In this document: positions 1-59,633 of the stretch, piece by piece
Numbering within the stretch: position 1 is the first letter of the stretch
How the letters are laid out: each line of letters opens with the position of its first letter
IMG/VR virus record: IMGVR_UViG_3300030110_003038
Coordinates: 1-59,633 of that record
Length of the DNA: 59,633 bases
Strand: one strand, 5' to 3'
DNA from: a virus
Taxonomy: Duplodnaviria > Caudoviricetes
Notes under the pieces: generated by a model
The model's input: only the letters and a program-made list of their open reading frames with translations
What the model was told of the DNA's origin: nothing
Database searches by the model: none
Program-made: the position numbers and the translations under genes

Positions 1-1403
1 ACATCTTTCCCTGCATTTATAATAATCTGACTCAGTGGCACTTGTATCGCTTCAATTATTATTTGTGCCGCCACTTTGTCGTGTATTGTTTGCTCAAAAG
101 TCTTATGGCTGAGCTCGTGTGCTGCTCGGTATAGTGCCAACCCTCCGCCAGGAATAATCCCTTCTTGAAGGGCGCTGCGCACCGCGCATACCGAGTCATC
201 GACTCGGTCAAATTTTTCTTTTTGCTCCACATCACTATTAGCTCCCACGTATATACACCCTATTGCACCAGCTAGGCTGGCTACTCTCTCATTTATAAAG
301 TCTTTATCGCTTTTAATGGTCATATTTTTCTGCTGCTCCTTCAGCTCATTGATCCTGTCTAGTGTCGCATCGGTAAGGTTGGCTTCTTTAATGAGTACTG
401 TTGACTCTTTACCCACTATTATTTTATCGACATGTCCCAGGTCACCCATACTTACAAGGCTCAGGTCATCACCCGTCTTTTCGCTGTATATTTTCGCCCC
501 TACCGCGAACGCTATGTCTTGCATAAGCTCACTACTTTTGTATCCAAACTGTGGAGGAGCTATTGTACATAGGCTCAGATTATTTCTTACTACGTTGGCC
601 GCCAAGGTATTGACCACATTCTCAGAGCATGGAGCAATTACTAACAACTTCTCTCTATTTTGTATGATTGGTTTGAGCACGTTCTCTATTTGCAGGATGT
701 TATCTATACCAATATCACACACTAAGACTTTAACATCTTCAAGCACACACTCATCTTTACGGTGGTTGTTAAGGAACATAGGTGAGGAGTACCCCCTATC
801 CACCTTTATCCCGTTAGTCACCTGGGCATAGGTCTCATGATTCTGCGACTTCTCTACTGTCACTATCCCATTAGTACCCACTTTGTTATATGCATCGGCT
901 ATAATACTACCGATCTCTTTGTCGTTGTTAGCAGATATTGTCGCTACATCGAGCAGCGTATCTTTAGTAATTTTCTTAGAGTTTTTTTCTAGTATACCGA
1001 TAATTTTATCGCAGTATCTGTTTACACTTTTAATAACCTCGGTGATGTTATGGTTTTCTTTTAACAGTTTTTGTCCCACATTAACAATCGCTTCAGTAAG
1101 TACTATAGCTGTGGTTGTCCCGTCACCTGCGGAGTTAGCAGTTCTGGTTGCTGCATCCTTCATCATTTGTATGGCTAGGTTTTCTATTGGGTTGTCCAGG
1201 AATATTGACTTGGCTACAGTGACACCGTCTTTAGTAACGGTAATCCCCCCAGTGTGGTCGGGGGATTCAATGAGTACCGTCTGACCTCTTGGGCCTAGTG
1301 TACTTTTAACTGCTTTTGATATCGCAGTAATTCCTTGTATTAGTTGCTCACGACCTTTCTCATCAAAGGTTAAGTCTTTTGGTATATATCCTAGTTTACT
1401 CAT
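1..1403 (-). CDS. groEL: Phage-encoded chaperonin GroEL (Cpn60), truncated at window start
   Basis: Manual translation from ATG at 1403: MSKLGYIPKDLTFDEKGREQL...AVKSTLGPRG...TVTKDGVTVAK...AGDGTTTA...ATISANND...GIIPGGG...AIQVPLSQIIINAGKDV. Missing from the ORF track because the frame runs off the window. Confidence 0.97.
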   Translation of the reverse strand, partial: MSKLGYIPKDLTFDEKGREQLIQGITAISKAVKSTLGPRGQTVLIESPDHTGGITVTKDGVTVAKSIFLDNPIENLAIQMMKDAATRTANSAGDGTTTAIVLTEAIVNVGQKLLKENHNITEVIKSVNRYCDKIIGILEKNSKKITKDTLLDVATISANNDKEIGSIIADAYNKVGTNGIVTVEKSQNHETYAQVTNGIKVDRGYSSPMFLNNHRKDECVLEDVKVLVCDIGIDNILQIENVLKPIIQNREKLLVIAPCSENVVNTLAANVVRNNLSLCTIAPPQFGYKSSELMQDIAFAVGAKIYSEKTGDDLSLVSMGDLGHVDKIIVGKESTVLIKEANLTDATLDRINELKEQQKNMTIKSDKDFINERVASLAGAIGCIYVGANSDVEQKEKFDRVDDSVCAVRSALQEGIIPGGGLALYRAAHELSHKTFEQTIHDKVAAQIIIEAIQVPLSQIIINAGKD

Positions 1404-1430
1404 TGAATTAGATTTAATTAAATTACAAAA

Positions 1431-1438
1431 CAAAGATA
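1431..1438 (-). promoter_or_regulatory. Bacteroidota -7 promoter element (TATCTTTG) for groEL
   Basis: Matches TAnnTTTG about 27 nt upstream of the ATG, followed by an A-rich leader. Confidence 0.7.
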
Positions 1439-1460
1439 GTATAAATTGTCAAAAAGCAAA

Positions 1461-1566
1461 ATGTCGAATGACAAACTTATTGCTCACCTTACTCTCTATA
1501 TATATTTTACCTTACTCTTCTTTTTTTTTATTTTTATAATAGTAATATTTTCGACATTATCGACAT
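1461..1566. repeat. TGTC/GACA repeat cluster flanking an AT-rich spacer (origin-like), copy A
   Basis: ATGTCGAATGACA (1461-1473), a poly-T/AT spacer, then TCGACATTATCGACAT (1551-1566); same architecture as 9700-9803. Confidence 0.55.
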
Positions 1567-1669
1567 TAATAATAATTATAATAATAAAAGTACTGAGAAT
1601 CAGTTAGTTACGTTATGTCGATTTTAAAATTGTGTTGACACAGTTGTGTCGGTTATTGTACACTAACAC

Positions 1670-1700
1670 AAAAAAAAGAGATTCATTTCTAAACCTCTTA
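1670..1700 (-). terminator. Rho-independent terminator
   Basis: Minus strand AAGAGGTTT-AGAAAT-GAATCTCTT followed by a T run, downstream of ORF 1732-1926. Confidence 0.7.
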
Positions 1701-1731
1701 ATTTTAAACAAAAAGAAAACAGAAAAATATT

Positions 1732-1926
1732 TTAATAATTTAGTTCGTTAAACTTCTTTTTATCTTCAGCTAACTGTATAGCTTCTGCCATTAAATTAAT
1801 CTTACGATCATTGTCAACAGCTCGTTTCATAGCAGCTGCTTTTGCTATTCCACTCATGCCATCAGGTCTGTCATTTATAAGTCTTCCGTCCTTGACGTAC
1901 AACCCATCAACGTAATCTTTTGCCAT
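1732..1926 (-). CDS. Hypothetical protein (64 aa)
   Basis: Has its own TATCTTTG promoter box (1947-1954) and a downstream terminator. Confidence 0.8.
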   Translation of the reverse strand: MAKDYVDGLYVKDGRLINDRPDGMSGIAKAAAMKRAVDNDRKINLMAEAIQLAEDKKKFNELNY

Positions 1927-1946
1927 AGTTATAAAATTTTATGCTA

Positions 1947-1954
1947 CAAAGATA
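1947..1954 (-). promoter_or_regulatory. Bacteroidota -7 promoter element (TATCTTTG)
   Basis: TAnnTTTG about 20 nt upstream of ATG 1926. Confidence 0.7.
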
Positions 1955-2478
1955 CGGAAAATATTTTGGAGTATTCAGATATATAGAGGTTGAGGGTTAT
2001 TATTGCTTATACACACACCCCCCTTGATCAAGAAAGTGATTTTTTTTTGACTCATTAAAATGTTTTGAAAAATCCCATATAGATTTTTTCAGAATTCTAA
2101 ATTCAGTTCCCTATAGTAGTGGTTAGGTGGTACATCCTTCACACTATATTCCTTTGTTGATTAGTTATTGTAATGACTTCTAAGAAACTATCTCATACCT
2201 TCCCTTCTTAAATGGTAAACACAAAGAGAACAGACTAAGAGCCTTCCCTTAACCCCTCACCGAGTCAAAATATAACTAAACAAAACACACACAGAATCTC
2301 CATTTCATTTCATGATTGAATATGATTTGTGATTTAAATATTAAATAATAATCATTTGCAACAAGTATTAAAGAAAGTTTCTCCTCATATACATAAAGTA
2401 TTTGATAAATAATAATCAAATAATAATAGTTTATTCGACAAAGTTTATTATATTGCATAAGAATTAAAATTTAAAACT

Positions 2479-2577
2479 ATGTATGAATTAATCGAAACAT
2501 TTAAAATTGAGGTAATTGAATGCCCTCAAGAAATTAGTGAGTCATTCAAAGAATTAACTATAAATATACAACTATGA
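2479..2577 (+). CDS. Small hypothetical protein (32 aa)
   Basis: MYELIETFKIEVIECPQEISESFKELTINIQL; A-rich leader; ATGA overlap with the next ORF. Confidence 0.55.
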   Translation: MYELIETFKIEVIECPQEISESFKELTINIQL

Positions 2578-2768
2578 GTAAAGGAATAGATATGTTTAAA
2601 ATCTTAGCTAATGTTAAGAAAGAGCAAGGTGCTAATGACTTATATTATGAGTTAGAAGACACATTAGTTGGGTGGGGAAACTCCACTCAAGCTTACAACA
2701 ATTTTGTTGAAATATTGGCTAATTGGGATATGGATATCCAAGACTATACAAAAGGTGCAACACTATGA
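2574..2768 (+). CDS. Hypothetical protein (64 aa)
   Basis: ORF track; coupled by ATGA overlaps on both sides. Confidence 0.75.
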   Translation: MSKGIDMFKILANVKKEQGANDLYYELEDTLVGWGNSTQAYNNFVEILANWDMDIQDYTKGATL

Positions 2769-3124
2769 TAGATTATAAAAAAGAAGTGTTAAAAATGAAG
2801 AACATCATCCTCGATTTTGATGGGGATGATGGTACTTGGGATTTGTGCTTTGAGAAAAGAATCACAAATGACTCTGATAAAAGTTTCTCAAATGGTAAAT
2901 CTTATATGCCTATGTATACATACATAAAGTATACCGAAGGAGATTACATTATTGATGATGAAACTGAAATCTATGTGTATGAAGAGATGTTTCAACATAC
3001 AATTATTGATGCTCTTTATGACTCTACAAATAAGAAAATCTTCTTTGATGGTATGAAGAAAAATCAAGTAGATGAATTTGTAGATTGGAGAGATATTTAT
3101 AAACATCATTTGTTATCACAATGA
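2765..3124 (+). CDS. Hypothetical protein (acidic)
   Basis: ORF track 2723-3124; start revised to MIDYKK at 2765 (ATGA overlap). Confidence 0.75.
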   Translation: MIDYKKEVLKMKNIILDFDGDDGTWDLCFEKRITNDSDKSFSNGKSYMPMYTYIKYTEGDYIIDDETEIYVYEEMFQHTIIDALYDSTNKKIFFDGMKKNQVDEFVDWRDIYKHHLLSQ

Positions 3125-3282
3125 ATAAGATAGAAGTAAAATTTACCAAAAGACAATTAGAACTCATTCAATATGCTTGTGAATTGTCCCAAGATGGGAG
3201 AAGAGTAAAGGATGCAGAAGGAATGAAGGCAATTGTAATAAAACTCTATAAGTTAGGAATAATAAATAGAGGAATAGATTAA
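3121..3282 (+). CDS. Small hypothetical protein (53 aa)
   Basis: MNKIEVKFTKRQLELIQYACELSQDGRRVKDAEGMKAIVIKLYKLGIINRGID; ATGA overlap; stop codon lies in hammerhead 1 stem I. Confidence 0.7.
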   Translation: MNKIEVKFTKRQLELIQYACELSQDGRRVKDAEGMKAIVIKLYKLGIINRGID

Positions 3283-3331
3283 CTGAAGAGGATTCAATAT
3301 CCGAAACACCTCTTTATGAGGTGTCTTAATC
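3277..3331 (+). ncRNA. Type I hammerhead ribozyme 1
   Basis: Stem I GATTAA/TTAATC; core CTGAAGA; stem II GGAT-tcaat-ATCC; GAAA; stem III ACACCTC-tttat-GAGGTGT; GUC triplet, cleavage after C3325. Confidence 0.93.
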
Positions 3332-3345
3332 AAAATGAATTAACT

Positions 3346-3900
3346 ATGACTATTAAACAAAAAGTTTTTATATCTCTTAAGAAGAAGTATAAAACATCCT
3401 CTTTTAAATTAGAGGATATTAGAAGAGAAATTTGGGTTGCTCAAGGAAAGAATCCAAAGGAGTTTTATAATAAGCAAGGTTACTACATGGTAGCCATTAA
3501 TGATTGGGTAGGTGATAGACTTTTAAGCAGAAGACAAAAGAACATTTATAAACTATCTTTTGTTGGTTGCCTATATGCTAATAATCCAATCAAAACAAAT
3601 AGGATATTAAGAGCATTGGCAGACAGAAACAAAGCAAGGAGAAAAGCCATCAATAATCATGAGGACAATTTCAAACACTTAGTAGGAAGAAAGATTGTAA
3701 ATGTAAGGAGACTTACTCCTTATGAGTGTGTAAATTTTGGATGGAATAAATCACCTCTTGTATTAGAATTAGATGATAGAACTTGCTTAATTCCTCAGAC
3801 AGATGATGAAGGAAATGAAGGTGGGGCAATGTATCACTATGACTATGATTATAAACAAAGGAAAGGATACATCAAAGAAGAGGTAATATATACTATATAA
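3346..3900 (+). CDS. Hypothetical phage protein (basic N-terminus; C-terminal domain with a DDEGNxxG motif)
   Basis: ORF track 3316-3900; start revised to 3346 because 3316 lies inside the ribozyme and 3346 has the TAACT-ATG context seen in neighbouring genes. Confidence 0.8.
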   Translation: MTIKQKVFISLKKKYKTSSFKLEDIRREIWVAQGKNPKEFYNKQGYYMVAINDWVGDRLLSRRQKNIYKLSFVGCLYANNPIKTNRILRALADRNKARRKAINNHEDNFKHLVGRKIVNVRRLTPYECVNFGWNKSPLVLELDDRTCLIPQTDDEGNEGGAMYHYDYDYKQRKGYIKEEVIYTI

Positions 3901-3916
3901 CTAAAAATAAATAACT

Positions 3917-4045
3917 ATGGAAGAAACAATAAATATAAATATCTGCTACACTATTTGTAGTGAAAGTGGAGATAAAATAATTGACACAGAAATGATGTTA
4001 GAAGATTATTTTGATAAAGTAAATACATTAATTAACCAAAACTAA
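3917..4045 (+). CDS. Small hypothetical protein (42 aa)
   Basis: MEETININICYTICSESGDKIIDTEMMLEDYFDKVNTLINQN; AATAACT-ATG leader; fills the gap between neighbours. Confidence 0.65.
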   Translation: MEETININICYTICSESGDKIIDTEMMLEDYFDKVNTLINQN

Positions 4046-4051
4046 ATAACT

Positions 4052-4561
4052 ATGGGACAATATTTTAAAGTAATAAATAAAACAAAAAAAGAAGTTTTAA
4101 ACCCACATACCTTTGGCAATGGGCTAAAGTTATGGGAATTTGTGTCAGATGGTAATGGAGTTTTACAAGGACTCGGATTGTTATTGGCAGAAGGGCATGT
4201 AGAGTATAAGGATTTAATCCCTAAACCATCTACCATTATCGGTAGGTGGCATGGAGATAAAATAACTATTTTAGGTGACTATGCTCAAGACAAAGAAGGT
4301 AATAACATTTGGGATACTATGTTGGATTCTGAAGGAGAATTAAAGAAGTCATGGAAAGATATTTCTGTGGAGACTTATAAAACACTTCTTAAAGACACTT
4401 GGGTTGGTAATAGGAAAGCCGAACAGATAAAAAAGCATGGAACAAAGTTTATGATGAGTGATGAGAAAAAACTAATGTTAGAGTTATTTCCTAAAGAATG
4501 TACAGAAGGAGACTTGAGACAAAAGTATGACTTTGTAGAGAAAGAACAATCTGAAGAGTAA
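4052..4561 (+). CDS. Hypothetical phage protein (MGQYF...GLKLxE...GRWxGD...GDYA)
   Basis: ORF track; the last codons and stop overlap hammerhead 2. Confidence 0.85.
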   Translation: MGQYFKVINKTKKEVLNPHTFGNGLKLWEFVSDGNGVLQGLGLLLAEGHVEYKDLIPKPSTIIGRWHGDKITILGDYAQDKEGNNIWDTMLDSEGELKKSWKDISVETYKTLLKDTWVGNRKAEQIKKHGTKFMMSDEKKLMLELFPKECTEGDLRQKYDFVEKEQSEE

Positions 4562-4607
4562 AGGTTTAAACACCTACGAAACTCCCATGTATTTGGGAGT
4601 CATTGTT
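4545..4607 (+). ncRNA. Type I hammerhead ribozyme 2
   Basis: Stem I AACAAT/ATTGTT; core CTGAAGA; stem II GTA[AA]GGT-ttaaac-ACCTAC; GAAA; stem III ACTCCCA-tgtatt-TGGGAGT; GUC triplet, cleavage after C4601. Confidence 0.93.
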
Positions 4608-4625
4608 TAACTTAAATTAAATCAA

Positions 4626-4901
4626 ATGAATAAATTAATTAAAGAGATACAATTTCATCTTAAGGAACTCGACAAGGGTAACATAGATAAGGATGATTTT
4701 GTAAATGCTATTACTGAAATTTGTAGTGAAGAATCACCTCAAGCTGTGGAAGATCCTACTTGGGAATTTGACAATTCATCTCCAATTATCCACTTGGATG
4801 AGGATGGAAATGAACTCAAAGATTCTCCACTTAGTAATCCACTTGACAACCATTTTAAAACAATGGCAAGTATGGTCAGAAACTTAACTAAAAATAAATA
4901 A
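4626..4901 (+). CDS. Hypothetical protein (91 aa)
   Basis: ORF track; AATTAAATCAA leader. Confidence 0.75.
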   Translation: MNKLIKEIQFHLKELDKGNIDKDDFVNAITEICSEESPQAVEDPTWEFDNSSPIIHLDEDGNELKDSPLSNPLDNHFKTMASMVRNLTKNK

Positions 4902-4903
4902 CT

Positions 4904-5107
4904 ATGGAATTTAAAAAAGCAATTGTATTTACCGATACCAAAAAACTTACATTTTTTAATAAAAATAATTTTGATACTTATTGTTCTAAACACCAAGTAA
5001 ATGCCGATGATGTATTAATTAATGATATAGCTTTCTATGGATGGGATGAAATAGAAGTATTTTTTAAAGCAAAATCTGAAAATGAATTTTGGGATTATAT
5101 AACATAA
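4904..5107 (+). CDS. Hypothetical protein (67 aa)
   Basis: ORF track; tight operon packing. Confidence 0.75.
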   Translation: MEFKKAIVFTDTKKLTFFNKNNFDTYCSKHQVNADDVLINDIAFYGWDEIEVFFKAKSENEFWDYIT

Positions 5108-5117
5108 AGAAATAATT

Positions 5118-5759
5118 ATGAATGTATTAGAATTATTTAGTGGTAGCCGAAGTATCGGCAAAGAAGCAGAGAAGAGAGGGCATAAAGTCTTCTCTTCAGA
5201 CTTCGTTGATTTTCCAAACACAGACTATGTGTGTGACATCATGAAGTTTGATGTAAACAAGATTCCATTTAAAGTGGATATGTTGTGGGCATCACCACCT
5301 TGTGAGTCATTTTCTGTAGCATCCATAGGACATCATTGGGAGAAAGGTAAAGAGTTTATGCCTAAGACTAACAATGCAGTTAAAGGTATAAACATCTTAA
5401 TGAGAACAATGAAGATAATAGATATAATGTTACATAGAAATCCAAACATGATTTGGTACATAGAGAATCCAAGAGGTAAGATGAGAAAGTCTCCTCATTG
5501 GAATGAAATCCACCATGTTAGGCACACTTTAACCTATTGTCAATATGGTGATGATAGAATGAAGCCAACTGACATTTGGACAAACAATTTTAAGTGGACT
5601 CCCAAACCTATGTGCAAGAATGGTGATCCATGTCATGTGTCGGCACCAAGAGGAAGTCAAACTGGAACACAAGGTCGTGGAAGCTACTTTGATAGAAGTA
5701 AGATTCCTTCTGAATTGTGTAAAGAAATAGTAAGTATAACAAGTAAATTAAATAAATAA
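5118..5759 (+). CDS. Short DNA (cytosine-5) methyltransferase
   Basis: Motif I LELFSGSRS, catalytic WASPPC, motif VI IENP, YCQYG. Confidence 0.88.
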   Translation: MNVLELFSGSRSIGKEAEKRGHKVFSSDFVDFPNTDYVCDIMKFDVNKIPFKVDMLWASPPCESFSVASIGHHWEKGKEFMPKTNNAVKGINILMRTMKIIDIMLHRNPNMIWYIENPRGKMRKSPHWNEIHHVRHTLTYCQYGDDRMKPTDIWTNNFKWTPKPMCKNGDPCHVSAPRGSQTGTQGRGSYFDRSKIPSELCKEIVSITSKLNK

Positions 5760-5762
5760 ATT

Positions 5763-5957
5763 ATGGCAAATAGTAGTTATTGCAGATATGAAAATACTGC
5801 ACGAGATTTAAAAGATTGTGTAGAAGCAATTGATACTGATGGAATATCAGAAACTGCAAGTGATAGAGAAATTGAAGGGTTGAGAGATTTACTCATTCTT
5901 GCAAAAGAAGTGGTAGATAGAGAGGATGAAATTCTGGACTTGCTCGGTGATAGTTAA
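5763..5957 (+). CDS. Hypothetical protein (SYCRYENT motif)
   Basis: ORF track; operon packing. Confidence 0.8.
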   Translation: MANSSYCRYENTARDLKDCVEAIDTDGISETASDREIEGLRDLLILAKEVVDREDEILDLLGDS

Positions 5958-5987
5958 AAAAAATGTATAACTTAAATTAAATAAATT

Positions 5988-6227
5988 ATGAATAGAGAAG
6001 AAATATATAATCAAGTAATTCAAGAGTATTCTGAATTAATAGATAATGGAGAAACTTGGACCACACCAACTGGTGATAATATTCAAGATATAATAGGAAA
6101 CTTAGTTGACTTAGTTATGAAATATGGTCAAGAAGTGTATGATGTTGTTGACCTTGATGATTATACTTTAGAACAATTAATGGACTATGAATACTTAGAA
6201 AGTAAAATAAAAATTTTAATAAATTAA
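5988..6227 (+). CDS. Hypothetical protein (acidic, 79 aa)
   Basis: ORF track; A-rich leader. Confidence 0.75.
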   Translation: MNREEIYNQVIQEYSELIDNGETWTTPTGDNIQDIIGNLVDLVMKYGQEVYDVVDLDDYTLEQLMDYEYLESKIKILIN

Positions 6228-6238
6228 ATAAAAAAACT

Positions 6239-6547
6239 ATGGATTTAGAAAATAAACATACTGAAATTGAACATCTCAGAAAGCTATTGCAAGAAGAGAT
6301 GAAAGCAAAGGATGAAGCAATTAAAGAGTTGAATAATTATAAAAACTCTTATTTAACAATTGATAAAAAGTATTATCCAAAGGATGTAAAGTTTTATCAG
6401 AAAGCACAACTTTTCGAAATAAGAAAAGGTGATGACTTGCAAGATGATGACATATGGGATTCATATTGTGAAGACTTAGGGATAGATGAAGGACAAGAAT
6501 CCTTCTGTGTTTGTGTGATTGGGATAATGCATCAGTATGACTCCTAA
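6239..6547 (+). CDS. Hypothetical protein (102 aa)
   Basis: ORF track. Confidence 0.75.
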   Translation: MDLENKHTEIEHLRKLLQEEMKAKDEAIKELNNYKNSYLTIDKKYYPKDVKFYQKAQLFEIRKGDDLQDDDIWDSYCEDLGIDEGQESFCVCVIGIMHQYDS

Positions 6548-6701
6548 AGGAATTATGTTAGAATTATTATACCTTGTGTCTAAAATAATGAAGGCAAGGT
6601 GTGAACAAACATATGATGAAGGTGAAGCAGACAAATGGAGCAAAAACCATGATGCTATCATTAAGATTATAAACCAAATAGAAAATGGTGGTATTAAATA
6701 A
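6537..6701 (+). CDS. Small hypothetical protein (54 aa)
   Basis: MTPKGIMLELLYLVSKIMKARCEQTYDEGEADKWSKNHDAIIKIINQIENGGIK; overlaps the previous stop. Confidence 0.6.
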   Translation: MTPKGIMLELLYLVSKIMKARCEQTYDEGEADKWSKNHDAIIKIINQIENGGIK

Positions 6702-6725
6702 TTATATAACTTTAAAACAAAAACA

Positions 6726-6914
6726 ATGAGAAAAACTACATTAGATCAACTTGCAGAATGCAAATGGGAATTAGAAGAAGTAAAAACTGAAGCACAAGAG
6801 TATAAATTGTATAAAAAAATAATTACAAAATTATTTCCAAGACAACATGAAAGAATAGTTGATGAAATAAAAAAAAAGATAAAAGAAAGAAATAAAAAAT
6901 TAGGTATTAAGTAA
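6726..6914 (+). CDS. Hypothetical protein (62 aa)
   Basis: ORF track. Confidence 0.7.
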   Translation: MRKTTLDQLAECKWELEEVKTEAQEYKLYKKIITKLFPRQHERIVDEIKKKIKERNKKLGIK

Positions 6915-7049
6915 ATAAAGAACTACTTTTGGTGAAATATACAACAATTAATGAACAAGTATTATTCGCCAGATCCAGAAGAAGAAGAAGAAGAAGATGA
7001 TGTATTCTTGTTTATATAAAGAAACTAGTTAGTTAATTCAATGTTAATT

Positions 7050-7076
7050 CCCACCTTTCATACATGGGTGGGTTTT
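7050..7076 (+). terminator. Probable rho-independent terminator ending the small-ORF cluster
   Basis: CCCACC...GGTGGG hairpin followed by TTTT. Confidence 0.55.
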
Positions 7077-7103
7077 GACTCCTTCAAACAAAAGAAAAGA
7101 TAA

Positions 7104-7409
7104 ATGAAAAAAGATATATTTAATAAGTATAGTGAGGCTGTGGCTAAACAATTTCATCTGACATTAGATGAGATGTTTAGTAAAACTAAAAGACAAGACA
7201 TAGTAGAAGCAAGACAAATATTATATTACCTCTGTAAAGAAAGACCCATTAGATTTAGTTTCATCCAAAGATTTCTAGAAGAGAATGGGTATAAAGTAGG
7301 ACATTCAAGTATTATGCATGGTTACAACCAAGCTAAAAAAATGATTGAGGAAGATGTAGATTATAAAAACTTTATTGACAAAGCCACACAAGATGCCGAC
7401 ACTGATTGA
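7104..7409 (+). CDS. DnaA C-terminal-like helix-turn-helix protein
   Basis: SKTKRQDIVEARQILYYLCKE...HSSIMHG resembles the Bac_DnaA_C signature. Confidence 0.75.
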   Translation: MKKDIFNKYSEAVAKQFHLTLDEMFSKTKRQDIVEARQILYYLCKERPIRFSFIQRFLEENGYKVGHSSIMHGYNQAKKMIEEDVDYKNFIDKATQDADTD

Positions 7410-7803
7410 AATATTTAATGAAGCCAAGTCTGATCCAAGGGCAATTATTACTCAGTTTACCAATAGAGAGTCGGTAATAAACAAGGGGTGTAAAATTCAA
7501 AAGTTTACTGATAGAATAGAAATACTTAATATGGGTAAGGGTGGTGATTACTTTAAATTATGCACAGATGAAGAGTATGATTTTTTCTATCGATTTGGAT
7601 GGAAAGTAGGGGTAATTCAATTAGCTATTAGTAATTGCCAACATAAATTAAATATTATTAAAGAAAGAATTAAGAAAGAAGTAAACACTAGAAAGAATGA
7701 TAAGCATATTCAAAACCTTAAGAACAGAAGAGAGGCTATCATGGTGAAGTTTACTATATATAAAAGAAAATTAAATCAAGTTAAATCAAAATCACAATTA
7801 TGA
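7393..7803 (+). CDS. Hypothetical protein with a basic coiled-coil C-terminus
   Basis: ORF track 7375-7803; ATG start at MPTLIE. Confidence 0.75.
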   Translation: MPTLIEIFNEAKSDPRAIITQFTNRESVINKGCKIQKFTDRIEILNMGKGGDYFKLCTDEEYDFFYRFGWKVGVIQLAISNCQHKLNIIKERIKKEVNTRKNDKHIQNLKNRREAIMVKFTIYKRKLNQVKSKSQL

Positions 7804-8345
7804 ATAAACTAAAATCAATTAAAATCAAAGGAAAGGATTATGTTGAGGTTCATGAAAGACTTAAGTATTTCAGAGCCACATATCCTAAGTATTCTCTCAC
7901 TACTGAAGTAATAGAGAAAACAGAAGCATCTATATTAGTTATGGCTATTATTAAAGATGATAATGATAGGATCTTGGCAACTGGTTTAGCCGAAGAGTCT
8001 AAAAATTCTACATTTATAAACAAAACAAGTTATGTAGAAAATGCCGAAACTTCAGCTTGGGGTAGAGCATTAGGTAATTTAGGAATAGGATTAGACACCT
8101 CAGTAGCAAGTGCCGATGAGGTAGTTAATGCAATAGCTAATCAAAATAAACCTGTTAAGGTTGCTCAAGAAACTAAGAAGGAAGGGAAGTGGACATTAGA
8201 GGTGAAGGATGAAAAGTGGGATGTGGTCCTACAATGGATAGCTAAAAACAAGAAAAAGGGATTAGCTAAACTAATAGAAGAGTTAGAAAAAGACTTATAT
8301 ATCATCGGTGATGATGTGAAGGTAGAACTAAAAAAACATGTATAG
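7800..8345 (+). CDS. Rad52/Sak-like single-strand annealing protein
   Basis: IKGKDYVEVHERL...ENAETSAWGRALGNLGIG; adjacent to exonuclease and SSB. Confidence 0.65.
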   Translation: MNKLKSIKIKGKDYVEVHERLKYFRATYPKYSLTTEVIEKTEASILVMAIIKDDNDRILATGLAEESKNSTFINKTSYVENAETSAWGRALGNLGIGLDTSVASADEVVNAIANQNKPVKVAQETKKEGKWTLEVKDEKWDVVLQWIAKNKKKGLAKLIEELEKDLYIIGDDVKVELKKHV

Positions 8346-9147
8346 CCCTATGGACCCACAAGCAATAGTCTTGGATAAACTCCAAGATGACATTAATTAT
8401 TATGGTGATTATGGTAAGCAGTTTTTATCATATTCAGACATAAAAACCTTGTTTAATAATAAAAAGTTATTTAAACAAGACATACCTAAAAGTAAGGCAA
8501 TGATTGAAGGTTCTTACTTTCATACTGCTATGCTTGAGCCTACAAGAGTAAAGGAGTATCAAGTAGTAGATGTATCATCAAGATCGACTAAAGCCTACAA
8601 AGAAATGTGTCCCCCTGGAGAAATTCTTCTCTTGCAAAAAGAGAAAGAACATCTCGATTTATTGGTAGACACTATGCAAGGTAATTTAGAGATGTCATCT
8701 ATAATATATAGTGAAGGTAATAACTTTGAGGTTCCAGAAACTGAATCTATTATGAATAATCTTTGGAAAGGCAAAGCTGATATTGTAACAAATTCACCTT
8801 TTCAAGTAATAGCAGAGGATGAAAATGGAGATGAAAAAGTTATAAATTATTCTGAAGGTGCAGTTATAGATTTAAAAACTACATCTGATTTGACAAAATT
8901 TAGGTTTTCATTTTTTACTTATAATTATGATGCCCAGGCCTATATTTATCAAAGGCTATTTAACAAACCAATGTTGTTTCTTATTATTGATAAACAAACA
9001 ATGGAATTAGCCATGAGACCTGTTTCTCCTGAAACAATTGAAAAAGGTCAACTTAAAGTACAACATGCAACTAAAATATATGAGAAATTTTTCGGTGATA
9101 AGGCAACTCATGACGTTAATTCGTTCATTGATAAGCAACTTATATAA
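8338..9147 (+). CDS. PD-(D/E)xK exonuclease (RecE/ExoVIII-like, DUF3799 type)
   Basis: GSYFHTAMLEP, KGKAD...IDLKTT, YNYDAQAYIY. Confidence 0.85.
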   Translation: MYSPMDPQAIVLDKLQDDINYYGDYGKQFLSYSDIKTLFNNKKLFKQDIPKSKAMIEGSYFHTAMLEPTRVKEYQVVDVSSRSTKAYKEMCPPGEILLLQKEKEHLDLLVDTMQGNLEMSSIIYSEGNNFEVPETESIMNNLWKGKADIVTNSPFQVIAEDENGDEKVINYSEGAVIDLKTTSDLTKFRFSFFTYNYDAQAYIYQRLFNKPMLFLIIDKQTMELAMRPVSPETIEKGQLKVQHATKIYEKFFGDKATHDVNSFIDKQLI

Positions 9148-9281
9148 AAAATATAAAAAGAAAAAACAATCAACTCACTTTCAAGTGGATGTTCCAAACA
9201 CTTGTAGTAGTTGGAAAGAAAGAAGACAAATTCTTTCTATAACAAGAAAATTTTTGGAACAAAACATTAAAATTGTAAAAA

Positions 9282-9572
9282 ATGAGTAATCAAGATCAGA
9301 AGATTTATTGTGGAAGTGGGGTAGAAAAATTTGATGGTGGATTGGTAGAAATATCAGTTTGTTTATCAGACATCCCAAAAGAACATAGGTTTGAGTATAA
9401 TGGAAAATGGTATGCTAAACTTAAAGTTCAAAAAAAGAGAGAGGTTGATGAGTATGGTAAGACTCATCATGTATCTATTAATACCTGGAAACCAGAAGCC
9501 AAAGAAAATAAGGCAGAACAACCAGTGGTACAGAAAGAAGAAAAGGAAGTTAGTCCAGATCTGCCTTTCTAA
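9282..9572 (+). CDS. Putative single-stranded DNA-binding protein
   Basis: Short beta-rich protein with an acidic tail ending DLPF; recombination-module context. Confidence 0.6.
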   Translation: MSNQDQKIYCGSGVEKFDGGLVEISVCLSDIPKEHRFEYNGKWYAKLKVQKKREVDEYGKTHHVSINTWKPEAKENKAEQPVVQKEEKEVSPDLPF

Positions 9573-9699
9573 ATGTGTTTGGACGTAAGAAATAGGAGAC
9601 TGGAAAGAGTCATGCTCTTTTATAATGATCACACTAACTTACGACCTTGACATTAGAGTTAGAGGAGTGCGTGGTTTCACTTCTCTTCTCTTTTGTCTA

Positions 9700-9803
9700 A
9701 TGTCAAATGACAAAAAAAAATTAGTATTGAACCCTATAATAATAATTTGTATTATCTTTTTTTTATAATATTATATATTATTATTTATTGACAGAATTGA
9801 CAT
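9700..9803. repeat. TGTC/GACA repeat cluster flanking an AT-rich spacer (origin-like), copy B
   Basis: ATGTCAAATGACA (9700-9712) ... TTGACAGAATTGACAT (9788-9803), directly upstream of the primase-helicase. Confidence 0.55.
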
Positions 9804-9867
9804 AATAGAGTAAAATCTATTTATATAGAAGTAAAAATTAAATTTAATTAAATTAAATCGACATAAA

Positions 9868-12279
9868 ATGGACATTACTATCTTTAAAGATATTAAAGAA
9901 ACGGCACAACCATTCTATAGAAAAGTGGATGTTATCTTAAAAAGAATTCAAGAAGGGTCCTCTAAAGATTTAGTCAAAAGGATTAGAGCTGAAAAAGACA
10001 AAGAAAAAAGAAACCTTCTTAAACAACAATTGCCAGCCATTTGTTTTAGTGGCACCTTTAATAAAAGAAACGATACATCCCTACAAGCACATAGTGGATT
10101 AATATGCTTAGACTTTGATGGCTATAAAACCAACAAAGATATGCTTCAAGAAAAAGAGAGGTTAAGTAAGAATAAATATATCTTTGCATTGTTTATTTCT
10201 CCAAGTGGAAAGGGATTAAAAGCAGTAGTAAAAATTCCTAAAGAACCTGACAATCATAAAAATTATTTTTTAAGTCTACAACATTACTTAAACTCTGAGT
10301 ATTTTGATAAGACATGTAAGAATATTTCTAGAGTATGTTATGAGTCTTATGATCCTCTTATACATATTAACACCACATCAAGTACTTGGGATAAAATAGT
10401 AGAGCAAGAATATACTGAAGTTATTAAACATGTAGATATTCCCACTATACCAGTTACTGATGAAAATAAAATTGTAGACATCCTTACTAAATGGTGGCTT
10501 AAAAAGTACCCAATGGTAGAAGGACAAAGAAACCAAAACATATACATATTGGCGGCTGCTTTTAATGATTTTGGTGTAAATCAAACCTTGGCAGAGTATG
10601 TTATGAATAACTTTGCTAGTAAAAATTTTACTGCTACTGAGATTAAAAGAACAATTACTTCTGCTTATGCCCAGGTACAAAACTTTGGTACAAAATATTA
10701 TGAAGATGAAGATAAAGTAAATTCAGTCAGAGAAAAATTAAAAAGAGGTGTCTCAAAAAAAGAAATCCGATCCCAGCTTGAAGAGTCTGATGTTGAGGTC
10801 GGAACAATAGAAAATGTATTAGTCAGACTCGAAGATGAACAGTCTAATAGTAAGTTTTGGACTAAAAATGACAAAGGAGTAATAAAGATAGTACACATAT
10901 CCTTTAAAAGTTTTCTAGAAGAGAATGGGTTCTATAAGTTTAATCCAGAAGGAAGCAGAAGTTATGTGTTTGTAAGGGTAACTAACAACCTTATTGATCA
11001 CACCTCTGAAAAAGAAATTAAAGATTTTATTTTAAACTATCTGTTAGAGATAGATGACATTACTGTATACAATTACTTTGCAGAACACACTAGGTATTTT
11101 AGAGAAGAGTTTTTAACTCTTTTATCTTCAATAGATGTATATTTTATAGAAGACACTAAAGACACTGCATACTTATATTATAAGTCAGGTGCAGTGAAAG
11201 TAACAAAAAACACTGTGACCCCTATTGATTACCTAGATTTAGGTGGTTATGTTTGGAAGGACCATGTAATAGACAGAACATTTGTAATGTGTGAGTCTAA
11301 TGAGTGTGATTATAAATCATTTATATCTAACATTTGTGGTAATGATGAGAGTAGAATAGAATCTATGAGATCTACAATAGGATATTTGCTTCATGCTTGG
11401 AAAAATTTATCCTATAGCCCCGCCACAATACTTAATGATGAGCAGATTTCTGATTCTCCAGAAGGTGGAACTGGTAAAGGTTTGTTTATTAATGCTTTGT
11501 CTCACATGAAGAAGGTTGTGGTGATAGATGGAAAATCTTTTAATTTTGAGAAATCCTTTGCATATCAACTTGTAAGTGCAGATACTCAGATCCTATGCTT
11601 TGATGATGTAAGTAAGCATTTTAACTTTGAAAGACTTTTTTCTGTAGTTACTGAGGGTTTAACCTTAGAAAAGAAAAACAAAGATGCAATAAAGATACCT
11701 TTTTCTAAATCTCCTAAAGTAGCAATTACTACTAACTATGCTATAAGAGGTAAAGGCTCATCTTTTGAGAGGAGAAAGTGGGAGTTGGAGTTGGCACAGT
11801 TTTATACTAGGGAATATACTCCATTAAAAGAATTTGGTAAATTAATGTTTGGTGAATGGAATGATGATGAGTGGTGTTCATTTGACAACTTTATGATTGA
11901 GTGCTTACAGTTATATTTGAAGTCTGGATTAGTTAAGAGTGAATTTGTTAACTTGAAGATTAGAAGACTCTCGGCTGAGACATGCCATGAGTTTATAGAA
12001 TGGTGTGGAATATTAGATGATATGCCACCAAATAAAATGTTAGCAACTAATACAAAAATATTTAAACAAGACTTGTACTTTGATTTTATTGAAGACAACC
12101 CTGACTTTGCACCTAAGTCAAAAATGACAGTGTCTAGGACAAGGTTCTATAAATGGTTGACTGCTTATAATCAATTTAAATATAAGTGTGATCCTGAAGA
12201 AGGAAGAGATTCAGGAGGAAGATGGATTGTGTTTAGAAATGTACAAGACTTAGAAGAAAATGGTAAAATAGATTTTTAG
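9868..12279 (+). CDS. Primase-helicase (VirE-N/BT4734-like primase domain, PriCT-like domain, P-loop helicase)
   Basis: LKQQLPAICFSG, SGLICLDFD, FISPSGKGLK, GQRNQ, Walker A EGGTGKG, Walker B LCFDD, ITTN. Confidence 0.85.
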   Translation: MDITIFKDIKETAQPFYRKVDVILKRIQEGSSKDLVKRIRAEKDKEKRNLLKQQLPAICFSGTFNKRNDTSLQAHSGLICLDFDGYKTNKDMLQEKERLSKNKYIFALFISPSGKGLKAVVKIPKEPDNHKNYFLSLQHYLNSEYFDKTCKNISRVCYESYDPLIHINTTSSTWDKIVEQEYTEVIKHVDIPTIPVTDENKIVDILTKWWLKKYPMVEGQRNQNIYILAAAFNDFGVNQTLAEYVMNNFASKNFTATEIKRTITSAYAQVQNFGTKYYEDEDKVNSVREKLKRGVSKKEIRSQLEESDVEVGTIENVLVRLEDEQSNSKFWTKNDKGVIKIVHISFKSFLEENGFYKFNPEGSRSYVFVRVTNNLIDHTSEKEIKDFILNYLLEIDDITVYNYFAEHTRYFREEFLTLLSSIDVYFIEDTKDTAYLYYKSGAVKVTKNTVTPIDYLDLGGYVWKDHVIDRTFVMCESNECDYKSFISNICGNDESRIESMRSTIGYLLHAWKNLSYSPATILNDEQISDSPEGGTGKGLFINALSHMKKVVVIDGKSFNFEKSFAYQLVSADTQILCFDDVSKHFNFERLFSVVTEGLTLEKKNKDAIKIPFSKSPKVAITTNYAIRGKGSSFERRKWELELAQFYTREYTPLKEFGKLMFGEWNDDEWCSFDNFMIECLQLYLKSGLVKSEFVNLKIRRLSAETCHEFIEWCGILDDMPPNKMLATNTKIFKQDLYFDFIEDNPDFAPKSKMTVSRTRFYKWLTAYNQFKYKCDPEEGRDSGGRWIVFRNVQDLEENGKIDF

Positions 12280-12350
12280 GGGTATGTAGGTATCACCGAC
12301 TAAGAGATAATCTCTTAGAACTCATCTATGATAGCCGAATTTTAGAAAAT

Positions 12351-13565
12351 ATGAAAAAAATTACTGTTTTAGACCTTTTTTCAGGAATTGGGGGATTTCA
12401 CCTAGGTTTTGAAAAAGCTGGATATGACGTTAAAACTTTCTTTTCTGAAGTCGATGCTCATGCCATTGCAGTATATAAGTATAATTTTAAAAATAGTAAA
12501 TATGTCGGATCAGTTACAGATGTTCGAGGAGAACAGTTACCAAAAATTGACGCTATCACCTTTGGAAGCCCTTGCCAAGACTTTAGTGTTGCTGGAAATC
12601 GTAAAGGGATGGAAGGAGATAGATCGAGCCTTATACTTGAAGCGATTAGACTCATCGATGAGTGCCGACCAGGAGTTTTTATCTGGGAAAATGTTAAAGG
12701 AACATTCAGCTCAAATGATGGCAGAGACTTTGCGGCAATCCTCCAAGCCTTTACCAACATTGGGGGCTATAGACTTGAATGGCAATTGTGTAATACATCG
12801 TGGTTTCTACCCCAAAACAGAGAGAGAATCTACCTTGTCGGATATTCTGCAAACCCCCCAAGAGATTGGAAAGGAGTTTTTCCTATCCAAAAAGATGACA
12901 AAGTTTTTAATGGACAGATCGGGGAAAAAGGACAACGATTATCAGGTTCCGAATCTGGATGTACACGAACAATAACCTCAAGATATTGGAAGATGGGTTC
13001 TTCTGATACTTATATTAAAATGGCAGACTATAGGAATGATGAAGGGCTTAGAGTGAGGGAAGATGATGAAAGCCCTTGTTTATCTGCACGAAGACACAGT
13101 GAGAAGGATGTAAGCACTATGCCACCACTAGCAGTATCAGGAGCATTAAGAACTTATCCTAGGCAAAAGCCAAAAGGTGAAGAAGATAATAGAAAAAAAC
13201 AATTAGAAACTAGGACTGATGATGTTTCTAATGCAGTCACTACTCACCCTTTTGATAGTGTGGTTGTGCCAACACAATTAGGTAACTCTGAAAAGTATGG
13301 AAATTCAGTTAAGTCTGAGGGTGATGATGCTTTTACATTAAGATCCTCAGAACCCAATGGTGTTATAGAAAACAAATCTATAAGAAGGCTTACTCCTATA
13401 GAATGTGAAAGACTACAAGGGTTTCCTGATAATTGGACTCAATATGGAATTTATAATGGTGAGACAAAAGAAGTGAGTAACACACAAAGATATAAGATGT
13501 GTGGTAATGCAGTCACTGTTGATGTGGTTGAAGCTGTGGTTAATCAGTGCAAAGACATAATATGA
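12351..13565 (+). CDS. DNA (cytosine-5) methyltransferase with an extended variable region
   Basis: DLFSGIGG, GSPCQ, ENVKG, PQNRERIY, RRLTPIECERLQGFPD, YKMCGNAV. Confidence 0.95.
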   Translation: MKKITVLDLFSGIGGFHLGFEKAGYDVKTFFSEVDAHAIAVYKYNFKNSKYVGSVTDVRGEQLPKIDAITFGSPCQDFSVAGNRKGMEGDRSSLILEAIRLIDECRPGVFIWENVKGTFSSNDGRDFAAILQAFTNIGGYRLEWQLCNTSWFLPQNRERIYLVGYSANPPRDWKGVFPIQKDDKVFNGQIGEKGQRLSGSESGCTRTITSRYWKMGSSDTYIKMADYRNDEGLRVREDDESPCLSARRHSEKDVSTMPPLAVSGALRTYPRQKPKGEEDNRKKQLETRTDDVSNAVTTHPFDSVVVPTQLGNSEKYGNSVKSEGDDAFTLRSSEPNGVIENKSIRRLTPIECERLQGFPDNWTQYGIYNGETKEVSNTQRYKMCGNAVTVDVVEAVVNQCKDII

Positions 13566-14794
13566 AATTAAGGGATTATCAAGCTGAGATAGTTAAAAAA
13601 GGCACAGAAGTTTTAAAAAAACATAGGTTTTTGTATCTTGCTATGGAGGTTAGGACAGGAAAAACCTTGACAAGTTTGGCTATGAGTCTTGCTGTTCCCG
13701 TCCACAACCTCTTGTTTATTACAAAGAAAAAAGCCATATCAAGCATTCAAAATGATTATGATATGCTTAATCCTCACTATAACATTACTATTATAAATTA
13801 TGAAAGTCTCCATAAAGTGTCTCATGAGACAAAATGGGATATGATAGTCTGTGATGAAGCCCACTCTATGGGGGCATTTCCTAAACCAAGCCTAAGAGCA
13901 AAGACAGTAAAAGGGTTTTTGTTAAAACATAATCCTTTTGTTATACTGTTATCTGGAACTCCTACCCCTGAGTCATACTCACAAATGTATCACCAGGTTT
14001 ATGGAATCAGAACAAATCCATTTAAACAACATATTAATTTTTACAAATTTGCAAAACAATATGTTGAAGTCAAACAAAAGAAGATTGGAGCCATAAGTAT
14101 TAATGATTGGAGCCAAGGATTAAGATCAATATTAGATGTCATGAAACCATATACAATAACATACACACAAAAAGAAGCTGGCTTTAAAGTAAATACAGAT
14201 GAAGAGGTATTATATGTATCTCCTTCAGATATTACAAAATCATTAGTTAGAAAACTTACTAAAGATAGGGTTGTCGAAGGAGAAGATAATGTAATCTTAG
14301 CAGATACAGCAGTTAAGTTAATGTCAAAACTACATCAGCTTTACTCTGGTACAGTAAAATTCGAAAGTGGAGACTCAATGGTAATTGATTTATCTAAAGC
14401 AGAATTTATTAGAAAAGAATTTAAAAATAAAAAGATTGCTATTTTTTATAAATTTAAAGAAGAACTTAATGCTTTAAAAAAAGTATATCGTAAAGGTTTA
14501 TGTACAGAACTAGAAGATTTTAACACTACCAATAAAAGTATTGCTCTACAGATTGTGTCAGGAAGAGAGGGTATAAGTTTAAAGAATGCTCAGGCTTTGG
14601 TGTATTATAACATAGATTTTAGTGCTACAAGCTATTGGCAATCTAGAGATAGGATGACAACAAAAAACAGATTGTATAATAAAATATATTGGATATTTAC
14701 TGAAGGTGGTATTGAGAATGATATATATAAGAGTGTTATTAAAAAGAAGGATTATACCCTTAATCACTTCAAAAAGGATTTATTAAATTTGTAA
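13562..14794 (+). CDS. SF2 (SNF2-like, DEAH) helicase
   Basis: LRDYQ, MEVRTGKT, CDEAH, LSGTP, EGISL, QSRDR; start revised to MKLRDYQ. Confidence 0.9.
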   Translation: MKLRDYQAEIVKKGTEVLKKHRFLYLAMEVRTGKTLTSLAMSLAVPVHNLLFITKKKAISSIQNDYDMLNPHYNITIINYESLHKVSHETKWDMIVCDEAHSMGAFPKPSLRAKTVKGFLLKHNPFVILLSGTPTPESYSQMYHQVYGIRTNPFKQHINFYKFAKQYVEVKQKKIGAISINDWSQGLRSILDVMKPYTITYTQKEAGFKVNTDEEVLYVSPSDITKSLVRKLTKDRVVEGEDNVILADTAVKLMSKLHQLYSGTVKFESGDSMVIDLSKAEFIRKEFKNKKIAIFYKFKEELNALKKVYRKGLCTELEDFNTTNKSIALQIVSGREGISLKNAQALVYYNIDFSATSYWQSRDRMTTKNRLYNKIYWIFTEGGIENDIYKSVIKKKDYTLNHFKKDLLNL

Positions 14795-14795
14795 T

Positions 14796-15017
14796 ATGAG
14801 GTTTATTAAGTTTACTCTTATTTGGATAAGCCAAAACTTAGCAATACCTTTTTGGGTTGTTGGACACATTCATCTCTCTATTCATTCATTTCATGACTTA
14901 ATAGAGATTGGTTCATCATTAGGAATGAATATAATTGTAGGAGTAGGTTTTTATTTAGATTATAAAAATGACAGAGCAACAGATACAAAGCAAAAGAATA
15001 AAAGAGTTAGAAGCTAA
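14796..15017 (+). CDS. Small membrane protein
   Basis: Two hydrophobic segments and a basic C-terminus. Confidence 0.55.
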   Translation: MRFIKFTLIWISQNLAIPFWVVGHIHLSIHSFHDLIEIGSSLGMNIIVGVGFYLDYKNDRATDTKQKNKRVRS

Positions 15018-15207
15018 AGGGTACTATGTTATTAAATTAATTAAAACTAATAAAAACGGAATACCTGATTTACTAGCAATACCTCCTAACTGTGAGGTTT
15101 TGTTTTCTGAAGTAAAAACACCAAAGGGGAGAGTTTCAGCTTTACAAAAGTATAGGTTAAAAGAATTAAAAGAATATGGATACAACACCGAAGTATATAA
15201 AGGATAG
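14968..15207 (+). CDS. VRR-NUC domain nuclease
   Basis: EQQIQ...GIPDLL...FSEVKTPKGRVSALQ; next to the SF2 helicase. Confidence 0.9.
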   Translation: MTEQQIQSKRIKELEAKGYYVIKLIKTNKNGIPDLLAIPPNCEVLFSEVKTPKGRVSALQKYRLKELKEYGYNTEVYKG

Positions 15208-15499
15208 AGGATATGAAGTTGAAGATAACTTTATAACCTCACTAGAAGAAATAGATGAACAAATAGCAATAAAAATCGCTATGTACATTGAACAAAACCT
15301 GACTGACATTTCTCCTAATGATTTTATTACTTATGTATTAGGGGGTGTTGTCCATCATTATAATGAACCAATTACTTTTGCTGTTGAAGTTATGAAAACT
15401 CATGGTCATTACATTACACTAACCGATCTGTCTATTATAGATATGGATGAGTACTTAGATTTAATTAGCTTAGGGGCTTATATAAAAACAAGTAAATGA
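15176..15499 (+). CDS. Hypothetical protein (107 aa)
   Basis: ORF track. Confidence 0.75.
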   Translation: MDTTPKYIKDRGYEVEDNFITSLEEIDEQIAIKIAMYIEQNLTDISPNDFITYVLGGVVHHYNEPITFAVEVMKTHGHYITLTDLSIIDMDEYLDLISLGAYIKTSK

Positions 15500-15645
15500 A
15501 TTATCTAGAATATTTAAACGAACACTATTTTAAAGAGAAAGGTTTTACTAAAACACCAAGTAAAATAGATAAAATAAAAGTACACAAACCAAGACAGTGT
15601 TTGAATCTTATTAAAAAATTTTTATATTTGAGTAGATGGACTTAA
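15496..15645 (+). CDS. Small hypothetical protein (49 aa)
   Basis: MNYLEYLNEHYFKEKGFTK...; ATGA overlap. Confidence 0.5.
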   Translation: MNYLEYLNEHYFKEKGFTKTPSKIDKIKVHKPRQCLNLIKKFLYLSRWT

Positions 15646-15652
15646 AACATAA

Positions 15653-15844
15653 ATGAACGATATATCTCAAGACGATGTGAATGCTATCAAGCATATTAAC
15701 TTTGTGACTAATAATTCACATGATCTTATTACCGAGTTATATGAAGATTTAATGGAAAGAGATCACAACCAGGCTAAGATAAAAGCACAAAAAGTTTGTA
15801 AGGTTATGGCTGATTTAATTCAGTCTTTGTCGGATGAAGTCTAA
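15653..15844 (+). CDS. Hypothetical protein (63 aa)
   Basis: TATATTTG box at 15623-15630; stop overlaps the convergent giant ORF stop. Confidence 0.75.
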   Translation: MNDISQDDVNAIKHINFVTNNSHDLITELYEDLMERDHNQAKIKAQKVCKVMADLIQSLSDEV

Positions 15845-18800
15845 CGCTTTTCTCTTGGAGCTCTTTTTTCTCTTGGAGCTCTTTTTTCTCTTGGAGTTCT
15901 TTTTTCTCTTGGTGCTCTTTCTCTTGAATTATCTTCTAAATCTTTTAAAAACTCAGCTCTCTTGCTTTCATCAGAATCAATTATATAATCTGAATAACCT
16001 AACGCCCTTAACCAATATCCATTTGTTGTAAGGTAATTACCAGCTTTATCTTTACCAGTAATTAATTGATTTACATTATATCCTAACTGAGTTGCTTTAG
16101 TAACAGGCACGAGAGATAGTTCGGCTATAGCTCCTGCCGCCTCTAAAGCATATTGATCTTTTTTTGGATTATCTGGTTTTGCATTAGCCCACCTATTATA
16201 TTTTCTAAATATATTTTCTAGAAATTCTTGATAAGATATACCTCTTACTTCTCCTGCATAAGGTTTGTTTTGTGCAAAATCCGCTAAAGAAGTTACAATA
16301 TCTCCCACCAAAAATAAACCATTTATATTACCTAATATAGCAGCTCTAATTAAATCATACTGATCTTCATCATCATAGTCTGTTAATAATCCTGGTAAAC
16401 CTAAAGTAGTATATTGGAATGTCATAGGCATAACAAAATGGTACAACATTAAATTTCTTATATTTTCAATAAGTGAACCCTTTCCAGCATTAGCCGCAGC
16501 AGTAAAAGGATTTTCTCCTTTAAATGTAGCTTTGGTAAATGCATCAACCTTTCTATATAATTGTCTTATAGCATATCTTTCTTTTCTTAAATATTGTTTT
16601 GGAGTTGTTTTAAACATATTTAAACTTCTCATTAAAGGATCTGAAGTTTGAAAAAAATCTTTATCTTGTAAGTCTTGTGATTGCTGGGTTCCTTTAGTGT
16701 CTTTTTCAAATCTATTTATAGCAAAATCAATAGCCTCTTGTTTAGTTGCTTTAGGATTGTTTTTTAAATACCTTTCTTTATAATACATATAATTTGGCAC
16801 ACCACCTAAATATATTGCTCCAGCATCACCAGCTCTTGAAAAGGCTAATGAGATTCCCATTAAAGTTTCTTTTCCTAACCCTGGGAGTAGGGGTGGTAAT
16901 GTAGAAGATCCTTCTGCATATGATTCTAGTGATTTTTCAAAAGAATTAGAATATCTATCTTTTAAATAAATAGAATTTTGATGTATTTCTTTTAATGCAC
17001 CAAAGACTTTGCCTGTAGCTACTCCTTTACCATAATAATACATCCAATTAGCCACGCCTATATCACCCATATAAGTGAATAAAGATAACAACTGTTTAAC
17101 TGCAATTACTGGAGATAAAGCTAGTCTTGTTCCTAAAAATATATCATTCATTGCATTAACAAAAACCGCACCTCTACCACTACTTATGCCTCTTGTAGCA
17201 ATTTTTTGAATAATTTCGTTTATTAAATAATTATAATCTTCTCCTTTGGTACTTCTTATTGCATCTTTAATTAAAGGGTTTGTAAATATTTTATTTACAT
17301 CTCGAACATTTTCAGCATAAGCAGCAAAATAATTCATATCAGTTAAATAACTATTTAAAACACTATTACCACTCATTGCACGAATAGGTTTACTCGTAGC
17401 TTGTCTTCCTAATAAAGATGAGCTTCCTACATTGGTTCTATATATATTAGATGAACCAATTAAATCTACATTGTCATTATCTTTTTCCGCTACATCTTCT
17501 CTATAAATACGTCCTCCATATAGCTTGTTCCATGGCAAATCTGTTCTATAAATTCTTTTATATACATCATTATACCTTTCATATATAGATGGAAAGAACT
17601 CATTGGTTTGCCAGTCCGCCCACTCTTTCAATTCAGGAGACATAGATTCAGTTAATTCTTTCATTATTCTATCTGCATCTGGACCAAATAATTTATTATC
17701 TGGATTTAAAAAAGATGCTCTATTAGCGGGATCCTTAAATTGGTTATATAAATAATAAGTTTGGGAGTCAGATAAAGTAATTTGTTGATTTAAACGCACT
17801 AAATTTAAATTAGATTTAGCTTTTCTTTTATTTATTACACCTTTCGCATCTTTATATTGTTGTTCTGCTTTTTCTACTGCTTTGATATCTCTGTAAATAA
17901 CCTTACCATCTTTTGTTTTTCTTCCTTCTCTTCCTATAAAGGTTAATGAAGGCTTTTCCATAGCCCTAATTTTTTGTCTTGCAATCATCTTCCTAACACG
18001 TAGGGGCACAGTTATTCCTTTTACTTTTTTAGGTCCCCCAAAAAGTTCTGTATATTTTTCTGCCATCACCCTATTATCTTCTAATTGATATTGTTTGTAA
18101 AGAATTGATGACTCATTTATTTTATCATAAACTAATTCTTGAGTTCTTCCTTCAAACATTAATCCAGGTAAATTAGATATAGCATCCATAATGTTTTGTA
18201 AACTATCTCCTCTTCTTAAAAATCCAACTGTAGAATTTTTAACTATTTTTAATATTTTTGTTAGTGCAAAACGAGTGTTTTCCTCTTCTTTTTGTTTAGA
18301 AATTTCTCTTTCTTTTAATATTTTTTTTGCTTTTTCTATAGAGTCAGGATCACTAAAATCAATTTTTTCTCCTGTAATGTCTTCATATATATACTCATTA
18401 CGAGTTCTATACCCTTGACTTGCTTCTGCAAGTTGATCGTTTAATTGACTTCTACCATCAGCTATCAAGCTTTCTAAATTTGCTACTACATTATCTAAAG
18501 CTTCTACTTTTGTTGCTTGATTTTGCCCCATATATAAAGAGTTGTTTATCTCGATGGCTAATTGATAATCTGCGGCCTCATTATTTTGTTCTTCCGTTAG
18601 CTCTATGCCATTTAATAATTGAGCTATTCTGTCTTGTAATATGCTATTTTGTTCTCCAATTCGTTCTGCTAATTTATTTTTCTTTGCTTCAAGTCTTGCT
18701 TTTCCTTTTAAATCTTTATCTATTCCTAATAATCCTTTTGCCTCTATTATTAAAACATTTTCTTTTATTCTGTCTATCCTCTTTCTAATAGTATTAGATA

Positions 18801-21800
18801 TTTTATTAGCTTTAGACTTATTATCTTCTACCTTTACATACTTATCGTATAATAATTTATCTAATTTATTTTCTAAAATTTCAACATTAATATTATTAAT
18901 CTCCTCTACAACTTCATCTACTATATTATCAATGTTTTTTTGAACTGCATTAATGTCTTTTAATTTTCGCATTAACTTTACAACTCTTGGTTTTTTTACT
19001 TTTATATCTGGTAATGATTTCCTAACAAAAGACAACAAAGCTTGTTGAATAGCATATCTATTTTTTACTCCTTTAGTTCTTTCTTTCATTGCTTTTACAG
19101 CATTGTTTATTCTTTCTCTTACATTTTGTGTGGGTCTACTTCCTAAAGCTTTTACTGTTGCGGAAACTAACAAAGTTTGTAAATCAGATTGAGTAACTTT
19201 TTCTGCTACATCAGAAACAAACTCTTTAGACTCAGCCTTTTTTATGTTTTTTACATTAGTATTTTTAAATTCAGGCTGTTCTTGTAAATAATCTAAAGTT
19301 TTATCTACAATTTCAGCTTTGCTTAATTTAGTTTTTTTGTTTTTGTTTGATTTTTCTAATGATTTAAATTTTTTCATTACCTTATTGTATAAGGCTTTCC
19401 CTTTTTTTAATCCTAAGTTTAAAAAAACTTTAGGCATAATTGGACTTACGCCTGTAAAGATATCGGCTGTTTCTATTGCACTTTTAATTTCTTGAGCTGT
19501 AGCTCCTTTAATTCTTCTTAAATAATCTAATATAGCAATATCCGATCTTCCCGCATTTCTTTCATTAATTATAATTTGTGCATTAGTTGAACTATCATCA
19601 AACTGATATCTTTGATTAGATGCATAAGGATTATAAAACCTTCCATTTTTTCTAAAAAAATATCCTGTTGGTTGATTGTAATTATATGCATTTCGATCTC
19701 TTACTCTTCCTAAGTCTACTTTAAAACCTAAGGCTTTAGCATCTTCTTTTAATTTTTTTAAATCTCTAGGTAGTAATTTGTTATAATCTATAAAACCACT
19801 ATCCTGCATTTTATAAAATCTTCCTAAAGATTTAATGTCTTTTTGATTTTTACTTTCAGTAGTATCTATTATACTTGTATCTAATGTAACAACATCAGTG
19901 CTTGTGCCAAAAGTAGGAAAAATACTTTTCTCTCTTTCGGATGTTACCTTTTGATCGGTATTAGGATCTTGAGTAATGTCATTCCATTTAGGTCTATTAG
20001 TTAAAATATTAACAATAGGTTTTTGAGATTTATCTACTGTTTCTATTGCATAAGGATATGATTCATGTTTATCGCTTTTTACCGCTTTTACCTTACTGTC
20101 TACTTCAAGCATAGCATATACTTGTCCCCCAGTGCTTCTATCTTTAAAACCATCTTTTAGTATAGGTTCAGTTAACATTTCAGACAACGCTTGTATCATA
20201 TTGGTTTTAGAAATTTTTAACTTACCTGTAGAGGTTTTTCCCTTAAAGTATTTATTCTGAATACCTTGGCTAAAAATAGTACCAAATTGTTTTACTGCTT
20301 TTGGATTATTAATAATTTCCGCAGACATTAAAGAAATAAGTGTTTCTGTAAATAACTTTCTATCTCCAAATGTACTATTGTCTGCTCCTAAAGCTGTTTT
20401 AATCTTTTTTAAATTATTTTCAAACTTATCTGTTTTCTTTAATTTTAGTTGTTTACCTAAACCTTCTTTTTCCACTACTGTGTTTGCAGCCTCTATTATA
20501 GCTTTTCGAACTATTGGTTTTTTTATTTTTAATTTTCTATCTAAAGCTACTGAGTTAAAAAAATCTAAGACTGCATTAGACATTGTTGTGCTAGATAATA
20601 ATTTACTATAAGGTGCGCTAGTTAAAGCCATGTACACTTTGCCATCATTAACCTCATAAGTTTTATTTAATATGTCTGCCATTTGTGTAGCTGCATCTTT
20701 TGTAGATGCCCAAAAATATCCATCATCATGAAATTTTAAAGTATAATATATTCCTCCTTTTCCTTCAACTAATTTTTCTCCGTCTTTAAAAATATTTCCA
20801 CTAAATGCACCATCGGGTTGATGTAAGACTACTGTTTTTCTATTAAAATCTTGAATCGATCTGTCTCTTGTAATAAAATTTTTAGCTTCTAGTAATTTAA
20901 ATTTTGCAGTATTTTTTAAATACTCAAAACTTAACCCTGATTCTTTATCTACAAAATCTGCTTGAAACCTATTATTTTCTTTTTCTATTTTTGTTTCTGA
21001 AGTAGAGTCTTTAGTTTGTTGTTTAGTGCTTTTACCTTTAGGTGTAGAAGGTTTCTTTTTAGGAGTAGATTTTATAGTTTTAGTTTTAGTTTTACTTGAC
21101 ATCTCTGATTCTATGTCTTTTAAAACCTGTATATCTTCTGCTACAATTTCTGTACCAGAGGTAACCTTACCAGCTACTACATTCATAAACTGTATAATAT
21201 CATTGTCAGATTTAGTAAACTCACTTACATATTTATCTAGTTTTAATAATTTTAAAACTTCATTAATAAATTTTCTAACCACCCCCTGTTCCTTAGGTTT
21301 TAATGTTTGAAAATTAGAAGCAATTAACCCAAATAATTCTGCAACTTTTTCTTCACTTTGTAAGTTATTATCATAATTACTCGCAAACTCATCTAAATAG
21401 GTTTCTAAGGATTTCGAATTCCCATCTTTATCTTTAATTTTCATTCTAGATAAAGCTTTAGATTTTTTAATAGTAGACAACATTTTTTTAGTTAATCCTT
21501 GGAGGTTAGCATTAACACCTAAAGTTTCGATTAATACCGCGTGAGCTACTTCATGAGCTAATGTAGTGGTAGTTGCCTTAGAGGCGTTAATATAAATTGT
21601 TTTCTTATCTACATTATAATTACCCCTTGAATCTTTACCTGTTAAAAGCTTGTAAGTTTCAGCATCCTCTACTATTTTTATTTTTACATTAGGCAATACT
21701 TTAGCTAGTGCTTTTCCTGCTTTTTTGGCAGTGTTAACGACTTTATTATATCCTGCAATAGCCTTTTCTCCTATTATTTTTTCAACACTTTGATAATTAC

Positions 21801-23937
21801 TAACATTATCTAATACTGTTTCTTCTTTTACTTTTATTTTAACGCCATCAGAAGAGGTTTCTGTTGTTTCGGTAACCTCATTTCTTTTCATAGCCGAATC
21901 TTGTTCAACAGCTTTTTCTTCTATAGCCTTCGCTTCACTTATTAACTCATCTAATTTAGTTTGTACTTGCTCTGGCGAAGGATCGACTACCCCGTCTTTT
22001 TCTAATTCAGAAAGAGCATCTTGCTCAGTAATAGTTGTTTCTTCAACTATTTCCTCTTGCGTTGTTTCCTCAACCGCATCTTGGTCGGTTTGTTCTTGCT
22101 TACTCTGATCGGTAGTTTGCCCGGTGGTGTCTCCTTTTCCCATTTTTTTGCTATCTGGGGTAAGTTTTGATACATCCAAGCTCTTTGTTTCTGACTTAAA
22201 AATGGCATCTGCTTTGGCTTTAATTTGTTTTGGAGATGGATTTTCCACCCCTTCCTTCTTTAATTCTTCTACTGCTCTTTCATCTAAAGTACCATTGTAT
22301 TTTTCAACAATAGCTTTAATTTCTTTTTTAATTTGTTTGTTTTTTAACTGATTAGATTCTAATTCTAAGTTTCCAATTTTTGATCTTTCTAACTCTAAGT
22401 CAATTAATCTTTCTTTTTCAGGACCATCAGGTACATTAGGATCAATTTCTAACGCAAAGTTTGCCCTTGCTCTTGCATCCGTAAGAATTTTTTTTCTTGC
22501 CGGATCGTTTTTAATTTCTATTCCTAGTTCAGAAGAAGCTAATTGTTCTGCATTCATGGTCTCTAACAAATTATCCACATAACCTTGTGTTACTCTTTCT
22601 CCATTAACTATATATTTAGGTACCGTTAATAACCCTCCTGTAATAGATATAGGAGCTGTAGACAATCCAGCAATACCTTCTAAGAATATATCTTTTTTAT
22701 CCATTTCTTGTCCCGCTACTAACCTTCCAAGAGCCTCACCACCTGAACCCATACCTCCTTCTATGGCTATACCCCCTGCAATACCTCCAAGTTTTTTTGC
22801 TTGAATATTTTTAACGCCTTTTGTTGTTTTACCTAAAACTCCACTTCCACCTTTTATACCGAGTTTTCCTACAGAACTTACAAAGGCTTTTGAAAAACCT
22901 AAAGACATCGCTTCAACAGCTGCAATAGTCATACCCCTAGATAAAGCTCGGTTTCTTATTTGTGTCATTGCAACAGGATCTTCTAATGTTTGTCTCACTC
23001 CCTCCACTGTCATAGGCCTACCTTGTTTTGTCATTTCTTCACCTAAAAACTCCGTAAAACTTATCCCTGTTTCTAAAGCGCCTGTAGCACCTGCTATCAT
23101 ACCAGCGGTAGCACCTGTACCCCCACCTATTTGAGAACCAATAAATGCTCCTATAGGACCACCATATGAGGTAGCTAAAGCACCTGTACCTGCACCTGCT
23201 AGATATCCTGCACCAGCACCCACTCCACCCATTGCCGCTGGAGCTGGTTGAAACATAGAAACTATTGATTGAGCTAGAACAGCGGGAGCAACACTAAAAT
23301 TATCTAATAACCCCATGCTTAATCCTTTTAAACCTCCTCCATTTTCTTCCGATATTCGACTAAACTCCTTCATCTCATCACTTTCAGGCATACTATTCAT
23401 ATAATTAACTGCTTCTATATAGTCCTCAATGTCTTGATCTGAAAGTTTTCTAGGTTTAGAGTTCATTACTCCTAAAAACTCATCTATACCTTGTCCTTGT
23501 GCTACCCCTGTTTCTCCAGCTCTCCAAATGTCTCCAAAGAAATCTGTAAATCCATTTTTACCAAAAGTTCTTTCTAATAAAGTAGGCTTTTCTTCAGTTT
23601 CTATAAAACTTTCTCGTTCAACTTGTTGAACTTGTGGTGTTACTTCTTCTTGTTGAATAGGTTGGTCTAATGAAACTCTATTATCTATAATAGGGCTGTC
23701 TTGAGAATCATCTTGTATAGAAGGGTCTAACGAAGAGTCTATAGGAGATGAAAAAAATTGATCTTGAAATTCTATAAAAGATTTAGTGTAAAGTTTGTCT
23801 TTGTTTAAAGAGTTGTATAGTTTTTTTTGTTTAGTAGAGTCACTAAACTGTTTTACAAAGTCTTCAAAACCTTTAGTATACAATTTAGACTTATAGAGCT
23901 CATCATATAATTTTCTTAAAGATTCATTTTGTGCCAT
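15841..23937 (-). CDS. Giant internal virion/ejection protein (2698 aa) with a zincin-like HExxH domain
   Basis: Last gene of the morphogenesis block; Gly/Ala hydrophobic N-terminal region; AHEVAH motif; helical C-terminus. Confidence 0.7.
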   Translation of the reverse strand: MAQNESLRKLYDELYKSKLYTKGFEDFVKQFSDSTKQKKLYNSLNKDKLYTKSFIEFQDQFFSSPIDSSLDPSIQDDSQDSPIIDNRVSLDQPIQQEEVTPQVQQVERESFIETEEKPTLLERTFGKNGFTDFFGDIWRAGETGVAQGQGIDEFLGVMNSKPRKLSDQDIEDYIEAVNYMNSMPESDEMKEFSRISEENGGGLKGLSMGLLDNFSVAPAVLAQSIVSMFQPAPAAMGGVGAGAGYLAGAGTGALATSYGGPIGAFIGSQIGGGTGATAGMIAGATGALETGISFTEFLGEEMTKQGRPMTVEGVRQTLEDPVAMTQIRNRALSRGMTIAAVEAMSLGFSKAFVSSVGKLGIKGGSGVLGKTTKGVKNIQAKKLGGIAGGIAIEGGMGSGGEALGRLVAGQEMDKKDIFLEGIAGLSTAPISITGGLLTVPKYIVNGERVTQGYVDNLLETMNAEQLASSELGIEIKNDPARKKILTDARARANFALEIDPNVPDGPEKERLIDLELERSKIGNLELESNQLKNKQIKKEIKAIVEKYNGTLDERAVEELKKEGVENPSPKQIKAKADAIFKSETKSLDVSKLTPDSKKMGKGDTTGQTTDQSKQEQTDQDAVEETTQEEIVEETTITEQDALSELEKDGVVDPSPEQVQTKLDELISEAKAIEEKAVEQDSAMKRNEVTETTETSSDGVKIKVKEETVLDNVSNYQSVEKIIGEKAIAGYNKVVNTAKKAGKALAKVLPNVKIKIVEDAETYKLLTGKDSRGNYNVDKKTIYINASKATTTTLAHEVAHAVLIETLGVNANLQGLTKKMLSTIKKSKALSRMKIKDKDGNSKSLETYLDEFASNYDNNLQSEEKVAELFGLIASNFQTLKPKEQGVVRKFINEVLKLLKLDKYVSEFTKSDNDIIQFMNVVAGKVTSGTEIVAEDIQVLKDIESEMSSKTKTKTIKSTPKKKPSTPKGKSTKQQTKDSTSETKIEKENNRFQADFVDKESGLSFEYLKNTAKFKLLEAKNFITRDRSIQDFNRKTVVLHQPDGAFSGNIFKDGEKLVEGKGGIYYTLKFHDDGYFWASTKDAATQMADILNKTYEVNDGKVYMALTSAPYSKLLSSTTMSNAVLDFFNSVALDRKLKIKKPIVRKAIIEAANTVVEKEGLGKQLKLKKTDKFENNLKKIKTALGADNSTFGDRKLFTETLISLMSAEIINNPKAVKQFGTIFSQGIQNKYFKGKTSTGKLKISKTNMIQALSEMLTEPILKDGFKDRSTGGQVYAMLEVDSKVKAVKSDKHESYPYAIETVDKSQKPIVNILTNRPKWNDITQDPNTDQKVTSEREKSIFPTFGTSTDVVTLDTSIIDTTESKNQKDIKSLGRFYKMQDSGFIDYNKLLPRDLKKLKEDAKALGFKVDLGRVRDRNAYNYNQPTGYFFRKNGRFYNPYASNQRYQFDDSSTNAQIIINERNAGRSDIAILDYLRRIKGATAQEIKSAIETADIFTGVSPIMPKVFLNLGLKKGKALYNKVMKKFKSLEKSNKNKKTKLSKAEIVDKTLDYLQEQPEFKNTNVKNIKKAESKEFVSDVAEKVTQSDLQTLLVSATVKALGSRPTQNVRERINNAVKAMKERTKGVKNRYAIQQALLSFVRKSLPDIKVKKPRVVKLMRKLKDINAVQKNIDNIVDEVVEEINNINVEILENKLDKLLYDKYVKVEDNKSKANKISNTIRKRIDRIKENVLIIEAKGLLGIDKDLKGKARLEAKKNKLAERIGEQNSILQDRIAQLLNGIELTEEQNNEAADYQLAIEINNSLYMGQNQATKVEALDNVVANLESLIADGRSQLNDQLAEASQGYRTRNEYIYEDITGEKIDFSDPDSIEKAKKILKEREISKQKEEENTRFALTKILKIVKNSTVGFLRRGDSLQNIMDAISNLPGLMFEGRTQELVYDKINESSILYKQYQLEDNRVMAEKYTELFGGPKKVKGITVPLRVRKMIARQKIRAMEKPSLTFIGREGRKTKDGKVIYRDIKAVEKAEQQYKDAKGVINKRKAKSNLNLVRLNQQITLSDSQTYYLYNQFKDPANRASFLNPDNKLFGPDADRIMKELTESMSPELKEWADWQTNEFFPSIYERYNDVYKRIYRTDLPWNKLYGGRIYREDVAEKDNDNVDLIGSSNIYRTNVGSSSLLGRQATSKPIRAMSGNSVLNSYLTDMNYFAAYAENVRDVNKIFTNPLIKDAIRSTKGEDYNYLINEIIQKIATRGISSGRGAVFVNAMNDIFLGTRLALSPVIAVKQLLSLFTYMGDIGVANWMYYYGKGVATGKVFGALKEIHQNSIYLKDRYSNSFEKSLESYAEGSSTLPPLLPGLGKETLMGISLAFSRAGDAGAIYLGGVPNYMYYKERYLKNNPKATKQEAIDFAINRFEKDTKGTQQSQDLQDKDFFQTSDPLMRSLNMFKTTPKQYLRKERYAIRQLYRKVDAFTKATFKGENPFTAAANAGKGSLIENIRNLMLYHFVMPMTFQYTTLGLPGLLTDYDDEDQYDLIRAAILGNINGLFLVGDIVTSLADFAQNKPYAGEVRGISYQEFLENIFRKYNRWANAKPDNPKKDQYALEAAGAIAELSLVPVTKATQLGYNVNQLITGKDKAGNYLTTNGYWLRALGYSDYIIDSDESKRAEFLKDLEDNSRERAPREKRTPREKRAPREKRAPREKR
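15848..15925 (-). repeat. 18-nt tandem repeat, about 4 copies, encoding R(A/T)PREK
   Basis: Unit TTTTCTCTTGGAGCTCTT on the + strand. Confidence 0.9.
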
Positions 23938-23947
23938 ATATACTCCA

Positions 23948-25993
23948 TTATAAATTGTCTAATGAACCTATTTTTCCTGTTCTTTGATTAACATTTGCTT
24001 CTGATCTAACTTTATTTCTTTCATTTAAATAAGGTAGAACAAAACCATCATAAACTCTATTCCAAGTATTTGTGTATTTATCTTCCATAATGTCAGAAAC
24101 TTTCTTTTCAAACACCACATTTCCTGTAGCTTTATCAATAACTTTATATGTTATATATGATGGATCATCTTCTCCATCTTTCTTACCTCCAGTACCATCT
24201 TTATTCATACTAGCCATATAATCAGAACTAATAGCTAAACCTTCTTTATCCATTTCATTTAATAATTCGGTTGGGAATGCTTCTTCAACAATTTTATCTA
24301 ATTTAAGCGCTATATTATCTATATTTTCATCATCAAAGGTACCTCCTGGCTCTTCATATCCCCCCATAGCAGTAACAAAGTCGTTTGCAGACTGTGTTTG
24401 AGATTTCGCATCACTCATATCATAAGGGCTCTTGGTGTATTGACCCGCTAACTTATCTCCTTCTCTAATGGTACCGAGTTGAATGTCATACTCATCTACC
24501 GCTGATTGTACTTGTGCAGCTGAGTTAAATGAATTAGCTTTATCTCCTCCCAGTTCATTGTATAATTGGAAAATTTGATTTGTTAAACCTGTGCCTTCAA
24601 AATATTCTGTTTCTACAACATCAGGTGTCGCTGGGTTATCTCCTTCTATTTTTGATCTTCTTTGTAAAGAATCAGATTTTTTACCATCCGCATAAGTAAA
24701 AGTAATTGTGTCATCTGTTAATTCATAACCTACAATTTTCTTGTCTGGATCGGTATTACCTTTGTTTCTAATTCTAATTTGCCCGTCTAATAAATCTCTA
24801 ACTTGAGTTTCGTTTCCTCCTGTTAATATTGTATTGTACTCTTTAATTATATTAGTTTTAGTATCTCTAATTTCTCTAGCCCTACCTGTATTATCTGGGT
24901 CAGGAGTAGGCCTACCACTCTTTTTAATAGTATTTCCAATTCTCACTTCAATAGCGTTTTTAGCAAGTCTTCTTGCTTCATCCATTTTATCTTTTCCTAT
25001 GTCATACTCAGGCTTACCGTCTACATAAGATACTTTTATCATTTTAGAAAAATCACATGACTTTTTATCTTCACAATATTTTTTTTTATACTCCTCCTTA
25101 TCTTGAGCTAAATTATAACCTCTAGAGGTAAGAATTTGAACCGCATCACTGTCAATAGCTACTATACCATCTACTTGCTCATTTAACCACCCATCATAAT
25201 TTTGATCTGTTCCATCTTCTTTAGTTCCAAAATCAGCATTGTTTCTAAAATCATCCTCACTAGTAACTACACCATCAAACATTGACTCTTCAATAAATGG
25301 TGCAATATTTTCAACTACAGCATCTGCTTGTTGAGATAAAATTTTCCTGTTCTCTTTAAAATTCATTCGCACATTCATATAGTTGGGGTTCATAAAAGCC
25401 CCCGGGTTGTTCTTAGGATCAGGCATAACGGTATAATTACCATTAGTATCTTTACCCATTTGTACTAATTGAATTTGACCATTAGTAGGATTAGTCCATA
25501 ATATTTTATCATTTAAATTACCAAAAGCCAACATAGACTCATTATTATATATTTCAGCATTAGATGCTACAGAATTAATACCATCTTCACCTGGTTCTAA
25601 TCTAGTTTGAGCTTCTGTAAAGTATTTATCCCAATTTTGTACAGCAGTGCTTAAGTTTTTGTATCCAGTTTTTTGTTGATTCATAAATAACTGATAATCT
25701 TGAGGGGTTATAAGGCCTCTTTTTAATAAATCAGTTTGTATCATTAAGTTTTCTTTAGACTGATTACTTCCTCTAATTAATAATGCACTAGCAGTACCAT
25801 TATTTACATCTGCAACTTCACTTAGTTTTTCTATAGTTTCATTAGTTTGTTTTTCTATAGCCGCTTTTCTAGCTCTTCTTTCACCATCTACGGTAATTAT
25901 GCCTTTAGTAATATCTGACGCTACTTTACCCCAATTGACATATTGCTCATTAGCACTTCTTTGAGAGTATAGAGAATATTTATTTTCTGCCAT
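23948..25993 (-). CDS. Putative internal virion (ejection) protein, 681 aa
   Basis: Position between the small and giant core proteins; helical N-terminus. Confidence 0.55.
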   Translation of the reverse strand: MAENKYSLYSQRSANEQYVNWGKVASDITKGIITVDGERRARKAAIEKQTNETIEKLSEVADVNNGTASALLIRGSNQSKENLMIQTDLLKRGLITPQDYQLFMNQQKTGYKNLSTAVQNWDKYFTEAQTRLEPGEDGINSVASNAEIYNNESMLAFGNLNDKILWTNPTNGQIQLVQMGKDTNGNYTVMPDPKNNPGAFMNPNYMNVRMNFKENRKILSQQADAVVENIAPFIEESMFDGVVTSEDDFRNNADFGTKEDGTDQNYDGWLNEQVDGIVAIDSDAVQILTSRGYNLAQDKEEYKKKYCEDKKSCDFSKMIKVSYVDGKPEYDIGKDKMDEARRLAKNAIEVRIGNTIKKSGRPTPDPDNTGRAREIRDTKTNIIKEYNTILTGGNETQVRDLLDGQIRIRNKGNTDPDKKIVGYELTDDTITFTYADGKKSDSLQRRSKIEGDNPATPDVVETEYFEGTGLTNQIFQLYNELGGDKANSFNSAAQVQSAVDEYDIQLGTIREGDKLAGQYTKSPYDMSDAKSQTQSANDFVTAMGGYEEPGGTFDDENIDNIALKLDKIVEEAFPTELLNEMDKEGLAISSDYMASMNKDGTGGKKDGEDDPSYITYKVIDKATGNVVFEKKVSDIMEDKYTNTWNRVYDGFVLPYLNERNKVRSEANVNQRTGKIGSLDNL

Positions 25994-25994
25994 T

Positions 25995-26912
25995 TTAATA
26001 TATTGTGCGTTTAAATAAAGAGTCTATTATCTCGGTAGGAATACCATCTTTCATAAATTCTCTATATTGTTTACCTGTATAGTTTTGTTCTAACAACTTT
26101 TCTCTTATTTCTTTTTGCTCATAAGGTCTATATAATAAATTATCTGCATACCCTGTTTCTCCTGGTTTAGCAGTAGAAACATAACCTTCTGGTGCTTTAA
26201 ATTTAGGATCAACAGCATTAACTGATAATCCCGTTGTAGGATCAATATAAGTTACATTAGTTGTGTAATCAGCCGAAGTAGGCATTTTTGCGGCTACTTC
26301 ACCTGCTAAATTAGTGGCTCTTCTGTCAGCTTGACTTTTTGCATATAATGGTGCGGCTGATCCTAATGCAGCCAACCCACCTGTTAAAGCTTGTATACCT
26401 CCTGTAACTGATTGAGTTGAAGCAGCTTGTTGATCTTGAGACATATTCATAAAATCCTGCGCTTCTCCTACTTCCATATCAACAAGATTATCTTTAATTT
26501 TTTGTGCCTCTTTGGCTTTTTCGAACTCTAATTTATATAAATCAGTCCCCATTGCCATTCTCATTGCTTCATTAGAAGCTGTTCCTAACGCACCTACTTT
26601 ACCTATTCCAGCAGCTAAACTACGAGCATCAGCCCCTTGTAAGGACTCAATAGCTTGTCTTTGTTGTGCAGTGTTTTCTCTGAAACCTCTATCATACGCT
26701 TCTAAAGGAATTTTAAGTTCATCAAACATGTTTTGTTCCATTCGAGTTTTTGCTTGTTGCATAACTCTTTTAGAATCTGCCGCAGCTTGAGATGCTTTTC
26801 TTCTTTGTTTTGCTGCTTGAGCAAAAGAAACACCCGCACCCGCTATTCCAACCCCTGCACTAGCTATTCCTGCTGCTATACCTATTGTTGCTAAAGTTCC
26901 AATTCCTGCCAT
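25995..26912 (-). CDS. Putative internal virion (ejection/pilot) protein, 305 aa
   Basis: Gly/Ala hydrophobic N-terminus followed by an A/Q-rich coiled coil, typical of T7 gp14/P22 gp7-like proteins. Confidence 0.6.
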   Translation of the reverse strand: MAGIGTLATIGIAAGIASAGVGIAGAGVSFAQAAKQRRKASQAAADSKRVMQQAKTRMEQNMFDELKIPLEAYDRGFRENTAQQRQAIESLQGADARSLAAGIGKVGALGTASNEAMRMAMGTDLYKLEFEKAKEAQKIKDNLVDMEVGEAQDFMNMSQDQQAASTQSVTGGIQALTGGLAALGSAAPLYAKSQADRRATNLAGEVAAKMPTSADYTTNVTYIDPTTGLSVNAVDPKFKAPEGYVSTAKPGETGYADNLLYRPYEQKEIREKLLEQNYTGKQYREFMKDGIPTEIIDSLFKRTIY

Positions 26913-27415
26913 AATTTTTTATATTTTTTTATTATATTTTTAGGCAAATCTTTATAGTTATTAGTATAAACATCTGCTTCTGCTTCTTCAAAAGTCATAG
27001 CGTTTGTCTTATAAACACAACACCATGTAGAGTCTTCATGAATATATAAAACACGTTGGGTGCCTATTTTTGTAAAAATTTTATATGGTCCCTCTATTGT
27101 TTCTACAATTCCATCATCATTTAAAAAAGACAATTTACCTTTTAATAAAAATGAAGGATGATTCTGTTTGTGAATCATACTTACTATTAAACTTCCCTTA
27201 GGCATAAAAATTTCTCGAGTGTACAGCCCACCTTCTAAATGTTGTTTTAAAGGGCATAAGTCTTTAAGAACTTTACTTTGAGCCTCTCCAGCCTTATGGT
27301 TAACAGTTCCGTTTAATGTGGTTAAATATTTTTGAAAACTTTCAATTTTATCCCACATTATTCCTCTCCGAGAAACAACTGAGTTTAACACATCATGAGC
27401 AACTTCTAATTCCAT
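26891..27415 (-). CDS. Cupin-like protein
   Basis: GLYTREIFMPKGSLIVSMIHKQNHPSFLLKG resembles a cupin double-stranded beta-helix; own TATCTTTG box at 27423-27430. Confidence 0.6.
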   Translation of the reverse strand: MELEVAHDVLNSVVSRRGIMWDKIESFQKYLTTLNGTVNHKAGEAQSKVLKDLCPLKQHLEGGLYTREIFMPKGSLIVSMIHKQNHPSFLLKGKLSFLNDDGIVETIEGPYKIFTKIGTQRVLYIHEDSTWCCVYKTNAMTFEEAEADVYTNNYKDLPKNIIKKYKKLWQELEL

Positions 27416-27437
27416 GTTGTCACAAAGATAACAAATT

Positions 27438-28211
27438 CTATGGATAACTTTTCATAACACTACTACCTACAGAAAAGAGCTCTACAGCATCAGTATCATT
27501 ATTAGTCATTGTAAATTCCATATAGTATCCACGAGCTCCATGTGACTCTGCAATACTGTTTTTATAATACAATATAAAAAAGCCTACAGAAGGAACAACA
27601 CCACCAGTGGCTGTGTCAATATTTACAGTAATAGTTTTACTAGTTACCACTGTAACTGCTCCCGCTATAACTGGATTAGTCTGCCCTGTTGCTACATCTA
27701 AACTATAAATAATATCCCCTACACTTAATATGTTTCCAATTGATTTAGCAAATGTTATTACTGTAGCGGTAGCTGGACCTGTGACTCCTGTACAAATAGC
27801 AATACCATTTCCAGATCTCAACTTCCAATCTACTGTTCCTGATTTACTTCTTATATATGAATACCATTCTCCTTCTTTTTGCTCAAAATATGTCTCAAGC
27901 ATTGAGCCACTACTTAAATCAGTATTTAAATCTGTCACTGCCCAACTGTGTGAGCTTTCATATGACATGGTTTTAAACAACTTAATGCTTAATGTTGGCT
28001 CTGGATTAAACACACTAGTTATTGTTGATATCCCTTGATTGCCATAATAATTATTTCTTAATGAGTTGGTGTTGTGTCTATAAAGATTTCCTTCAGAAAA
28101 AGTATATAGATAACCATTCATTCCTTGAATGTATTCTGGATAATAGGTATAAAAAGAGGGCCACCCTGGGCTTCTTTTGTCATCACTATATGTTAATGTT
28201 TCTGCTGCCAT
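27438..28211 (-). CDS. Tail protein resembling the C-terminal part of a stabilization/nozzle protein
   Basis: TLTYS...GWPSFYTYYPE...YTFSEGNLYRHN, FEQKEGEWY, GARGYY...VELFSV. Confidence 0.6.
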   Translation of the reverse strand: MAAETLTYSDDKRSPGWPSFYTYYPEYIQGMNGYLYTFSEGNLYRHNTNSLRNNYYGNQGISTITSVFNPEPTLSIKLFKTMSYESSHSWAVTDLNTDLSSGSMLETYFEQKEGEWYSYIRSKSGTVDWKLRSGNGIAICTGVTGPATATVITFAKSIGNILSVGDIIYSLDVATGQTNPVIAGAVTVVTSKTITVNIDTATGGVVPSVGFFILYYKNSIAESHGARGYYMEFTMTNNDTDAVELFSVGSSVMKSYP

Positions 28212-28212
28212 A

Positions 28213-29934
28213 TTATTGAGGTATACAATTTGATTCTGAGGTTACTTCTCCACCACTACCTACTACTATGTATGTGTTTTGAGAACCTACAGTGTAAAGA
28301 TAATAATTTCCTGCTGCTAATGGATTAATACATCCAATTGTGCTATATACATAGTCACCTAATACTGGATAGCTACCACTACCATTGTGATAATAATTTA
28401 CATTTGCTGTTGGAGTAGCGCCTGGACCACATATTTGATTAAACACTAAGTTAGAACTTCCTACAAACATTGTACAGGTTCCGCAATTAGTTACAGATGC
28501 AACTACTCCAGCTCCACCACTTATAGTTATATAACTACCTCCATTAGCAGTTGTTATTTTATATAATCCATCAGATAAAGTTGATGTTTTACATGCATTG
28601 GTATAACATGTATCTGTTGCAACTGGTAATGAGCCTGAGCCGTTATGATAAAAATTAGTAGTTAATGATAAAGCACATACAGCCGCAGGATCTGCTGTAC
28701 TAGTACTTGAGTTAAACGACGTGCCTAAAGCAAAACTAGATGGGCCTGTTACTAATCCTGCACCTCCAGTTACTTCATAATAAGAAGTAGCGTCTAATTT
28801 ATAATACCCTGATCCTAAAACAGCCGTTCCTCCTGAATCAGAGTAAGCGGTGTCTCCTGTTACTGGTGCACTACCTGCTCCATTATGATAATAAGTTTGA
28901 TTGACAGTTGCTACACAAGCTGCATTAACAGCAATAGTGCTAGTTGAACTTTGAAATGCAGTGTTAGTTGGACATGTTGTAATTGCAGAAACTACACCCG
29001 AAACAACTTCCGCTACAGTTGTTGATGTTAATTTATAAAAACCATCAGTCAATGCAGTGGCTCCAGTACTGTTTGAAAACACAAAGTTACCTACTTGAGG
29101 AACAGTATTGCTATCCACAACAGGTGCACTTGATCCTGTGGTAGATGAATTTTGTGCAAAATAATATGTTTGCCCTTGAGTAGCACTACACGCTAAAGGT
29201 CCACTTGTTTGTACTAAATTAGTAGTAAATGAAGGTAACGCTGCTGGACAAATAGCTTTAAATTGAAATGCTGTACCTCCACATACACCAACTAATTGTA
29301 ATCTTAATGTAGATGGTGTAGCATTTGGCTTTGGTATAACCATTGTATAATAAATATTACCTGTCGCATTTAAATTTACTGTACCAGATGCAGGTATAGA
29401 TATTGTAGAACTAGTTCCTGCGTCTACAAAAGTAGAACCATCATAAGTAAAATCAGTAACAGTAAATGAATTACCTTGTAAATCCGAAGCTGCGCATCCA
29501 CTTACACCTGTAGCTCCCACAAAATTAATCTCTCCTGCTGTAGCTTGTTCTCTACCATGAGTGTTGGTGGTTAGTGTGTTATATGATACTGAATCAAATG
29601 TTGCTAATATTCCGTCAGGCACATTATAAGGTTGAAAATAAATTACGATAGCTCCTACATCCCCTGAAGTATTACCCATATCAATATCAATAATATAACT
29701 ACCCACACCTCCACTTGCAGAAACATCACTACCACAAGCAACTGGACACTCACAACTAGCAGCAGTTCCTAAGGTTCCTCCTGTTTGTTGTCTATATGTG
29801 GTAACAGTTTCGGTTGGTGCTTGATACCACCCGTCTGGTGCTTTTGTTGTTAAAAGACTATCTGTCCACACTGCGGTTGCAGAAGCAAAAGTTGATGTGT
29901 CTATATAATATGTTTTATCTTCTAGTGTAGCCAT
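28213..29934 (-). CDS. Virion structural protein with Cys-rich repeats
   Basis: Repeated C...YYHNGSGxxPxxGDxxY...GxY modules. Confidence 0.7.
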   Translation of the reverse strand: MATLEDKTYYIDTSTFASATAVWTDSLLTTKAPDGWYQAPTETVTTYRQQTGGTLGTAASCECPVACGSDVSASGGVGSYIIDIDMGNTSGDVGAIVIYFQPYNVPDGILATFDSVSYNTLTTNTHGREQATAGEINFVGATGVSGCAASDLQGNSFTVTDFTYDGSTFVDAGTSSTISIPASGTVNLNATGNIYYTMVIPKPNATPSTLRLQLVGVCGGTAFQFKAICPAALPSFTTNLVQTSGPLACSATQGQTYYFAQNSSTTGSSAPVVDSNTVPQVGNFVFSNSTGATALTDGFYKLTSTTVAEVVSGVVSAITTCPTNTAFQSSTSTIAVNAACVATVNQTYYHNGAGSAPVTGDTAYSDSGGTAVLGSGYYKLDATSYYEVTGGAGLVTGPSSFALGTSFNSSTSTADPAAVCALSLTTNFYHNGSGSLPVATDTCYTNACKTSTLSDGLYKITTANGGSYITISGGAGVVASVTNCGTCTMFVGSSNLVFNQICGPGATPTANVNYYHNGSGSYPVLGDYVYSTIGCINPLAAGNYYLYTVGSQNTYIVVGSGGEVTSESNCIPQ

Positions 29935-29938
29935 ATTT

Positions 29939-32900
29939 TTAACAAGTTAATAAATTTTCTACTCTACCTGAGCTGTTAACATATATTACTGAAGTTGCGC
30001 TTAATGAATAATAACCCGCAGATACTATTGTTGTACCTGTATTATTAGAAAATACAAAATCATTTACAATTGGAGTTGTTCCACTTCCATTATGATAATA
30101 AGTTGTTGTTTGAGCTAATCCACACGCTTCTGATCTTGTAGATTTCATTAATGAACCTGAAAATGATGCGTAAGTACATGTTGTACAACACACTTCTATA
30201 GCACTAGCAGTACTAAAACATAAAGGTATAGCAGTACCACATGGTACACATGTTGTGCTTGGAAGAAGTAATCCAGCTGATTGCTCTCTAACAATTCCAC
30301 CTGTTTGATAAAACTGATTTGGAGCTTTAGTGTGTAAATTAGAGTCTGTCCAAACAGCAGTAGCTGTAGCAAAACTATCTGTGTCAATATAATAACCCAC
30401 TGTATTTCCTGAGCAACAAGCTACAGAAGCGCTGGCACCATCTCTCAAATTAACATTAGTTATATTTCTGTAATCCCATACCATATATAAATACTTGTCA
30501 GTAGTTGGATTATTATTAGTGTAAGTAAATGATGCTTGATATAATCCTGTTGACGGATTAGTTATAGGTGTCACATTAGTTGCTGCAGCATCTATGGTAG
30601 ACCATGAACCTGCATCATACTCAGTTGAACTTATTAAATATTTAAATTTGTCTACAGTAGCATCAAAAACAAAATCATCAAAATCTTTTTTGTTTGATTG
30701 CATGGTAATCGTAGCGCCACTTGTAGGCATAATACCCACCGATGTTTGTCCAGTTGTAGAAATAAAGCTTTCAACAGGATCATTTTCATTAAATGCTATA
30801 AGCTCACTAGAAACAGGACTTGTTAAAGAAGTTTGATTCCAATAATATTGATTATGAATAAACTTACCATCATCTATAGGAGACCCTAAAGTCATTTGTA
30901 CTACTATAATTTCATTTGTTTGTGGGCATTCAGGTGTAATATCAAAAGATGCTGTACCACTTGGTGTTATAGTAATAGTAGCAGTAGATGGATTAGCTTT
31001 ATTTTTAATAAAACTTTGTGTTCCACTACCTGTTATAGATTGATTTATAACAGAATTTCCATCCCACACTACCAGTAAAGTTACTGTTCCAGTTACATTA
31101 TAAGTAAACTCTACTGTACCTTGAGTAGTTCCAAAGTCTATTGAATAAGAAGATGCGTTTGTAACCGACTGTCTTGATATTAATGTTCCACATGATAAAG
31201 GCACAATAGCTGAAGGTATATCAGTTACAGTAGAAGAAAGTACATATTCATTCATGTAAGGATCATATCCTCCTAGCTTTTGTTTATTAAAATTTTGTGT
31301 AAATAAATCTCTAAAATAAGAACGCATACCTAATTCAGAAATAACTGTTAAAGCTTGTTTTTTACCTACTCCTTTAAGTTGTATAACAGCGTTTCGTTTA
31401 GCATCAGTAAAATACATAGAATCTCCATGTGAGGCAAAGCTTTCAGGATTACTGCTAATACCGTATTCTTCTATCCTTGCTATTTGTTGAGCTAATACTA
31501 ATGGAGTAGATGTAATAGCTCCACCACCCGCGGGAGAGGATAATAAATCTTTTCCTGCCAATACATAAGAAATTTTATCTTCTTGTAAACACATAATATC
31601 CGTCTCTCTTCCATGTAATACCTCTATAGGACCATATAATACTTCACAATCCTTAAAGTTTGCTAAACCAAGATTAAATTCATTTAGTCTATTTATGTTA
31701 GATTCTTCACTATATAAACCACTGTAAGTTAATCCCGCAAACCTATCTGCTTCTTTGTAATCTTGATCTGATACTGATGTAACTCTTTGTCCTAAAGTAA
31801 AGGATTGTCCAACCAACGAGTCTTCTACTTTAAAACTTTCTACACCATTACCAAATGAAAAACAATCAAAGAAACCTAGTGTGCTTATTGCCGGTAATGT
31901 ACTTGTTTGGTTTTGGGTGGTACCCATATGAAACCCGTTAGTGATATCATAACAAACATCATCTTCATAATACAAGTCGTTATCAACATCTATAGGTATA
32001 GATTCAAAAGTTACTACTGAATTAGCTACTTGTACTGATATCCTACCTTTTAATCTAGATTTATGTCCACCTATTCCTTCTGTTCCACCCCTTATTTGTA
32101 AATATAAAAAATTAGTTTGGGATGTGCCTGTCGATGGGGCTCCGCCACTAGTAGTGGCAAACCTATATTGATTACTGTTGTGTACTACAGGAATCGAAGT
32201 TGATACAGCAGGCATTGTACTGGGATTTAAAAAAACATTTAAGTTAGCGCCAGAATCATCAGTACTTGTATCTGTTCCTCCTGTAAAATCTATTGCTTCT
32301 CCTACAACAAATTCATATAAATTAGCGTAATCATTTGATGCAGCAAATGTTTTATTATAATTATAAATAGAAGATCCTGCACTTTGACTTCGTTCACTTC
32401 TACTAAATTCAATATCAAAAGTAACTAAACTTCCCTCTGGAATAGTTACATTAGTATCTTCTGCTGTTAAAGTTCTAAAACATGGAATGTTAATTTCAGG
32501 AAAATTTCTAGCTGATTTATTAGTAGCAGAAACTGTTCCTGAACTCCACGCGGTTGATTCCTCACTATCATCTATGTTAAAATTAGTTGGTTTTAATTCC
32601 ATATAAAGACCTGCTAATTCAGATATGTAAGGGGCTACTCCAGCTGATTCAATATTAGCAGCGGGTGTTAAAAAGTTTTGTTCTTTAGCATCAACACTTA
32701 AAACTTCTTGAGTTTGATAACTAGTTAAAGCTCCATATGCGTCCGCCTTTACCCTAAGAATATCTCCTGTTTTTACTTTAGTTTGATTTTGACCTTCTAA
32801 TTTAAAATATACTGTATTAGTTGTTGTATCTCTATAATAAAAGTTACTATATATTGTTTCATATGGTCCTTCAGCTCTTTTAACTACAAATTTATATTTA

Positions 32901-34774
32901 GATGCCCAAGAAGGTGGTTTTTGAGTTATAGGTATTGTGACTTTAATTTGGTTTTTTTGATCTGATGTAGATGCAGGTGTAAATAGTGTATTGTCTGGTG
33001 AAACTAAAGCTGTTGAGCTTCTTAAATATTCATCCATATATACCACTCCTACCTCATAATTTCTATTACTATGTAAACTTTTTGTGTTACCATTACCTAA
33101 AAACAACAATTGACCCGAAGTAAATTTATAATACTCATACAAAGGAGCTGCCGCAGAACCATTACTATCTATAAACTTCATCGCAGGTATCTGAAATGTT
33201 ACTATATTTGATCCTGTTGATGCATCAATATAAATCCCTTGGTTTAATCCAGTTATTCCACTTTCATTTTTAGTCCAAGTTATTGCTCCATCACTATCTC
33301 CAGGATTAGTTACAGCACAATTAAACGTGTCTGTAAAGCTTGTACCATTGGTACATGCATTAGCAACGGTAGTAAAATATGCGGGCTCACTTCCTATTCT
33401 TGTTTTAAAAGCCACACTTTGAACCATTTCAAAAACAGTGTTGTAATCTTGAGATAAAGTAAATATAGTAGATATAGTGGTAGAAGGTTGAGAAGTTGTT
33501 ACAGTTCCACTGTTTCCACTAAATTTAGAATGAATAAATGTAAAGTCAAAATCTAAAACAGCTCCACTTTTTAATTTTGTAGCAATTTCTGATAAATCTA
33601 CAGACACCGTACTATTAGCAATAGTCTCAGGCGAACCACTATCTATTGAGTATTGATCTCCAGTAACTAAGGTAGTTGTAAAATCATTTGTTTCTATATT
33701 AGAACTTATTCTTTCAGCTTCAAAAGTCATTTGACATTTATTGCCATCACTATCAATCATGTTGTAACCATCTACATAATTACCATAAACCAACCTATTA
33801 CCCATTATAGTTTGAGCTTTGGCGGTTCTTGGCACATTATCATATAATCTTAATAATTCACTTTCTGGAAGAATAGTATATATTTTACTATTACTAAATG
33901 TTTGTGTTTGAATGGTGTTATCTGGCCACCCATAATTTGACTTATCAAATCTTTCTATTACATTTAATACATTAGAATCAGCAAATTTAAATATTAAATC
34001 TACTCCTACTACATTAGAGTCTCCAGTGTTAAAACTAAGCTCTACTGCATTATAAATATTTTTCATACCACTATTAAGGTTGGTGGCTATATCGAGCTTA
34101 AAAACCCCAGGAACAAACGCTATGTCTGTAAATTGTGACAATGCACTATACTCATCATCTTCATACTTATATCTATAAGCAAAAGATATCATCCGTGTTT
34201 CCATGTAATTAGCTTCAGTCGCTTGTGTTAATAAATTAAATGTTGGTGCTGCTAATGGTGGTTGTACAATAACATTTAAATCTTTATCTGTTACGACATC
34301 AGCTCCTGCAGCATCTGGGCTAGGATAATTTCTTGTTACATTAATTTTTCTTGGAGGATTTATGTCATCGGTAAAAAATAATAAATCACCTATTTTGTTA
34401 ACACCATTAATAAGATATTTAGTGTCAAAATTTAAAACACTTACAGAAACAACATGATAGGTAATTAATTCATTTTTAGTATCAAAAGATACAATCATGT
34501 CTACAGTAGTAGAAGTAATAAACCAGTATATAGTTTCATTAGCACCATCATCATAAGCTCCTATGCAAGTAGCTCCTGTTAAATCAGCACCGTTATATTG
34601 TAGTGTTGTAAGCTTTGTATTTCCTTTAGAGTTTTCTACAGCTCCTATTTCGGTGGTTTCTGTAGATCCTAATCTAACATTTATAGCATTGACATATTCG
34701 CCTGGAGGGAGTAGTCTCTCATCCACGCTTTTATTCATTCTACCGCGTACAAAGTTTGTAGTTACTATAGGCAT
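29939..34774 (-). CDS. Tail stabilization/nozzle protein (P22 gp10/crAss-like)
   Basis: NFVRGRMNKSVDERLLPPGEY.NA.N, FAYRYKY, GNRLVYGNY, EEYGISSNPESFA, YFTDAKR, GGYDPY. Confidence 0.75.
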   Translation of the reverse strand: MPIVTTNFVRGRMNKSVDERLLPPGEYVNAINVRLGSTETTEIGAVENSKGNTKLTTLQYNGADLTGATCIGAYDDGANETIYWFITSTTVDMIVSFDTKNELITYHVVSVSVLNFDTKYLINGVNKIGDLLFFTDDINPPRKINVTRNYPSPDAAGADVVTDKDLNVIVQPPLAAPTFNLLTQATEANYMETRMISFAYRYKYEDDEYSALSQFTDIAFVPGVFKLDIATNLNSGMKNIYNAVELSFNTGDSNVVGVDLIFKFADSNVLNVIERFDKSNYGWPDNTIQTQTFSNSKIYTILPESELLRLYDNVPRTAKAQTIMGNRLVYGNYVDGYNMIDSDGNKCQMTFEAERISSNIETNDFTTTLVTGDQYSIDSGSPETIANSTVSVDLSEIATKLKSGAVLDFDFTFIHSKFSGNSGTVTTSQPSTTISTIFTLSQDYNTVFEMVQSVAFKTRIGSEPAYFTTVANACTNGTSFTDTFNCAVTNPGDSDGAITWTKNESGITGLNQGIYIDASTGSNIVTFQIPAMKFIDSNGSAAAPLYEYYKFTSGQLLFLGNGNTKSLHSNRNYEVGVVYMDEYLRSSTALVSPDNTLFTPASTSDQKNQIKVTIPITQKPPSWASKYKFVVKRAEGPYETIYSNFYYRDTTTNTVYFKLEGQNQTKVKTGDILRVKADAYGALTSYQTQEVLSVDAKEQNFLTPAANIESAGVAPYISELAGLYMELKPTNFNIDDSEESTAWSSGTVSATNKSARNFPEINIPCFRTLTAEDTNVTIPEGSLVTFDIEFSRSERSQSAGSSIYNYNKTFAASNDYANLYEFVVGEAIDFTGGTDTSTDDSGANLNVFLNPSTMPAVSTSIPVVHNSNQYRFATTSGGAPSTGTSQTNFLYLQIRGGTEGIGGHKSRLKGRISVQVANSVVTFESIPIDVDNDLYYEDDVCYDITNGFHMGTTQNQTSTLPAISTLGFFDCFSFGNGVESFKVEDSLVGQSFTLGQRVTSVSDQDYKEADRFAGLTYSGLYSEESNINRLNEFNLGLANFKDCEVLYGPIEVLHGRETDIMCLQEDKISYVLAGKDLLSSPAGGGAITSTPLVLAQQIARIEEYGISSNPESFASHGDSMYFTDAKRNAVIQLKGVGKKQALTVISELGMRSYFRDLFTQNFNKQKLGGYDPYMNEYVLSSTVTDIPSAIVPLSCGTLISRQSVTNASSYSIDFGTTQGTVEFTYNVTGTVTLLVVWDGNSVINQSITGSGTQSFIKNKANPSTATITITPSGTASFDITPECPQTNEIIVVQMTLGSPIDDGKFIHNQYYWNQTSLTSPVSSELIAFNENDPVESFISTTGQTSVGIMPTSGATITMQSNKKDFDDFVFDATVDKFKYLISSTEYDAGSWSTIDAAATNVTPITNPSTGLYQASFTYTNNNPTTDKYLYMVWDYRNITNVNLRDGASASVACCSGNTVGYYIDTDSFATATAVWTDSNLHTKAPNQFYQTGGIVREQSAGLLLPSTTCVPCGTAIPLCFSTASAIEVCCTTCTYASFSGSLMKSTRSEACGLAQTTTYYHNGSGTTPIVNDFVFSNNTGTTIVSAGYYSLSATSVIYVNSSGRVENLLTC

Positions 34775-34775
34775 T

Positions 34776-35684
34776 TTACTTAATCCATTTAGCCTGACCT
34801 CTTAAATTCATTAATAGTCGACCAGGGTGTATATTACTTAATCTAATTTTTGCGTTTCTTAATAAAGATGACTTATCTTTTCTAGCTCTGTTTACAACAT
34901 ATTCTTGTACTCCTAATTTACCATTTAATATAGAGTATTTGATATATGCATAAATAAATTCTTCAAACAACTTATTTACACTAATGTTTGCATCATCTCC
35001 TTTTTCCATTCCATCAGAAACATATTCTAATACAATAGACTGTCCTGATGCAATAGAGCTAAAATTAATTACTCCTCTTTGTTTATCAATAGAAAAAGTA
35101 GGATTAGTATTAGCAGTTTCAGTATTCAATCCAAAATGTCCACCTATAGCAAAATCAAAATACCATAAACCATCTACACAATAACCTTCACACCCATCAT
35201 ATGGGCTTTCGTTGTTAAGGTAAATAGTTTTTTTTGATAAATCTAATGGTGAATCTTGTGGTTTTAAAACATTCCCATTTTGATCAAACAGTATGTTATT
35301 ATCGTTGTCTTGTAAATAAGTGTTTGCCCATTGTGTTTGAATATTTTCTGTTAATGGAAATAAAACACCATTTTGAAACATAGAAATTCTCACCCAATTG
35401 ACATAATCATGAGGTAAGACAAATAACAATGAGTCATCTAATGATAACTGTAATATTTTAATTTCTTTCATGGCATCGTAATTCAATTCTTGAATACCAC
35501 GTTTTGCATGAAATAATACTTTATATCTCGATATGTTATTAACTAATTCATTATTGCCTTGATACATCAACATAAAATTATTAACAATATCATTTAAAGA
35601 AACATATTGATATGAGCCCCAATTTTTACTTTTTGGTGATGCTCCTGCATTTGTATAATATTGATAATCTGTTAAATATGCCAT
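34776..35684 (-). CDS. Tail tubular/adaptor ring protein
   Basis: LPHDYVNWVRIS, VLEYVSDG; position upstream of the nozzle gene. Confidence 0.6.
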   Translation of the reverse strand: MAYLTDYQYYTNAGASPKSKNWGSYQYVSLNDIVNNFMLMYQGNNELVNNISRYKVLFHAKRGIQELNYDAMKEIKILQLSLDDSLLFVLPHDYVNWVRISMFQNGVLFPLTENIQTQWANTYLQDNDNNILFDQNGNVLKPQDSPLDLSKKTIYLNNESPYDGCEGYCVDGLWYFDFAIGGHFGLNTETANTNPTFSIDKQRGVINFSSIASGQSIVLEYVSDGMEKGDDANISVNKLFEEFIYAYIKYSILNGKLGVQEYVVNRARKDKSSLLRNAKIRLSNIHPGRLLMNLRGQAKWIK

Positions 35685-35687
35685 AAT

Positions 35688-36701
35688 CTATATTTGTATT
35701 TGATTGTCTTCAACTATTTCTTGTTTACCAAACTGATATACATCAGCTTCTCTAATTTCTATTCCTACATACTGACAAATCTTTGCTACTATACCTGGTT
35801 CATCAGATAATGGTAATTCAAAGTCTTGATAATCAGCTTGACTAGAGTCAAACTCAGGGCTTCCTGAAGTTCCTCCAACTGTTATATATGTCCATTTTGG
35901 GGGTAAAGGATATCTTACATAATCTGTTATGACTGATCCTGCACTAGTAATAGTAGTAGGATATACAGTAATTGTATTTCCTAGTTGTCCTTGAGCAGTA
36001 TCAGTTGATCCTACGATACCACTTGTAGCTCCTCCTAATACATAAGCAGGAAATCCTGTTGTTGGAGCTGTTAATGGTGAATTTTCTAAATAAAATATTT
36101 TATTTTGATTAACTCTTTCTACCTCTACAATCCCTGTGGTGTTATAAATAGAGTAGGTATCACCGCCTCCTCCACCTATTGGAAATATATTAGTGCTTAA
36201 AGTTAATTGAGTATTACTATCTATACTTACAACAAAAGCACTAAACCCTGCATAATCACTTGTTGCAGTAGTGTTAGTTACTATTTGTCCTACTTTAATT
36301 ACACCACTAGTAGAAAACTGAGCAGCTGAGTCGGTTAATCTATTAGCTACACCGGCAGCAGTTGTTGATCCACTGTCTACAAAGTTAGGATAGTAATTAA
36401 CTTTATTAATAAAATAATAATCTGACGGTAGATTAAACATATTGTTTGCTTGTTTAATCAAACCTTTAGTAGCAGAAAAACTATCAATAACCTCTACTAA
36501 ACTTTTTACTATATCTGCATAACCAGTACCAGACACTCGTTGGTTTTGCTTAGTTATCCAACTATTATATTGATAAAAATAATCTTCAAACAAGTCCATT
36601 TGAGCTTGTTGCGCATACAAATTAAAATCTTGTGGAGATATGTATCCGTAGTTATTTTTGTTTGCTATTGCTTGTACAGTATTTCTAACTGAGTTAATCA
36701 T
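35688..36701 (-). CDS. Head-tail adaptor/ring protein
   Basis: LPSDYYF, YVRYPLPPKW, DFELP; start revised to MINSVRNTV, just downstream of a TATATTTG box (36716-36723). Confidence 0.6.
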   Translation of the reverse strand: MINSVRNTVQAIANKNNYGYISPQDFNLYAQQAQMDLFEDYFYQYNSWITKQNQRVSGTGYADIVKSLVEVIDSFSATKGLIKQANNMFNLPSDYYFINKVNYYPNFVDSGSTTAAGVANRLTDSAAQFSTSGVIKVGQIVTNTTATSDYAGFSAFVVSIDSNTQLTLSTNIFPIGGGGGDTYSIYNTTGIVEVERVNQNKIFYLENSPLTAPTTGFPAYVLGGATSGIVGSTDTAQGQLGNTITVYPTTITSAGSVITDYVRYPLPPKWTYITVGGTSGSPEFDSSQADYQDFELPLSDEPGIVAKICQYVGIEIREADVYQFGKQEIVEDNQIQI

Positions 36702-36726
36702 GCTAGTTCTTTTTACAAATATAAGC

Positions 36727-36760
36727 AAAAAAAAAAGAGGCCTAATTGTTTAAGCCCCTT
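36727..36760 (-). terminator. Rho-independent terminator
   Basis: AAGGGGCTT-AAACAATT-AGGCCTCTT followed by a long T run. Confidence 0.8.
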
Positions 36761-36782
36761 CTTAATTTACTGTTAAGTAATC

Positions 36783-37112
36783 TTATGCTGACCACTCTAC
36801 TTCAATTTGAGCTACGCCTGTAATAGCATATTTAGGCTCAAGTAGATAAGTTGGGTTTGTCCAGCTTGTTGTAAGGGCATTTTCAATAGCCTCCACAATA
36901 CTATTCAGTTGTTCTTTAGTTTTAGCTGCATCTGCTGCTGTAGTAGCAGTGATTTCATAGCCTAAAACTTCAGACGCACCTGAAGCCTTGTGTCCTGACA
37001 CGTTAGAAAGGATGTTGACTTTTGTGTTTGCACCTACCTCAACTCCTAAAATATTGTTAATAGGAATTAAGTAATAAGCATCACTTAAACTGATTTTAAG
37101 ATATTTTACCAT
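36783..37112 (-). CDS. Hypothetical virion protein
   Basis: Start revised to MVKYLKI; TATCTTTG box at 37145-37152. Confidence 0.75.
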   Translation of the reverse strand: MVKYLKISLSDAYYLIPINNILGVEVGANTKVNILSNVSGHKASGASEVLGYEITATTAADAAKTKEQLNSIVEAIENALTTSWTNPTYLLEPKYAITGVAQIEVEWSA

Positions 37113-37161
37113 AGTTAAAAAATTTATGGGGTTAAACAATTACACAAAGATAATCATTTAA

Positions 37162-37920
37162 TTAACTCTTTTTTAAGCGATTTTTTAAAATCTTGTAAAC
37201 ATCTACTCCATCATCAGATTGAAAATAAGATGCTACTATCCAATCTGGATCTTCTCCAAAGGGAACAGATAATAATCGTTTTTTGTTATTAGGAAGATTA
37301 TAATAAATTTCTTTATCATTATTTCTTTTTTGTAAAAACCCTGCTTTAAAAAATTGATATACATCATCTTGTAGTTGCAACATAGGATCATTAATTGTAT
37401 TAATAAAATCTTCTGGATTATTCTTTGAGTATATTAACAAATCTCTTTTTAATTCAGGAATAGTCATATTATCAACTACATTACCTAATAACACTCTACA
37501 AACTTGAATCATTTTTTGAGTATTGGAAGCAAGTTCTTTAGCCATTACTTGAGCTTCTAATACATTTTCTACTTCATGTAATTCATCAATTGCATCTTGT
37601 TCTTTATTTACTTCTGAAAATACACTTCCATTTGCAGGATGATAGTGTAAAAACTCTTGTAAAACTTGATTTTCTTTTTGAACTAAAAGCATTCCGTCTT
37701 CAAAAACTATAGGTTCTAATATTGCATTACCATCTTGCTCATCTTCAAATGGGCTTTTTTGATTTCGTGCATATCGCATTGGTCTGTTAATTCCTTTTTC
37801 TTCATCAAAATATAATAAAGGCGATCGTGAAGAATGCCTAGATGATAACATATAAGAAAGGGGAGATTTTCTGCCAGTTAGTTTATAAACTTTACTGACG
37901 TAAGGTGATTTTTTTTTCAT
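37162..37920 (-). CDS. Conserved phage protein following the major capsid gene
   Basis: ORF track; (AATTA)n leader; synteny. Confidence 0.75.
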   Translation of the reverse strand: MKKKSPYVSKVYKLTGRKSPLSYMLSSRHSSRSPLLYFDEEKGINRPMRYARNQKSPFEDEQDGNAILEPIVFEDGMLLVQKENQVLQEFLHYHPANGSVFSEVNKEQDAIDELHEVENVLEAQVMAKELASNTQKMIQVCRVLLGNVVDNMTIPELKRDLLIYSKNNPEDFINTINDPMLQLQDDVYQFFKAGFLQKRNNDKEIYYNLPNNKKRLLSVPFGEDPDWIVASYFQSDDGVDVYKILKNRLKKS

Positions 37921-37951
37921 TGTATTTAATTTAATTTAATTTAATTTAAGT

Positions 37952-37992
37952 AAAAAATAAACTCTACCCCCACCCAAGTGAGGGTAAAATTT
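37952..37992 (-). terminator. Terminator after the major capsid gene
   Basis: TTACCCTCAC-TTGG-GTGGGGGTAG hairpin followed by a T-rich tail. Confidence 0.7.
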
Positions 37993-38004
37993 ATAATAAT
38001 ATAA

Positions 38005-39483
38005 TTAGTCTTGGAATAAGAAGAAGTTGTTTGCACCTAAAGTACAACAAGCTCTCTCACTCAAGAAATTCACTTCCATCTTGTCGATATTAGATGTTCT
38101 TGCACCACCAGCCGAGCCAGTTATCCAAGTTTTGTATCTTCTATCTTCAGTTTCAGAAGCTCTATATCTAACATGTAAGAATGGTCTTTTAGCATTCTTT
38201 CCTAATATTTGATCGTATACTGTAGTTGAACCAGCTGGAACTAATAGTCCATTAACTGCTCCACCAACAAGACCACCTCTCATAGTAGGATCGTTTAGAT
38301 ATTTCCAGTCAGACTTATAAAAGTCATAACCTCTTCTGAATCCTGTAAAGCCAAGATTTAAAGCCATATCTTTATCGTTATCAAATAAACCATATGATGT
38401 GCCGCCTGCTCCATAAGAGTTTTGTGCCGCTAACATATCATCAATATCAAACGAGAAGTTTCTATTTACGAAAATTACATTTTCTTCAATAGATCCTTGT
38501 TTATCAAGTCTTTGAATCACACTGTCAAATTGAGCTAAATTAGTTGGATTACCTCCACCAAATACATTACCTCTATTTTCTACAACGTGAAAAATTCCTT
38601 CAGAACCTGATTTTCCTGCAACTGATGCTCCTGCTGCTGTCCCTTGTAAGTAATCACCCGCACCTGAAGCTGCATTAACAGCATCACCCGCTGGAACTGC
38701 TTCAATCATTGCAGTTTCTAGGTAATCTTCAAATCTTAGCCTTGTTTCATGCTCAGATTTTAAATACCATAAATAACCATTTGCTCCATTTTCAGTTGTA
38801 ACTTCAATCCATCCAATCTGAGCCATATCAGAACCTGATACTTCATAGCTATCTTTGATAATAATAGGTTTATTTTCAAAAATGAAATCATCTGCTTCGT
38901 TAGAACCCACCATTCCAGCTGTTCCTTTAGCAAATTCAGAACCATAAATAAATAAGTCTACTGATCCACTAGTAAATGTAGGAAAACCTGCACCATCATA
39001 ACATGCTATAGTAACAGTTCTAGGTGCTGCTCCTGCTCCATCTGTTGGAGCTGCTGAAATAATTCCTTTAGCAGAAATTGTAGATCCCGCTACTGAACTT
39101 GAAAGCATAACTGTTTGACCTGCTCTTAAAGCTGCTAAATTAGGAGATGCTAATGCTGGATCAAAATCCCCTGCTGGAATAATGAACGCATGTGTTGCAT
39201 TTCCTGTAGTAGCTCCTGCAAATGTCAAAGCTCTATACTTATTGTGTAACCTTCCTTGTTCTGCCCATTTAATAAGATCAGAGTTTGAAGGCATCTCAGC
39301 GCCTACCATTCTTAAGAATGAAGCTACTGTTCTATTCCCGTATCTTTCGAATTCTTTTTCGTAAGTGTCAGGAAGATATTGCTGTAACCAAGTAAAGTCT
39401 GCCGAAGACAGATAATTAGTTGATACAGGCACTTGTTGTGAACTAGGTTGTAAATCGAACCCAGGTACCGCTTGTACTGCCAT
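38005..39483 (-). CDS. Major capsid protein
   Basis: Follows portal and scaffold; QQYLPD...ERYGNRT...KWAEQGRLH; strongly biased codons; downstream terminator. Confidence 0.85.
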   Translation of the reverse strand: MAVQAVPGFDLQPSSQQVPVSTNYLSSADFTWLQQYLPDTYEKEFERYGNRTVASFLRMVGAEMPSNSDLIKWAEQGRLHNKYRALTFAGATTGNATHAFIIPAGDFDPALASPNLAALRAGQTVMLSSSVAGSTISAKGIISAAPTDGAGAAPRTVTIACYDGAGFPTFTSGSVDLFIYGSEFAKGTAGMVGSNEADDFIFENKPIIIKDSYEVSGSDMAQIGWIEVTTENGANGYLWYLKSEHETRLRFEDYLETAMIEAVPAGDAVNAASGAGDYLQGTAAGASVAGKSGSEGIFHVVENRGNVFGGGNPTNLAQFDSVIQRLDKQGSIEENVIFVNRNFSFDIDDMLAAQNSYGAGGTSYGLFDNDKDMALNLGFTGFRRGYDFYKSDWKYLNDPTMRGGLVGGAVNGLLVPAGSTTVYDQILGKNAKRPFLHVRYRASETEDRRYKTWITGSAGGARTSNIDKMEVNFLSERACCTLGANNFFLFQD

Positions 39484-39504
39484 AATAATTTAAATTTTAA
39501 TTTG

Positions 39505-40695
39505 TTAAACTTTTTTAATACTTCTAATTTTAAGTCCTCTTCCACTATCTGTATTTCCTACAGCCCTTATCTTCATCCCGTCTTTTGTTACGGTTTGTTG
39601 TGCGGCATTTCTGATATCCATGTTTATGTTTTTAGATTTTCTAGAAACATTATCCACAGTAGCAGATACACCTTGGTCATAAAAAAATTGAGCAAATTTC
39701 TCAGGGTTCATAGCAACAGCTAATGAACGATGATATCCCATTGGATCAGCTACAAGACCTGTGTTTTTGTCTAAAAATTTATTAACCCAATTGTTAACAT
39801 CTCCTTGAACATTTTTAAGCTCTTCTGCTGTCCCTGGTTTAAAAGTTATATTATTATCACCTATAGTAAAGTCAAAACCTTTGAATTCACTATTGAAAAC
39901 CTCGTTTGTTTTCTGATAGAAATAATCATATTTCTTTTTATTTTGCTCTTCAATAGATTTAGATTCCTTAAGATAACTTTCATAAGCATTTAAATTTTCT
40001 TGTTGATCGTTAGATAATTGATCCCCGCTTGACTCAAGAGGTACTTTATATTTATCCTTCTGCTCATTCAAAAACTTTTTCGCTTTCGCAAGTTCTCGTT
40101 TTTTTGCTAATTTTTTCTTCTTAATATCGCGGGGCTCATCTAGTTCTTCATCAAAACTAAACTTATCCTCCATGATATCTTGAATATCTATAGCGTCTAA
40201 CCCATCTTCGGTTATGCTATAGTAACTAGCTAGTACAGAGTCATCTTCCATAGAATTGTAATCTTTCTGTAAATTATAGAAATCTGCAATTCCACGTCCA
40301 GTGTCTTTTTTGTACTTTAAATACGCAGACACATCTTCAGGTAACTCTTCGTTTGCCTCTTTTTCCGCAAACAGTTCATCAACTGAATTTATATCCTTGT
40401 TGTATCTATCTCTAATAAAAGAAAGAACGTCTTCATCATTTAACTCTGATGAGGGAGCTTCATCAATTTTCTCTGATGAGGGAGTTTCTTTTTCAACTTT
40501 TTCTTCTACTTTTTCTTCTACCTTTTCTTCTCCCTTTTCCTCTACTGTAGAAACTTTAGTTGTTTCTGTTTGCTCATTTTGTGGTTTAGATTCGCTGTCT
40601 TCAAACTTCTCTTCGTGTTTTTTTAACAACTCCTCTTCTATTTCTGCTTTGGACTTTTCTTCTTTATGCCCTAAGTCTCTTACTTTTATTTCCAT
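39505..40695 (-). CDS. Putative scaffolding protein
   Basis: Highly acidic with repetitive EEKV N-terminus; lies between portal and capsid; TAACTTTG box at 40722-40729. Confidence 0.7.
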   Translation of the reverse strand: MEIKVRDLGHKEEKSKAEIEEELLKKHEEKFEDSESKPQNEQTETTKVSTVEEKGEEKVEEKVEEKVEKETPSSEKIDEAPSSELNDEDVLSFIRDRYNKDINSVDELFAEKEANEELPEDVSAYLKYKKDTGRGIADFYNLQKDYNSMEDDSVLASYYSITEDGLDAIDIQDIMEDKFSFDEELDEPRDIKKKKLAKKRELAKAKKFLNEQKDKYKVPLESSGDQLSNDQQENLNAYESYLKESKSIEEQNKKKYDYFYQKTNEVFNSEFKGFDFTIGDNNITFKPGTAEELKNVQGDVNNWVNKFLDKNTGLVADPMGYHRSLAVAMNPEKFAQFFYDQGVSATVDNVSRKSKNINMDIRNAAQQTVTKDGMKIRAVGNTDSGRGLKIRSIKKV

Positions 40696-40755
40696 AATAT
40701 TGAATTAGATTAAATTTTAAACAAAGTTAAACAAAAAATAAATACAAAATTTAGC

Positions 40756-43191
40756 CTATCTAGGCTCAAACTCTGCTAAATCAAAACCATCAAGACTATC
40801 CTCATTAGATTCAAAGTTTATCGCTGGTAGATTTCTTTTCTTTTGTTCTATCATTTTTGAAGTTTGAGTTGACTGTTGGCTAATTCTATTGTCTTTTGCT
40901 TTTTCTCTTTCATTTTCTCTTGATTGTAAGCCTTGTTGCTCCATACCTTTTAATTGCATTTGAAACTGAAACTCTGTTTGCATCAATTGTCTTTTTAACT
41001 CAGCTTCATTTTTAAGTTTCTCTATTTCAAAACTTATTTCAGCCTGTTTAACTTGCATTTTTGATTGAGTTTCCATTTGCACTTTTTGAGCTTCTAATTG
41101 TGCTTTAGCTTGTTCTCCTTGCATTTGCATTTGAGCAGCCATTTGTTGCTCTTGCATTTTTTGTTGTTGTTCTTGTTCTTGTTTTTGTCTACGTTTTAAT
41201 TTAAGCAATTGATTAGCCATTTTAAGATTATTAATCTCTCTAATGTCTATCGCATCTTCTAAACTAATATTTTCTTTAGATAATGCCATTTGTATATTAG
41301 CCTCTAGCATTGCTTTTTCTTCTTCATCAGGTGCCATTTCTATAAATATTCCAAAATCATATATATACAAATCTTTTATTTCTTCTAAAATACCTGAGTT
41401 ATATTTTCCTATTTGCATAGCAAACTCATCTTTAAAATCTGCAAATTCTAATATATCAGCTGTCCTTATAGATAAACACTCTGCTAAAGTTTTGGTTATA
41501 AATAAACTACCATCTAATATGTGTCTTGTTGCGGTGTTGCTATTTAAAGCTGCAAGTTTTTGTACACCCACTAAAGCATTAGGATCTGGTGTAGAGCCAT
41601 CTCTAGCTTCGTTTAAACCAGTTACTGATCTAATCATATCTAAATAATGATTGTAGTTAGCTATTAACATTTGCATTTTACTAGAACCGCTATTTGCGGT
41701 AAGTTGTTGTATGGGTACTTTGGCGTTGTTAAATTCACCGTCTTGAGTAAAGCTACGCCCTACAACACTACCTGTTTGAAAATATAATCGTAATGCATCT
41801 TCTGGATTGTAAGCATTCCCTGTTCCTAAATCCACTTCATTTAATCCATCTGCATCAATAAACACACCATCAGGTACAATTCTTGAAACTACTTGTTGAA
41901 TTTTTAAATGAGTCATTTGTATTAAATCTGCAAAAGGAATCATTCTTCTGACTAAAGACTCTAACTGTCCTTTATACATTCTAGGAGCACATGCCACATA
42001 ATTAGGCATAGCAAATTGATTAGCTGATTTAGGTCTTACCATATTTTCTGCTAACTTCCATTCTAAAACAATGTTAGTTCCCATAACCATTACTCCAGTA
42101 TACCACACGTCAATTCTTTTTTCTACTTTCTCAAACTTACCTTCCTCCATCATTTCTTGTGGTGGATTAAATTGATCATCTTTCTCAACTGTTTTATAAG
42201 AACCGTCTGCTAATTTTTTTCTTTTATAAACAAAGGAATGGGTGGTTTTATAATTAAAGTATAGTAAAGTTGCAGTATCTCTATAAAACATACTGTTTTC
42301 ATAAAACTGTGAAGTATTAAAATAATTATACCACGATTGACTATACTTAGCTATTTCATTTAAATCAGCATCGGTTAATGACGGATCAATTTTAATTAAC
42401 TCTGTCATTGGAACCGTTTTAATTTCACCCCAATAAAAACAATCTTTAAAATAAGGATCTTCAGTATAACTATAAACCACATTAGCAGGATCTACATAAT
42501 CTATTTTTACTCCTTGTCCAGGTAAAAACTCATGTTTAGTAATTCCAATACCTAATGTAGTTAAATCATAATCAACTCTATTTCTAATGTCGTTATAATG
42601 ATTTTCAGAAAACAAAGTGTCAATTGCTACTTCTTGAGCTATTTCAACGGCAGGTTTATATTTCATGTTCATAAACAATTCCATTTCATCATCTGACTCA
42701 GGAAGTTCATCTGCATTTGTTTGAAAAACATTAATGCCAAATTCTGATTCTATTTCTTCAAATAAAGGTTTTGCAACAACCTCTCCCTCTATTTGTTTTT
42801 GAAACTCATTTCTTTTTTCTGCGGACATTGCATCTTCAGCATATGCTTTTACTTTAAATAATCTATCTGACATACCATTAACCACAATATCTACAAATTT
42901 AGGAATGATAGGAACAGGCGTCCAATCTAAGTTTAAATAAGACAAATCACCATCAATAGCTAATTCGTTTTTATATTTAGCAATTGACTGCTCACCTCGC
43001 GCGTACAGGCGTAAGCGCATGAATTCCCCCCATTGATCGTAAAATCTACAAGACCCATTGTCTCTTCTAAACCATTCATACTGTATTGCTTGTCCTATTT
43101 GTAAACCGTATTCTACTGTGTCTTTTGTGGAGTCTGAAACAAATTGATCAGGAAAAGCAGCAGCTTGTATATTTATTGTAACGTCTTTCAT
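40756..43191 (-). CDS. Portal protein
   Basis: PVPIIPKFVDIVVNG, VTGLNEARDG, Q-rich C-terminal barrel; follows the terminase. Confidence 0.88.
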   Translation of the reverse strand: MKDVTINIQAAAFPDQFVSDSTKDTVEYGLQIGQAIQYEWFRRDNGSCRFYDQWGEFMRLRLYARGEQSIAKYKNELAIDGDLSYLNLDWTPVPIIPKFVDIVVNGMSDRLFKVKAYAEDAMSAEKRNEFQKQIEGEVVAKPLFEEIESEFGINVFQTNADELPESDDEMELFMNMKYKPAVEIAQEVAIDTLFSENHYNDIRNRVDYDLTTLGIGITKHEFLPGQGVKIDYVDPANVVYSYTEDPYFKDCFYWGEIKTVPMTELIKIDPSLTDADLNEIAKYSQSWYNYFNTSQFYENSMFYRDTATLLYFNYKTTHSFVYKRKKLADGSYKTVEKDDQFNPPQEMMEEGKFEKVEKRIDVWYTGVMVMGTNIVLEWKLAENMVRPKSANQFAMPNYVACAPRMYKGQLESLVRRMIPFADLIQMTHLKIQQVVSRIVPDGVFIDADGLNEVDLGTGNAYNPEDALRLYFQTGSVVGRSFTQDGEFNNAKVPIQQLTANSGSSKMQMLIANYNHYLDMIRSVTGLNEARDGSTPDPNALVGVQKLAALNSNTATRHILDGSLFITKTLAECLSIRTADILEFADFKDEFAMQIGKYNSGILEEIKDLYIYDFGIFIEMAPDEEEKAMLEANIQMALSKENISLEDAIDIREINNLKMANQLLKLKRRQKQEQEQQQKMQEQQMAAQMQMQGEQAKAQLEAQKVQMETQSKMQVKQAEISFEIEKLKNEAELKRQLMQTEFQFQMQLKGMEQQGLQSRENEREKAKDNRISQQSTQTSKMIEQKKRNLPAINFESNEDSLDGFDLAEFEPR

Positions 43192-45437
43192 CTTTTAAGT
43201 AATTGACTAACTGAACTTTTATTGTTATATCTAGCAAAGTTAATGCTTATTTTTGATTGTTTTTGAACTGGAGTATACAGGTGTTTTTGATTAGACATTA
43301 TTGCTAGTCCTGAACTAATAGATGCATCAAATCTTGTTCTATTATTTATATCAAACTTTGCCCAATCTTCTAATGTTCGTTGAAAATACATGCTACCCAT
43401 TACATCTTTATCTCTATATGTTCCATCTAAATCAAGACCTATATGTTTTTCTATATATGACTCAATTGCAGATGCGTGTGATTGTTTTACATCTTCAGAG
43501 CTATTTGGTATGCCACCTAACTCTTTTTCTGTTTTTGACAACTTATTATATTTTTTATCAGGTCTGTTTAAACAGTATCCTCTATATCCTCTATTTTTAA
43601 AATGATACAACAAACGTGGTTTATTGTTTTCACATAAAATAGGCATACCATAAAAAACACAAGCCATCAAGACTTCTTCGAAAAATATTTCTGCTGTTTG
43701 AGGTCTGGCAATGTACTCAAGAAAAAACTCATTACTTGGGGCATCATCCATATTAAATTTAGTTAACCCATGCAATGATCCATTAGAACCTTTCCCAACA
43801 ACTACTCCAGAAATGTCATAAGAGTCACATCCAAAAGAGCCAAGGTGTTCGTTACCTGGTCTTCTTTGTCCCCCTCTTTCAATAACATTGTTTTGAAGCG
43901 AAGCCTTAGGGATGTAAGTTACAAAAAATCTTCCTCTTTTATTTGGGCTCCATATAACCTTAGAATCTTTAATACCATCTTTCCAATGAAACCCCCCTTG
44001 AGTTACATGATGTTGCATAATTAATGAATCATTATAATCTATCTGTTGATAAATTTTTGTTAAATTAAAAAGTGATTGTTTACTTTCATCTCTAAATGCA
44101 TGAGACTCTGATCTTGGAAATTGTCTATAAAATTCATTTAAAGCATCAGGATCTGATTTTAGTGACTCTACTTCATTCTGCCAATAATTTATAGCTCCTT
44201 GAGTAATCATTTCACCATCAATACCCATTATAGGTTTACTAGGGGTTTTTAATACAGGCATTCCATATATATCTATAAACCCTTCCATATTCCACTCCAT
44301 AGGAACAAACAAATTATACAACCCACTTTTTGTTTGCCCATTAGAATTTCTTTTCATACAATCCGAATCCTCAAATAAAGACTTAAAGTTTCTTCCTCCT
44401 TTATCTAATGCATTAGAAGTAGAACCCATCATGCATTTACCAATTACTTTACTACCTAATCGTAAACAGGTTTTAGTAACTCTCCAGTTGTTTAATATGT
44501 TTTCAGGTCTTTCCCACTTACCACTTTCATCGTGAAGTAGTAATTGTAACTTCTCACCATCATAACTGTTATCAGATGTGTTCTTCCAATCAATAGTTGT
44601 ATCTAATCCCTCTAGTTCTTCTTCATCTACCACATACATATTTTTTTTAGTAATCTTAGAAGCTGGTACACGATAGGCTAATTCTGTTTTTGGTTTATCC
44701 ATACCATCTTGTATAGGCTTAAAAAAGAAAGGATAGTTATTTGAAATAGGAACAATCTTGTCTGTAAACATTTTTTTAGCATCTGCTCCAGTTTTAGAAA
44801 GTATACCTATTCTCGAATCTTTTGTAATAGTAGCGGTATTAACACCCTCACAAGAACTCATAAAAGAAAACCCTGAACGTCTTATTTTTAAATAACACAT
44901 TCCAAAACTTCTTTTGTCAGCCTTAGATGCTTCCCAAAATATATAAAACAATCTATTAGCCTCTCTAAAGTCAGGATGCCCAACATCTATTTTAGTCCAT
45001 TGTAAATACATATAATGTGTTCCAGTAATATATGTTGGCTCACCATTATTCATAAACCAAAGGCCTTCTTCTCTTCTATCAAACTCTTGCTCAATATAAT
45101 CTACCCATTTGTTTTTAAATTGTGGAGGGGTGTCATGCCATTGAAATATAGATTGTATTTTTTTTAATTCTTTAGGCAAAACATGTGGTTCCCAATACTG
45201 TTCTTCTTTTGTTTTGTCTCGCATGTGCACGCGCGCGGGAGGCTTAGGTAAAGCTATGTTTAATCCATTAATATTTATTATTTGATCTATTTGCCCTGTT
45301 TTAGAAATAACTACAAAATCATATTTTTCATTATACCCATAAAGCCAAGTCCGAGCTCTATTCTTAGTTGCTAACACATTTTTAGGAACTATTTTATAAA
45401 GATTTTTATATAAACTATTTTGATCTTGATTCTGCAA
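43188..45437 (-). CDS. terL: Terminase large subunit
   Basis: LKIRRSGFS (Walker A variant), LLHDESGK (Walker B), MGST, nuclease FGCDSYD, RFDASIS. Confidence 0.92.
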   Translation of the reverse strand: MQNQDQNSLYKNLYKIVPKNVLATKNRARTWLYGYNEKYDFVVISKTGQIDQIININGLNIALPKPPARVHMRDKTKEEQYWEPHVLPKELKKIQSIFQWHDTPPQFKNKWVDYIEQEFDRREEGLWFMNNGEPTYITGTHYMYLQWTKIDVGHPDFREANRLFYIFWEASKADKRSFGMCYLKIRRSGFSFMSSCEGVNTATITKDSRIGILSKTGADAKKMFTDKIVPISNNYPFFFKPIQDGMDKPKTELAYRVPASKITKKNMYVVDEEELEGLDTTIDWKNTSDNSYDGEKLQLLLHDESGKWERPENILNNWRVTKTCLRLGSKVIGKCMMGSTSNALDKGGRNFKSLFEDSDCMKRNSNGQTKSGLYNLFVPMEWNMEGFIDIYGMPVLKTPSKPIMGIDGEMITQGAINYWQNEVESLKSDPDALNEFYRQFPRSESHAFRDESKQSLFNLTKIYQQIDYNDSLIMQHHVTQGGFHWKDGIKDSKVIWSPNKRGRFFVTYIPKASLQNNVIERGGQRRPGNEHLGSFGCDSYDISGVVVGKGSNGSLHGLTKFNMDDAPSNEFFLEYIARPQTAEIFFEEVLMACVFYGMPILCENNKPRLLYHFKNRGYRGYCLNRPDKKYNKLSKTEKELGGIPNSSEDVKQSHASAIESYIEKHIGLDLDGTYRDKDVMGSMYFQRTLEDWAKFDINNRTRFDASISSGLAIMSNQKHLYTPVQKQSKISINFARYNNKSSVSQLLKR

Positions 45438-45690
45438 AGCCTTTAGGTGTATTATTTTTAACTATATCATTTCCTTCTATTAACTGCTTCTCTTCTTCGA
45501 TTCGCTTTAATATTTCGAATGCATCAAAGATAGCAAGTTTTTTTGTAGCAGCTGCATTTTTTAATCTGTCAGCGGCTAACTCATCATCTTTATCGTATTT
45601 AATAATATCCTCTTTAGCCACCTTAATCAGTTGAGTAACTGCTTTTTCGCCAGCTTTTATTATTTCTTCTTTTATTTTTTTTATATCCAT
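45415..45690 (-). CDS. Putative terminase small subunit
   Basis: Small helical protein overlapping the TerL start. Confidence 0.45.
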   Translation of the reverse strand: MDIKKIKEEIIKAGEKAVTQLIKVAKEDIIKYDKDDELAADRLKNAAATKKLAIFDAFEILKRIEEEKQLIEGNDIVKNNTPKGFAESRSK

Positions 45691-46256
45691 TATACCACCA
45701 TTGTTATATTATCAGTAAACATACGATATAATTTTTCTTCATCTATATAAAACTCATATTCGCTTTCTGGAGTAAATGTTATTTGATCTCCTTCTTTTAC
45801 TCCTAAACTTTTTAGTTGTTTGTTAGAGTATTTTAATATACCATGTAAGGGTTCTTCTTTAATATTAACACCTTCAATATAATAATCTTTTTTTGGAATA
45901 GGTTTTACAAAACAATACTTATCATGACCGTACCATTTACCCTTTTTGTTATATAAAAAAAACTGATCGTAATCAATAAAAAACAAGTCATCTTTAAAAA
46001 AACTTTTACCGCTTTTTTCTCTTCCTTTCATATCAAAATAAAACTTAAAAACATTATGGTGTACTAATAATATATCACCTTTATCAATATCTCCAGTATA
46101 GTTTAAAGGAACAGAAACAACTTTAGCAAATCTATTAGATGCTTTATGATCTTCTTTAGAAACACTAGTTATAAAATCTACACCTCCGATATCTTTTATA
46201 TTATCGTACCTTCTACCTTTAACTGGTTGTACAATAAAAGAATAAGGAGATTGCAT
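45690..46256 (-). CDS. GroES-like (possibly tandem) protein
   Basis: Two segments resembling the GroES fold: FIVQP...AKVVSVP...IDKGDILLV and FVKPI...GILKY...VKEGDQITF...EEKLYRM. Confidence 0.5.
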   Translation of the reverse strand: MQSPYSFIVQPVKGRRYDNIKDIGGVDFITSVSKEDHKASNRFAKVVSVPLNYTGDIDKGDILLVHHNVFKFYFDMKGREKSGKSFFKDDLFFIDYDQFFLYNKKGKWYGHDKYCFVKPIPKKDYYIEGVNIKEEPLHGILKYSNKQLKSLGVKEGDQITFTPESEYEFYIDEEKLYRMFTDNITMVV

Positions 46257-46480
46257 TAAAAATCTAAATTATATTCTACTGAAATAGGAAGCGTGGTTTT
46301 AAACTCTTTCCACATTATAAGCTCTTCATTTCTTTCTATCCAAATTTTAAAAGAATTTGATACAGGATCACTTTGTATTAAATGTATGTGATATCTCCCA
46401 TTAAGAACTTCTTGCCCTACAATATAATGCATGGCTCCAGACTTATAGTCTGCTCCTATGGAAATTTTTCTAATATCCAT
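46256..46480 (-). CDS. Hypothetical protein (74 aa)
   Basis: ORF track; coupled to the GroES-like gene. Confidence 0.8.
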   Translation of the reverse strand: MDIRKISIGADYKSGAMHYIVGQEVLNGRYHIHLIQSDPVSNSFKIWIERNEELIMWKEFKTTLPISVEYNLDF

Positions 46481-46489
46481 TTTATTTAA

Positions 46490-47020
46490 TTAAAATGTAG
46501 AATTTAACTTTAAAGTCTGATAAGTAATCTTAATATACATAACCCCATTTCCTGCTGGTGTGCCGCCAGTCGTTCCTGAGCCTGTTAAAACCAAAGGGGT
46601 GTTTTCAGGAATAGCCTGTGATCCTCCATTAAAAATAGGAAGAACAATATCTGTGGCAGAATTAAAGGTTGCCATAGCTATGTTTCCTGTTGAATATGTG
46701 CCTACCGCTGTACTCGCATTTCCATCAAAACCATATGCAACACTTCCTGCGTCCATAAAAAGAATAATGTTTTTAATATTTAAAACATATCCTGATCCTG
46801 GAGCCGCTATTAATGTAAGGGGTTGGGTCCATAATGCATTTAATAATACAGAGGAAACGGTAACAGTAACTGTAGTGTCAGCTAATCCAAATAAAGATTG
46901 AACAGATTCTAAAGTACAAGTTTTGGTAGATAAGTCATCATTAGCATCTGTCAATACAAAGTAATCTGATAATACAGGATCGATGTTAGGATAGATGCTA
47001 GTGTTACTTATTCTTGCCAT
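46490..47020 (-). CDS. Putative virion structural protein
   Basis: MARISN start; TLIAAPGSG beta-rich domain. Confidence 0.6.
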   Translation of the reverse strand: MARISNTSIYPNIDPVLSDYFVLTDANDDLSTKTCTLESVQSLFGLADTTVTVTVSSVLLNALWTQPLTLIAAPGSGYVLNIKNIILFMDAGSVAYGFDGNASTAVGTYSTGNIAMATFNSATDIVLPIFNGGSQAIPENTPLVLTGSGTTGGTPAGNGVMYIKITYQTLKLNSTF

Positions 47021-47277
47021 TATTTTACTTCTTCTACAGGTTGTGCTTCTTCAACTTTTTCTTTAATATCACCTGTTGCTAAATCAATAGAAACATCTTT
47101 ACCATACTTTTCCATTAGATTTTTTTCATCAACTTTAAATGCAGATCTAAGATCATCCATTTGAGATAACAATTCTTTTTGTTGTAATAATGAATCAGCA
47201 ATTGCTAATTTAGTTTTGGTGAACTCTTGGTTCATTCCTTGAAGTCTTTTTAATTCTTCTTCTGTAATTTTTGCCAT
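47020..47277 (-). CDS. Coiled-coil hypothetical protein
   Basis: EKYGKDVSIDLATG; TATATTTG box at 47308-47315. Confidence 0.8.
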   Translation of the reverse strand: MAKITEEELKRLQGMNQEFTKTKLAIADSLLQQKELLSQMDDLRSAFKVDEKNLMEKYGKDVSIDLATGDIKEKVEEAQPVEEVK

Positions 47278-47326
47278 TGTATTTAATTTAATTTAAGTTA
47301 TAAAAAACAAATATAATAAAATATTA

Positions 47327-47716
47327 TTATTCTTCCTCTACTGGTGGAGTAGGTGGATTTTGCCATGTAAAATATAAATCTTCATTTACAGGGCTTATTT
47401 CTACTGCAATCTGTTCATCTAATGATTTTTTCATTGCATCAACATCTAAAGCTCCATCTAACCATCCAATAACCACATCTTCAAATGCTTCAGTATTTTC
47501 ATAAGGAACAAACGGATCTCCTTTTACATATGTAAATCCTTGTGCTCCAATACTAGAGGCACTATAATAAACATCTGTACCAGGCATTTTTTCACTAGAA
47601 GTAGCAGTATACGTCCAATGCACTGTGTAAATCACATTTGATTCCCCTTCTGCTTGAATATGAGCATTCATTTGATTAATTGTCCAAGAATAGGTGTTAG
47701 TTGATTTTTTTGCCAT
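47327..47716 (-). CDS. Tail-fibre-associated hypothetical protein
   Basis: YSWTI...VIYTVHW...FVPYE...VIGW pattern next to fibre genes; TATATTTG box at 47733-47740. Confidence 0.7.
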   Translation of the reverse strand: MAKKSTNTYSWTINQMNAHIQAEGESNVIYTVHWTYTATSSEKMPGTDVYYSASSIGAQGFTYVKGDPFVPYENTEAFEDVVIGWLDGALDVDAMKKSLDEQIAVEISPVNEDLYFTWQNPPTPPVEEE

Positions 47717-47758
47717 AATCTTTTATTTTATACAAATATAGATAATTTAATTTTTATA

Positions 47759-48196
47759 TTAACAAGTGTTTACGTTTCCATGAAGTTCTCCATTTCCTAA
47801 TATTAATCTTGTATACTTATTTGTGTCAAACTTATAATACCCGTTAGATAGTGGGTTGTTTCCTGCGCTATCGGAATATAAAAAATCTCCTACCGTAGGT
47901 TGAGCACCACTGCCTGAGTGATAATACGTTTGATCTATAGCTTCAGAACAAACCCCATTAAAATTAGAAGTTACAGAAGAAGCATATGCAGTTAATGTAG
48001 CATATGTCTTTCCATAAAATTCTGAATAAGCATGAGGAGAGGATTGGTTAACTCCAGAATCTTCATATATCTTTACAAGTGATCCTGCTTGTGGTGTTGA
48101 GCTTGTTCCTGATAATGGAGCATTAGCCGTTCCTGATCTGTTTGCTTCTTGATTTATATCGTTAGCGCTTATTGCTCCTGCTGTTGGTAGTGTCAT
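47759..48196 (-). CDS. Fibre-tip accessory protein with one Cys-rich repeat
   Basis: MTLPTAGAIS...SEFYG N-terminus plus a YYHSGSGAQPTVGD module. Confidence 0.7.
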   Translation of the reverse strand: MTLPTAGAISANDINQEANRSGTANAPLSGTSSTPQAGSLVKIYEDSGVNQSSPHAYSEFYGKTYATLTAYASSVTSNFNGVCSEAIDQTYYHSGSGAQPTVGDFLYSDSAGNNPLSNGYYKFDTNKYTRLILGNGELHGNVNTC

Positions 48197-48199
48197 AAT

Positions 48200-51100
48200 T
48201 TATTTATTTTCTAATTCTTTTACTCTAGCTTCTAATTCTTGTATAGACTTTAATAATACTGGAACTACTTGTGAATAATCTACGCCCTGCATTTGTTCGC
48301 CGTCTTTTTCTCCAACAACTGCTTGAGGTATTATTTCTTGAAGTTCGTGAGCAACAGCACCATAACTTCTTGTTTCGTCTGCTTTCCATTTGAAGTCATA
48401 AACATTCATTTTAGAAAGCAACTCTAAACCATTAAAATCTTTTAAATCTTCTTTCATTCGGTAATCCGAACTTGTGCTATAAGTTGTTGTGCTACCAGTA
48501 GTATCTATATATCCAACAAGACCATTGCCGTTATAAAATAAAAAATGATTGTAAGCTGTAGTTGCACTCCCTGAAGAACTAATTTGACCACTATTTGTAC
48601 CTGTTAAACATAATCCTGATTGTGAAGCACTTGGAAGTGATGTAGTGGCAAACAATACATTTACACCATTAGTTGCTCCTATTCGTACTTGCCCATCTCC
48701 TCGTATTGCAAAAATTTCAGCACTACCTGCTAAGTTTTCTACATAAAAAGCATGGTTTGAACTTGAAGAACCTGCTGATAAATAAATACCATTATCTAAT
48801 GTTGCGTCAGTTTTTACTCTTAACTTATAAGATGCAGATGACTCACCAATTCCTACATTTCCAGATCTTTTAAATACTACTTTAGAATCTGATAAACTTA
48901 CTTCATCACTTAAAGTTGTAGAGTTGTTAAAACAAAAATGTAAGTCAGCCATATTATAACCATAGCCTCCACCACTTCCAACAATAGCAGTTTTATTTGA
49001 ATAGGCACTTGAATTATTTTCTGGTCTAAAAGCTATACCAACTCCATAATCTGCTTGGTATCTTGAACCTGAAATAGCAACTGGAAAAAATGTTCCAGCA
49101 GTAGCTGTTGTTTCTACAATATTTAATTTTTCTAAAGGCGATGTTGTTCCTATTCCTACGTTTCCAGTAGATTCAAATGTAGCAACAATATTACTTGTTC
49201 CTTGAATATATAAATTCCCAGTATTGTATTTTAAATATCCACCACCCCCACCGTTTCCTAGTTGAATACCACCAGCCACTGTTAACAATGATGTATTAGA
49301 AGTGTCTATACGCATTTGTTCAACACCACCACCAGTTTGCCATATAAATCTATTTTCTGAAGCAGTATCACCGTGATCTTGTGAAAATATAACAGTACCA
49401 TCCGTGTTGTTTTGATATAAAGAAAAAGTAGAACCTCCAGTATATCTGCAAACTAAATTTCCACTATCTTTTACACTTAATTTATTAGGGGCTGATGTAT
49501 CACCGATTCCTACGTTTCCACCACCTGTAATTGTTAATCGCTCTGTTTCATTAGTGCCAAAAGATAAATTTCTTAGATCTGAATTCTGATACAGTGCGGT
49601 TGTTGTTGCGCCCATTGCTATACCAAACGTATATCCATTACCCGTTATTTCAAATTGACCTTCACCACTACTGTTCATTACTCTATCAACCGCATCTGAA
49701 ATATCTAATTTACTAGTAGGCGTAGTCGTTCCAATTCCAACATTTCCTGTAGACATAAATGTAGTAACAATAGTGTCACCATCATCTTCAAAGATTTGCC
49801 ATTTACCTGCTGCTCTTTCTCCAATTTCCCAATTAGTACCTGATGCTGTAGAATCTTGTCGAATAATAGAATCTCCAGGAGCAGTACCACCTAAATGAAG
49901 TTTAGTTGTAGGCGTAGTCGTTCCAATTCCTACATTACCGTCAGCTGCTATACGCATTCTTTCTGACCAAGAAATAGTATTTCCTGCTGTCCCTGCAGCT
50001 GCATTATAAAACCTAATAATGCCGTCTTCTAAATCCATTCGCGCAGGAGCTTCGCTTGCATACCTATAAGTAAAAGCACTACTACCTCCAGTTATTGTTG
50101 CATTACAAGTTAAATATAAATTTGATTTCCAAGGTGCACCTGTAATAGTGTTCCCTTGCCTACCTATTTCTAAAGAACGATAATCTGCCTCGGGTGTTCC
50201 ACTTGGAATACCATCACCAATTAATACACTTCCTGCACCATCAATAACAAATTTACTAGGAGTATTTACATCAACATCACCCATTGTTTCATTTGCTATA
50301 ACAAATTTTCCACCACCAAAATAACCATCACTATTATTAGTCGAAAACATTGACCAAATAGTACCTCCAGTATGTTGGTTGTCAGCTTCAAAACCACCTC
50401 TATAACCATCAGCAGCTGTCATTGAAGATCTAACTATCACTTCACCAGCATTTACAACTTGTAATTTAGTTGTAGGAGAATCAGTTCCTATTCCTACATT
50501 TTGAGAGTTAGTAATAGTTAATGCTCTTGTATTATTTGTTTTAAGAGCAAATGCATGATTAGTGTTTGTTCCTAAAGACATGTCTGTAGTGGCATCATCA
50601 TAACTCCAGTCACCACCTACTGCTCCACCACTTCTTTTAGCTTCATAGAGTTTCACTGAACCACTCGATGCATATGCTCCTTCAGAGCTTACAACTGTAG
50701 CTCCCGCTACTGTCCCAACAAAACTTGCTGTCCCTAAAGTAATTGTTCCATTAACAGTTACATTTCCTGTAAAAGTTGCATTTTGTGTATTATCAAATGT
50801 TAAAGCATTATTGGTTGCACTACCATTATAATGATCTAATTTAAAGTTATTATTAGCATCTCTTTTCCATCTCCAATAATCTGTATTAGCAGTATTAGTC
50901 CAATATGCTTCAGCATCATCTACCTGTAGGTTTATAAAATTAGTTGCTTTATAAGATGTTGCTGTAACTGCACCTGCAAAAGTTGATGTGCCTGTACCCG
51001 TAACTTTTAAATCTAACCCACTTGCAACAAGGGTGTTGTCATCACTATGAGATCCACTCGTTCCAAAAACAAATGTACTTGTACCACTAGCTGTAACATT

Positions 51101-51583
51101 ATATCCAATTGCTACAGAATAGGTGCCAGTTGCTGCAGGGTTATAACCTATACCTATAGATTGATTTCCTGTAGAATCTGCATCATAACCTAGACTAATT
51201 GCTTCATTCCCTAAAGTTGAATTTGTGTTACCTATAATAATTTTATCATCTGCATATTGAAGATGTTTTGTAGCTGCCAATGTTACATTTCCTGCAAAAG
51301 TTGCGTTACCACTATTTATAGCTAATGTTAAAGCGTCTATATTATATGTTGCATCTCTGATTGTAAATTTATCATTATCTACACCAGTTTGTCCAGCTGT
51401 TACATTCCACTGTTGGTCCGTTCCATTAGAATTTAATAGTTGTAAACCTCTATTCTCTCCTGTGCTAATATCTGAAATATCAATCCTAACCATTTCAGAG
51501 AAATAACTAGTCGCTGCTGTTACACCACCTGTAAAAGTTGCATTACCATCAACACTTTCCGCACTTAAAAATCTAATCGCCAT
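48200..51583 (-). CDS. Tail fibre protein with C-terminal peptidase S74 intramolecular chaperone
   Basis: NVGIGTTxP repeats; SSDYRMKED...GAVAHELQEIIPQAV. Confidence 0.88.
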   Translation of the reverse strand: MAIRFLSAESVDGNATFTGGVTAATSYFSEMVRIDISDISTGENRGLQLLNSNGTDQQWNVTAGQTGVDNDKFTIRDATYNIDALTLAINSGNATFAGNVTLAATKHLQYADDKIIIGNTNSTLGNEAISLGYDADSTGNQSIGIGYNPAATGTYSVAIGYNVTASGTSTFVFGTSGSHSDDNTLVASGLDLKVTGTGTSTFAGAVTATSYKATNFINLQVDDAEAYWTNTANTDYWRWKRDANNNFKLDHYNGSATNNALTFDNTQNATFTGNVTVNGTITLGTASFVGTVAGATVVSSEGAYASSGSVKLYEAKRSGGAVGGDWSYDDATTDMSLGTNTNHAFALKTNNTRALTITNSQNVGIGTDSPTTKLQVVNAGEVIVRSSMTAADGYRGGFEADNQHTGGTIWSMFSTNNSDGYFGGGKFVIANETMGDVDVNTPSKFVIDGAGSVLIGDGIPSGTPEADYRSLEIGRQGNTITGAPWKSNLYLTCNATITGGSSAFTYRYASEAPARMDLEDGIIRFYNAAAGTAGNTISWSERMRIAADGNVGIGTTTPTTKLHLGGTAPGDSIIRQDSTASGTNWEIGERAAGKWQIFEDDGDTIVTTFMSTGNVGIGTTTPTSKLDISDAVDRVMNSSGEGQFEITGNGYTFGIAMGATTTALYQNSDLRNLSFGTNETERLTITGGGNVGIGDTSAPNKLSVKDSGNLVCRYTGGSTFSLYQNNTDGTVIFSQDHGDTASENRFIWQTGGGVEQMRIDTSNTSLLTVAGGIQLGNGGGGGYLKYNTGNLYIQGTSNIVATFESTGNVGIGTTSPLEKLNIVETTATAGTFFPVAISGSRYQADYGVGIAFRPENNSSAYSNKTAIVGSGGGYGYNMADLHFCFNNSTTLSDEVSLSDSKVVFKRSGNVGIGESSASYKLRVKTDATLDNGIYLSAGSSSSNHAFYVENLAGSAEIFAIRGDGQVRIGATNGVNVLFATTSLPSASQSGLCLTGTNSGQISSSGSATTAYNHFLFYNGNGLVGYIDTTGSTTTYSTSSDYRMKEDLKDFNGLELLSKMNVYDFKWKADETRSYGAVAHELQEIIPQAVVGEKDGEQMQGVDYSQVVPVLLKSIQELEARVKELENK

Positions 51584-54500
51584 TATTTATTTTTTTTTAA
51601 TTCTTCAATTTCTGCTTTTAATTCTTTTATTGCTTCTACTAATATAGGTATTACACCTTGATGACGCATAGATAATTTACCATCTTCATTTTCCCTTACA
51701 AGTTTTGGTAACACTTTTTGTACATCTTGTGCTATAAACCCTATATCATCTACAATATTAGACAAGCCAGGGTTTTTCCATGTAAAAGAAACACCGTTTA
51801 ATTTACTTATTTTGTCTAAAGAGTTTTCTAATGGTTTTATGTTTTTCTTTAGAGTTATGTCAGATGGTGAGCCATATGCTACTACATCGCCTGCACAAAT
51901 AAAAGAAGTAGCGTTTAACGATGCTTTTATAGTTCCTGCGGGTACAAACTTTATTGTACCAGCAGTATCATCAGCAGACACATATATAAAACCTGTAGAA
52001 TTAGGGGTTTTAAATTCTATACCAGACCAAAAATTACTAGCTGTAGCAGTTGTTTCTAATTTTATACCACCGTCTTGAGTTGATCCTCCATTTACATGAA
52101 GCATTCTTCCCGGGCTTGTCGCTCCAATTCCTACTTTACCTCCATTGAAAAATGAGGTATCATTAGCTCTTAATCTAACTTTTTCAGTGCCATCATAATA
52201 TAATCCTAAATACCCTTCGTTTGAAAAATATTGTTCTAAAGAGGCTATTTTAGTCCCCGTAGATGGTGAATTTGTAAATATCTGTATACCCGCTGTACCT
52301 GATCCCCAAATTTTTTGTAAAACATTAGCGGTTCCATTACCAACTTGAAATGTTGCATCAGGAGAAATAGCTCCAACACCAACTCGATTATTAGCAAAAT
52401 CAATAGATAATGTATCTGTGCTTCTGTAGGAATTACCTCTAAATGAAAATACATTATTTGTACCTACACCCTCTCCAATAGTAAAATAATTAGTTGTGGT
52501 CTCATTATCAAACCTTATGTTTGCACCAGCAGCTTGTGATAAATTTAAAAGAGCTGCAGGCGAACTCGTTCCAATTCCTACATCTCCGCCATTAAAATAA
52601 GAAGTACCCGCTGAGTCTAATTTTATCTTAACAGTGCTACTTGTATCATATATATATTGCTCACCATTTCCACCAGAATCATGATAAAAAGTAAATAATC
52701 TATTTGTATTGTTAGCAGCATTTGCTTTACTTATTATTAAACCATTGTCTTGTGCCGCAAATATTGCATGACCTGCTCCCCAATCATTTTGAGCTAAAGT
52801 TCCGTAACCACTAATCCAAACATTTTGTGTTGATGTTGAATAATTATGTAATTTAGCACCAGGCGAAACAATTCCAATTCCTACTTTTCCATCAGCCATA
52901 TTAGTAGTTATAAACTCTGTTCCAGAACTATTTTGTAATGCAAAATAACTAGTTCCGCCATCATTTCTTTTTAATAAGAAAACATCGTTTCCAGGTGATG
53001 AACTAATTTTAATTCCACCCGCACTATTAGTTCCTACTTGGCCCACGTCATCTCTAACGTGAAGAATTTGATTAGCAGGTATAGCTGTACCTGTAGCAAA
53101 GTATCCTGATGTTGCAGAAGCAATAGTAGAACTTACACCAACAGCCGTAACTGAACCTGCAAAAGTTGCATTACCACCCGCTGACATATCAAGTTGTAAA
53201 GCATTAATAGCTGAACCTCCATCATTTCCTTGTATAAAAAAGTCTGCATCTGAAACACTACTTTTTATTGCAAAACCACCTGTTAAGTCTAAAGCACCAA
53301 TGGTAGTACCACCATCTTTAAATCTAATATTACCGCCATCAGCGTCTAAATTTATTTGACCAGCAGCATCAACATTAAAATGACCTGATGCATTTAAAAT
53401 ATCTCCACCTTGTACAGTTACATCACCTGCAAAAGTTGCATTTAATCCTGAATCTAATGTTAAAGAAGGATTTCCATCATTAGTTATAAACGTCATAGAA
53501 TTTGAACTATGTGCATATTTTATTTGGCCAAGGTTATTTGCTGCTTGGTCTCCAAAATAAATTCCTCCATCACTATCCGTTCCAGTTGAACCAGATATAA
53601 TATTAATACCAGTGTGCGACGTGCCTTCAATAACTATATTATCAAAGTTACTAGCTGCTGTTATAGTTGTTCCTCCGGTTCTAATGTTACCTGTAAAAGT
53701 TGCATTTTGTGACGCGTCTATTGTTAGAGCATCTACTGCATTTGTTCTGATATATAAAGGTGCATTTTCTCTTTGAATTAAGTAAGCATTTGTATTATGC
53801 ATTATCATTTCAAAACCATCCGCATTTCCTGTTCCTGTATTAGCATCAGTAAGTAATAAAGATGAGCCAGTCCCAGTAGCGTGTACTTGCAAAGTTTTAT
53901 TATAATTTGATGTTGTGGTTGTAGTACCTATTGAAACTTTTCCATCATAGTCAATACGCATATGTTCTATTATATCACTATCTGCTCGAGCAGTTCCAAA
54001 ACTTAAATAACCCGCATAGTTTGCTGATGTAGCGTTAACCTTTCCTGATTTTATTGTTGCAAATAAACTATCATTTGTAGATGAATCTGTATGTCTACCA
54101 CCAAAACCTATACCACCACCTAAGTCTGCTGCTTGGTCATCATTGGTATAGATTTCCATATTTGCTCTTTCTGTAGTAATAGCTCTATTAGCAGCTACAA
54201 ATCTAAAGTCAGTGGCATTTGTTCCTTCATTATTTGCATTTCCTCTTGTTACATCTAATACCGCAACCGTAGAAGTGTTAGTTGATCTTATTTGTGTACT
54301 TCCATTTATAATATGAGCATCATTAAAACTGTCTCCTAATTCTACGTTTCCTTTTGTAACTAAACTGCCTTCAAAAGTTGCAGCATTATTACCGTCTAAT
54401 CTTAATGCTGTATTAAGCGCTGAGCCATCGTATGTTTGAAAACTTAATGAATAGTTATTTACTAACCCTTCAACAATTCTTGCGTCCCCATTTGCCCAAT

Positions 54501-57500
54501 CTACAAAACCACCAGAAGGTAAATTAAAACCATCAGTGCCCGTTAATGTAAAGTTTGTTGCAGTAACATTACCTGCAAAAGTTGCAGCAGCACCATCTTG
54601 TGTAAGATTAAGTGCTCCTTTAGAATAAAATTTTGTAACGCCTGCGTTAGTTCTTACATCGAACTCAACAGTTAAATCGTTTAATTGTCTAATAGAAAAA
54701 TAATCACCACCACTAAAATCTCCGTTAGATGCGTCTCCATAAAAACCAGCATAACCAGTACCTGTAGCGGCTGCCATTACATTTGCATTATTTGTACTAC
54801 TACTTGTAGCTGTTATGGTATTTGTAGCTGTTATGGTATTTGTAGCTGTAACTGTACCTGCGAAAGTTGCATTACCAGTAGTTGTAATTGTGTCTATATA
54901 TGCATCTTTCCAATATCTAGTTGTTGTTCCTAAATCATGCGAACTATCTGCGTCTGGTATAAGATCGGCAGAAAGTTGTACTAATGTGGTGCTTCCATTA
55001 CCACCACCTAAATACATTGAGCTGCCTTCTGCTGTTATTCTATCTTCATTTCCTGCGATAATAACACCACCTGCAAAAGTTGCATTTTGTGATGCGTCAA
55101 GGGTAAGTGCTACACTACTATTTGTTTTTATTGTAAAACTAGCATTATTAGTTAGGTTTATTTGACCTGCTCCCCCGTCATTAACACCAATATTCATCAT
55201 ATGACTATCATGGTCATAAAAAGATAAATACCCAGACGCATTTGATGCTTTATCACCACCGTCTTGTATTCTTAATTCAGGCGCGGAATCAAATAAATGA
55301 AGTTTAGTTGCCGCTGGAATTAATGTTGTAGTTCCAATACCCACTTTATCTTCTGTAATTGTAATAGCAGCTTCGGTATGTGATGTGCCTAACCATAATC
55401 TTCTTGTATTATCACTACTATTAGCTGTGACTTGAAATCTACTACCAGCTGTTCCATCATTTCCAGCGCCCTTTAATATACCGTCAGGGTTACTGGATGT
55501 ATAACCTGGGTTACCAACGTTTACCGATCCTGCAAAAGTTGCGTTTTGTGCTTCGTTTACAGTAAGAGCAGTAACTAATCCACCGCTTGTGTTTCGTGTT
55601 TGTAAAATAAATTCACTTTCATAAGAACCACTCGCCCAATCACCAGCGGCTTTACCCATTAAAGCAACTCCAGTATTAAATGTACCATCAGATGGGTCAT
55701 CACCTTGAAAATTTATTAAACCTAAAACGTTACCGTCTGAAATGCTTGTGTCGTCTCTTCTTAAAAATATTGTAGCGCCAGCTGCGTGAGCTAAAGTAAA
55801 ATCTGCACCTGTTGCTGTTATGTCGCTAGTTGACGTTATACTTCCAGTAACAGTAATACCTGCACTTGTGGTTTCGAATTTCTTTGAGTTATCGTAGTAG
55901 ATTGACACAGCTCCATCATCAACTGCCGTTAAATATGTTTCATCGTTAGCTTGATTTTTTAGGCTTAGGTCATTTGCTCTTAATACAAAAGTACCTTCAT
56001 TAACTCTTATATGACTAACACCTGCTGAAGAAAATAACCCCATGTCATTATCATTACCTAAACGCAGTTCAGCACCATCGTTAAATGTTACATTACCTGT
56101 CAATGTACCACCACCTAATTCTAAATATCTTCCATCTAAATCAACTGTCTGATTTGTAGCTCCATTTACACTCGCAGTTAATACACCTGTACCTGTGGCA
56201 AATGATAACCCGTCAACATAATAATTTGTGTTAGTGTCTGCTATGGTACTCGCTATAGTAATAACACCATCAGAAGTTGATGTAGTAGTAATTCCAGTAC
56301 CTGCTGCTAGTGTAATTGTATCACCATGATTTACGGTTGTTGGAGAAGTATTCGTTGTACCTCTTAATGTGAATGTTGTAAGTTGATTTGTGTTTGTGTC
56401 TGTGTAATTTCCAGCATGTATGTTAGTTGATCCTTGATCTGTAGTCCAATCTATGTGCTCATTAGCAACAAAGCCGGTAAGGTCATCATGTGTAAAATCA
56501 CTTGATGAATAAGTGGTGTTTATATAATTACCAGTGTGTATATTGGTAGCTCCTTGGTCAGTGGTCCAGTCTATATGCTCGTTAGCTACAAAATCACTAA
56601 ACCCATCGTGAGTTAACGAGATCGCTCCAACTGCACCATTTACACTCGTTACAACATCAGTTGGTGTTTGTAAAAGTGTAAAATCGTTCATATTGCCAGC
56701 ACTACCACCATTGTGCATATATGATTTCTTTTCATCTGTTCTTACAACAACATCACCCTCTTGTGTTGTTAATGCTAATTGTGCACTTTCATTTGCTGCG
56801 GTTTGCACAGTTGTTAATGCTACTGGTGTTAAATTGTTAACATGTATATTAGTAGAGCCTTGATCAGTGGTCCAATCAATTATCTGATTACCACTAGGTA
56901 TTGTAGGTTTGTTTAGTATATGTGCATCCCCTGAGCTAGCGTTCCAATTACTTTGCACATTCACTTCAGCACCTGTCGCAATACCATTTAACTTTGTGTG
57001 ATCTGCGTCGGTAAACACATTAGAATCTGTTGCAGCTTCAACCGCAGCTCTTATCTCAGCATCTGTTTGATCCGCTGTAGCTGATGCTTCAATTGCATTA
57101 AGCTTACTATGATCAGCATCTGTGAATACATTTGAATCACTAGCAGCTTCAACTGCTGCTCTTATTTCCGCGTTAGTTTGATCCGCCGTAGCATTAGCTT
57201 CTATACCATCTAATTTAGTTCCATCAACACTTACGTCTCTACCATCAAAAGTACTATTTGTTGTAATAGCACCAGTCATCGCGCCACCTGCTAAAGGTAA
57301 CATTAAATCAGCGTATGCTTTTATTGATTGTTGTGTAACGAGATGTACATCAGAATTTGAGGCCATGTTGTCCTCATCTTTTACCGGTAAGTTTGCTATT
57401 GATATAGTTGCACCCTGATTACTTGGTGCTGGCATAATGCCACCTGATCCCACGCTTGATACGGGGGATAAATTTTCGATTTTTTTATTTAAAAGAAACG

Positions 57501-57561
57501 TCTGTCTTCGCAGGTAATTTATATGGTTACGAAGTGATTTACCATCTATTATTATAGACAT
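51583..57561 (-). CDS. Long tail fibre protein with C-terminal peptidase S74 chaperone
   Basis: KLDGIEA/IDWTTDQG/NATFAG/VGIG repeats; SDITLKKNI...GFIAQDVQKVLP. Confidence 0.88.
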   Translation of the reverse strand: MSIIIDGKSLRNHINYLRRQTFLLNKKIENLSPVSSVGSGGIMPAPSNQGATISIANLPVKDEDNMASNSDVHLVTQQSIKAYADLMLPLAGGAMTGAITTNSTFDGRDVSVDGTKLDGIEANATADQTNAEIRAAVEAASDSNVFTDADHSKLNAIEASATADQTDAEIRAAVEAATDSNVFTDADHTKLNGIATGAEVNVQSNWNASSGDAHILNKPTIPSGNQIIDWTTDQGSTNIHVNNLTPVALTTVQTAANESAQLALTTQEGDVVVRTDEKKSYMHNGGSAGNMNDFTLLQTPTDVVTSVNGAVGAISLTHDGFSDFVANEHIDWTTDQGATNIHTGNYINTTYSSSDFTHDDLTGFVANEHIDWTTDQGSTNIHAGNYTDTNTNQLTTFTLRGTTNTSPTTVNHGDTITLAAGTGITTTSTSDGVITIASTIADTNTNYYVDGLSFATGTGVLTASVNGATNQTVDLDGRYLELGGGTLTGNVTFNDGAELRLGNDNDMGLFSSAGVSHIRVNEGTFVLRANDLSLKNQANDETYLTAVDDGAVSIYYDNSKKFETTSAGITVTGSITSTSDITATGADFTLAHAAGATIFLRRDDTSISDGNVLGLINFQGDDPSDGTFNTGVALMGKAAGDWASGSYESEFILQTRNTSGGLVTALTVNEAQNATFAGSVNVGNPGYTSSNPDGILKGAGNDGTAGSRFQVTANSSDNTRRLWLGTSHTEAAITITEDKVGIGTTTLIPAATKLHLFDSAPELRIQDGGDKASNASGYLSFYDHDSHMMNIGVNDGGAGQINLTNNASFTIKTNSSVALTLDASQNATFAGGVIIAGNEDRITAEGSSMYLGGGNGSTTLVQLSADLIPDADSSHDLGTTTRYWKDAYIDTITTTGNATFAGTVTATNTITATNTITATSSSTNNANVMAAATGTGYAGFYGDASNGDFSGGDYFSIRQLNDLTVEFDVRTNAGVTKFYSKGALNLTQDGAAATFAGNVTATNFTLTGTDGFNLPSGGFVDWANGDARIVEGLVNNYSLSFQTYDGSALNTALRLDGNNAATFEGSLVTKGNVELGDSFNDAHIINGSTQIRSTNTSTVAVLDVTRGNANNEGTNATDFRFVAANRAITTERANMEIYTNDDQAADLGGGIGFGGRHTDSSTNDSLFATIKSGKVNATSANYAGYLSFGTARADSDIIEHMRIDYDGKVSIGTTTTTSNYNKTLQVHATGTGSSLLLTDANTGTGNADGFEMIMHNTNAYLIQRENAPLYIRTNAVDALTIDASQNATFTGNIRTGGTTITAASNFDNIVIEGTSHTGINIISGSTGTDSDGGIYFGDQAANNLGQIKYAHSSNSMTFITNDGNPSLTLDSGLNATFAGDVTVQGGDILNASGHFNVDAAGQINLDADGGNIRFKDGGTTIGALDLTGGFAIKSSVSDADFFIQGNDGGSAINALQLDMSAGGNATFAGSVTAVGVSSTIASATSGYFATGTAIPANQILHVRDDVGQVGTNSAGGIKISSSPGNDVFLLKRNDGGTSYFALQNSSGTEFITTNMADGKVGIGIVSPGAKLHNYSTSTQNVWISGYGTLAQNDWGAGHAIFAAQDNGLIISKANAANNTNRLFTFYHDSGGNGEQYIYDTSSTVKIKLDSAGTSYFNGGDVGIGTSSPAALLNLSQAAGANIRFDNETTTNYFTIGEGVGTNNVFSFRGNSYRSTDTLSIDFANNRVGVGAISPDATFQVGNGTANVLQKIWGSGTAGIQIFTNSPSTGTKIASLEQYFSNEGYLGLYYDGTEKVRLRANDTSFFNGGKVGIGATSPGRMLHVNGGSTQDGGIKLETTATASNFWSGIEFKTPNSTGFIYVSADDTAGTIKFVPAGTIKASLNATSFICAGDVVAYGSPSDITLKKNIKPLENSLDKISKLNGVSFTWKNPGLSNIVDDIGFIAQDVQKVLPKLVRENEDGKLSMRHQGVIPILVEAIKELKAEIEELKKNK
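54806..54850 (-). repeat. 18-nt tandem repeat encoding TATNTI
   Basis: GTAGCTGTTATGGTATTT about 2.5 copies. Confidence 0.85.
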
Positions 57562-57563
57562 GA

Positions 57564-58718
57564 TTAATCATTATAATCATTAACGGCAGCCCCACCTTCT
57601 GACTTACCAAACATATTTTCTGCTAATTTTCTTATTGTTTCTTTAGTTAACTGTCTATTAGCACCTTTACCTGTAAATTCTGATGAAAATCCTTTTACAG
57701 CAAGTTTTAAAAAATCGCTTCTAAATTTTCTTTTTTGATCAGAATTCATTTCCTGAGTTGAATTACTTATATATTCTTTTACACGATTAATATCCGGCAC
57801 TTTACCAGCGGTCGGCATTGTTGTTCCACCAAATATATTGTTCATAAAATTATTATATTCAGCGTTTGCTATTTGAGCAGCCCCAAGTTTCATTGCTGTT
57901 TCTGCCGTTTTACCTCTTTTAATTAACATTGATTCATAATCAATACCTTTACCTTCAGTTACATCTGTAAAGCCTGTTATTCCTCTATTGGGTAAATTAG
58001 GGTTATTGTGTGTTATGCCTTCTACGTCAGCAGACTCATACGCTGAAACGCCGCCATAATTTACACTATTATCAAAACTGGATTTTGTTGTAAGATCATC
58101 AAATTGACTCTTATTAAGTGTACCACCTCGCTCAACAAGATCTATAACACCAAGTAAATTACTAAAACCATTTCTTTTTGAATTTTTATATGATAAGTCT
58201 ATATTTGTTTGTACGTTTTTATTAAAAAAGTTATCTGGATCTGATTGGTACTCTTCTATTGCTTTGTTTGTTATATCTAGCGCGTTTCGCATATTTGGGT
58301 TGTTAGCATCTAACACACCAGCATATCTTTGTAAAGTAACATTTTCCATATATTTATCAAAATTTCCCGATGCTTTTATGTCTGGTACTTGTAAATTAAA
58401 AGCCTCGGTCATGTTTGCAGCATTACCTAACGCTATTGCGTTTCTTTGCGATGGATCATAAGCTGGACTATTAGCAACATGTTTGTCTAACGTTGCAAGA
58501 CCAACACCTGATTTTTCAGCTATTTCATCATAACCCATGGTGATGCTTTCTACTTTTGGCTTTTTTGATGGTATTTTTATACCGTATTTATTTGCTACTT
58601 TTGTATTACCAGCATTAATTTGTGCTATCTCTTCTTTTGTAGGTGATCCTGATCCCGATGTATCAAATCGTCCAAGTCCAACGTTTGAATTTACTGTGTG
58701 CGTGCTGTTGTGTGGCAT
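57564..58718 (-). CDS. Hypothetical protein (384 aa)
   Basis: ORF track; no recognisable motif. Confidence 0.75.
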   Translation of the reverse strand: MPHNSTHTVNSNVGLGRFDTSGSGSPTKEEIAQINAGNTKVANKYGIKIPSKKPKVESITMGYDEIAEKSGVGLATLDKHVANSPAYDPSQRNAIALGNAANMTEAFNLQVPDIKASGNFDKYMENVTLQRYAGVLDANNPNMRNALDITNKAIEEYQSDPDNFFNKNVQTNIDLSYKNSKRNGFSNLLGVIDLVERGGTLNKSQFDDLTTKSSFDNSVNYGGVSAYESADVEGITHNNPNLPNRGITGFTDVTEGKGIDYESMLIKRGKTAETAMKLGAAQIANAEYNNFMNNIFGGTTMPTAGKVPDINRVKEYISNSTQEMNSDQKRKFRSDFLKLAVKGFSSEFTGKGANRQLTKETIRKLAENMFGKSEGGAAVNDYND

Positions 58719-58728
58719 GTTTATATAT

Positions 58729-58887
58729 TTATATCGTGTCGTTTACTATAGTATCTTGTTTAATTAGTACTGTATCAGGAGTTTCGATGTTTAGTGTGTC
58801 AATTGCACCATCTTTGCTTGGTTTTACTGAGCATTCCATGAAAAGTAATATTAACAATGTATATAGTAAGTAAGTTATTAATTTCAT
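58729..58887 (-). CDS. Small putative lipoprotein (52 aa)
   Basis: MKLITYLLYTLLILLFMECSVKPSKDGAIDTLNIETPDTVLIKQDTIVNDTI: signal peptide followed by Cys, then DT repeats. Confidence 0.55.
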   Translation of the reverse strand: MKLITYLLYTLLILLFMECSVKPSKDGAIDTLNIETPDTVLIKQDTIVNDTI

Positions 58888-59255
58888 CTGCGTGTTTTTA
58901 AATGTTGTACTCTTTTACTATCACATAGAAACAAATTTTTTTACTACTATGACAATAGCTAGTTACTACTAATCCTATATATAGGTAGGTACCTAAATAT
59001 TATACCTAGTATAATATTATAAGGGTAGTGTGACACTTGCCTATTACTAGACTACTATATAAGGCTAATGTCACTATAAAAAAGTTATTACAAATATTGA
59101 AGTATGGTGTTGCCCCTACTACTTCTGCACTTACTTTGTAAACTAAAATGAAATTTACAAGGCGGGGCCCCCTACTTTTACATGATTTTGCATAGAATTT
59201 TTAGCTTTTTACTGCCTCACCTTGCTACACCTTTTCACCTTTTTATTAAGTATTC

Positions 59256-59423
59256 ACAAAACATTTACAATTTATTAAGATAGTATATATAAATAACTTA
59301 ATATAAATAAATAATTATAAAGTGAGAGACAGTGTGGTTAACTATTACAGTAAAAATTACAAGTAAACAATGTCACTACTTTTACAAACTAATTACAAAG
59401 TATATAAGATAATATAAATAACT
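59256..59423 (+). promoter_or_regulatory. Duplicated promoter-like motif
   Basis: ACAAA..TACAA..TAAGATA(G/A)TATA..AAATAACT at 59256-59298 and 59384-59423. Confidence 0.5.
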
Positions 59424-59447
59424 AAAACAATTAAATTAAATACAACT

Positions 59448-59633
59448 ATGAATAATATCACTTCAAAAAGATTTGTAGTAAGAAAAAGTCTTCTTAATAC
59501 AAACACAGAAATCACTTTCACAACTAAAAAAGGTAAAACTATAAAGTACAATCATGATATAGTTTTCAATATAATGAAAGACACTCTTACTAAATTACCA
59601 TGTTGGTTAAAGTATAAGAGTTACACTGCAAGT
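59448..59633 (+). CDS. Hypothetical phage protein, truncated at window end
   Basis: MNNITSKRFVVRKSLLNTNTEITFTTKKGKTIKYNHD...; AATTAAATTAAATACAACT leader. Confidence 0.75.
   Translation, partial: MNNITSKRFVVRKSLLNTNTEITFTTKKGKTIKYNHDIVFNIMKDTLTKLPCWLKYKSYTAS

Follow-up and report, generated by a model that had tools for sequence, protein, structure and literature searches.

In the early polycistron of phage T7, intercistronic cleavage at RNase III sites by a host protein enzyme separates the messages, and in the engineered insulator ribozyme RiboJ cleavage of the leader standardises 5' ends. Hammerhead cleavage leaves products with 5'-OH and 2',3'-cyclic phosphate ends, which make a suitable substrate for RtcB. 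The natural systems closest to the one described here are the clustered prophage hammerheads of Perreault et al. 2011 (PMC3088659), which, in the portions of that paper used here, cleave polycistronic RNAs in vitro and in one case in E. coli; the paper proposes that long phage transcripts are cut into gene- or operon-length mRNAs, and raises circular or spliced products as an alternative. The same portions report a mapped 5' end of a halovirus early transcript no more than 3 nt from the cut site of a hammerhead that lies 13 nt ahead of a start codon. Retrozymes and viroid-like RNAs, according to the sections of PMC6765202 cited here, carry repeated, compatible hammerheads and replicate through circles; because the hammerheads are repeated and compatible, the joined ends of these elements re-form the ribozyme.

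Gene-flanking phage hammerheads and both hypotheses for them (processing and circles) have been in print since 2011, as the portions of PMC3088659 used here make plain, and the locus analysed here is not new in kind. What the thousands of hammerheads in bacteria and phages do biologically is described as still open in the sections cited of PMC6765202. The family to which our two ribozymes belong gives a clean handle on that role, with its rigid layout, dense co-oriented arrays and two cultured carriers. Our literature search found no paper on hammerhead arrays in Flavobacterium, Cellulophaga or crAss-type phages.

Two type I hammerheads in the window

The window is the whole 59,633-nt stretch that was analysed, the genome of a podovirus-like phage of about 60 kb that is 96% complete and related to phages of Flavobacteriia. 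Its plus strand reads as two complete type I hammerheads, HH1 (3277-3331) and HH2 (4544-4608), and what a sequence-only reading had claimed of them was borne out by descriptor scan, covariance model and folding. In HH1, which belongs to a subtype with the conserved stem II GGAUUCAAUAUCC, stem I pairs GATTAA (3277-3282) with TTAATC (3326-3331), followed by the core CTGAAGA (3283-3289), stem II (GGAT-TCAAT-ATCC, 3290-3302), GAA (3303-3305) and stem III (ACACCTC-TTTAT-GAGGTGT, 3306-3324); C17 is position 3325, and the predicted cut falls between C3325 and U3326. HH2 represents a second subtype, with a 7-bp stem I (GAACAAT, 4544-4550, with ATTGTTT, 4602-4608) and a long bulged stem II (4558-4577), its core CTGAAGA at 4551-4557, GAA at 4578-4580 and stem III (ACTCCCA-TGTATT-TGGGAGT) at 4581-4600; C17 is position 4601, with the predicted cut between C4601 and A4602. 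HH1 has stems I, II and III of 6, 4 and 7 bp; the corresponding lengths in HH2 are 7, 3 and 7 bp, and its stem II extends beyond a 2-nt bulge. At both sites stems II and III are closed by loops and stem I is open, as in type I topology.

The catalytic core (C3 U4 G5 A6 N7 G8 A9, G12 A13 A14, A15.1-U16.1 and H17) is complete in HH1 and HH2, with the letters CTGAAGA ... GAAA ... T-C at both. The minimum-free-energy fold of HH1 is the exact three-way junction; in that of HH2, stems I and III form as expected and stem II is bulged, its two closing pairs being absent from the RNAfold prediction. A descriptor scan of both strands of the 59.6-kb window returned these two sites as the only ones, and shuffled versions of the window gave a mean of 0.03 matches (5 of 200 shuffles had any). 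A covariance model trained on 77 relatives scored HH1, itself part of the training set, at 67.4 bits and HH2, which was outside it, at 39.5 bits (E 3.9e-9), with the best remaining site in the window at 11.5 bits. A chance motif was rejected on the shuffle mean and on the distance of these scores from the next site. A recent duplication, which the sequence-only reading had already discounted, was rejected too: the two cores are the same, all three stems are different, and the sites belong to two separate subtypes. Judged from their sequences, HH1 and HH2 are very probably genuine catalytic hammerheads.

A ribozyme family below the Rfam thresholds

A search with Rfam hammerhead models, suggested in the sequence-only reading as a check, gave no support at the curated cutoffs. 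With the whole window as query, no ribozyme appeared at the gathering score, nor at E up to 10. Sub-threshold matches came only from 121-nt sub-regions, led by RAGATH-1-hammerhead (RF03152; 24.8 and 20.4 bits, gathering 56.3), with Hammerhead_1 (RF00163) at 14.3 bits (gathering 34), so that both sites score below the gathering threshold of both models. The core and three-stem layout of RF03152 and RF00163 align across the whole hammerhead part, whereas the upstream hairpin of RAGATH-1 has no convincing match at the window sites; the main text of PMC5737381 holds no description of the RAGATH-1 motif. Six relatives rich in arrays likewise gave no hammerhead match at the Rfam gathering score. Standard thresholds miss the family, and routine Rfam scans overlook early operons punctuated by such ribozymes. 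By blastn, the two ribozyme regions matched nothing at E up to 0.01 among 50,697 phage records; at E up to 10 nine records were matched, and one that was examined, Methylophilales phage MEP301, has a hammerhead. Two cultured phages carry a copy: MEP301, at 702-753 of MW452941.1, and Flavobacterium phage vB_FspP_elemoF, at 16045-16102 on the minus strand of NC_055853.1.

The family comprises 155 matches across 68 retrieved stretches. Since these loci were picked for hammerhead words, each has at least one hammerhead by construction. For an unbiased test we used an 18-base word (HH1 stem II plus GAAAC) and did not demand pairing. Out of its 63 occurrences in the window and viral contigs, 52 lie inside complete hammerheads whose stems I and III vary (40 of 48 when counted by distinct context), two are in probable hammerheads and nine in unrelated coding sequence. 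The same word occurs 33 times in a prokaryote set with one genome per species (185,579 species), never in a hammerhead context.

Across 77 aligned relatives, whose rows came from a scanner that requires pairing, 99.6% of the cells are paired and both sides have changed in 14 of 16 pairs; the covariation score is 0.785 as compared to 0.155 in shuffles (none of 500 as high). HH1 homologues show compensatory stem changes, and HH2 homologues (L001, L004, L069 and others) preserve stem III through compensatory changes while N7 varies. In the L004 homologue of HH1 the core reads TTGATAA, in which U3 and A8 replace the C3-G8 core pair that is described in the part of PMC3884650 cited here. Among 114 unique relatives, 94 have a stem I of exactly 6 bp; stem I is preceded by an A in 108 and followed by one in 110, and loop II is highly conserved, a pattern that may point to a contact.

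These data bear on whether the sites might be structures without catalysis (hairpins of a terminator or attenuator, or sites for protein binding, for example) or decayed relics. HH2 stem III together with the following CATTGTTTAA is flagged as terminator-like, and the Rfam scores fall under gathering, as such a reading would have it. We nevertheless regard it as extremely unlikely: all core positions required for catalysis are intact in both HH1 and HH2, the core is constant in the 114 unique relatives (save the free N7 and two U3-A8 cores) despite freely varying stems, and a plain hairpin would not keep CUGANGA...GAAA.

Gene context and placement of the ribozymes

HH1 and HH2 lie inside a rightward early/replication operon (about 2.5-16 kb). 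Upstream of HH1, an ORF of 53 aa (3121..3282, plus strand) ends 6 nt into the ribozyme, its TAA stop (3280-3282) supplying the three final bases of the 5' strand in stem I. After the HH1 cut the downstream mRNA would start with an A/U-rich leader of 20 nt (3326..3345), within which lies a two-codon mini-ORF, ATGAATTAA (3335-3343). Three plus-strand genes follow: ORF1 (184 aa, 3346..3900), ORF2 (42 aa, 3917..4045) and ORF3 (169 aa, 4052..4561), the final 18 nt of which, including the stop, overlap HH2 stem I, core and the first bases of stem II. The predicted excised piece, 3326-4601, is 1276 nt long and holds these three ORFs intact, just as the sequence-only reading described it. The HH2 cut would give the next mRNA an A/U-rich leader of 24 nt (4602..4625), and ORF4 (91 aa, 4626..4901, plus strand) would be the first gene of the segment so created.

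ORF1 and ORF2 have no known family, and the C-terminal part of ORF1 is found again in other hammerhead-bearing phage contigs. ORF3 belongs to a large family of uncharacterised phage proteins. PHROGs and Pfam gave no match for ORF1 to ORF4, the protein atlas placed the cargo proteins in 'hypothetical protein' clusters only, and PDB sequence searches with them returned nothing meaningful. No PDB entry matched the predicted model of ORF3 (pLDDT 89.8) in Foldseek at E up to 0.001; the highest VIA-align Z, 4.4, was restricted to the helical tail, and BFVD yielded two uncharacterised phage proteins. Between 1400 and 6500, stem III of HH2 itself is the only terminator-like site on the plus strand, consistent with one transcription unit. 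Sigma-70-like promoter sites are at chance level (32 found, 30.5 expected).

The position of the ribozymes between genes is fixed across the family. An ATG was counted if it begins an ORF of 30 aa or more. Among 120 non-duplicate hammerheads, 107 have such an ATG 10-40 nt downstream of the cut site (median 23 nt), as compared to 18% of 1240 random positions with an ATG in the same range. For 112 of 119 copies, the end of the upstream ORF's stop falls in the interval from -20 to +39 relative to the ribozyme start. In the window, the cut-to-ATG distances are 20 nt (HH1) and 24 nt (HH2), and the stops end at +6 and +18. Family leaders have a G+C content of 22.5%, with A at -3 in 85%. In all 40 sources with two or more hammerheads every copy is on one strand, and one 11-kb locus holds at least 12. 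This fixed stop and start placement, combined with family membership, therefore argues that the pair is two independent modules, each made of stop, ribozyme, leader and start.

Conservation of the pair

As in the clustered gene-flanking arrangement, two co-oriented hammerheads stand 1276 nt apart in the early operon, around cargo that varies among relatives. The sequence-only reading had asked whether related phages keep paired ribozymes around variable cargo; the cargo is indeed variable, but relatives do not conserve the pairing. In the closest contig (L001) HH2 is retained and HH1 is missing, no hammerhead was found in the closest complete genome (MW202828.1), and L004 and L015 carry the HH1 type downstream of the HH2 type with different genes around. 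By this comparison the modules are dispensable.

The same reading had put forward that the two cuts free the 1276-nt RNA and that a host RtcB-type ligase turns it into a circular mRNA resistant to re-cleavage. Its 5'-OH and 2',3'-cyclic phosphate ends would suit RtcB. Stems I match in 45 of 78 adjacent hammerhead pairs of relatives, where the junction could re-form a hammerhead, and about 10% ligation at equilibrium is given for natural hammerheads in the part of PMC3884650 cited. The window pair is another matter: its chimeric stem I has 0 of 7 bp, in agreement with the earlier prediction that a ligated junction could not re-form stem I, and because of this nothing brings the ends of the 1276-nt RNA together. 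Beyond the unconserved pairing, 22 of 62 hammerhead-bearing sources show a single copy in the examined stretch, no RtcB or RNA_ligase domain was found in the 96%-complete phage genome, and the fixed distance from ribozyme to start codon is explained without a partner ribozyme. A search by Perreault et al. 2011 for circular and spliced RNAs from clustered hammerheads was negative, as far as the portions used of PMC3088659 report. A self-excising, circularising cassette thus finds no support here, and we consider it highly unlikely at this locus. Where an array has identical stems I, the one-gene segments cut out of it could be re-ligated into circles; this does not apply to the window pair.

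Mobility is a further consideration, as the hammerhead and leader could be mainly a portable or selfish module, or a recombination site for swaps of early-gene cassettes, with cleavage secondary. Repeats between unrelated neighbouring genes are confined to the module (67 nt at 100% identity in L006; 89 nt at 97% in L007, with a third copy at 67%). Around HH1, similarity between the window and L004 is limited to 3273-3349, that is, ribozyme and leader, in another gene context. ORF3 homologues occur both with an HH2-type ribozyme (window, L001, L004, L069) and without one (L002, L003, L063). A search of sequencing runs for this stretch turned up no RNA run, and contigs of two metagenome runs were aligned to it. 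Metagenome contigs of related strains break or switch partner beside HH2 (loose ends at 4550 and 4610, a joint linking 4615 to 5118), a weak sign that comes from contigs only. However, a recombination site needs no invariant core, compensatory stems, U3-A8 exchange or fixed ATG distance. We regard this account as unlikely to describe the main role; spread and processing are compatible, and it bears on origin more than on function.

A proposed model of early mRNA processing

The explanation we prefer, with a probability of about 0.6 on the sequence data, is that the main role of HH1 and HH2 is mRNA processing of the early polycistron, which the sequence-only reading had offered as its fallback and which the stop, ribozyme, leader and ATG layout (107 of 120) favours over circularisation. 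HH1 and HH2 would act as independent, cis-acting self-cleaving ribozymes, each within a module that runs from the stop of the upstream gene through the hammerhead and a 20-24 nt A/U-rich leader to the ATG of the next gene. Each would fold during early RNA synthesis and cut after its own C17, giving three products: an upstream part, a 1276-nt three-gene mRNA and a downstream mRNA. The upstream part would carry ribozyme hairpins at its 3' side and a 2',3'-cyclic phosphate end, and the other two would begin with a 5'-OH about 20 nt before the start codon. A likely benefit is a short, defined, unstructured leader for the downstream gene; another is that the stability and translation of this gene would be uncoupled from upstream sequence, in the fashion of a natural insulator. 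We infer cleavage in vivo and these effects on stability and translation. We note that only two gene junctions of the early operon have a hammerhead, so processing is no general need of the operon.

More tentatively, the hammerhead and leader might form a portable 'gene-start cassette' of virulent phages, in which cleavage about 23 nt before the ATG is required for translation of the downstream gene. Cleavage would create a short, unstructured 5'-OH leader and so switch translation on, with the strongest effect in hosts poor in Shine-Dalgarno sequences, such as Flavobacteriia; by spreading from gene to gene and genome to genome, the cassette would make operons into strings of autonomous messages.

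Comparison with known systems

The prophage clusters in the portions of PMC3088659 used here resemble our locus in that same-strand hammerheads bracket single genes or short blocks of varying identity. Those cases are prophages in bacterial genomes with hammerheads of types I, II or III, as far as these portions go, whereas here a free phage-like contig of about 60 kb has type I only. Unlike them, the HH1 stem II word appears in a hammerhead context in viral contigs only, and in none of its 33 occurrences in the prokaryote genome set. Some metagenomic ribozymes of the HH1/HH2 family may already be contained in Dataset S1 of Perreault et al. 2011. Haloviruses HF1 and HF2 are similar in having a hammerhead 13 nt upstream of the helicase start codon on an early polycistronic transcript (PMC3088659, same portions); they differ in being archaeal viruses with a single, core-variant ribozyme, as against a median leader of 23 nt in our family.

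Retrozymes and viroid-like circular RNAs share two same-strand hammerheads around a segment and the 5'-OH and 2',3'-cyclic phosphate ends. In the window, by contrast, the two ribozymes differ in subtype and their stems I are incompatible, the segment consists of 1.3 kb of ordinary coding sequence of the phage, and the halves of HH1 and HH2 do not re-form a ribozyme at the junction (0 of 7 bp). The T7 RNase III sites and RiboJ would work in a manner similar to HH1 and HH2, and neither is a relative. Hammerheads in the 5'-UTR of RNA mycoviruses, in the parts of PMC13725137 cited here, are also of type I in a 5' leader, with self-cleavage before an ORF linked to translation, but these are eukaryotic RNA viruses with cap-independent translation; if the gene-start cassette proposed above were true, it would be the bacterial-virus counterpart of their cleavage-dependent translation.

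Two hammerhead motifs in the early gene block

The window carries two textbook type I hammerhead motifs on its plus strand, HH1 at 3277-3331 and HH2 at 4544-4608 (from a sequence reading of 3150-4750), with C17 at 3325 and 4601, respectively. HH1 is ordered GATTAA / CTGAAGA / GGAT-TCAAT-ATCC / GAA / ACACCTC-TTTAT-GAGGTGT / C / TTAATC, and HH2 is ordered GAACAAT / CTGAAGA / 20-nt stem II / GAA / ACTCCCA-TGTATT-TGGGAGT / C / ATTGTTT. A descriptor scan (core; stems of at least 4, 3 and 3 bp; U then non-G at the cut site) found these as the sole sites on both strands of the 59,633-nt window, as compared to a mean of 0.03 sites in shuffled windows (5 of 200 shuffles had any). The minimum-free-energy fold of HH1 by RNAfold is the hammerhead junction; in that of HH2, stems I and III are present and stem II carries a bulge of two bases. 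Sequence, scan and folds thus bear out the sequence-only reading in its claim of two type I hammerheads on one strand, and the 1276-nt segment that it placed between the predicted cuts is right in length and holds all three ORFs that it named (ORF1, 3346-3900; ORF2, 3917-4045; ORF3, 4052-4561).

Both hammerheads sit among small, fast-changing early ORFs of a genome represented by a single contig (CheckV completeness 96%). The plus strand block, at about 2.5-16 kb, contains small ORFs, two DNA methyltransferase genes of the early operon (5118-5759 and 12351-13565), an exonuclease VIII-like gene, a primase/helicase and a helicase, and the minus strand block encodes portal, terminase and virion proteins. 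This structural block of the 60-kb phage includes very large ORFs at 15841-23937 (2698 aa), 29939-34774 (1611 aa) and 51583-57561 (1992 aa). The terminase shares 74% identity with that of MW202828.1 (an uncultured podovirus record) and about 46% with that of Flavobacterium phage vB_FspP_elemo; phages of Cellulophaga, Tenacibaculum and Maribacter make up the rest of the matching records. The ORF3 protein falls into a large family of uncharacterised proteins (1206 representative clusters at E ≤0.001) and matches no Pfam family; its AlphaFold model is confident (pLDDT 89.8), with no convincing fold match in PDB and just two structural matches in BFVD, both uncharacterised phage proteins, one labelled SWIM-type domain protein. 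Judged from metagenome contigs only, the early region appears highly mosaic. Among contigs of related strains (two sets compared over 2600-5200), there are variants skipping 3123-3265, 3899-4038 and 4615-5118, and some contigs match the HH2 region alone, with unrelated flanks.

Nothing was reported for the window at the Rfam gathering score. In 121-nt sub-searches the best Rfam scores were 24.8 and 20.4 bits for RAGATH-1-hammerhead (gathering score 56.3) and 14.3 bits for Hammerhead_1 (gathering score 34), so the Rfam search proposed as a check in the sequence-only reading leaves HH1 and HH2 below Rfam's own membership thresholds, and relatives were therefore needed to decide. Six array-rich relative loci likewise gave 0 hammerhead matches at the gathering score. 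Two other RNA matches were seen: a weak LOOT RNA match inside ORF3 (4218-4341; 25.9 bits vs. gathering score 46.4), which is probably due to chance, and a DUF805b RNA match (38.9 bits, above gathering score) at 250-282 of an array-bearing contig, L011.

A family of hammerheads in viral contigs

ORF3 homologues led to four loci in viral contigs, three of which contain hammerheads. In the HH2 homologues of two of these (L001 and L004), stem III is kept by differing, compensating sequences, and in L004 the free position N7 is also altered. The HH1 homologue at L004:602-662 shares its stem II sequence with HH1, keeps stem I through compensation (GGTTAA/TTAACC) and has a stem III unrelated to that of HH1; its core reads TTGATAA, in which U3 and A8 replace C3-G8 (a double core-pair change) in an otherwise intact ribozyme. 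The exchange of C3-G8 for U3-A8 reportedly keeps activity, according to work cited by a hammerhead paper. The C3-G8 core pair of hammerheads is described in PMC3884650.

We scanned IMG/VR with an 18-base word made of HH1 stem II and GAAAC, which carries no information on the CUGANGA box or stems I and III. The word matched 58 contigs, and 52 of 63 occurrences (the window counted) lie in complete hammerheads with many and different stems (40 of 48 distinct contexts); two more are probable hammerheads (one at a contig end, one with a long stem III insert), and nine are unrelated coding sequence. In a control set of prokaryotes (one genome per species, 185,579 species) the word occurs 33 times and never in hammerhead context: all 33 occurrences are ordinary coding sequence, several of them within a single conserved gene of Flavobacterium. 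Nine viral contigs contain the corresponding word from HH2 stem II.

In 70 sources (674,906 nt, two contigs counted twice), the scanner picked up 152 hammerheads with 114 unique sequences, as compared to 0.6 per shuffled set. From 77 of these we built a covariance model, which gave 155 matches at E ≤0.001 in 68 sources. In the 77-row alignment, pairing holds in 99.6% of cells, both-side changes occur at 14 of 16 pairs, and the covariation score is 0.785 vs. 0.155 for shuffled alignments (0 of 500 shuffles as high); the word-based test is the unbiased one, because the 77 rows were selected by a pairing scanner. With this model HH1, which is inside the training set, scores 67.4 bits, HH2, which is outside it, scores 39.5 bits (E 3.9e-9), and nothing else in the window exceeds 11.5 bits. 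By these sequence comparisons, HH1 and HH2 are true hammerhead motifs and members of an extensive phage family; they belong to different subtypes.

Of the 114 unique hammerheads, 94 have a stem I of exactly 6 bp, 108 have an A before that stem and 110 an A after it. N7 is occupied by U in 63, C in 33, A in 16 and G in 2, and H17 by C in 88, A in 25 and U in 1. The fixed stem I length together with the conserved loop II suggests a tertiary contact. Two members are in cultured phages: Methylophilales phage MEP301 (MW452941.1:702-753, between gp02 and gp03; 53.5 bits) and Flavobacterium phage vB_FspP_elemoF (NC_055853.1:16045-16102, minus strand, where stem II is weak; 42.1 bits). No overlying RNA feature is present at either site among the annotation rows listed.

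Placement of the hammerheads between genes

Placement relative to genes is the most informative result. For 107 of 120 non-duplicate hammerheads, an ATG that begins an ORF of 30 aa or more follows the cut site at a distance of 10-40 nt (median 23); the same holds for 18% of 1240 positions drawn at random from these loci. Counted from the first base of the ribozyme, the stop codon of the preceding ORF ends at -20 to +39 in 112 of 119 cases. HH1 stem I includes the TAA of ORF 3121-3282, with the ATG at 3346 located 20 nt past the cut site; HH2 contains the ORF3 stop, and its cut site is followed after 24 nt by the ATG at 4626. With the stop at or near the ribozyme and the ATG downstream of the cut, predicted cleavage therefore never removes a stop or start codon. 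The A/U-rich leaders between cut site and ATG have a G+C content of 22.5% and an A at -3 in 85%. Bacteroidota are largely without Shine-Dalgarno use; a Shine-Dalgarno-like tetramer is found in 37 of 112 leaders, so the hosts of the family's phages include both users and non-users of this signal.

Several smaller features lie at the two sites. An in-frame ATG at 3316, within HH1 stem III, would be lost on predicted cleavage, and a two-codon mini-ORF (ATG AAT TAA, 3335-3343) occupies part of the 20-nt leader before ORF1. HH2 stem III and the following T-rich stretch (4581-4610) were flagged as intrinsic-terminator-like, with no other such site on the plus strand of 1400-6500.

All 40 sources with at least two hammerheads have them on one strand, and the 78 distinct adjacent pairs have a median spacing of 460 nt. 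An 11-kb viral locus (L016) contains 12 co-oriented hammerheads by scanner at 2292-8607 (the covariance model adds further matches), spaced 146-1928 nt apart, nearly all of them having an AGGAGG-type leader and then an ATG downstream; these motifs would cut the operon at nearly all gene junctions. In two other loci the hammerhead-plus-leader module alone is repeated between unrelated neighboring genes: duplicated at L006:2311-2645 (67 nt, 100% identity), and at L007:2518-3632 (89 nt at 97%, with a third copy at 67%). Such repeats suggest that the module spreads, or is homogenised, inside individual genomes.

The sequence-only reading had taken the pair as a self-excising cassette whose 1276-nt segment might be ligated into a circular RNA. 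Relatives do not keep the two ribozymes paired: the closest contig, L001 (ORF3 81% identical), carries HH2 and lacks HH1 before its ORF1 homologue, MW202828.1 has no hammerhead by model or scanner, elemoF has one, and in L004 and L015 the order is reversed, with an HH1-type ribozyme downstream of an HH2-type one, the two flanking other genes. An HH2-type ribozyme accompanies the ORF3 homologues of the window, L001, L004 and L069, but not those of L002, L003 and L063, and HH1 and HH2 differ in subtype. As had been correctly claimed, stem I could not form if 4601 were joined to 3326 (0 of 7 pairs); of the 78 adjacent pairs, 45 would re-form stem I and 25 give at most 2 bp. No RtcB or RNA_ligase domain was found in the phage genome, although a host enzyme might perform any such ligation. 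The circularising cassette thus has neither comparative nor sequence support for this pair, and the fallback offered with it, processing of a polycistron, is the best reading of both sites given their intercistronic placement: HH1 and HH2 are best read as two separate processing modules.

Relation to known phage hammerheads

The function of such hammerheads was still listed as open in a 2019 review (PMC6765202), and a 2026 paper describes 5'-UTR hammerheads of RNA mycoviruses as required for translation (PMC13725137). Among the papers covered by our literature search, none dealt with hammerhead arrays in Flavobacteriia-type phages. Interest rests mainly on regularities at the level of the family: the rigid distance to the start codon, the dense arrays in relatives, the HH1 stem II word being in hammerhead context in viral contigs only, the family being missed by Rfam at its thresholds, and two cultured carriers (MEP301 and elemoF) for experiments.

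In prophages, one gene or a short run of genes, of varying identity, is often bracketed by several hammerheads, and Perreault et al. (2011) propose that long phage transcripts are cut to gene- or operon-length mRNAs, naming spliced or circular products, neither of which they report as detectable, as an alternative (PMC3088659). The same paper describes polycistronic constructs of about 2 kb cleaved in vitro, one of them in E. coli, and a hammerhead in a halovirus, located 13 nt ahead of a start codon, for which the mapped 5' end is at most 3 nt from the cut site. Features of this kind, and both hypotheses, had already been published.

Follow-up and report, generated by a model that had tools for sequence, protein, structure and literature searches.

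An uncultured marine phage carries a complete type I hammerhead core with its three helices at positions 3277-3331 of the plus strand, at the junction where one small ORF ends and the next begins. From the sequence, we estimate a probability of about 0.7 that this element (HH1, the first hammerhead) is a functional ribozyme on the early plus-strand transcript, where it would cleave the RNA between two cistrons, and that it would do so without the pseudoknot to positions 3336-3338 that had been proposed for it. All positions refer to the window, i.e. the whole stretch of 59,633 nt that was analyzed, which represents a whole virus record with an estimated completeness of 96%. The second hammerhead of the window is referred to as HH2.

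Results

HH1 lies between two small ORFs of a marine phage

The phage resembles Flavobacterium podophages. Its primase-like protein of 803 aa shares 66.8% identity with a protein of the uncultured podovirus MW202828.1, and the first 299 residues are 40.8% identical to the primase/helicase of the Elemovirus phages of Flavobacterium. Structural genes (portal, large terminase and tail fibres) occupy the minus strand, and the plus strand holds a block of small ORFs followed by the primase-like gene, methyltransferases and a helicase. DNA of the region was found in marine and seawater metagenomes, and among the runs listed none is recorded as RNA. Judging from the primase relatives and the marine sources of the DNA, we infer a host among the marine Flavobacteriia; the A/T-rich start regions, which are devoid of a Shine-Dalgarno motif, fit such a host. 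The five ORFs around HH1 and HH2 could be assigned to no family with PHROGs or Pfam, peptide patterns run against viral contigs gave no close relatives of the protein encoded downstream of HH1, and the sole match to positions 2500-6500 in a nucleotide search of GenBank phages was a methyltransferase fragment.

HH1 begins inside the upstream ORF (53 aa, 3121-3282, plus strand, no family match), whose TAA stop codon at 3280-3282 constitutes the last 3 nt of the 5' strand of stem I. This strand (GATTAA, 3277-3282) pairs with TTAATC at 3326-3331. It is followed by the first segment of the catalytic core (CUGAAGA, C3-A9, 3283-3289), by stem II (GGAU/AUCC, 3290-3302) with loop II (UCAAU, 3294-3298), by the second core segment (GAA, G12 A13 A14, 3303-3305) and by stem III with its loop UUUAU (3306-3324), the latter being supported by sequence, predicted fold and covariation. 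C3325 corresponds to C17, and its position in the hammerhead consensus places the predicted cleavage site between 3325 and 3326. Thus, the core reads C3 U4 G5 A6 N7 G8 A9, G12 A13 A14 and H17 (i.e., not G), and the three pairs adjoining it are all present, namely G3290-C3302 (10.1-11.1), A3306-U3324 (15.1-16.1, the first pair of stem III) and U3326-A3282 (1.1-2.1). Stems I, II and III measure 6, 4 and 7 bp, respectively. Stem I is open and loops close stems II and III, which defines the topology as type I.

Cleavage by hammerhead ribozymes generates a 5'-OH. For HH1, the 3' product would start with the 3' strand of stem I (UUAAUC, 3326-3331), continue with an A/U-rich stretch that is predicted to be unstructured (3332-3345) and thereby present a leader of 20 nt (3326-3345, 3 G/C) ahead of ATG 3346, the start of the downstream ORF (184 aa, 3346-3900, plus strand, no family match). 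An earlier note on this DNA had placed a hammerhead between a stop codon and the next translation start, with the TAA in stem I and a 20-nt A/T-rich leader left after cleavage, and all of this is borne out. The 5'-OH that it expected on the short downstream leader follows from the hammerhead chemistry. The 14 nt that remain of the leader beyond stem I also contain UGA at 3336-3338 and a mini-ORF, ATG-AAT-TAA, at 3335-3343, and their last seven positions (ATTAACT, 3339-3345) repeat 3278-3284.

The ORF listing offers a further in-frame ATG at 3316, upstream of ATG 3346 and within stem III. In the closest relative (locus L005, primase 94% identical), the ortholog of the downstream ORF (2396-3034) begins with MKIKQQIF, which aligns with MTIKQKVF from ATG 3346. 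This alignment makes 3346 the likelier start, and ATG 3316 is probably not the start codon of the downstream ORF. Within the upstream ORF, a DNA contig from another study differs at 3186 (G>A) and 3210 (G>A), both being synonymous third positions; inside 3277-3345, the DNA contigs of four runs provided no usable variation among the matches listed.

HH1 is distinguished from chance sequence

A descriptor scan of the window returned two matches, HH1 and HH2, as compared with 0.085 per sequence on average over 200 Markov shuffles, of which 16 contained at least one match and one contained at least two. We also searched the window, with filters off, using a leave-out covariance model (R2) that was built from nine copies on other contigs only. 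HH1 scored 50.5 bits (E = 1.8e-12) and HH2 35.3 bits, whereas the best non-hammerhead match reached 12.1 bits. The window contains exactly two hammerheads, both on the plus strand, and only two intergenic junctions of its early region bear one according to the R2 search.

An Rfam scan of the window returned no hammerhead at the gathering score, and a scan of 3150-3450 returned none at E ≤ 10. HH1 scores below the gathering threshold of RF00163 (34 bits). One member of the group, L026:709-758, surpasses this threshold (35.9 versus 34 bits), which links the group with the curated family. A further search with RF00163 found only an unrelated 13-bit match at 7984-8050, which was rejected because it is located inside an ORF and reads CCGA where the core should read CUGA.

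Folding of 3270-3350 gives the hammerhead secondary structure as the minimum-energy fold (-16 kcal/mol), with a fold z-score of -1.84. In a 231-nt context, stem I, of whose 6 bp five are A-U, is absent from both the minimum-energy and the centroid fold, and the centroid retains stems II and III. We also rejected a terminator reading of HH1: the scores of its stem III are not terminator-like, unlike those of stem III of HH2.

Might HH1 instead be a motif that has decayed or arose by chance and has no cleavage activity? The missing Rfam match, the A/U-rich stem I and a z-score of just -1.84 would agree with this, and so would the copy that the covariance model found in cultured Flavobacterium elemo phages, in which two A.C mismatches break stem II and which suggests that some copies may be inactive. 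A descriptor scan of MW202828.1 and the elemo phages gave no convincing hammerhead. However, HH1 matches the consensus at every core position, receives 50.5 bits from an independent model and bears every feature conserved in its subclass (see below), and copies identical to it in stem I, stem II and loop II recur on other contigs (L098, L121 and L172). We therefore consider a decayed or chance motif very improbable.

Compensatory changes maintain the three helices among relatives

Using a covariance model (R1), we examined 80 loci that are related to the window through the primase. At least one copy at E < 0.01 is present in 21 of them, and every one of the 38 matches at E ≤ 1 (two of them in the window) lies on the primase-sense strand. 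In the covariation alignment of 26 sequences, 96.5% of the cells are paired and 15 of the 17 pairs show compensatory changes, among them all six pairs of stem I and three of the four pairs of stem II. The two exceptions are G10.1-C11.1, which is G-C in 25 of 26 sequences, and A15.1-U16.1, which is the same in 26 of 26. None of 500 shuffles reached the observed covariation score. As the alignment was fitted to the model, it favours the structure, a bias that is answered in part by controls with slid partners, in which 29-39% were paired. Compensatory changes that keep the core and the helices intact argue that the ribozyme activity itself is under selection.

Relatives are abundant beyond the primase-related loci. 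A relaxed descriptor applied to 203 sequences (202 loci and the window) gave 292 matches in 140 of them, 254 of these being non-redundant, and the pattern of the HH1 stem II variant was found in at least 119 stretches of viral contigs. The highest numbers per locus are 6 pattern matches and 12 descriptor matches. Uncultured viral genomes thus contain hundreds of type I copies, which are mostly missed at Rfam thresholds.

Stop and start codons are packed around the ribozyme throughout the family

The distance between the cleavage site and the next ATG is 20-37 nt in all 32 model matches. An ORF starts within 150 nt downstream of 247 of the 254 non-redundant copies, with a median leader length of 24 nt and a length of 15-39 nt in 219 of the 247. 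On the upstream side, the nearest ORF stop lies at -4 to +19 relative to the start of the hammerhead in 23 of 27 copies. The commonest register is the one found in HH1, in which the last base of the stop codon falls on +5, the end of the stem I 5' strand (48 of 238 copies). Other registers are +9, where the UGA of the core is used (31), 0 (25), -1 (21) and +19, with a TAA in loop II (17), and the overall range extends from -11 to +19. ORFs enter the ribozyme and terminate at whichever stop triplet the conserved sequence provides in their frame. The fit between stop, ribozyme and start is real but family-wide, and a stop codon inside the ribozyme is thus no special feature of HH1.

This phage has an ordinary translation-initiation motif, TTAAATTAAAT. 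The motif occurs 34 times as compared with 16.5 expected, a number that none of 100 shuffles reached, and most of its sites are found on the coding strand shortly before a start codon. The leaders of HH2 and of the relatives' copies resemble this motif, and the leader of HH1 contains no match to it at one mismatch or less. The region around ATG 3346 is predicted to be unpaired both before and after cleavage, so that cleavage is not needed to unmask the start codon; as modelled, unmasking is not the mechanism. A hairpin at the 5' end of the cleaved RNA, in which the 3' strand of stem I would pair with a downstream copy of its 5' strand, is predicted at 0.0 kcal/mol for HH1. Such a downstream copy is also not found family-wide (3.75 observed versus 3.70 permuted, with 39% of permutations reaching the observed value), and by prediction the hairpin forms in the GATACT lineage alone (-3.9 kcal/mol).

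Pairing between loop II and the leader is at chance level

The earlier note had also pointed to the complementarity between loop II and the leader, and it had read this pairing as a possible activating pseudoknot. The complementarity as such is present, with TCA at 3294-3296 facing TGA at 3336-3338. The activating pseudoknot, by contrast, is unsupported, as three or more Watson-Crick pairs are available in 76% of 10,000 shuffles of HH1's own leader. The 3 bp of HH1 also fall short of the roughly 4 bp or more, conserved or covarying, by which such a pseudoknot would be recognized.

In its full form, this explanation holds that ribosomes terminating at TAA 3280-3282 gate the folding of a ribozyme activated by the UCA/UGA pairing, coupling cleavage to upstream translation. 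Several observations agree with it besides the 3-bp complementarity in HH1. A pseudoknot of stems I and II occurs in about 40% of hammerheads according to PMC3088659. The copy at 12424 (minus strand) of L202 has the loop UCAGU and an HH1-like leader with ACUGA at positions 4-8, allowing 5 bp. Among copies with a UCA loop, 8 of 51 have a UGA in the leader, compared with 9 of 158 copies without that loop (Fisher p = 0.036, with relatedness ignored). Lastly, most copies have a stop codon that overlaps with the 5' half of the ribozyme, where a terminating ribosome would cover it transiently.

The family-wide comparisons nevertheless speak against it. Twenty-one relatives show a mean of 3.33 bp, compared with 3.45 bp when loops are permuted (92% of permutations reach the observed value), and 209 non-redundant copies show 3.129 bp compared with 3.128 ± 0.045 (50% of permutations). 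A 4- or 5-nt complement in the leader is found in none of the 39 copies with the loop UCAAU, and the UGA triplets of the leaders are scattered over positions 5, 6, 7, 10, 12, 13, 28 and 28. One leader occurs with both UCAAU and UUAAU loops and another with both UAAAU and UGAAU. L098, L121 and L172, which share stem I, stem II and loop II with HH1, have no UGA at the place in question, and the leader of L172 has none within 30 nt past stem I. As to the ribosome, the spread of stop registers fits tight packing and not a fixed geometry between ribosome and ribozyme. We thus regard an activating pseudoknot under ribosome gating as quite unlikely, and the pseudoknot itself is unsupported, although a narrow lineage may possess one. 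Pairing of the loop with the 5' flank is marginal in the 209 copies (3.29 versus 3.21 ± 0.047; 3.7% of permutations reach the observed value, with relatedness ignored).

Conserved unpaired bases flank a stem I of constant length

Several features outside the core are nearly invariant. In 99% of 197 unique copies an A precedes stem I, compared with 38-61% A at the nine positions further upstream. In the same copies, the outer pair of stem I is G-C in about 95%, and the base after stem I (+1) is A in 94%. A seventh pair of stem I would be possible in just 4 of 209 copies. Loop II follows the consensus U-N-A-N-U, with U, A and U in 77, 73 and 65, respectively, of 80 copies, this subset being composed of copies that were not constrained by the search pattern. 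HH1 displays all features of the subclass, i.e. A3276 (position 2.7), the pair G3277-C3331, A3332 (position 1.7) and the loop UCAAU.

Other natural hammerheads are known to have tertiary contacts between loops and flanks that do not follow Watson-Crick rules. A contact of this type between loop II and the end of stem I is suggested by the constant geometry together with the conserved unpaired bases. Fast cleavage of HH1 would probably rest on such contacts, in which the U-N-A-N-U loop would meet the end of stem I (strictly 6 bp), namely the conserved A on each side together with the G-C outer pair, and not on a pseudoknot with 3336-3338.

A second hammerhead and the possible mobility of the element

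HH2, the second type I hammerhead, is located at 4545-4607 of the plus strand, the descriptor scan giving its limits as 4544-4608, and R2 detects it as well. The stop codon of ORF 4052-4561 (TAA, 4559-4561) falls in its stem II, its C17 is at 4601, and ATG 4626 comes 24 nt past the cleavage site. Stem III of HH2 is terminator-like by score. Together, HH1 and HH2 bracket a segment of 1276 nt (3326-4601), which contains the ORFs 3346-3900 and 4052-4561 and a 42-codon frame at 3917-4045.

L005 possesses an ortholog of HH2 (L005:4721-4783). No hammerhead precedes its ortholog of the downstream ORF of HH1, the start of which overlaps the preceding stop codon, and the element is therefore dispensable at the HH1 junction. 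This difference bears on another explanation, according to which the hammerhead and its short leader are mainly a module, some 55-70 nt long and located at gene boundaries, that is mobile or prone to recombination and that promotes the shuffling of cassettes among phages or spreads selfishly, with any effect on the expression of neighbouring genes being incidental. The surroundings of the copies agree with it: the ORFs flanking them are mostly unrelated (by similarity, the 55 flanking ORFs fall into 40 clusters, 29 of which have a single member), and in five loci the stretch from stem I through ATAAGATACCAATT is invariant except for co-varying stems II and III, with unrelated sequence on both flanks. 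The invariant part of these five loci comprises stem I, the core and 14 nt after the ribozyme. Metagenome DNA contigs end or diverge at the element, some with loose ends (3280, 3307 and 3312) and another departing after a match over 3000-3356. The wide distribution of a single stem II variant, the many copies per locus and the repeat of ATTAACT described above would also suit a module.

However, breaks of contigs at repeats arise from assembly and are no proof of recombination, and repetition of the stem I strand further downstream is no general feature, as judged by the permutations given above. Moreover, the core and three helices are maintained by compensatory changes, and both the strand (38 of 38) and the distance to the ATG (219 of 247 within 15-39 nt) are constrained, which points to a role in the mRNA. 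The situation in L005, the unrelated flanks, the block shared by five loci and the contig breaks suggest that the elements are often gained, lost or exchanged. A modular or selfish component is thus plausible, and we consider it unlikely that it is the main explanation of HH1.

Discussion

We favour HH1 as a type I hammerhead that would cleave between cistrons. The early genes of the plus strand are presumably transcribed together, and the folded HH1 RNA would cut itself between C3325 and U3326 to yield two messages. As the type I topology leaves nearly all of the ribozyme on the upstream RNA, the upstream message would retain its stop codon and terminate in the almost complete ribozyme, a structured 3' end that bears a 2',3'-cyclic phosphate. 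The downstream message would begin with a 5'-OH and the six former stem I bases, within an unstructured A/U-rich leader of 20 nt before ATG 3346. If HH2 cleaved as well, the cuts at 3325|3326 and 4601|4602 would excise a piece of 1276 nt. In bacterial mRNA decay, a 5'-OH and 3' ends that are structured or carry a cyclic phosphate should slow end-dependent degradation.

The proposed processing agrees with a proposal of Perreault et al. 2011 (PMC3088659), who described clustered hammerheads that flank genes in prophages and suggested that they process long phage transcripts. The purpose of such hammerheads was still undefined according to a 2019 review (PMC6765202). A search for literature on natural hammerheads together with Flavobacterium gave nothing on the subject, judging by title and abstract. 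As described in PMC3088659, the type I hammerheads of bacteria and phages (RF00163/CL00010) share the core, the three-helix junction and the open stem I with HH1, and several copies may flank single genes or short blocks in phages, the same setting as that of HH1 and HH2. HH1 scores below the threshold of RF00163, and its subclass differs in a strictly 6-bp, A-flanked stem I, a G-C outer pair, a 4-bp stem II and a U-N-A-N-U loop. The subclass may already be listed in the supplements of that study (Dataset S1, Figures S4 and S5). The pseudoknot-stabilised hammerheads of the same study pair a stem loop with the tail past the other stem, a design that the earlier idea for HH1 mirrored. Their pseudoknots have 4-6 bp and respond in rate to mutation and compensation, whereas the pairing in HH1 has 3 bp, is at chance level and shows no covariation.

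A close parallel is HHphage of the haloviruses HF1 and HF2, which, according to PMC3088659, lies in the early region 13 nt upstream of a start codon, with a transcript 5' end mapped within 3 nt of the cleavage site. HHphage differs from HH1 in its archaeal host and in an atypical insertion in its core, HH1 having a consensus core. Moreover, HHphage is situated at the front of a transcript, and HH1 lies between two ORFs.

Comparable arrangements have been engineered. In the synthetic insulators RiboJ and VtmoJ, a ribozyme just upstream of the ribosome-binding region strips off the upstream RNA context, and in polycistronic designs a ribozyme frames each gene, as reported in PMC6993053. HH1 would work like RiboJ and VtmoJ, RiboJ being an engineered element. 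RiboJ has a hairpin right after the ribozyme, as do some relatives of HH1, whereas none is predicted in the 3' product of HH1 (0.0 kcal/mol).

Type I hammerheads are also found in the 5' UTRs of RNA mycoviruses, directly upstream of the ORF, where self-cleavage is reported to be essential for translation initiation (PMC13725137). That work left matches in DNA phages aside as already described. The mycovirus elements act in eukaryotes, cap-independently and in RNA genomes, whereas HH1 belongs to a DNA phage. A more far-reaching idea, which we regard as doubtful, is that the hammerhead and its leader of about 20-24 nt form a portable start-of-gene cassette, in which a 5'-OH at the upstream edge of the ribosome-binding region would boost initiation or stability in hosts that do not rely on Shine-Dalgarno sequences. 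If so, phages would have in the cassette their own version of the ribozyme-dependent initiation of translation that is reported for RNA mycoviruses. Its design would then include the tightly constrained spacing to the ATG, the invariant, A-flanked 6-bp stem I and the stop triplets of the conserved 5' part (the first 20 nt plus the 2 nt preceding them), which would serve upstream ORFs that enter in different frames.

The role of hammerheads encoded in phage genomes has been a standing question since 2011. The HH1 locus is of a familiar kind, but it opens a large and regular data set, in which the copies are always sense to the genes, each copy is packed between a stop codon and a start codon about 24 nt past the cleavage site, stem I is an A-flanked helix of 6 bp and loop II reads U-N-A-N-U. 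The idea of a leader pseudoknot can be dropped. In its place, the regularity of the family gives testable hypotheses for these phages: that cleavage would provide a defined 5' end for the downstream message and a structured 3' end for the upstream message, and that a specific tertiary contact would support it.

The second hammerhead of the phage and its ortholog

The other hammerhead of the window, HH2 (4545-4607, + strand), is likewise of type I and belongs to a different subclass from HH1, the hammerhead with a predicted cleavage site at 3325|3326 that precedes ATG 3346. Its stem II is bulged and long, and the conserved A residues that flank stem I of HH1-type copies on either side are absent from it. 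The stop codon of the ORF upstream of HH2 (TAA 4559-4561) falls within stem II, and 24 nt separate the cleavage site from ATG 4626. We found an ortholog of HH2 in the closest related viral locus, L005 (4721-4783), where stem III differs by compensatory changes.

Start regions in the window

The motif TTAAATTAAAT is over-represented in the window, with 34 matches (at most one mismatch) vs 16.5 expected, a count reached by none of 100 shuffles. The matches lie mostly on the coding strand directly 5' of start codons, e.g. at 4612-4622, 5972-5982 and 9848-9858 (+ strand) or at 37924-37949 and 47281-47296 (- strand); at 37924-37949 they overlap with a spacing of 5 nt. TTAAATTAAAT is probably the translation-initiation motif of this phage.

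The HH1 leader, i.e. the RNA from the cleavage site to the next ATG, contains a three-codon mini-ORF (ATG-AAT-TAA, 3335-3343) that ends 2 nt before ATG 3346, and a similar ATG-TTA-TGA overlaps the real start in the leaders of the related loci L067 and L068. Moreover, the 7-nt direct repeat ATTAACT occurs at the junction of stem I and core (3278-3284) and again in the leader (3339-3345). A hairpin is located at 3393-3420, ~50 nt inside the downstream ORF. It has 7 bp in the predicted fold of the + strand RNA and 10 pairs, including G-T, on the - strand, where it was scored as terminator-like; its Rfam miRNA match is at chance level.

Hammerheads in related phages

A hammerhead-like element (11962-12019, 32.6 bits) is present between gp65 and gp67 in the cultured Flavobacterium phages vB_FspP_elemoF_6-3D and elemoE_10-3D, with two A.C mismatches side by side in stem II. 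It is spanned on the opposite strand by an annotated 'hypothetical protein' (11927-12034), which may be a spurious annotation.

In one lineage (L080:440-520, L052:477-560, L084:3419-3500, L053:2176-2256 and L082:3761-3841), stem I GATACT/AGTATC and the following 14 nt (ATAAGATACCAATT) are invariant while the flanking genes are unrelated. Here, the 3' product is predicted to carry a 5'-terminal hairpin (-3.9 kcal/mol) made with the 3' strand of stem I. Two further copies possess a 4-bp hairpin immediately 3' of stem I (L057:2033-2044, GGGAATAGTCCC; L076:341-352, GGCAATAGTGCC), differing by one compensatory pair change; this layout resembles the added hairpin of RiboJ.

A core-adjacent variant recurs in the phage hammerhead family: 44 of the 254 non-redundant viral copies contain an extra U between A9 and the first stem II pair (CTGANGA-T-GGAT), as in L068:2552-2614 and L082:3761-3813. 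Some viral contigs are rich in copies: one of the loci scanned yielded 12 descriptor hits, and L125 (3171-8118) contains six pattern matches in 5 kb. Some hammerhead leaders among the pattern-matched loci carry GGAGG-like Shine-Dalgarno motifs, and the HH1-type subclass is therefore not restricted to phages of Bacteroidota.
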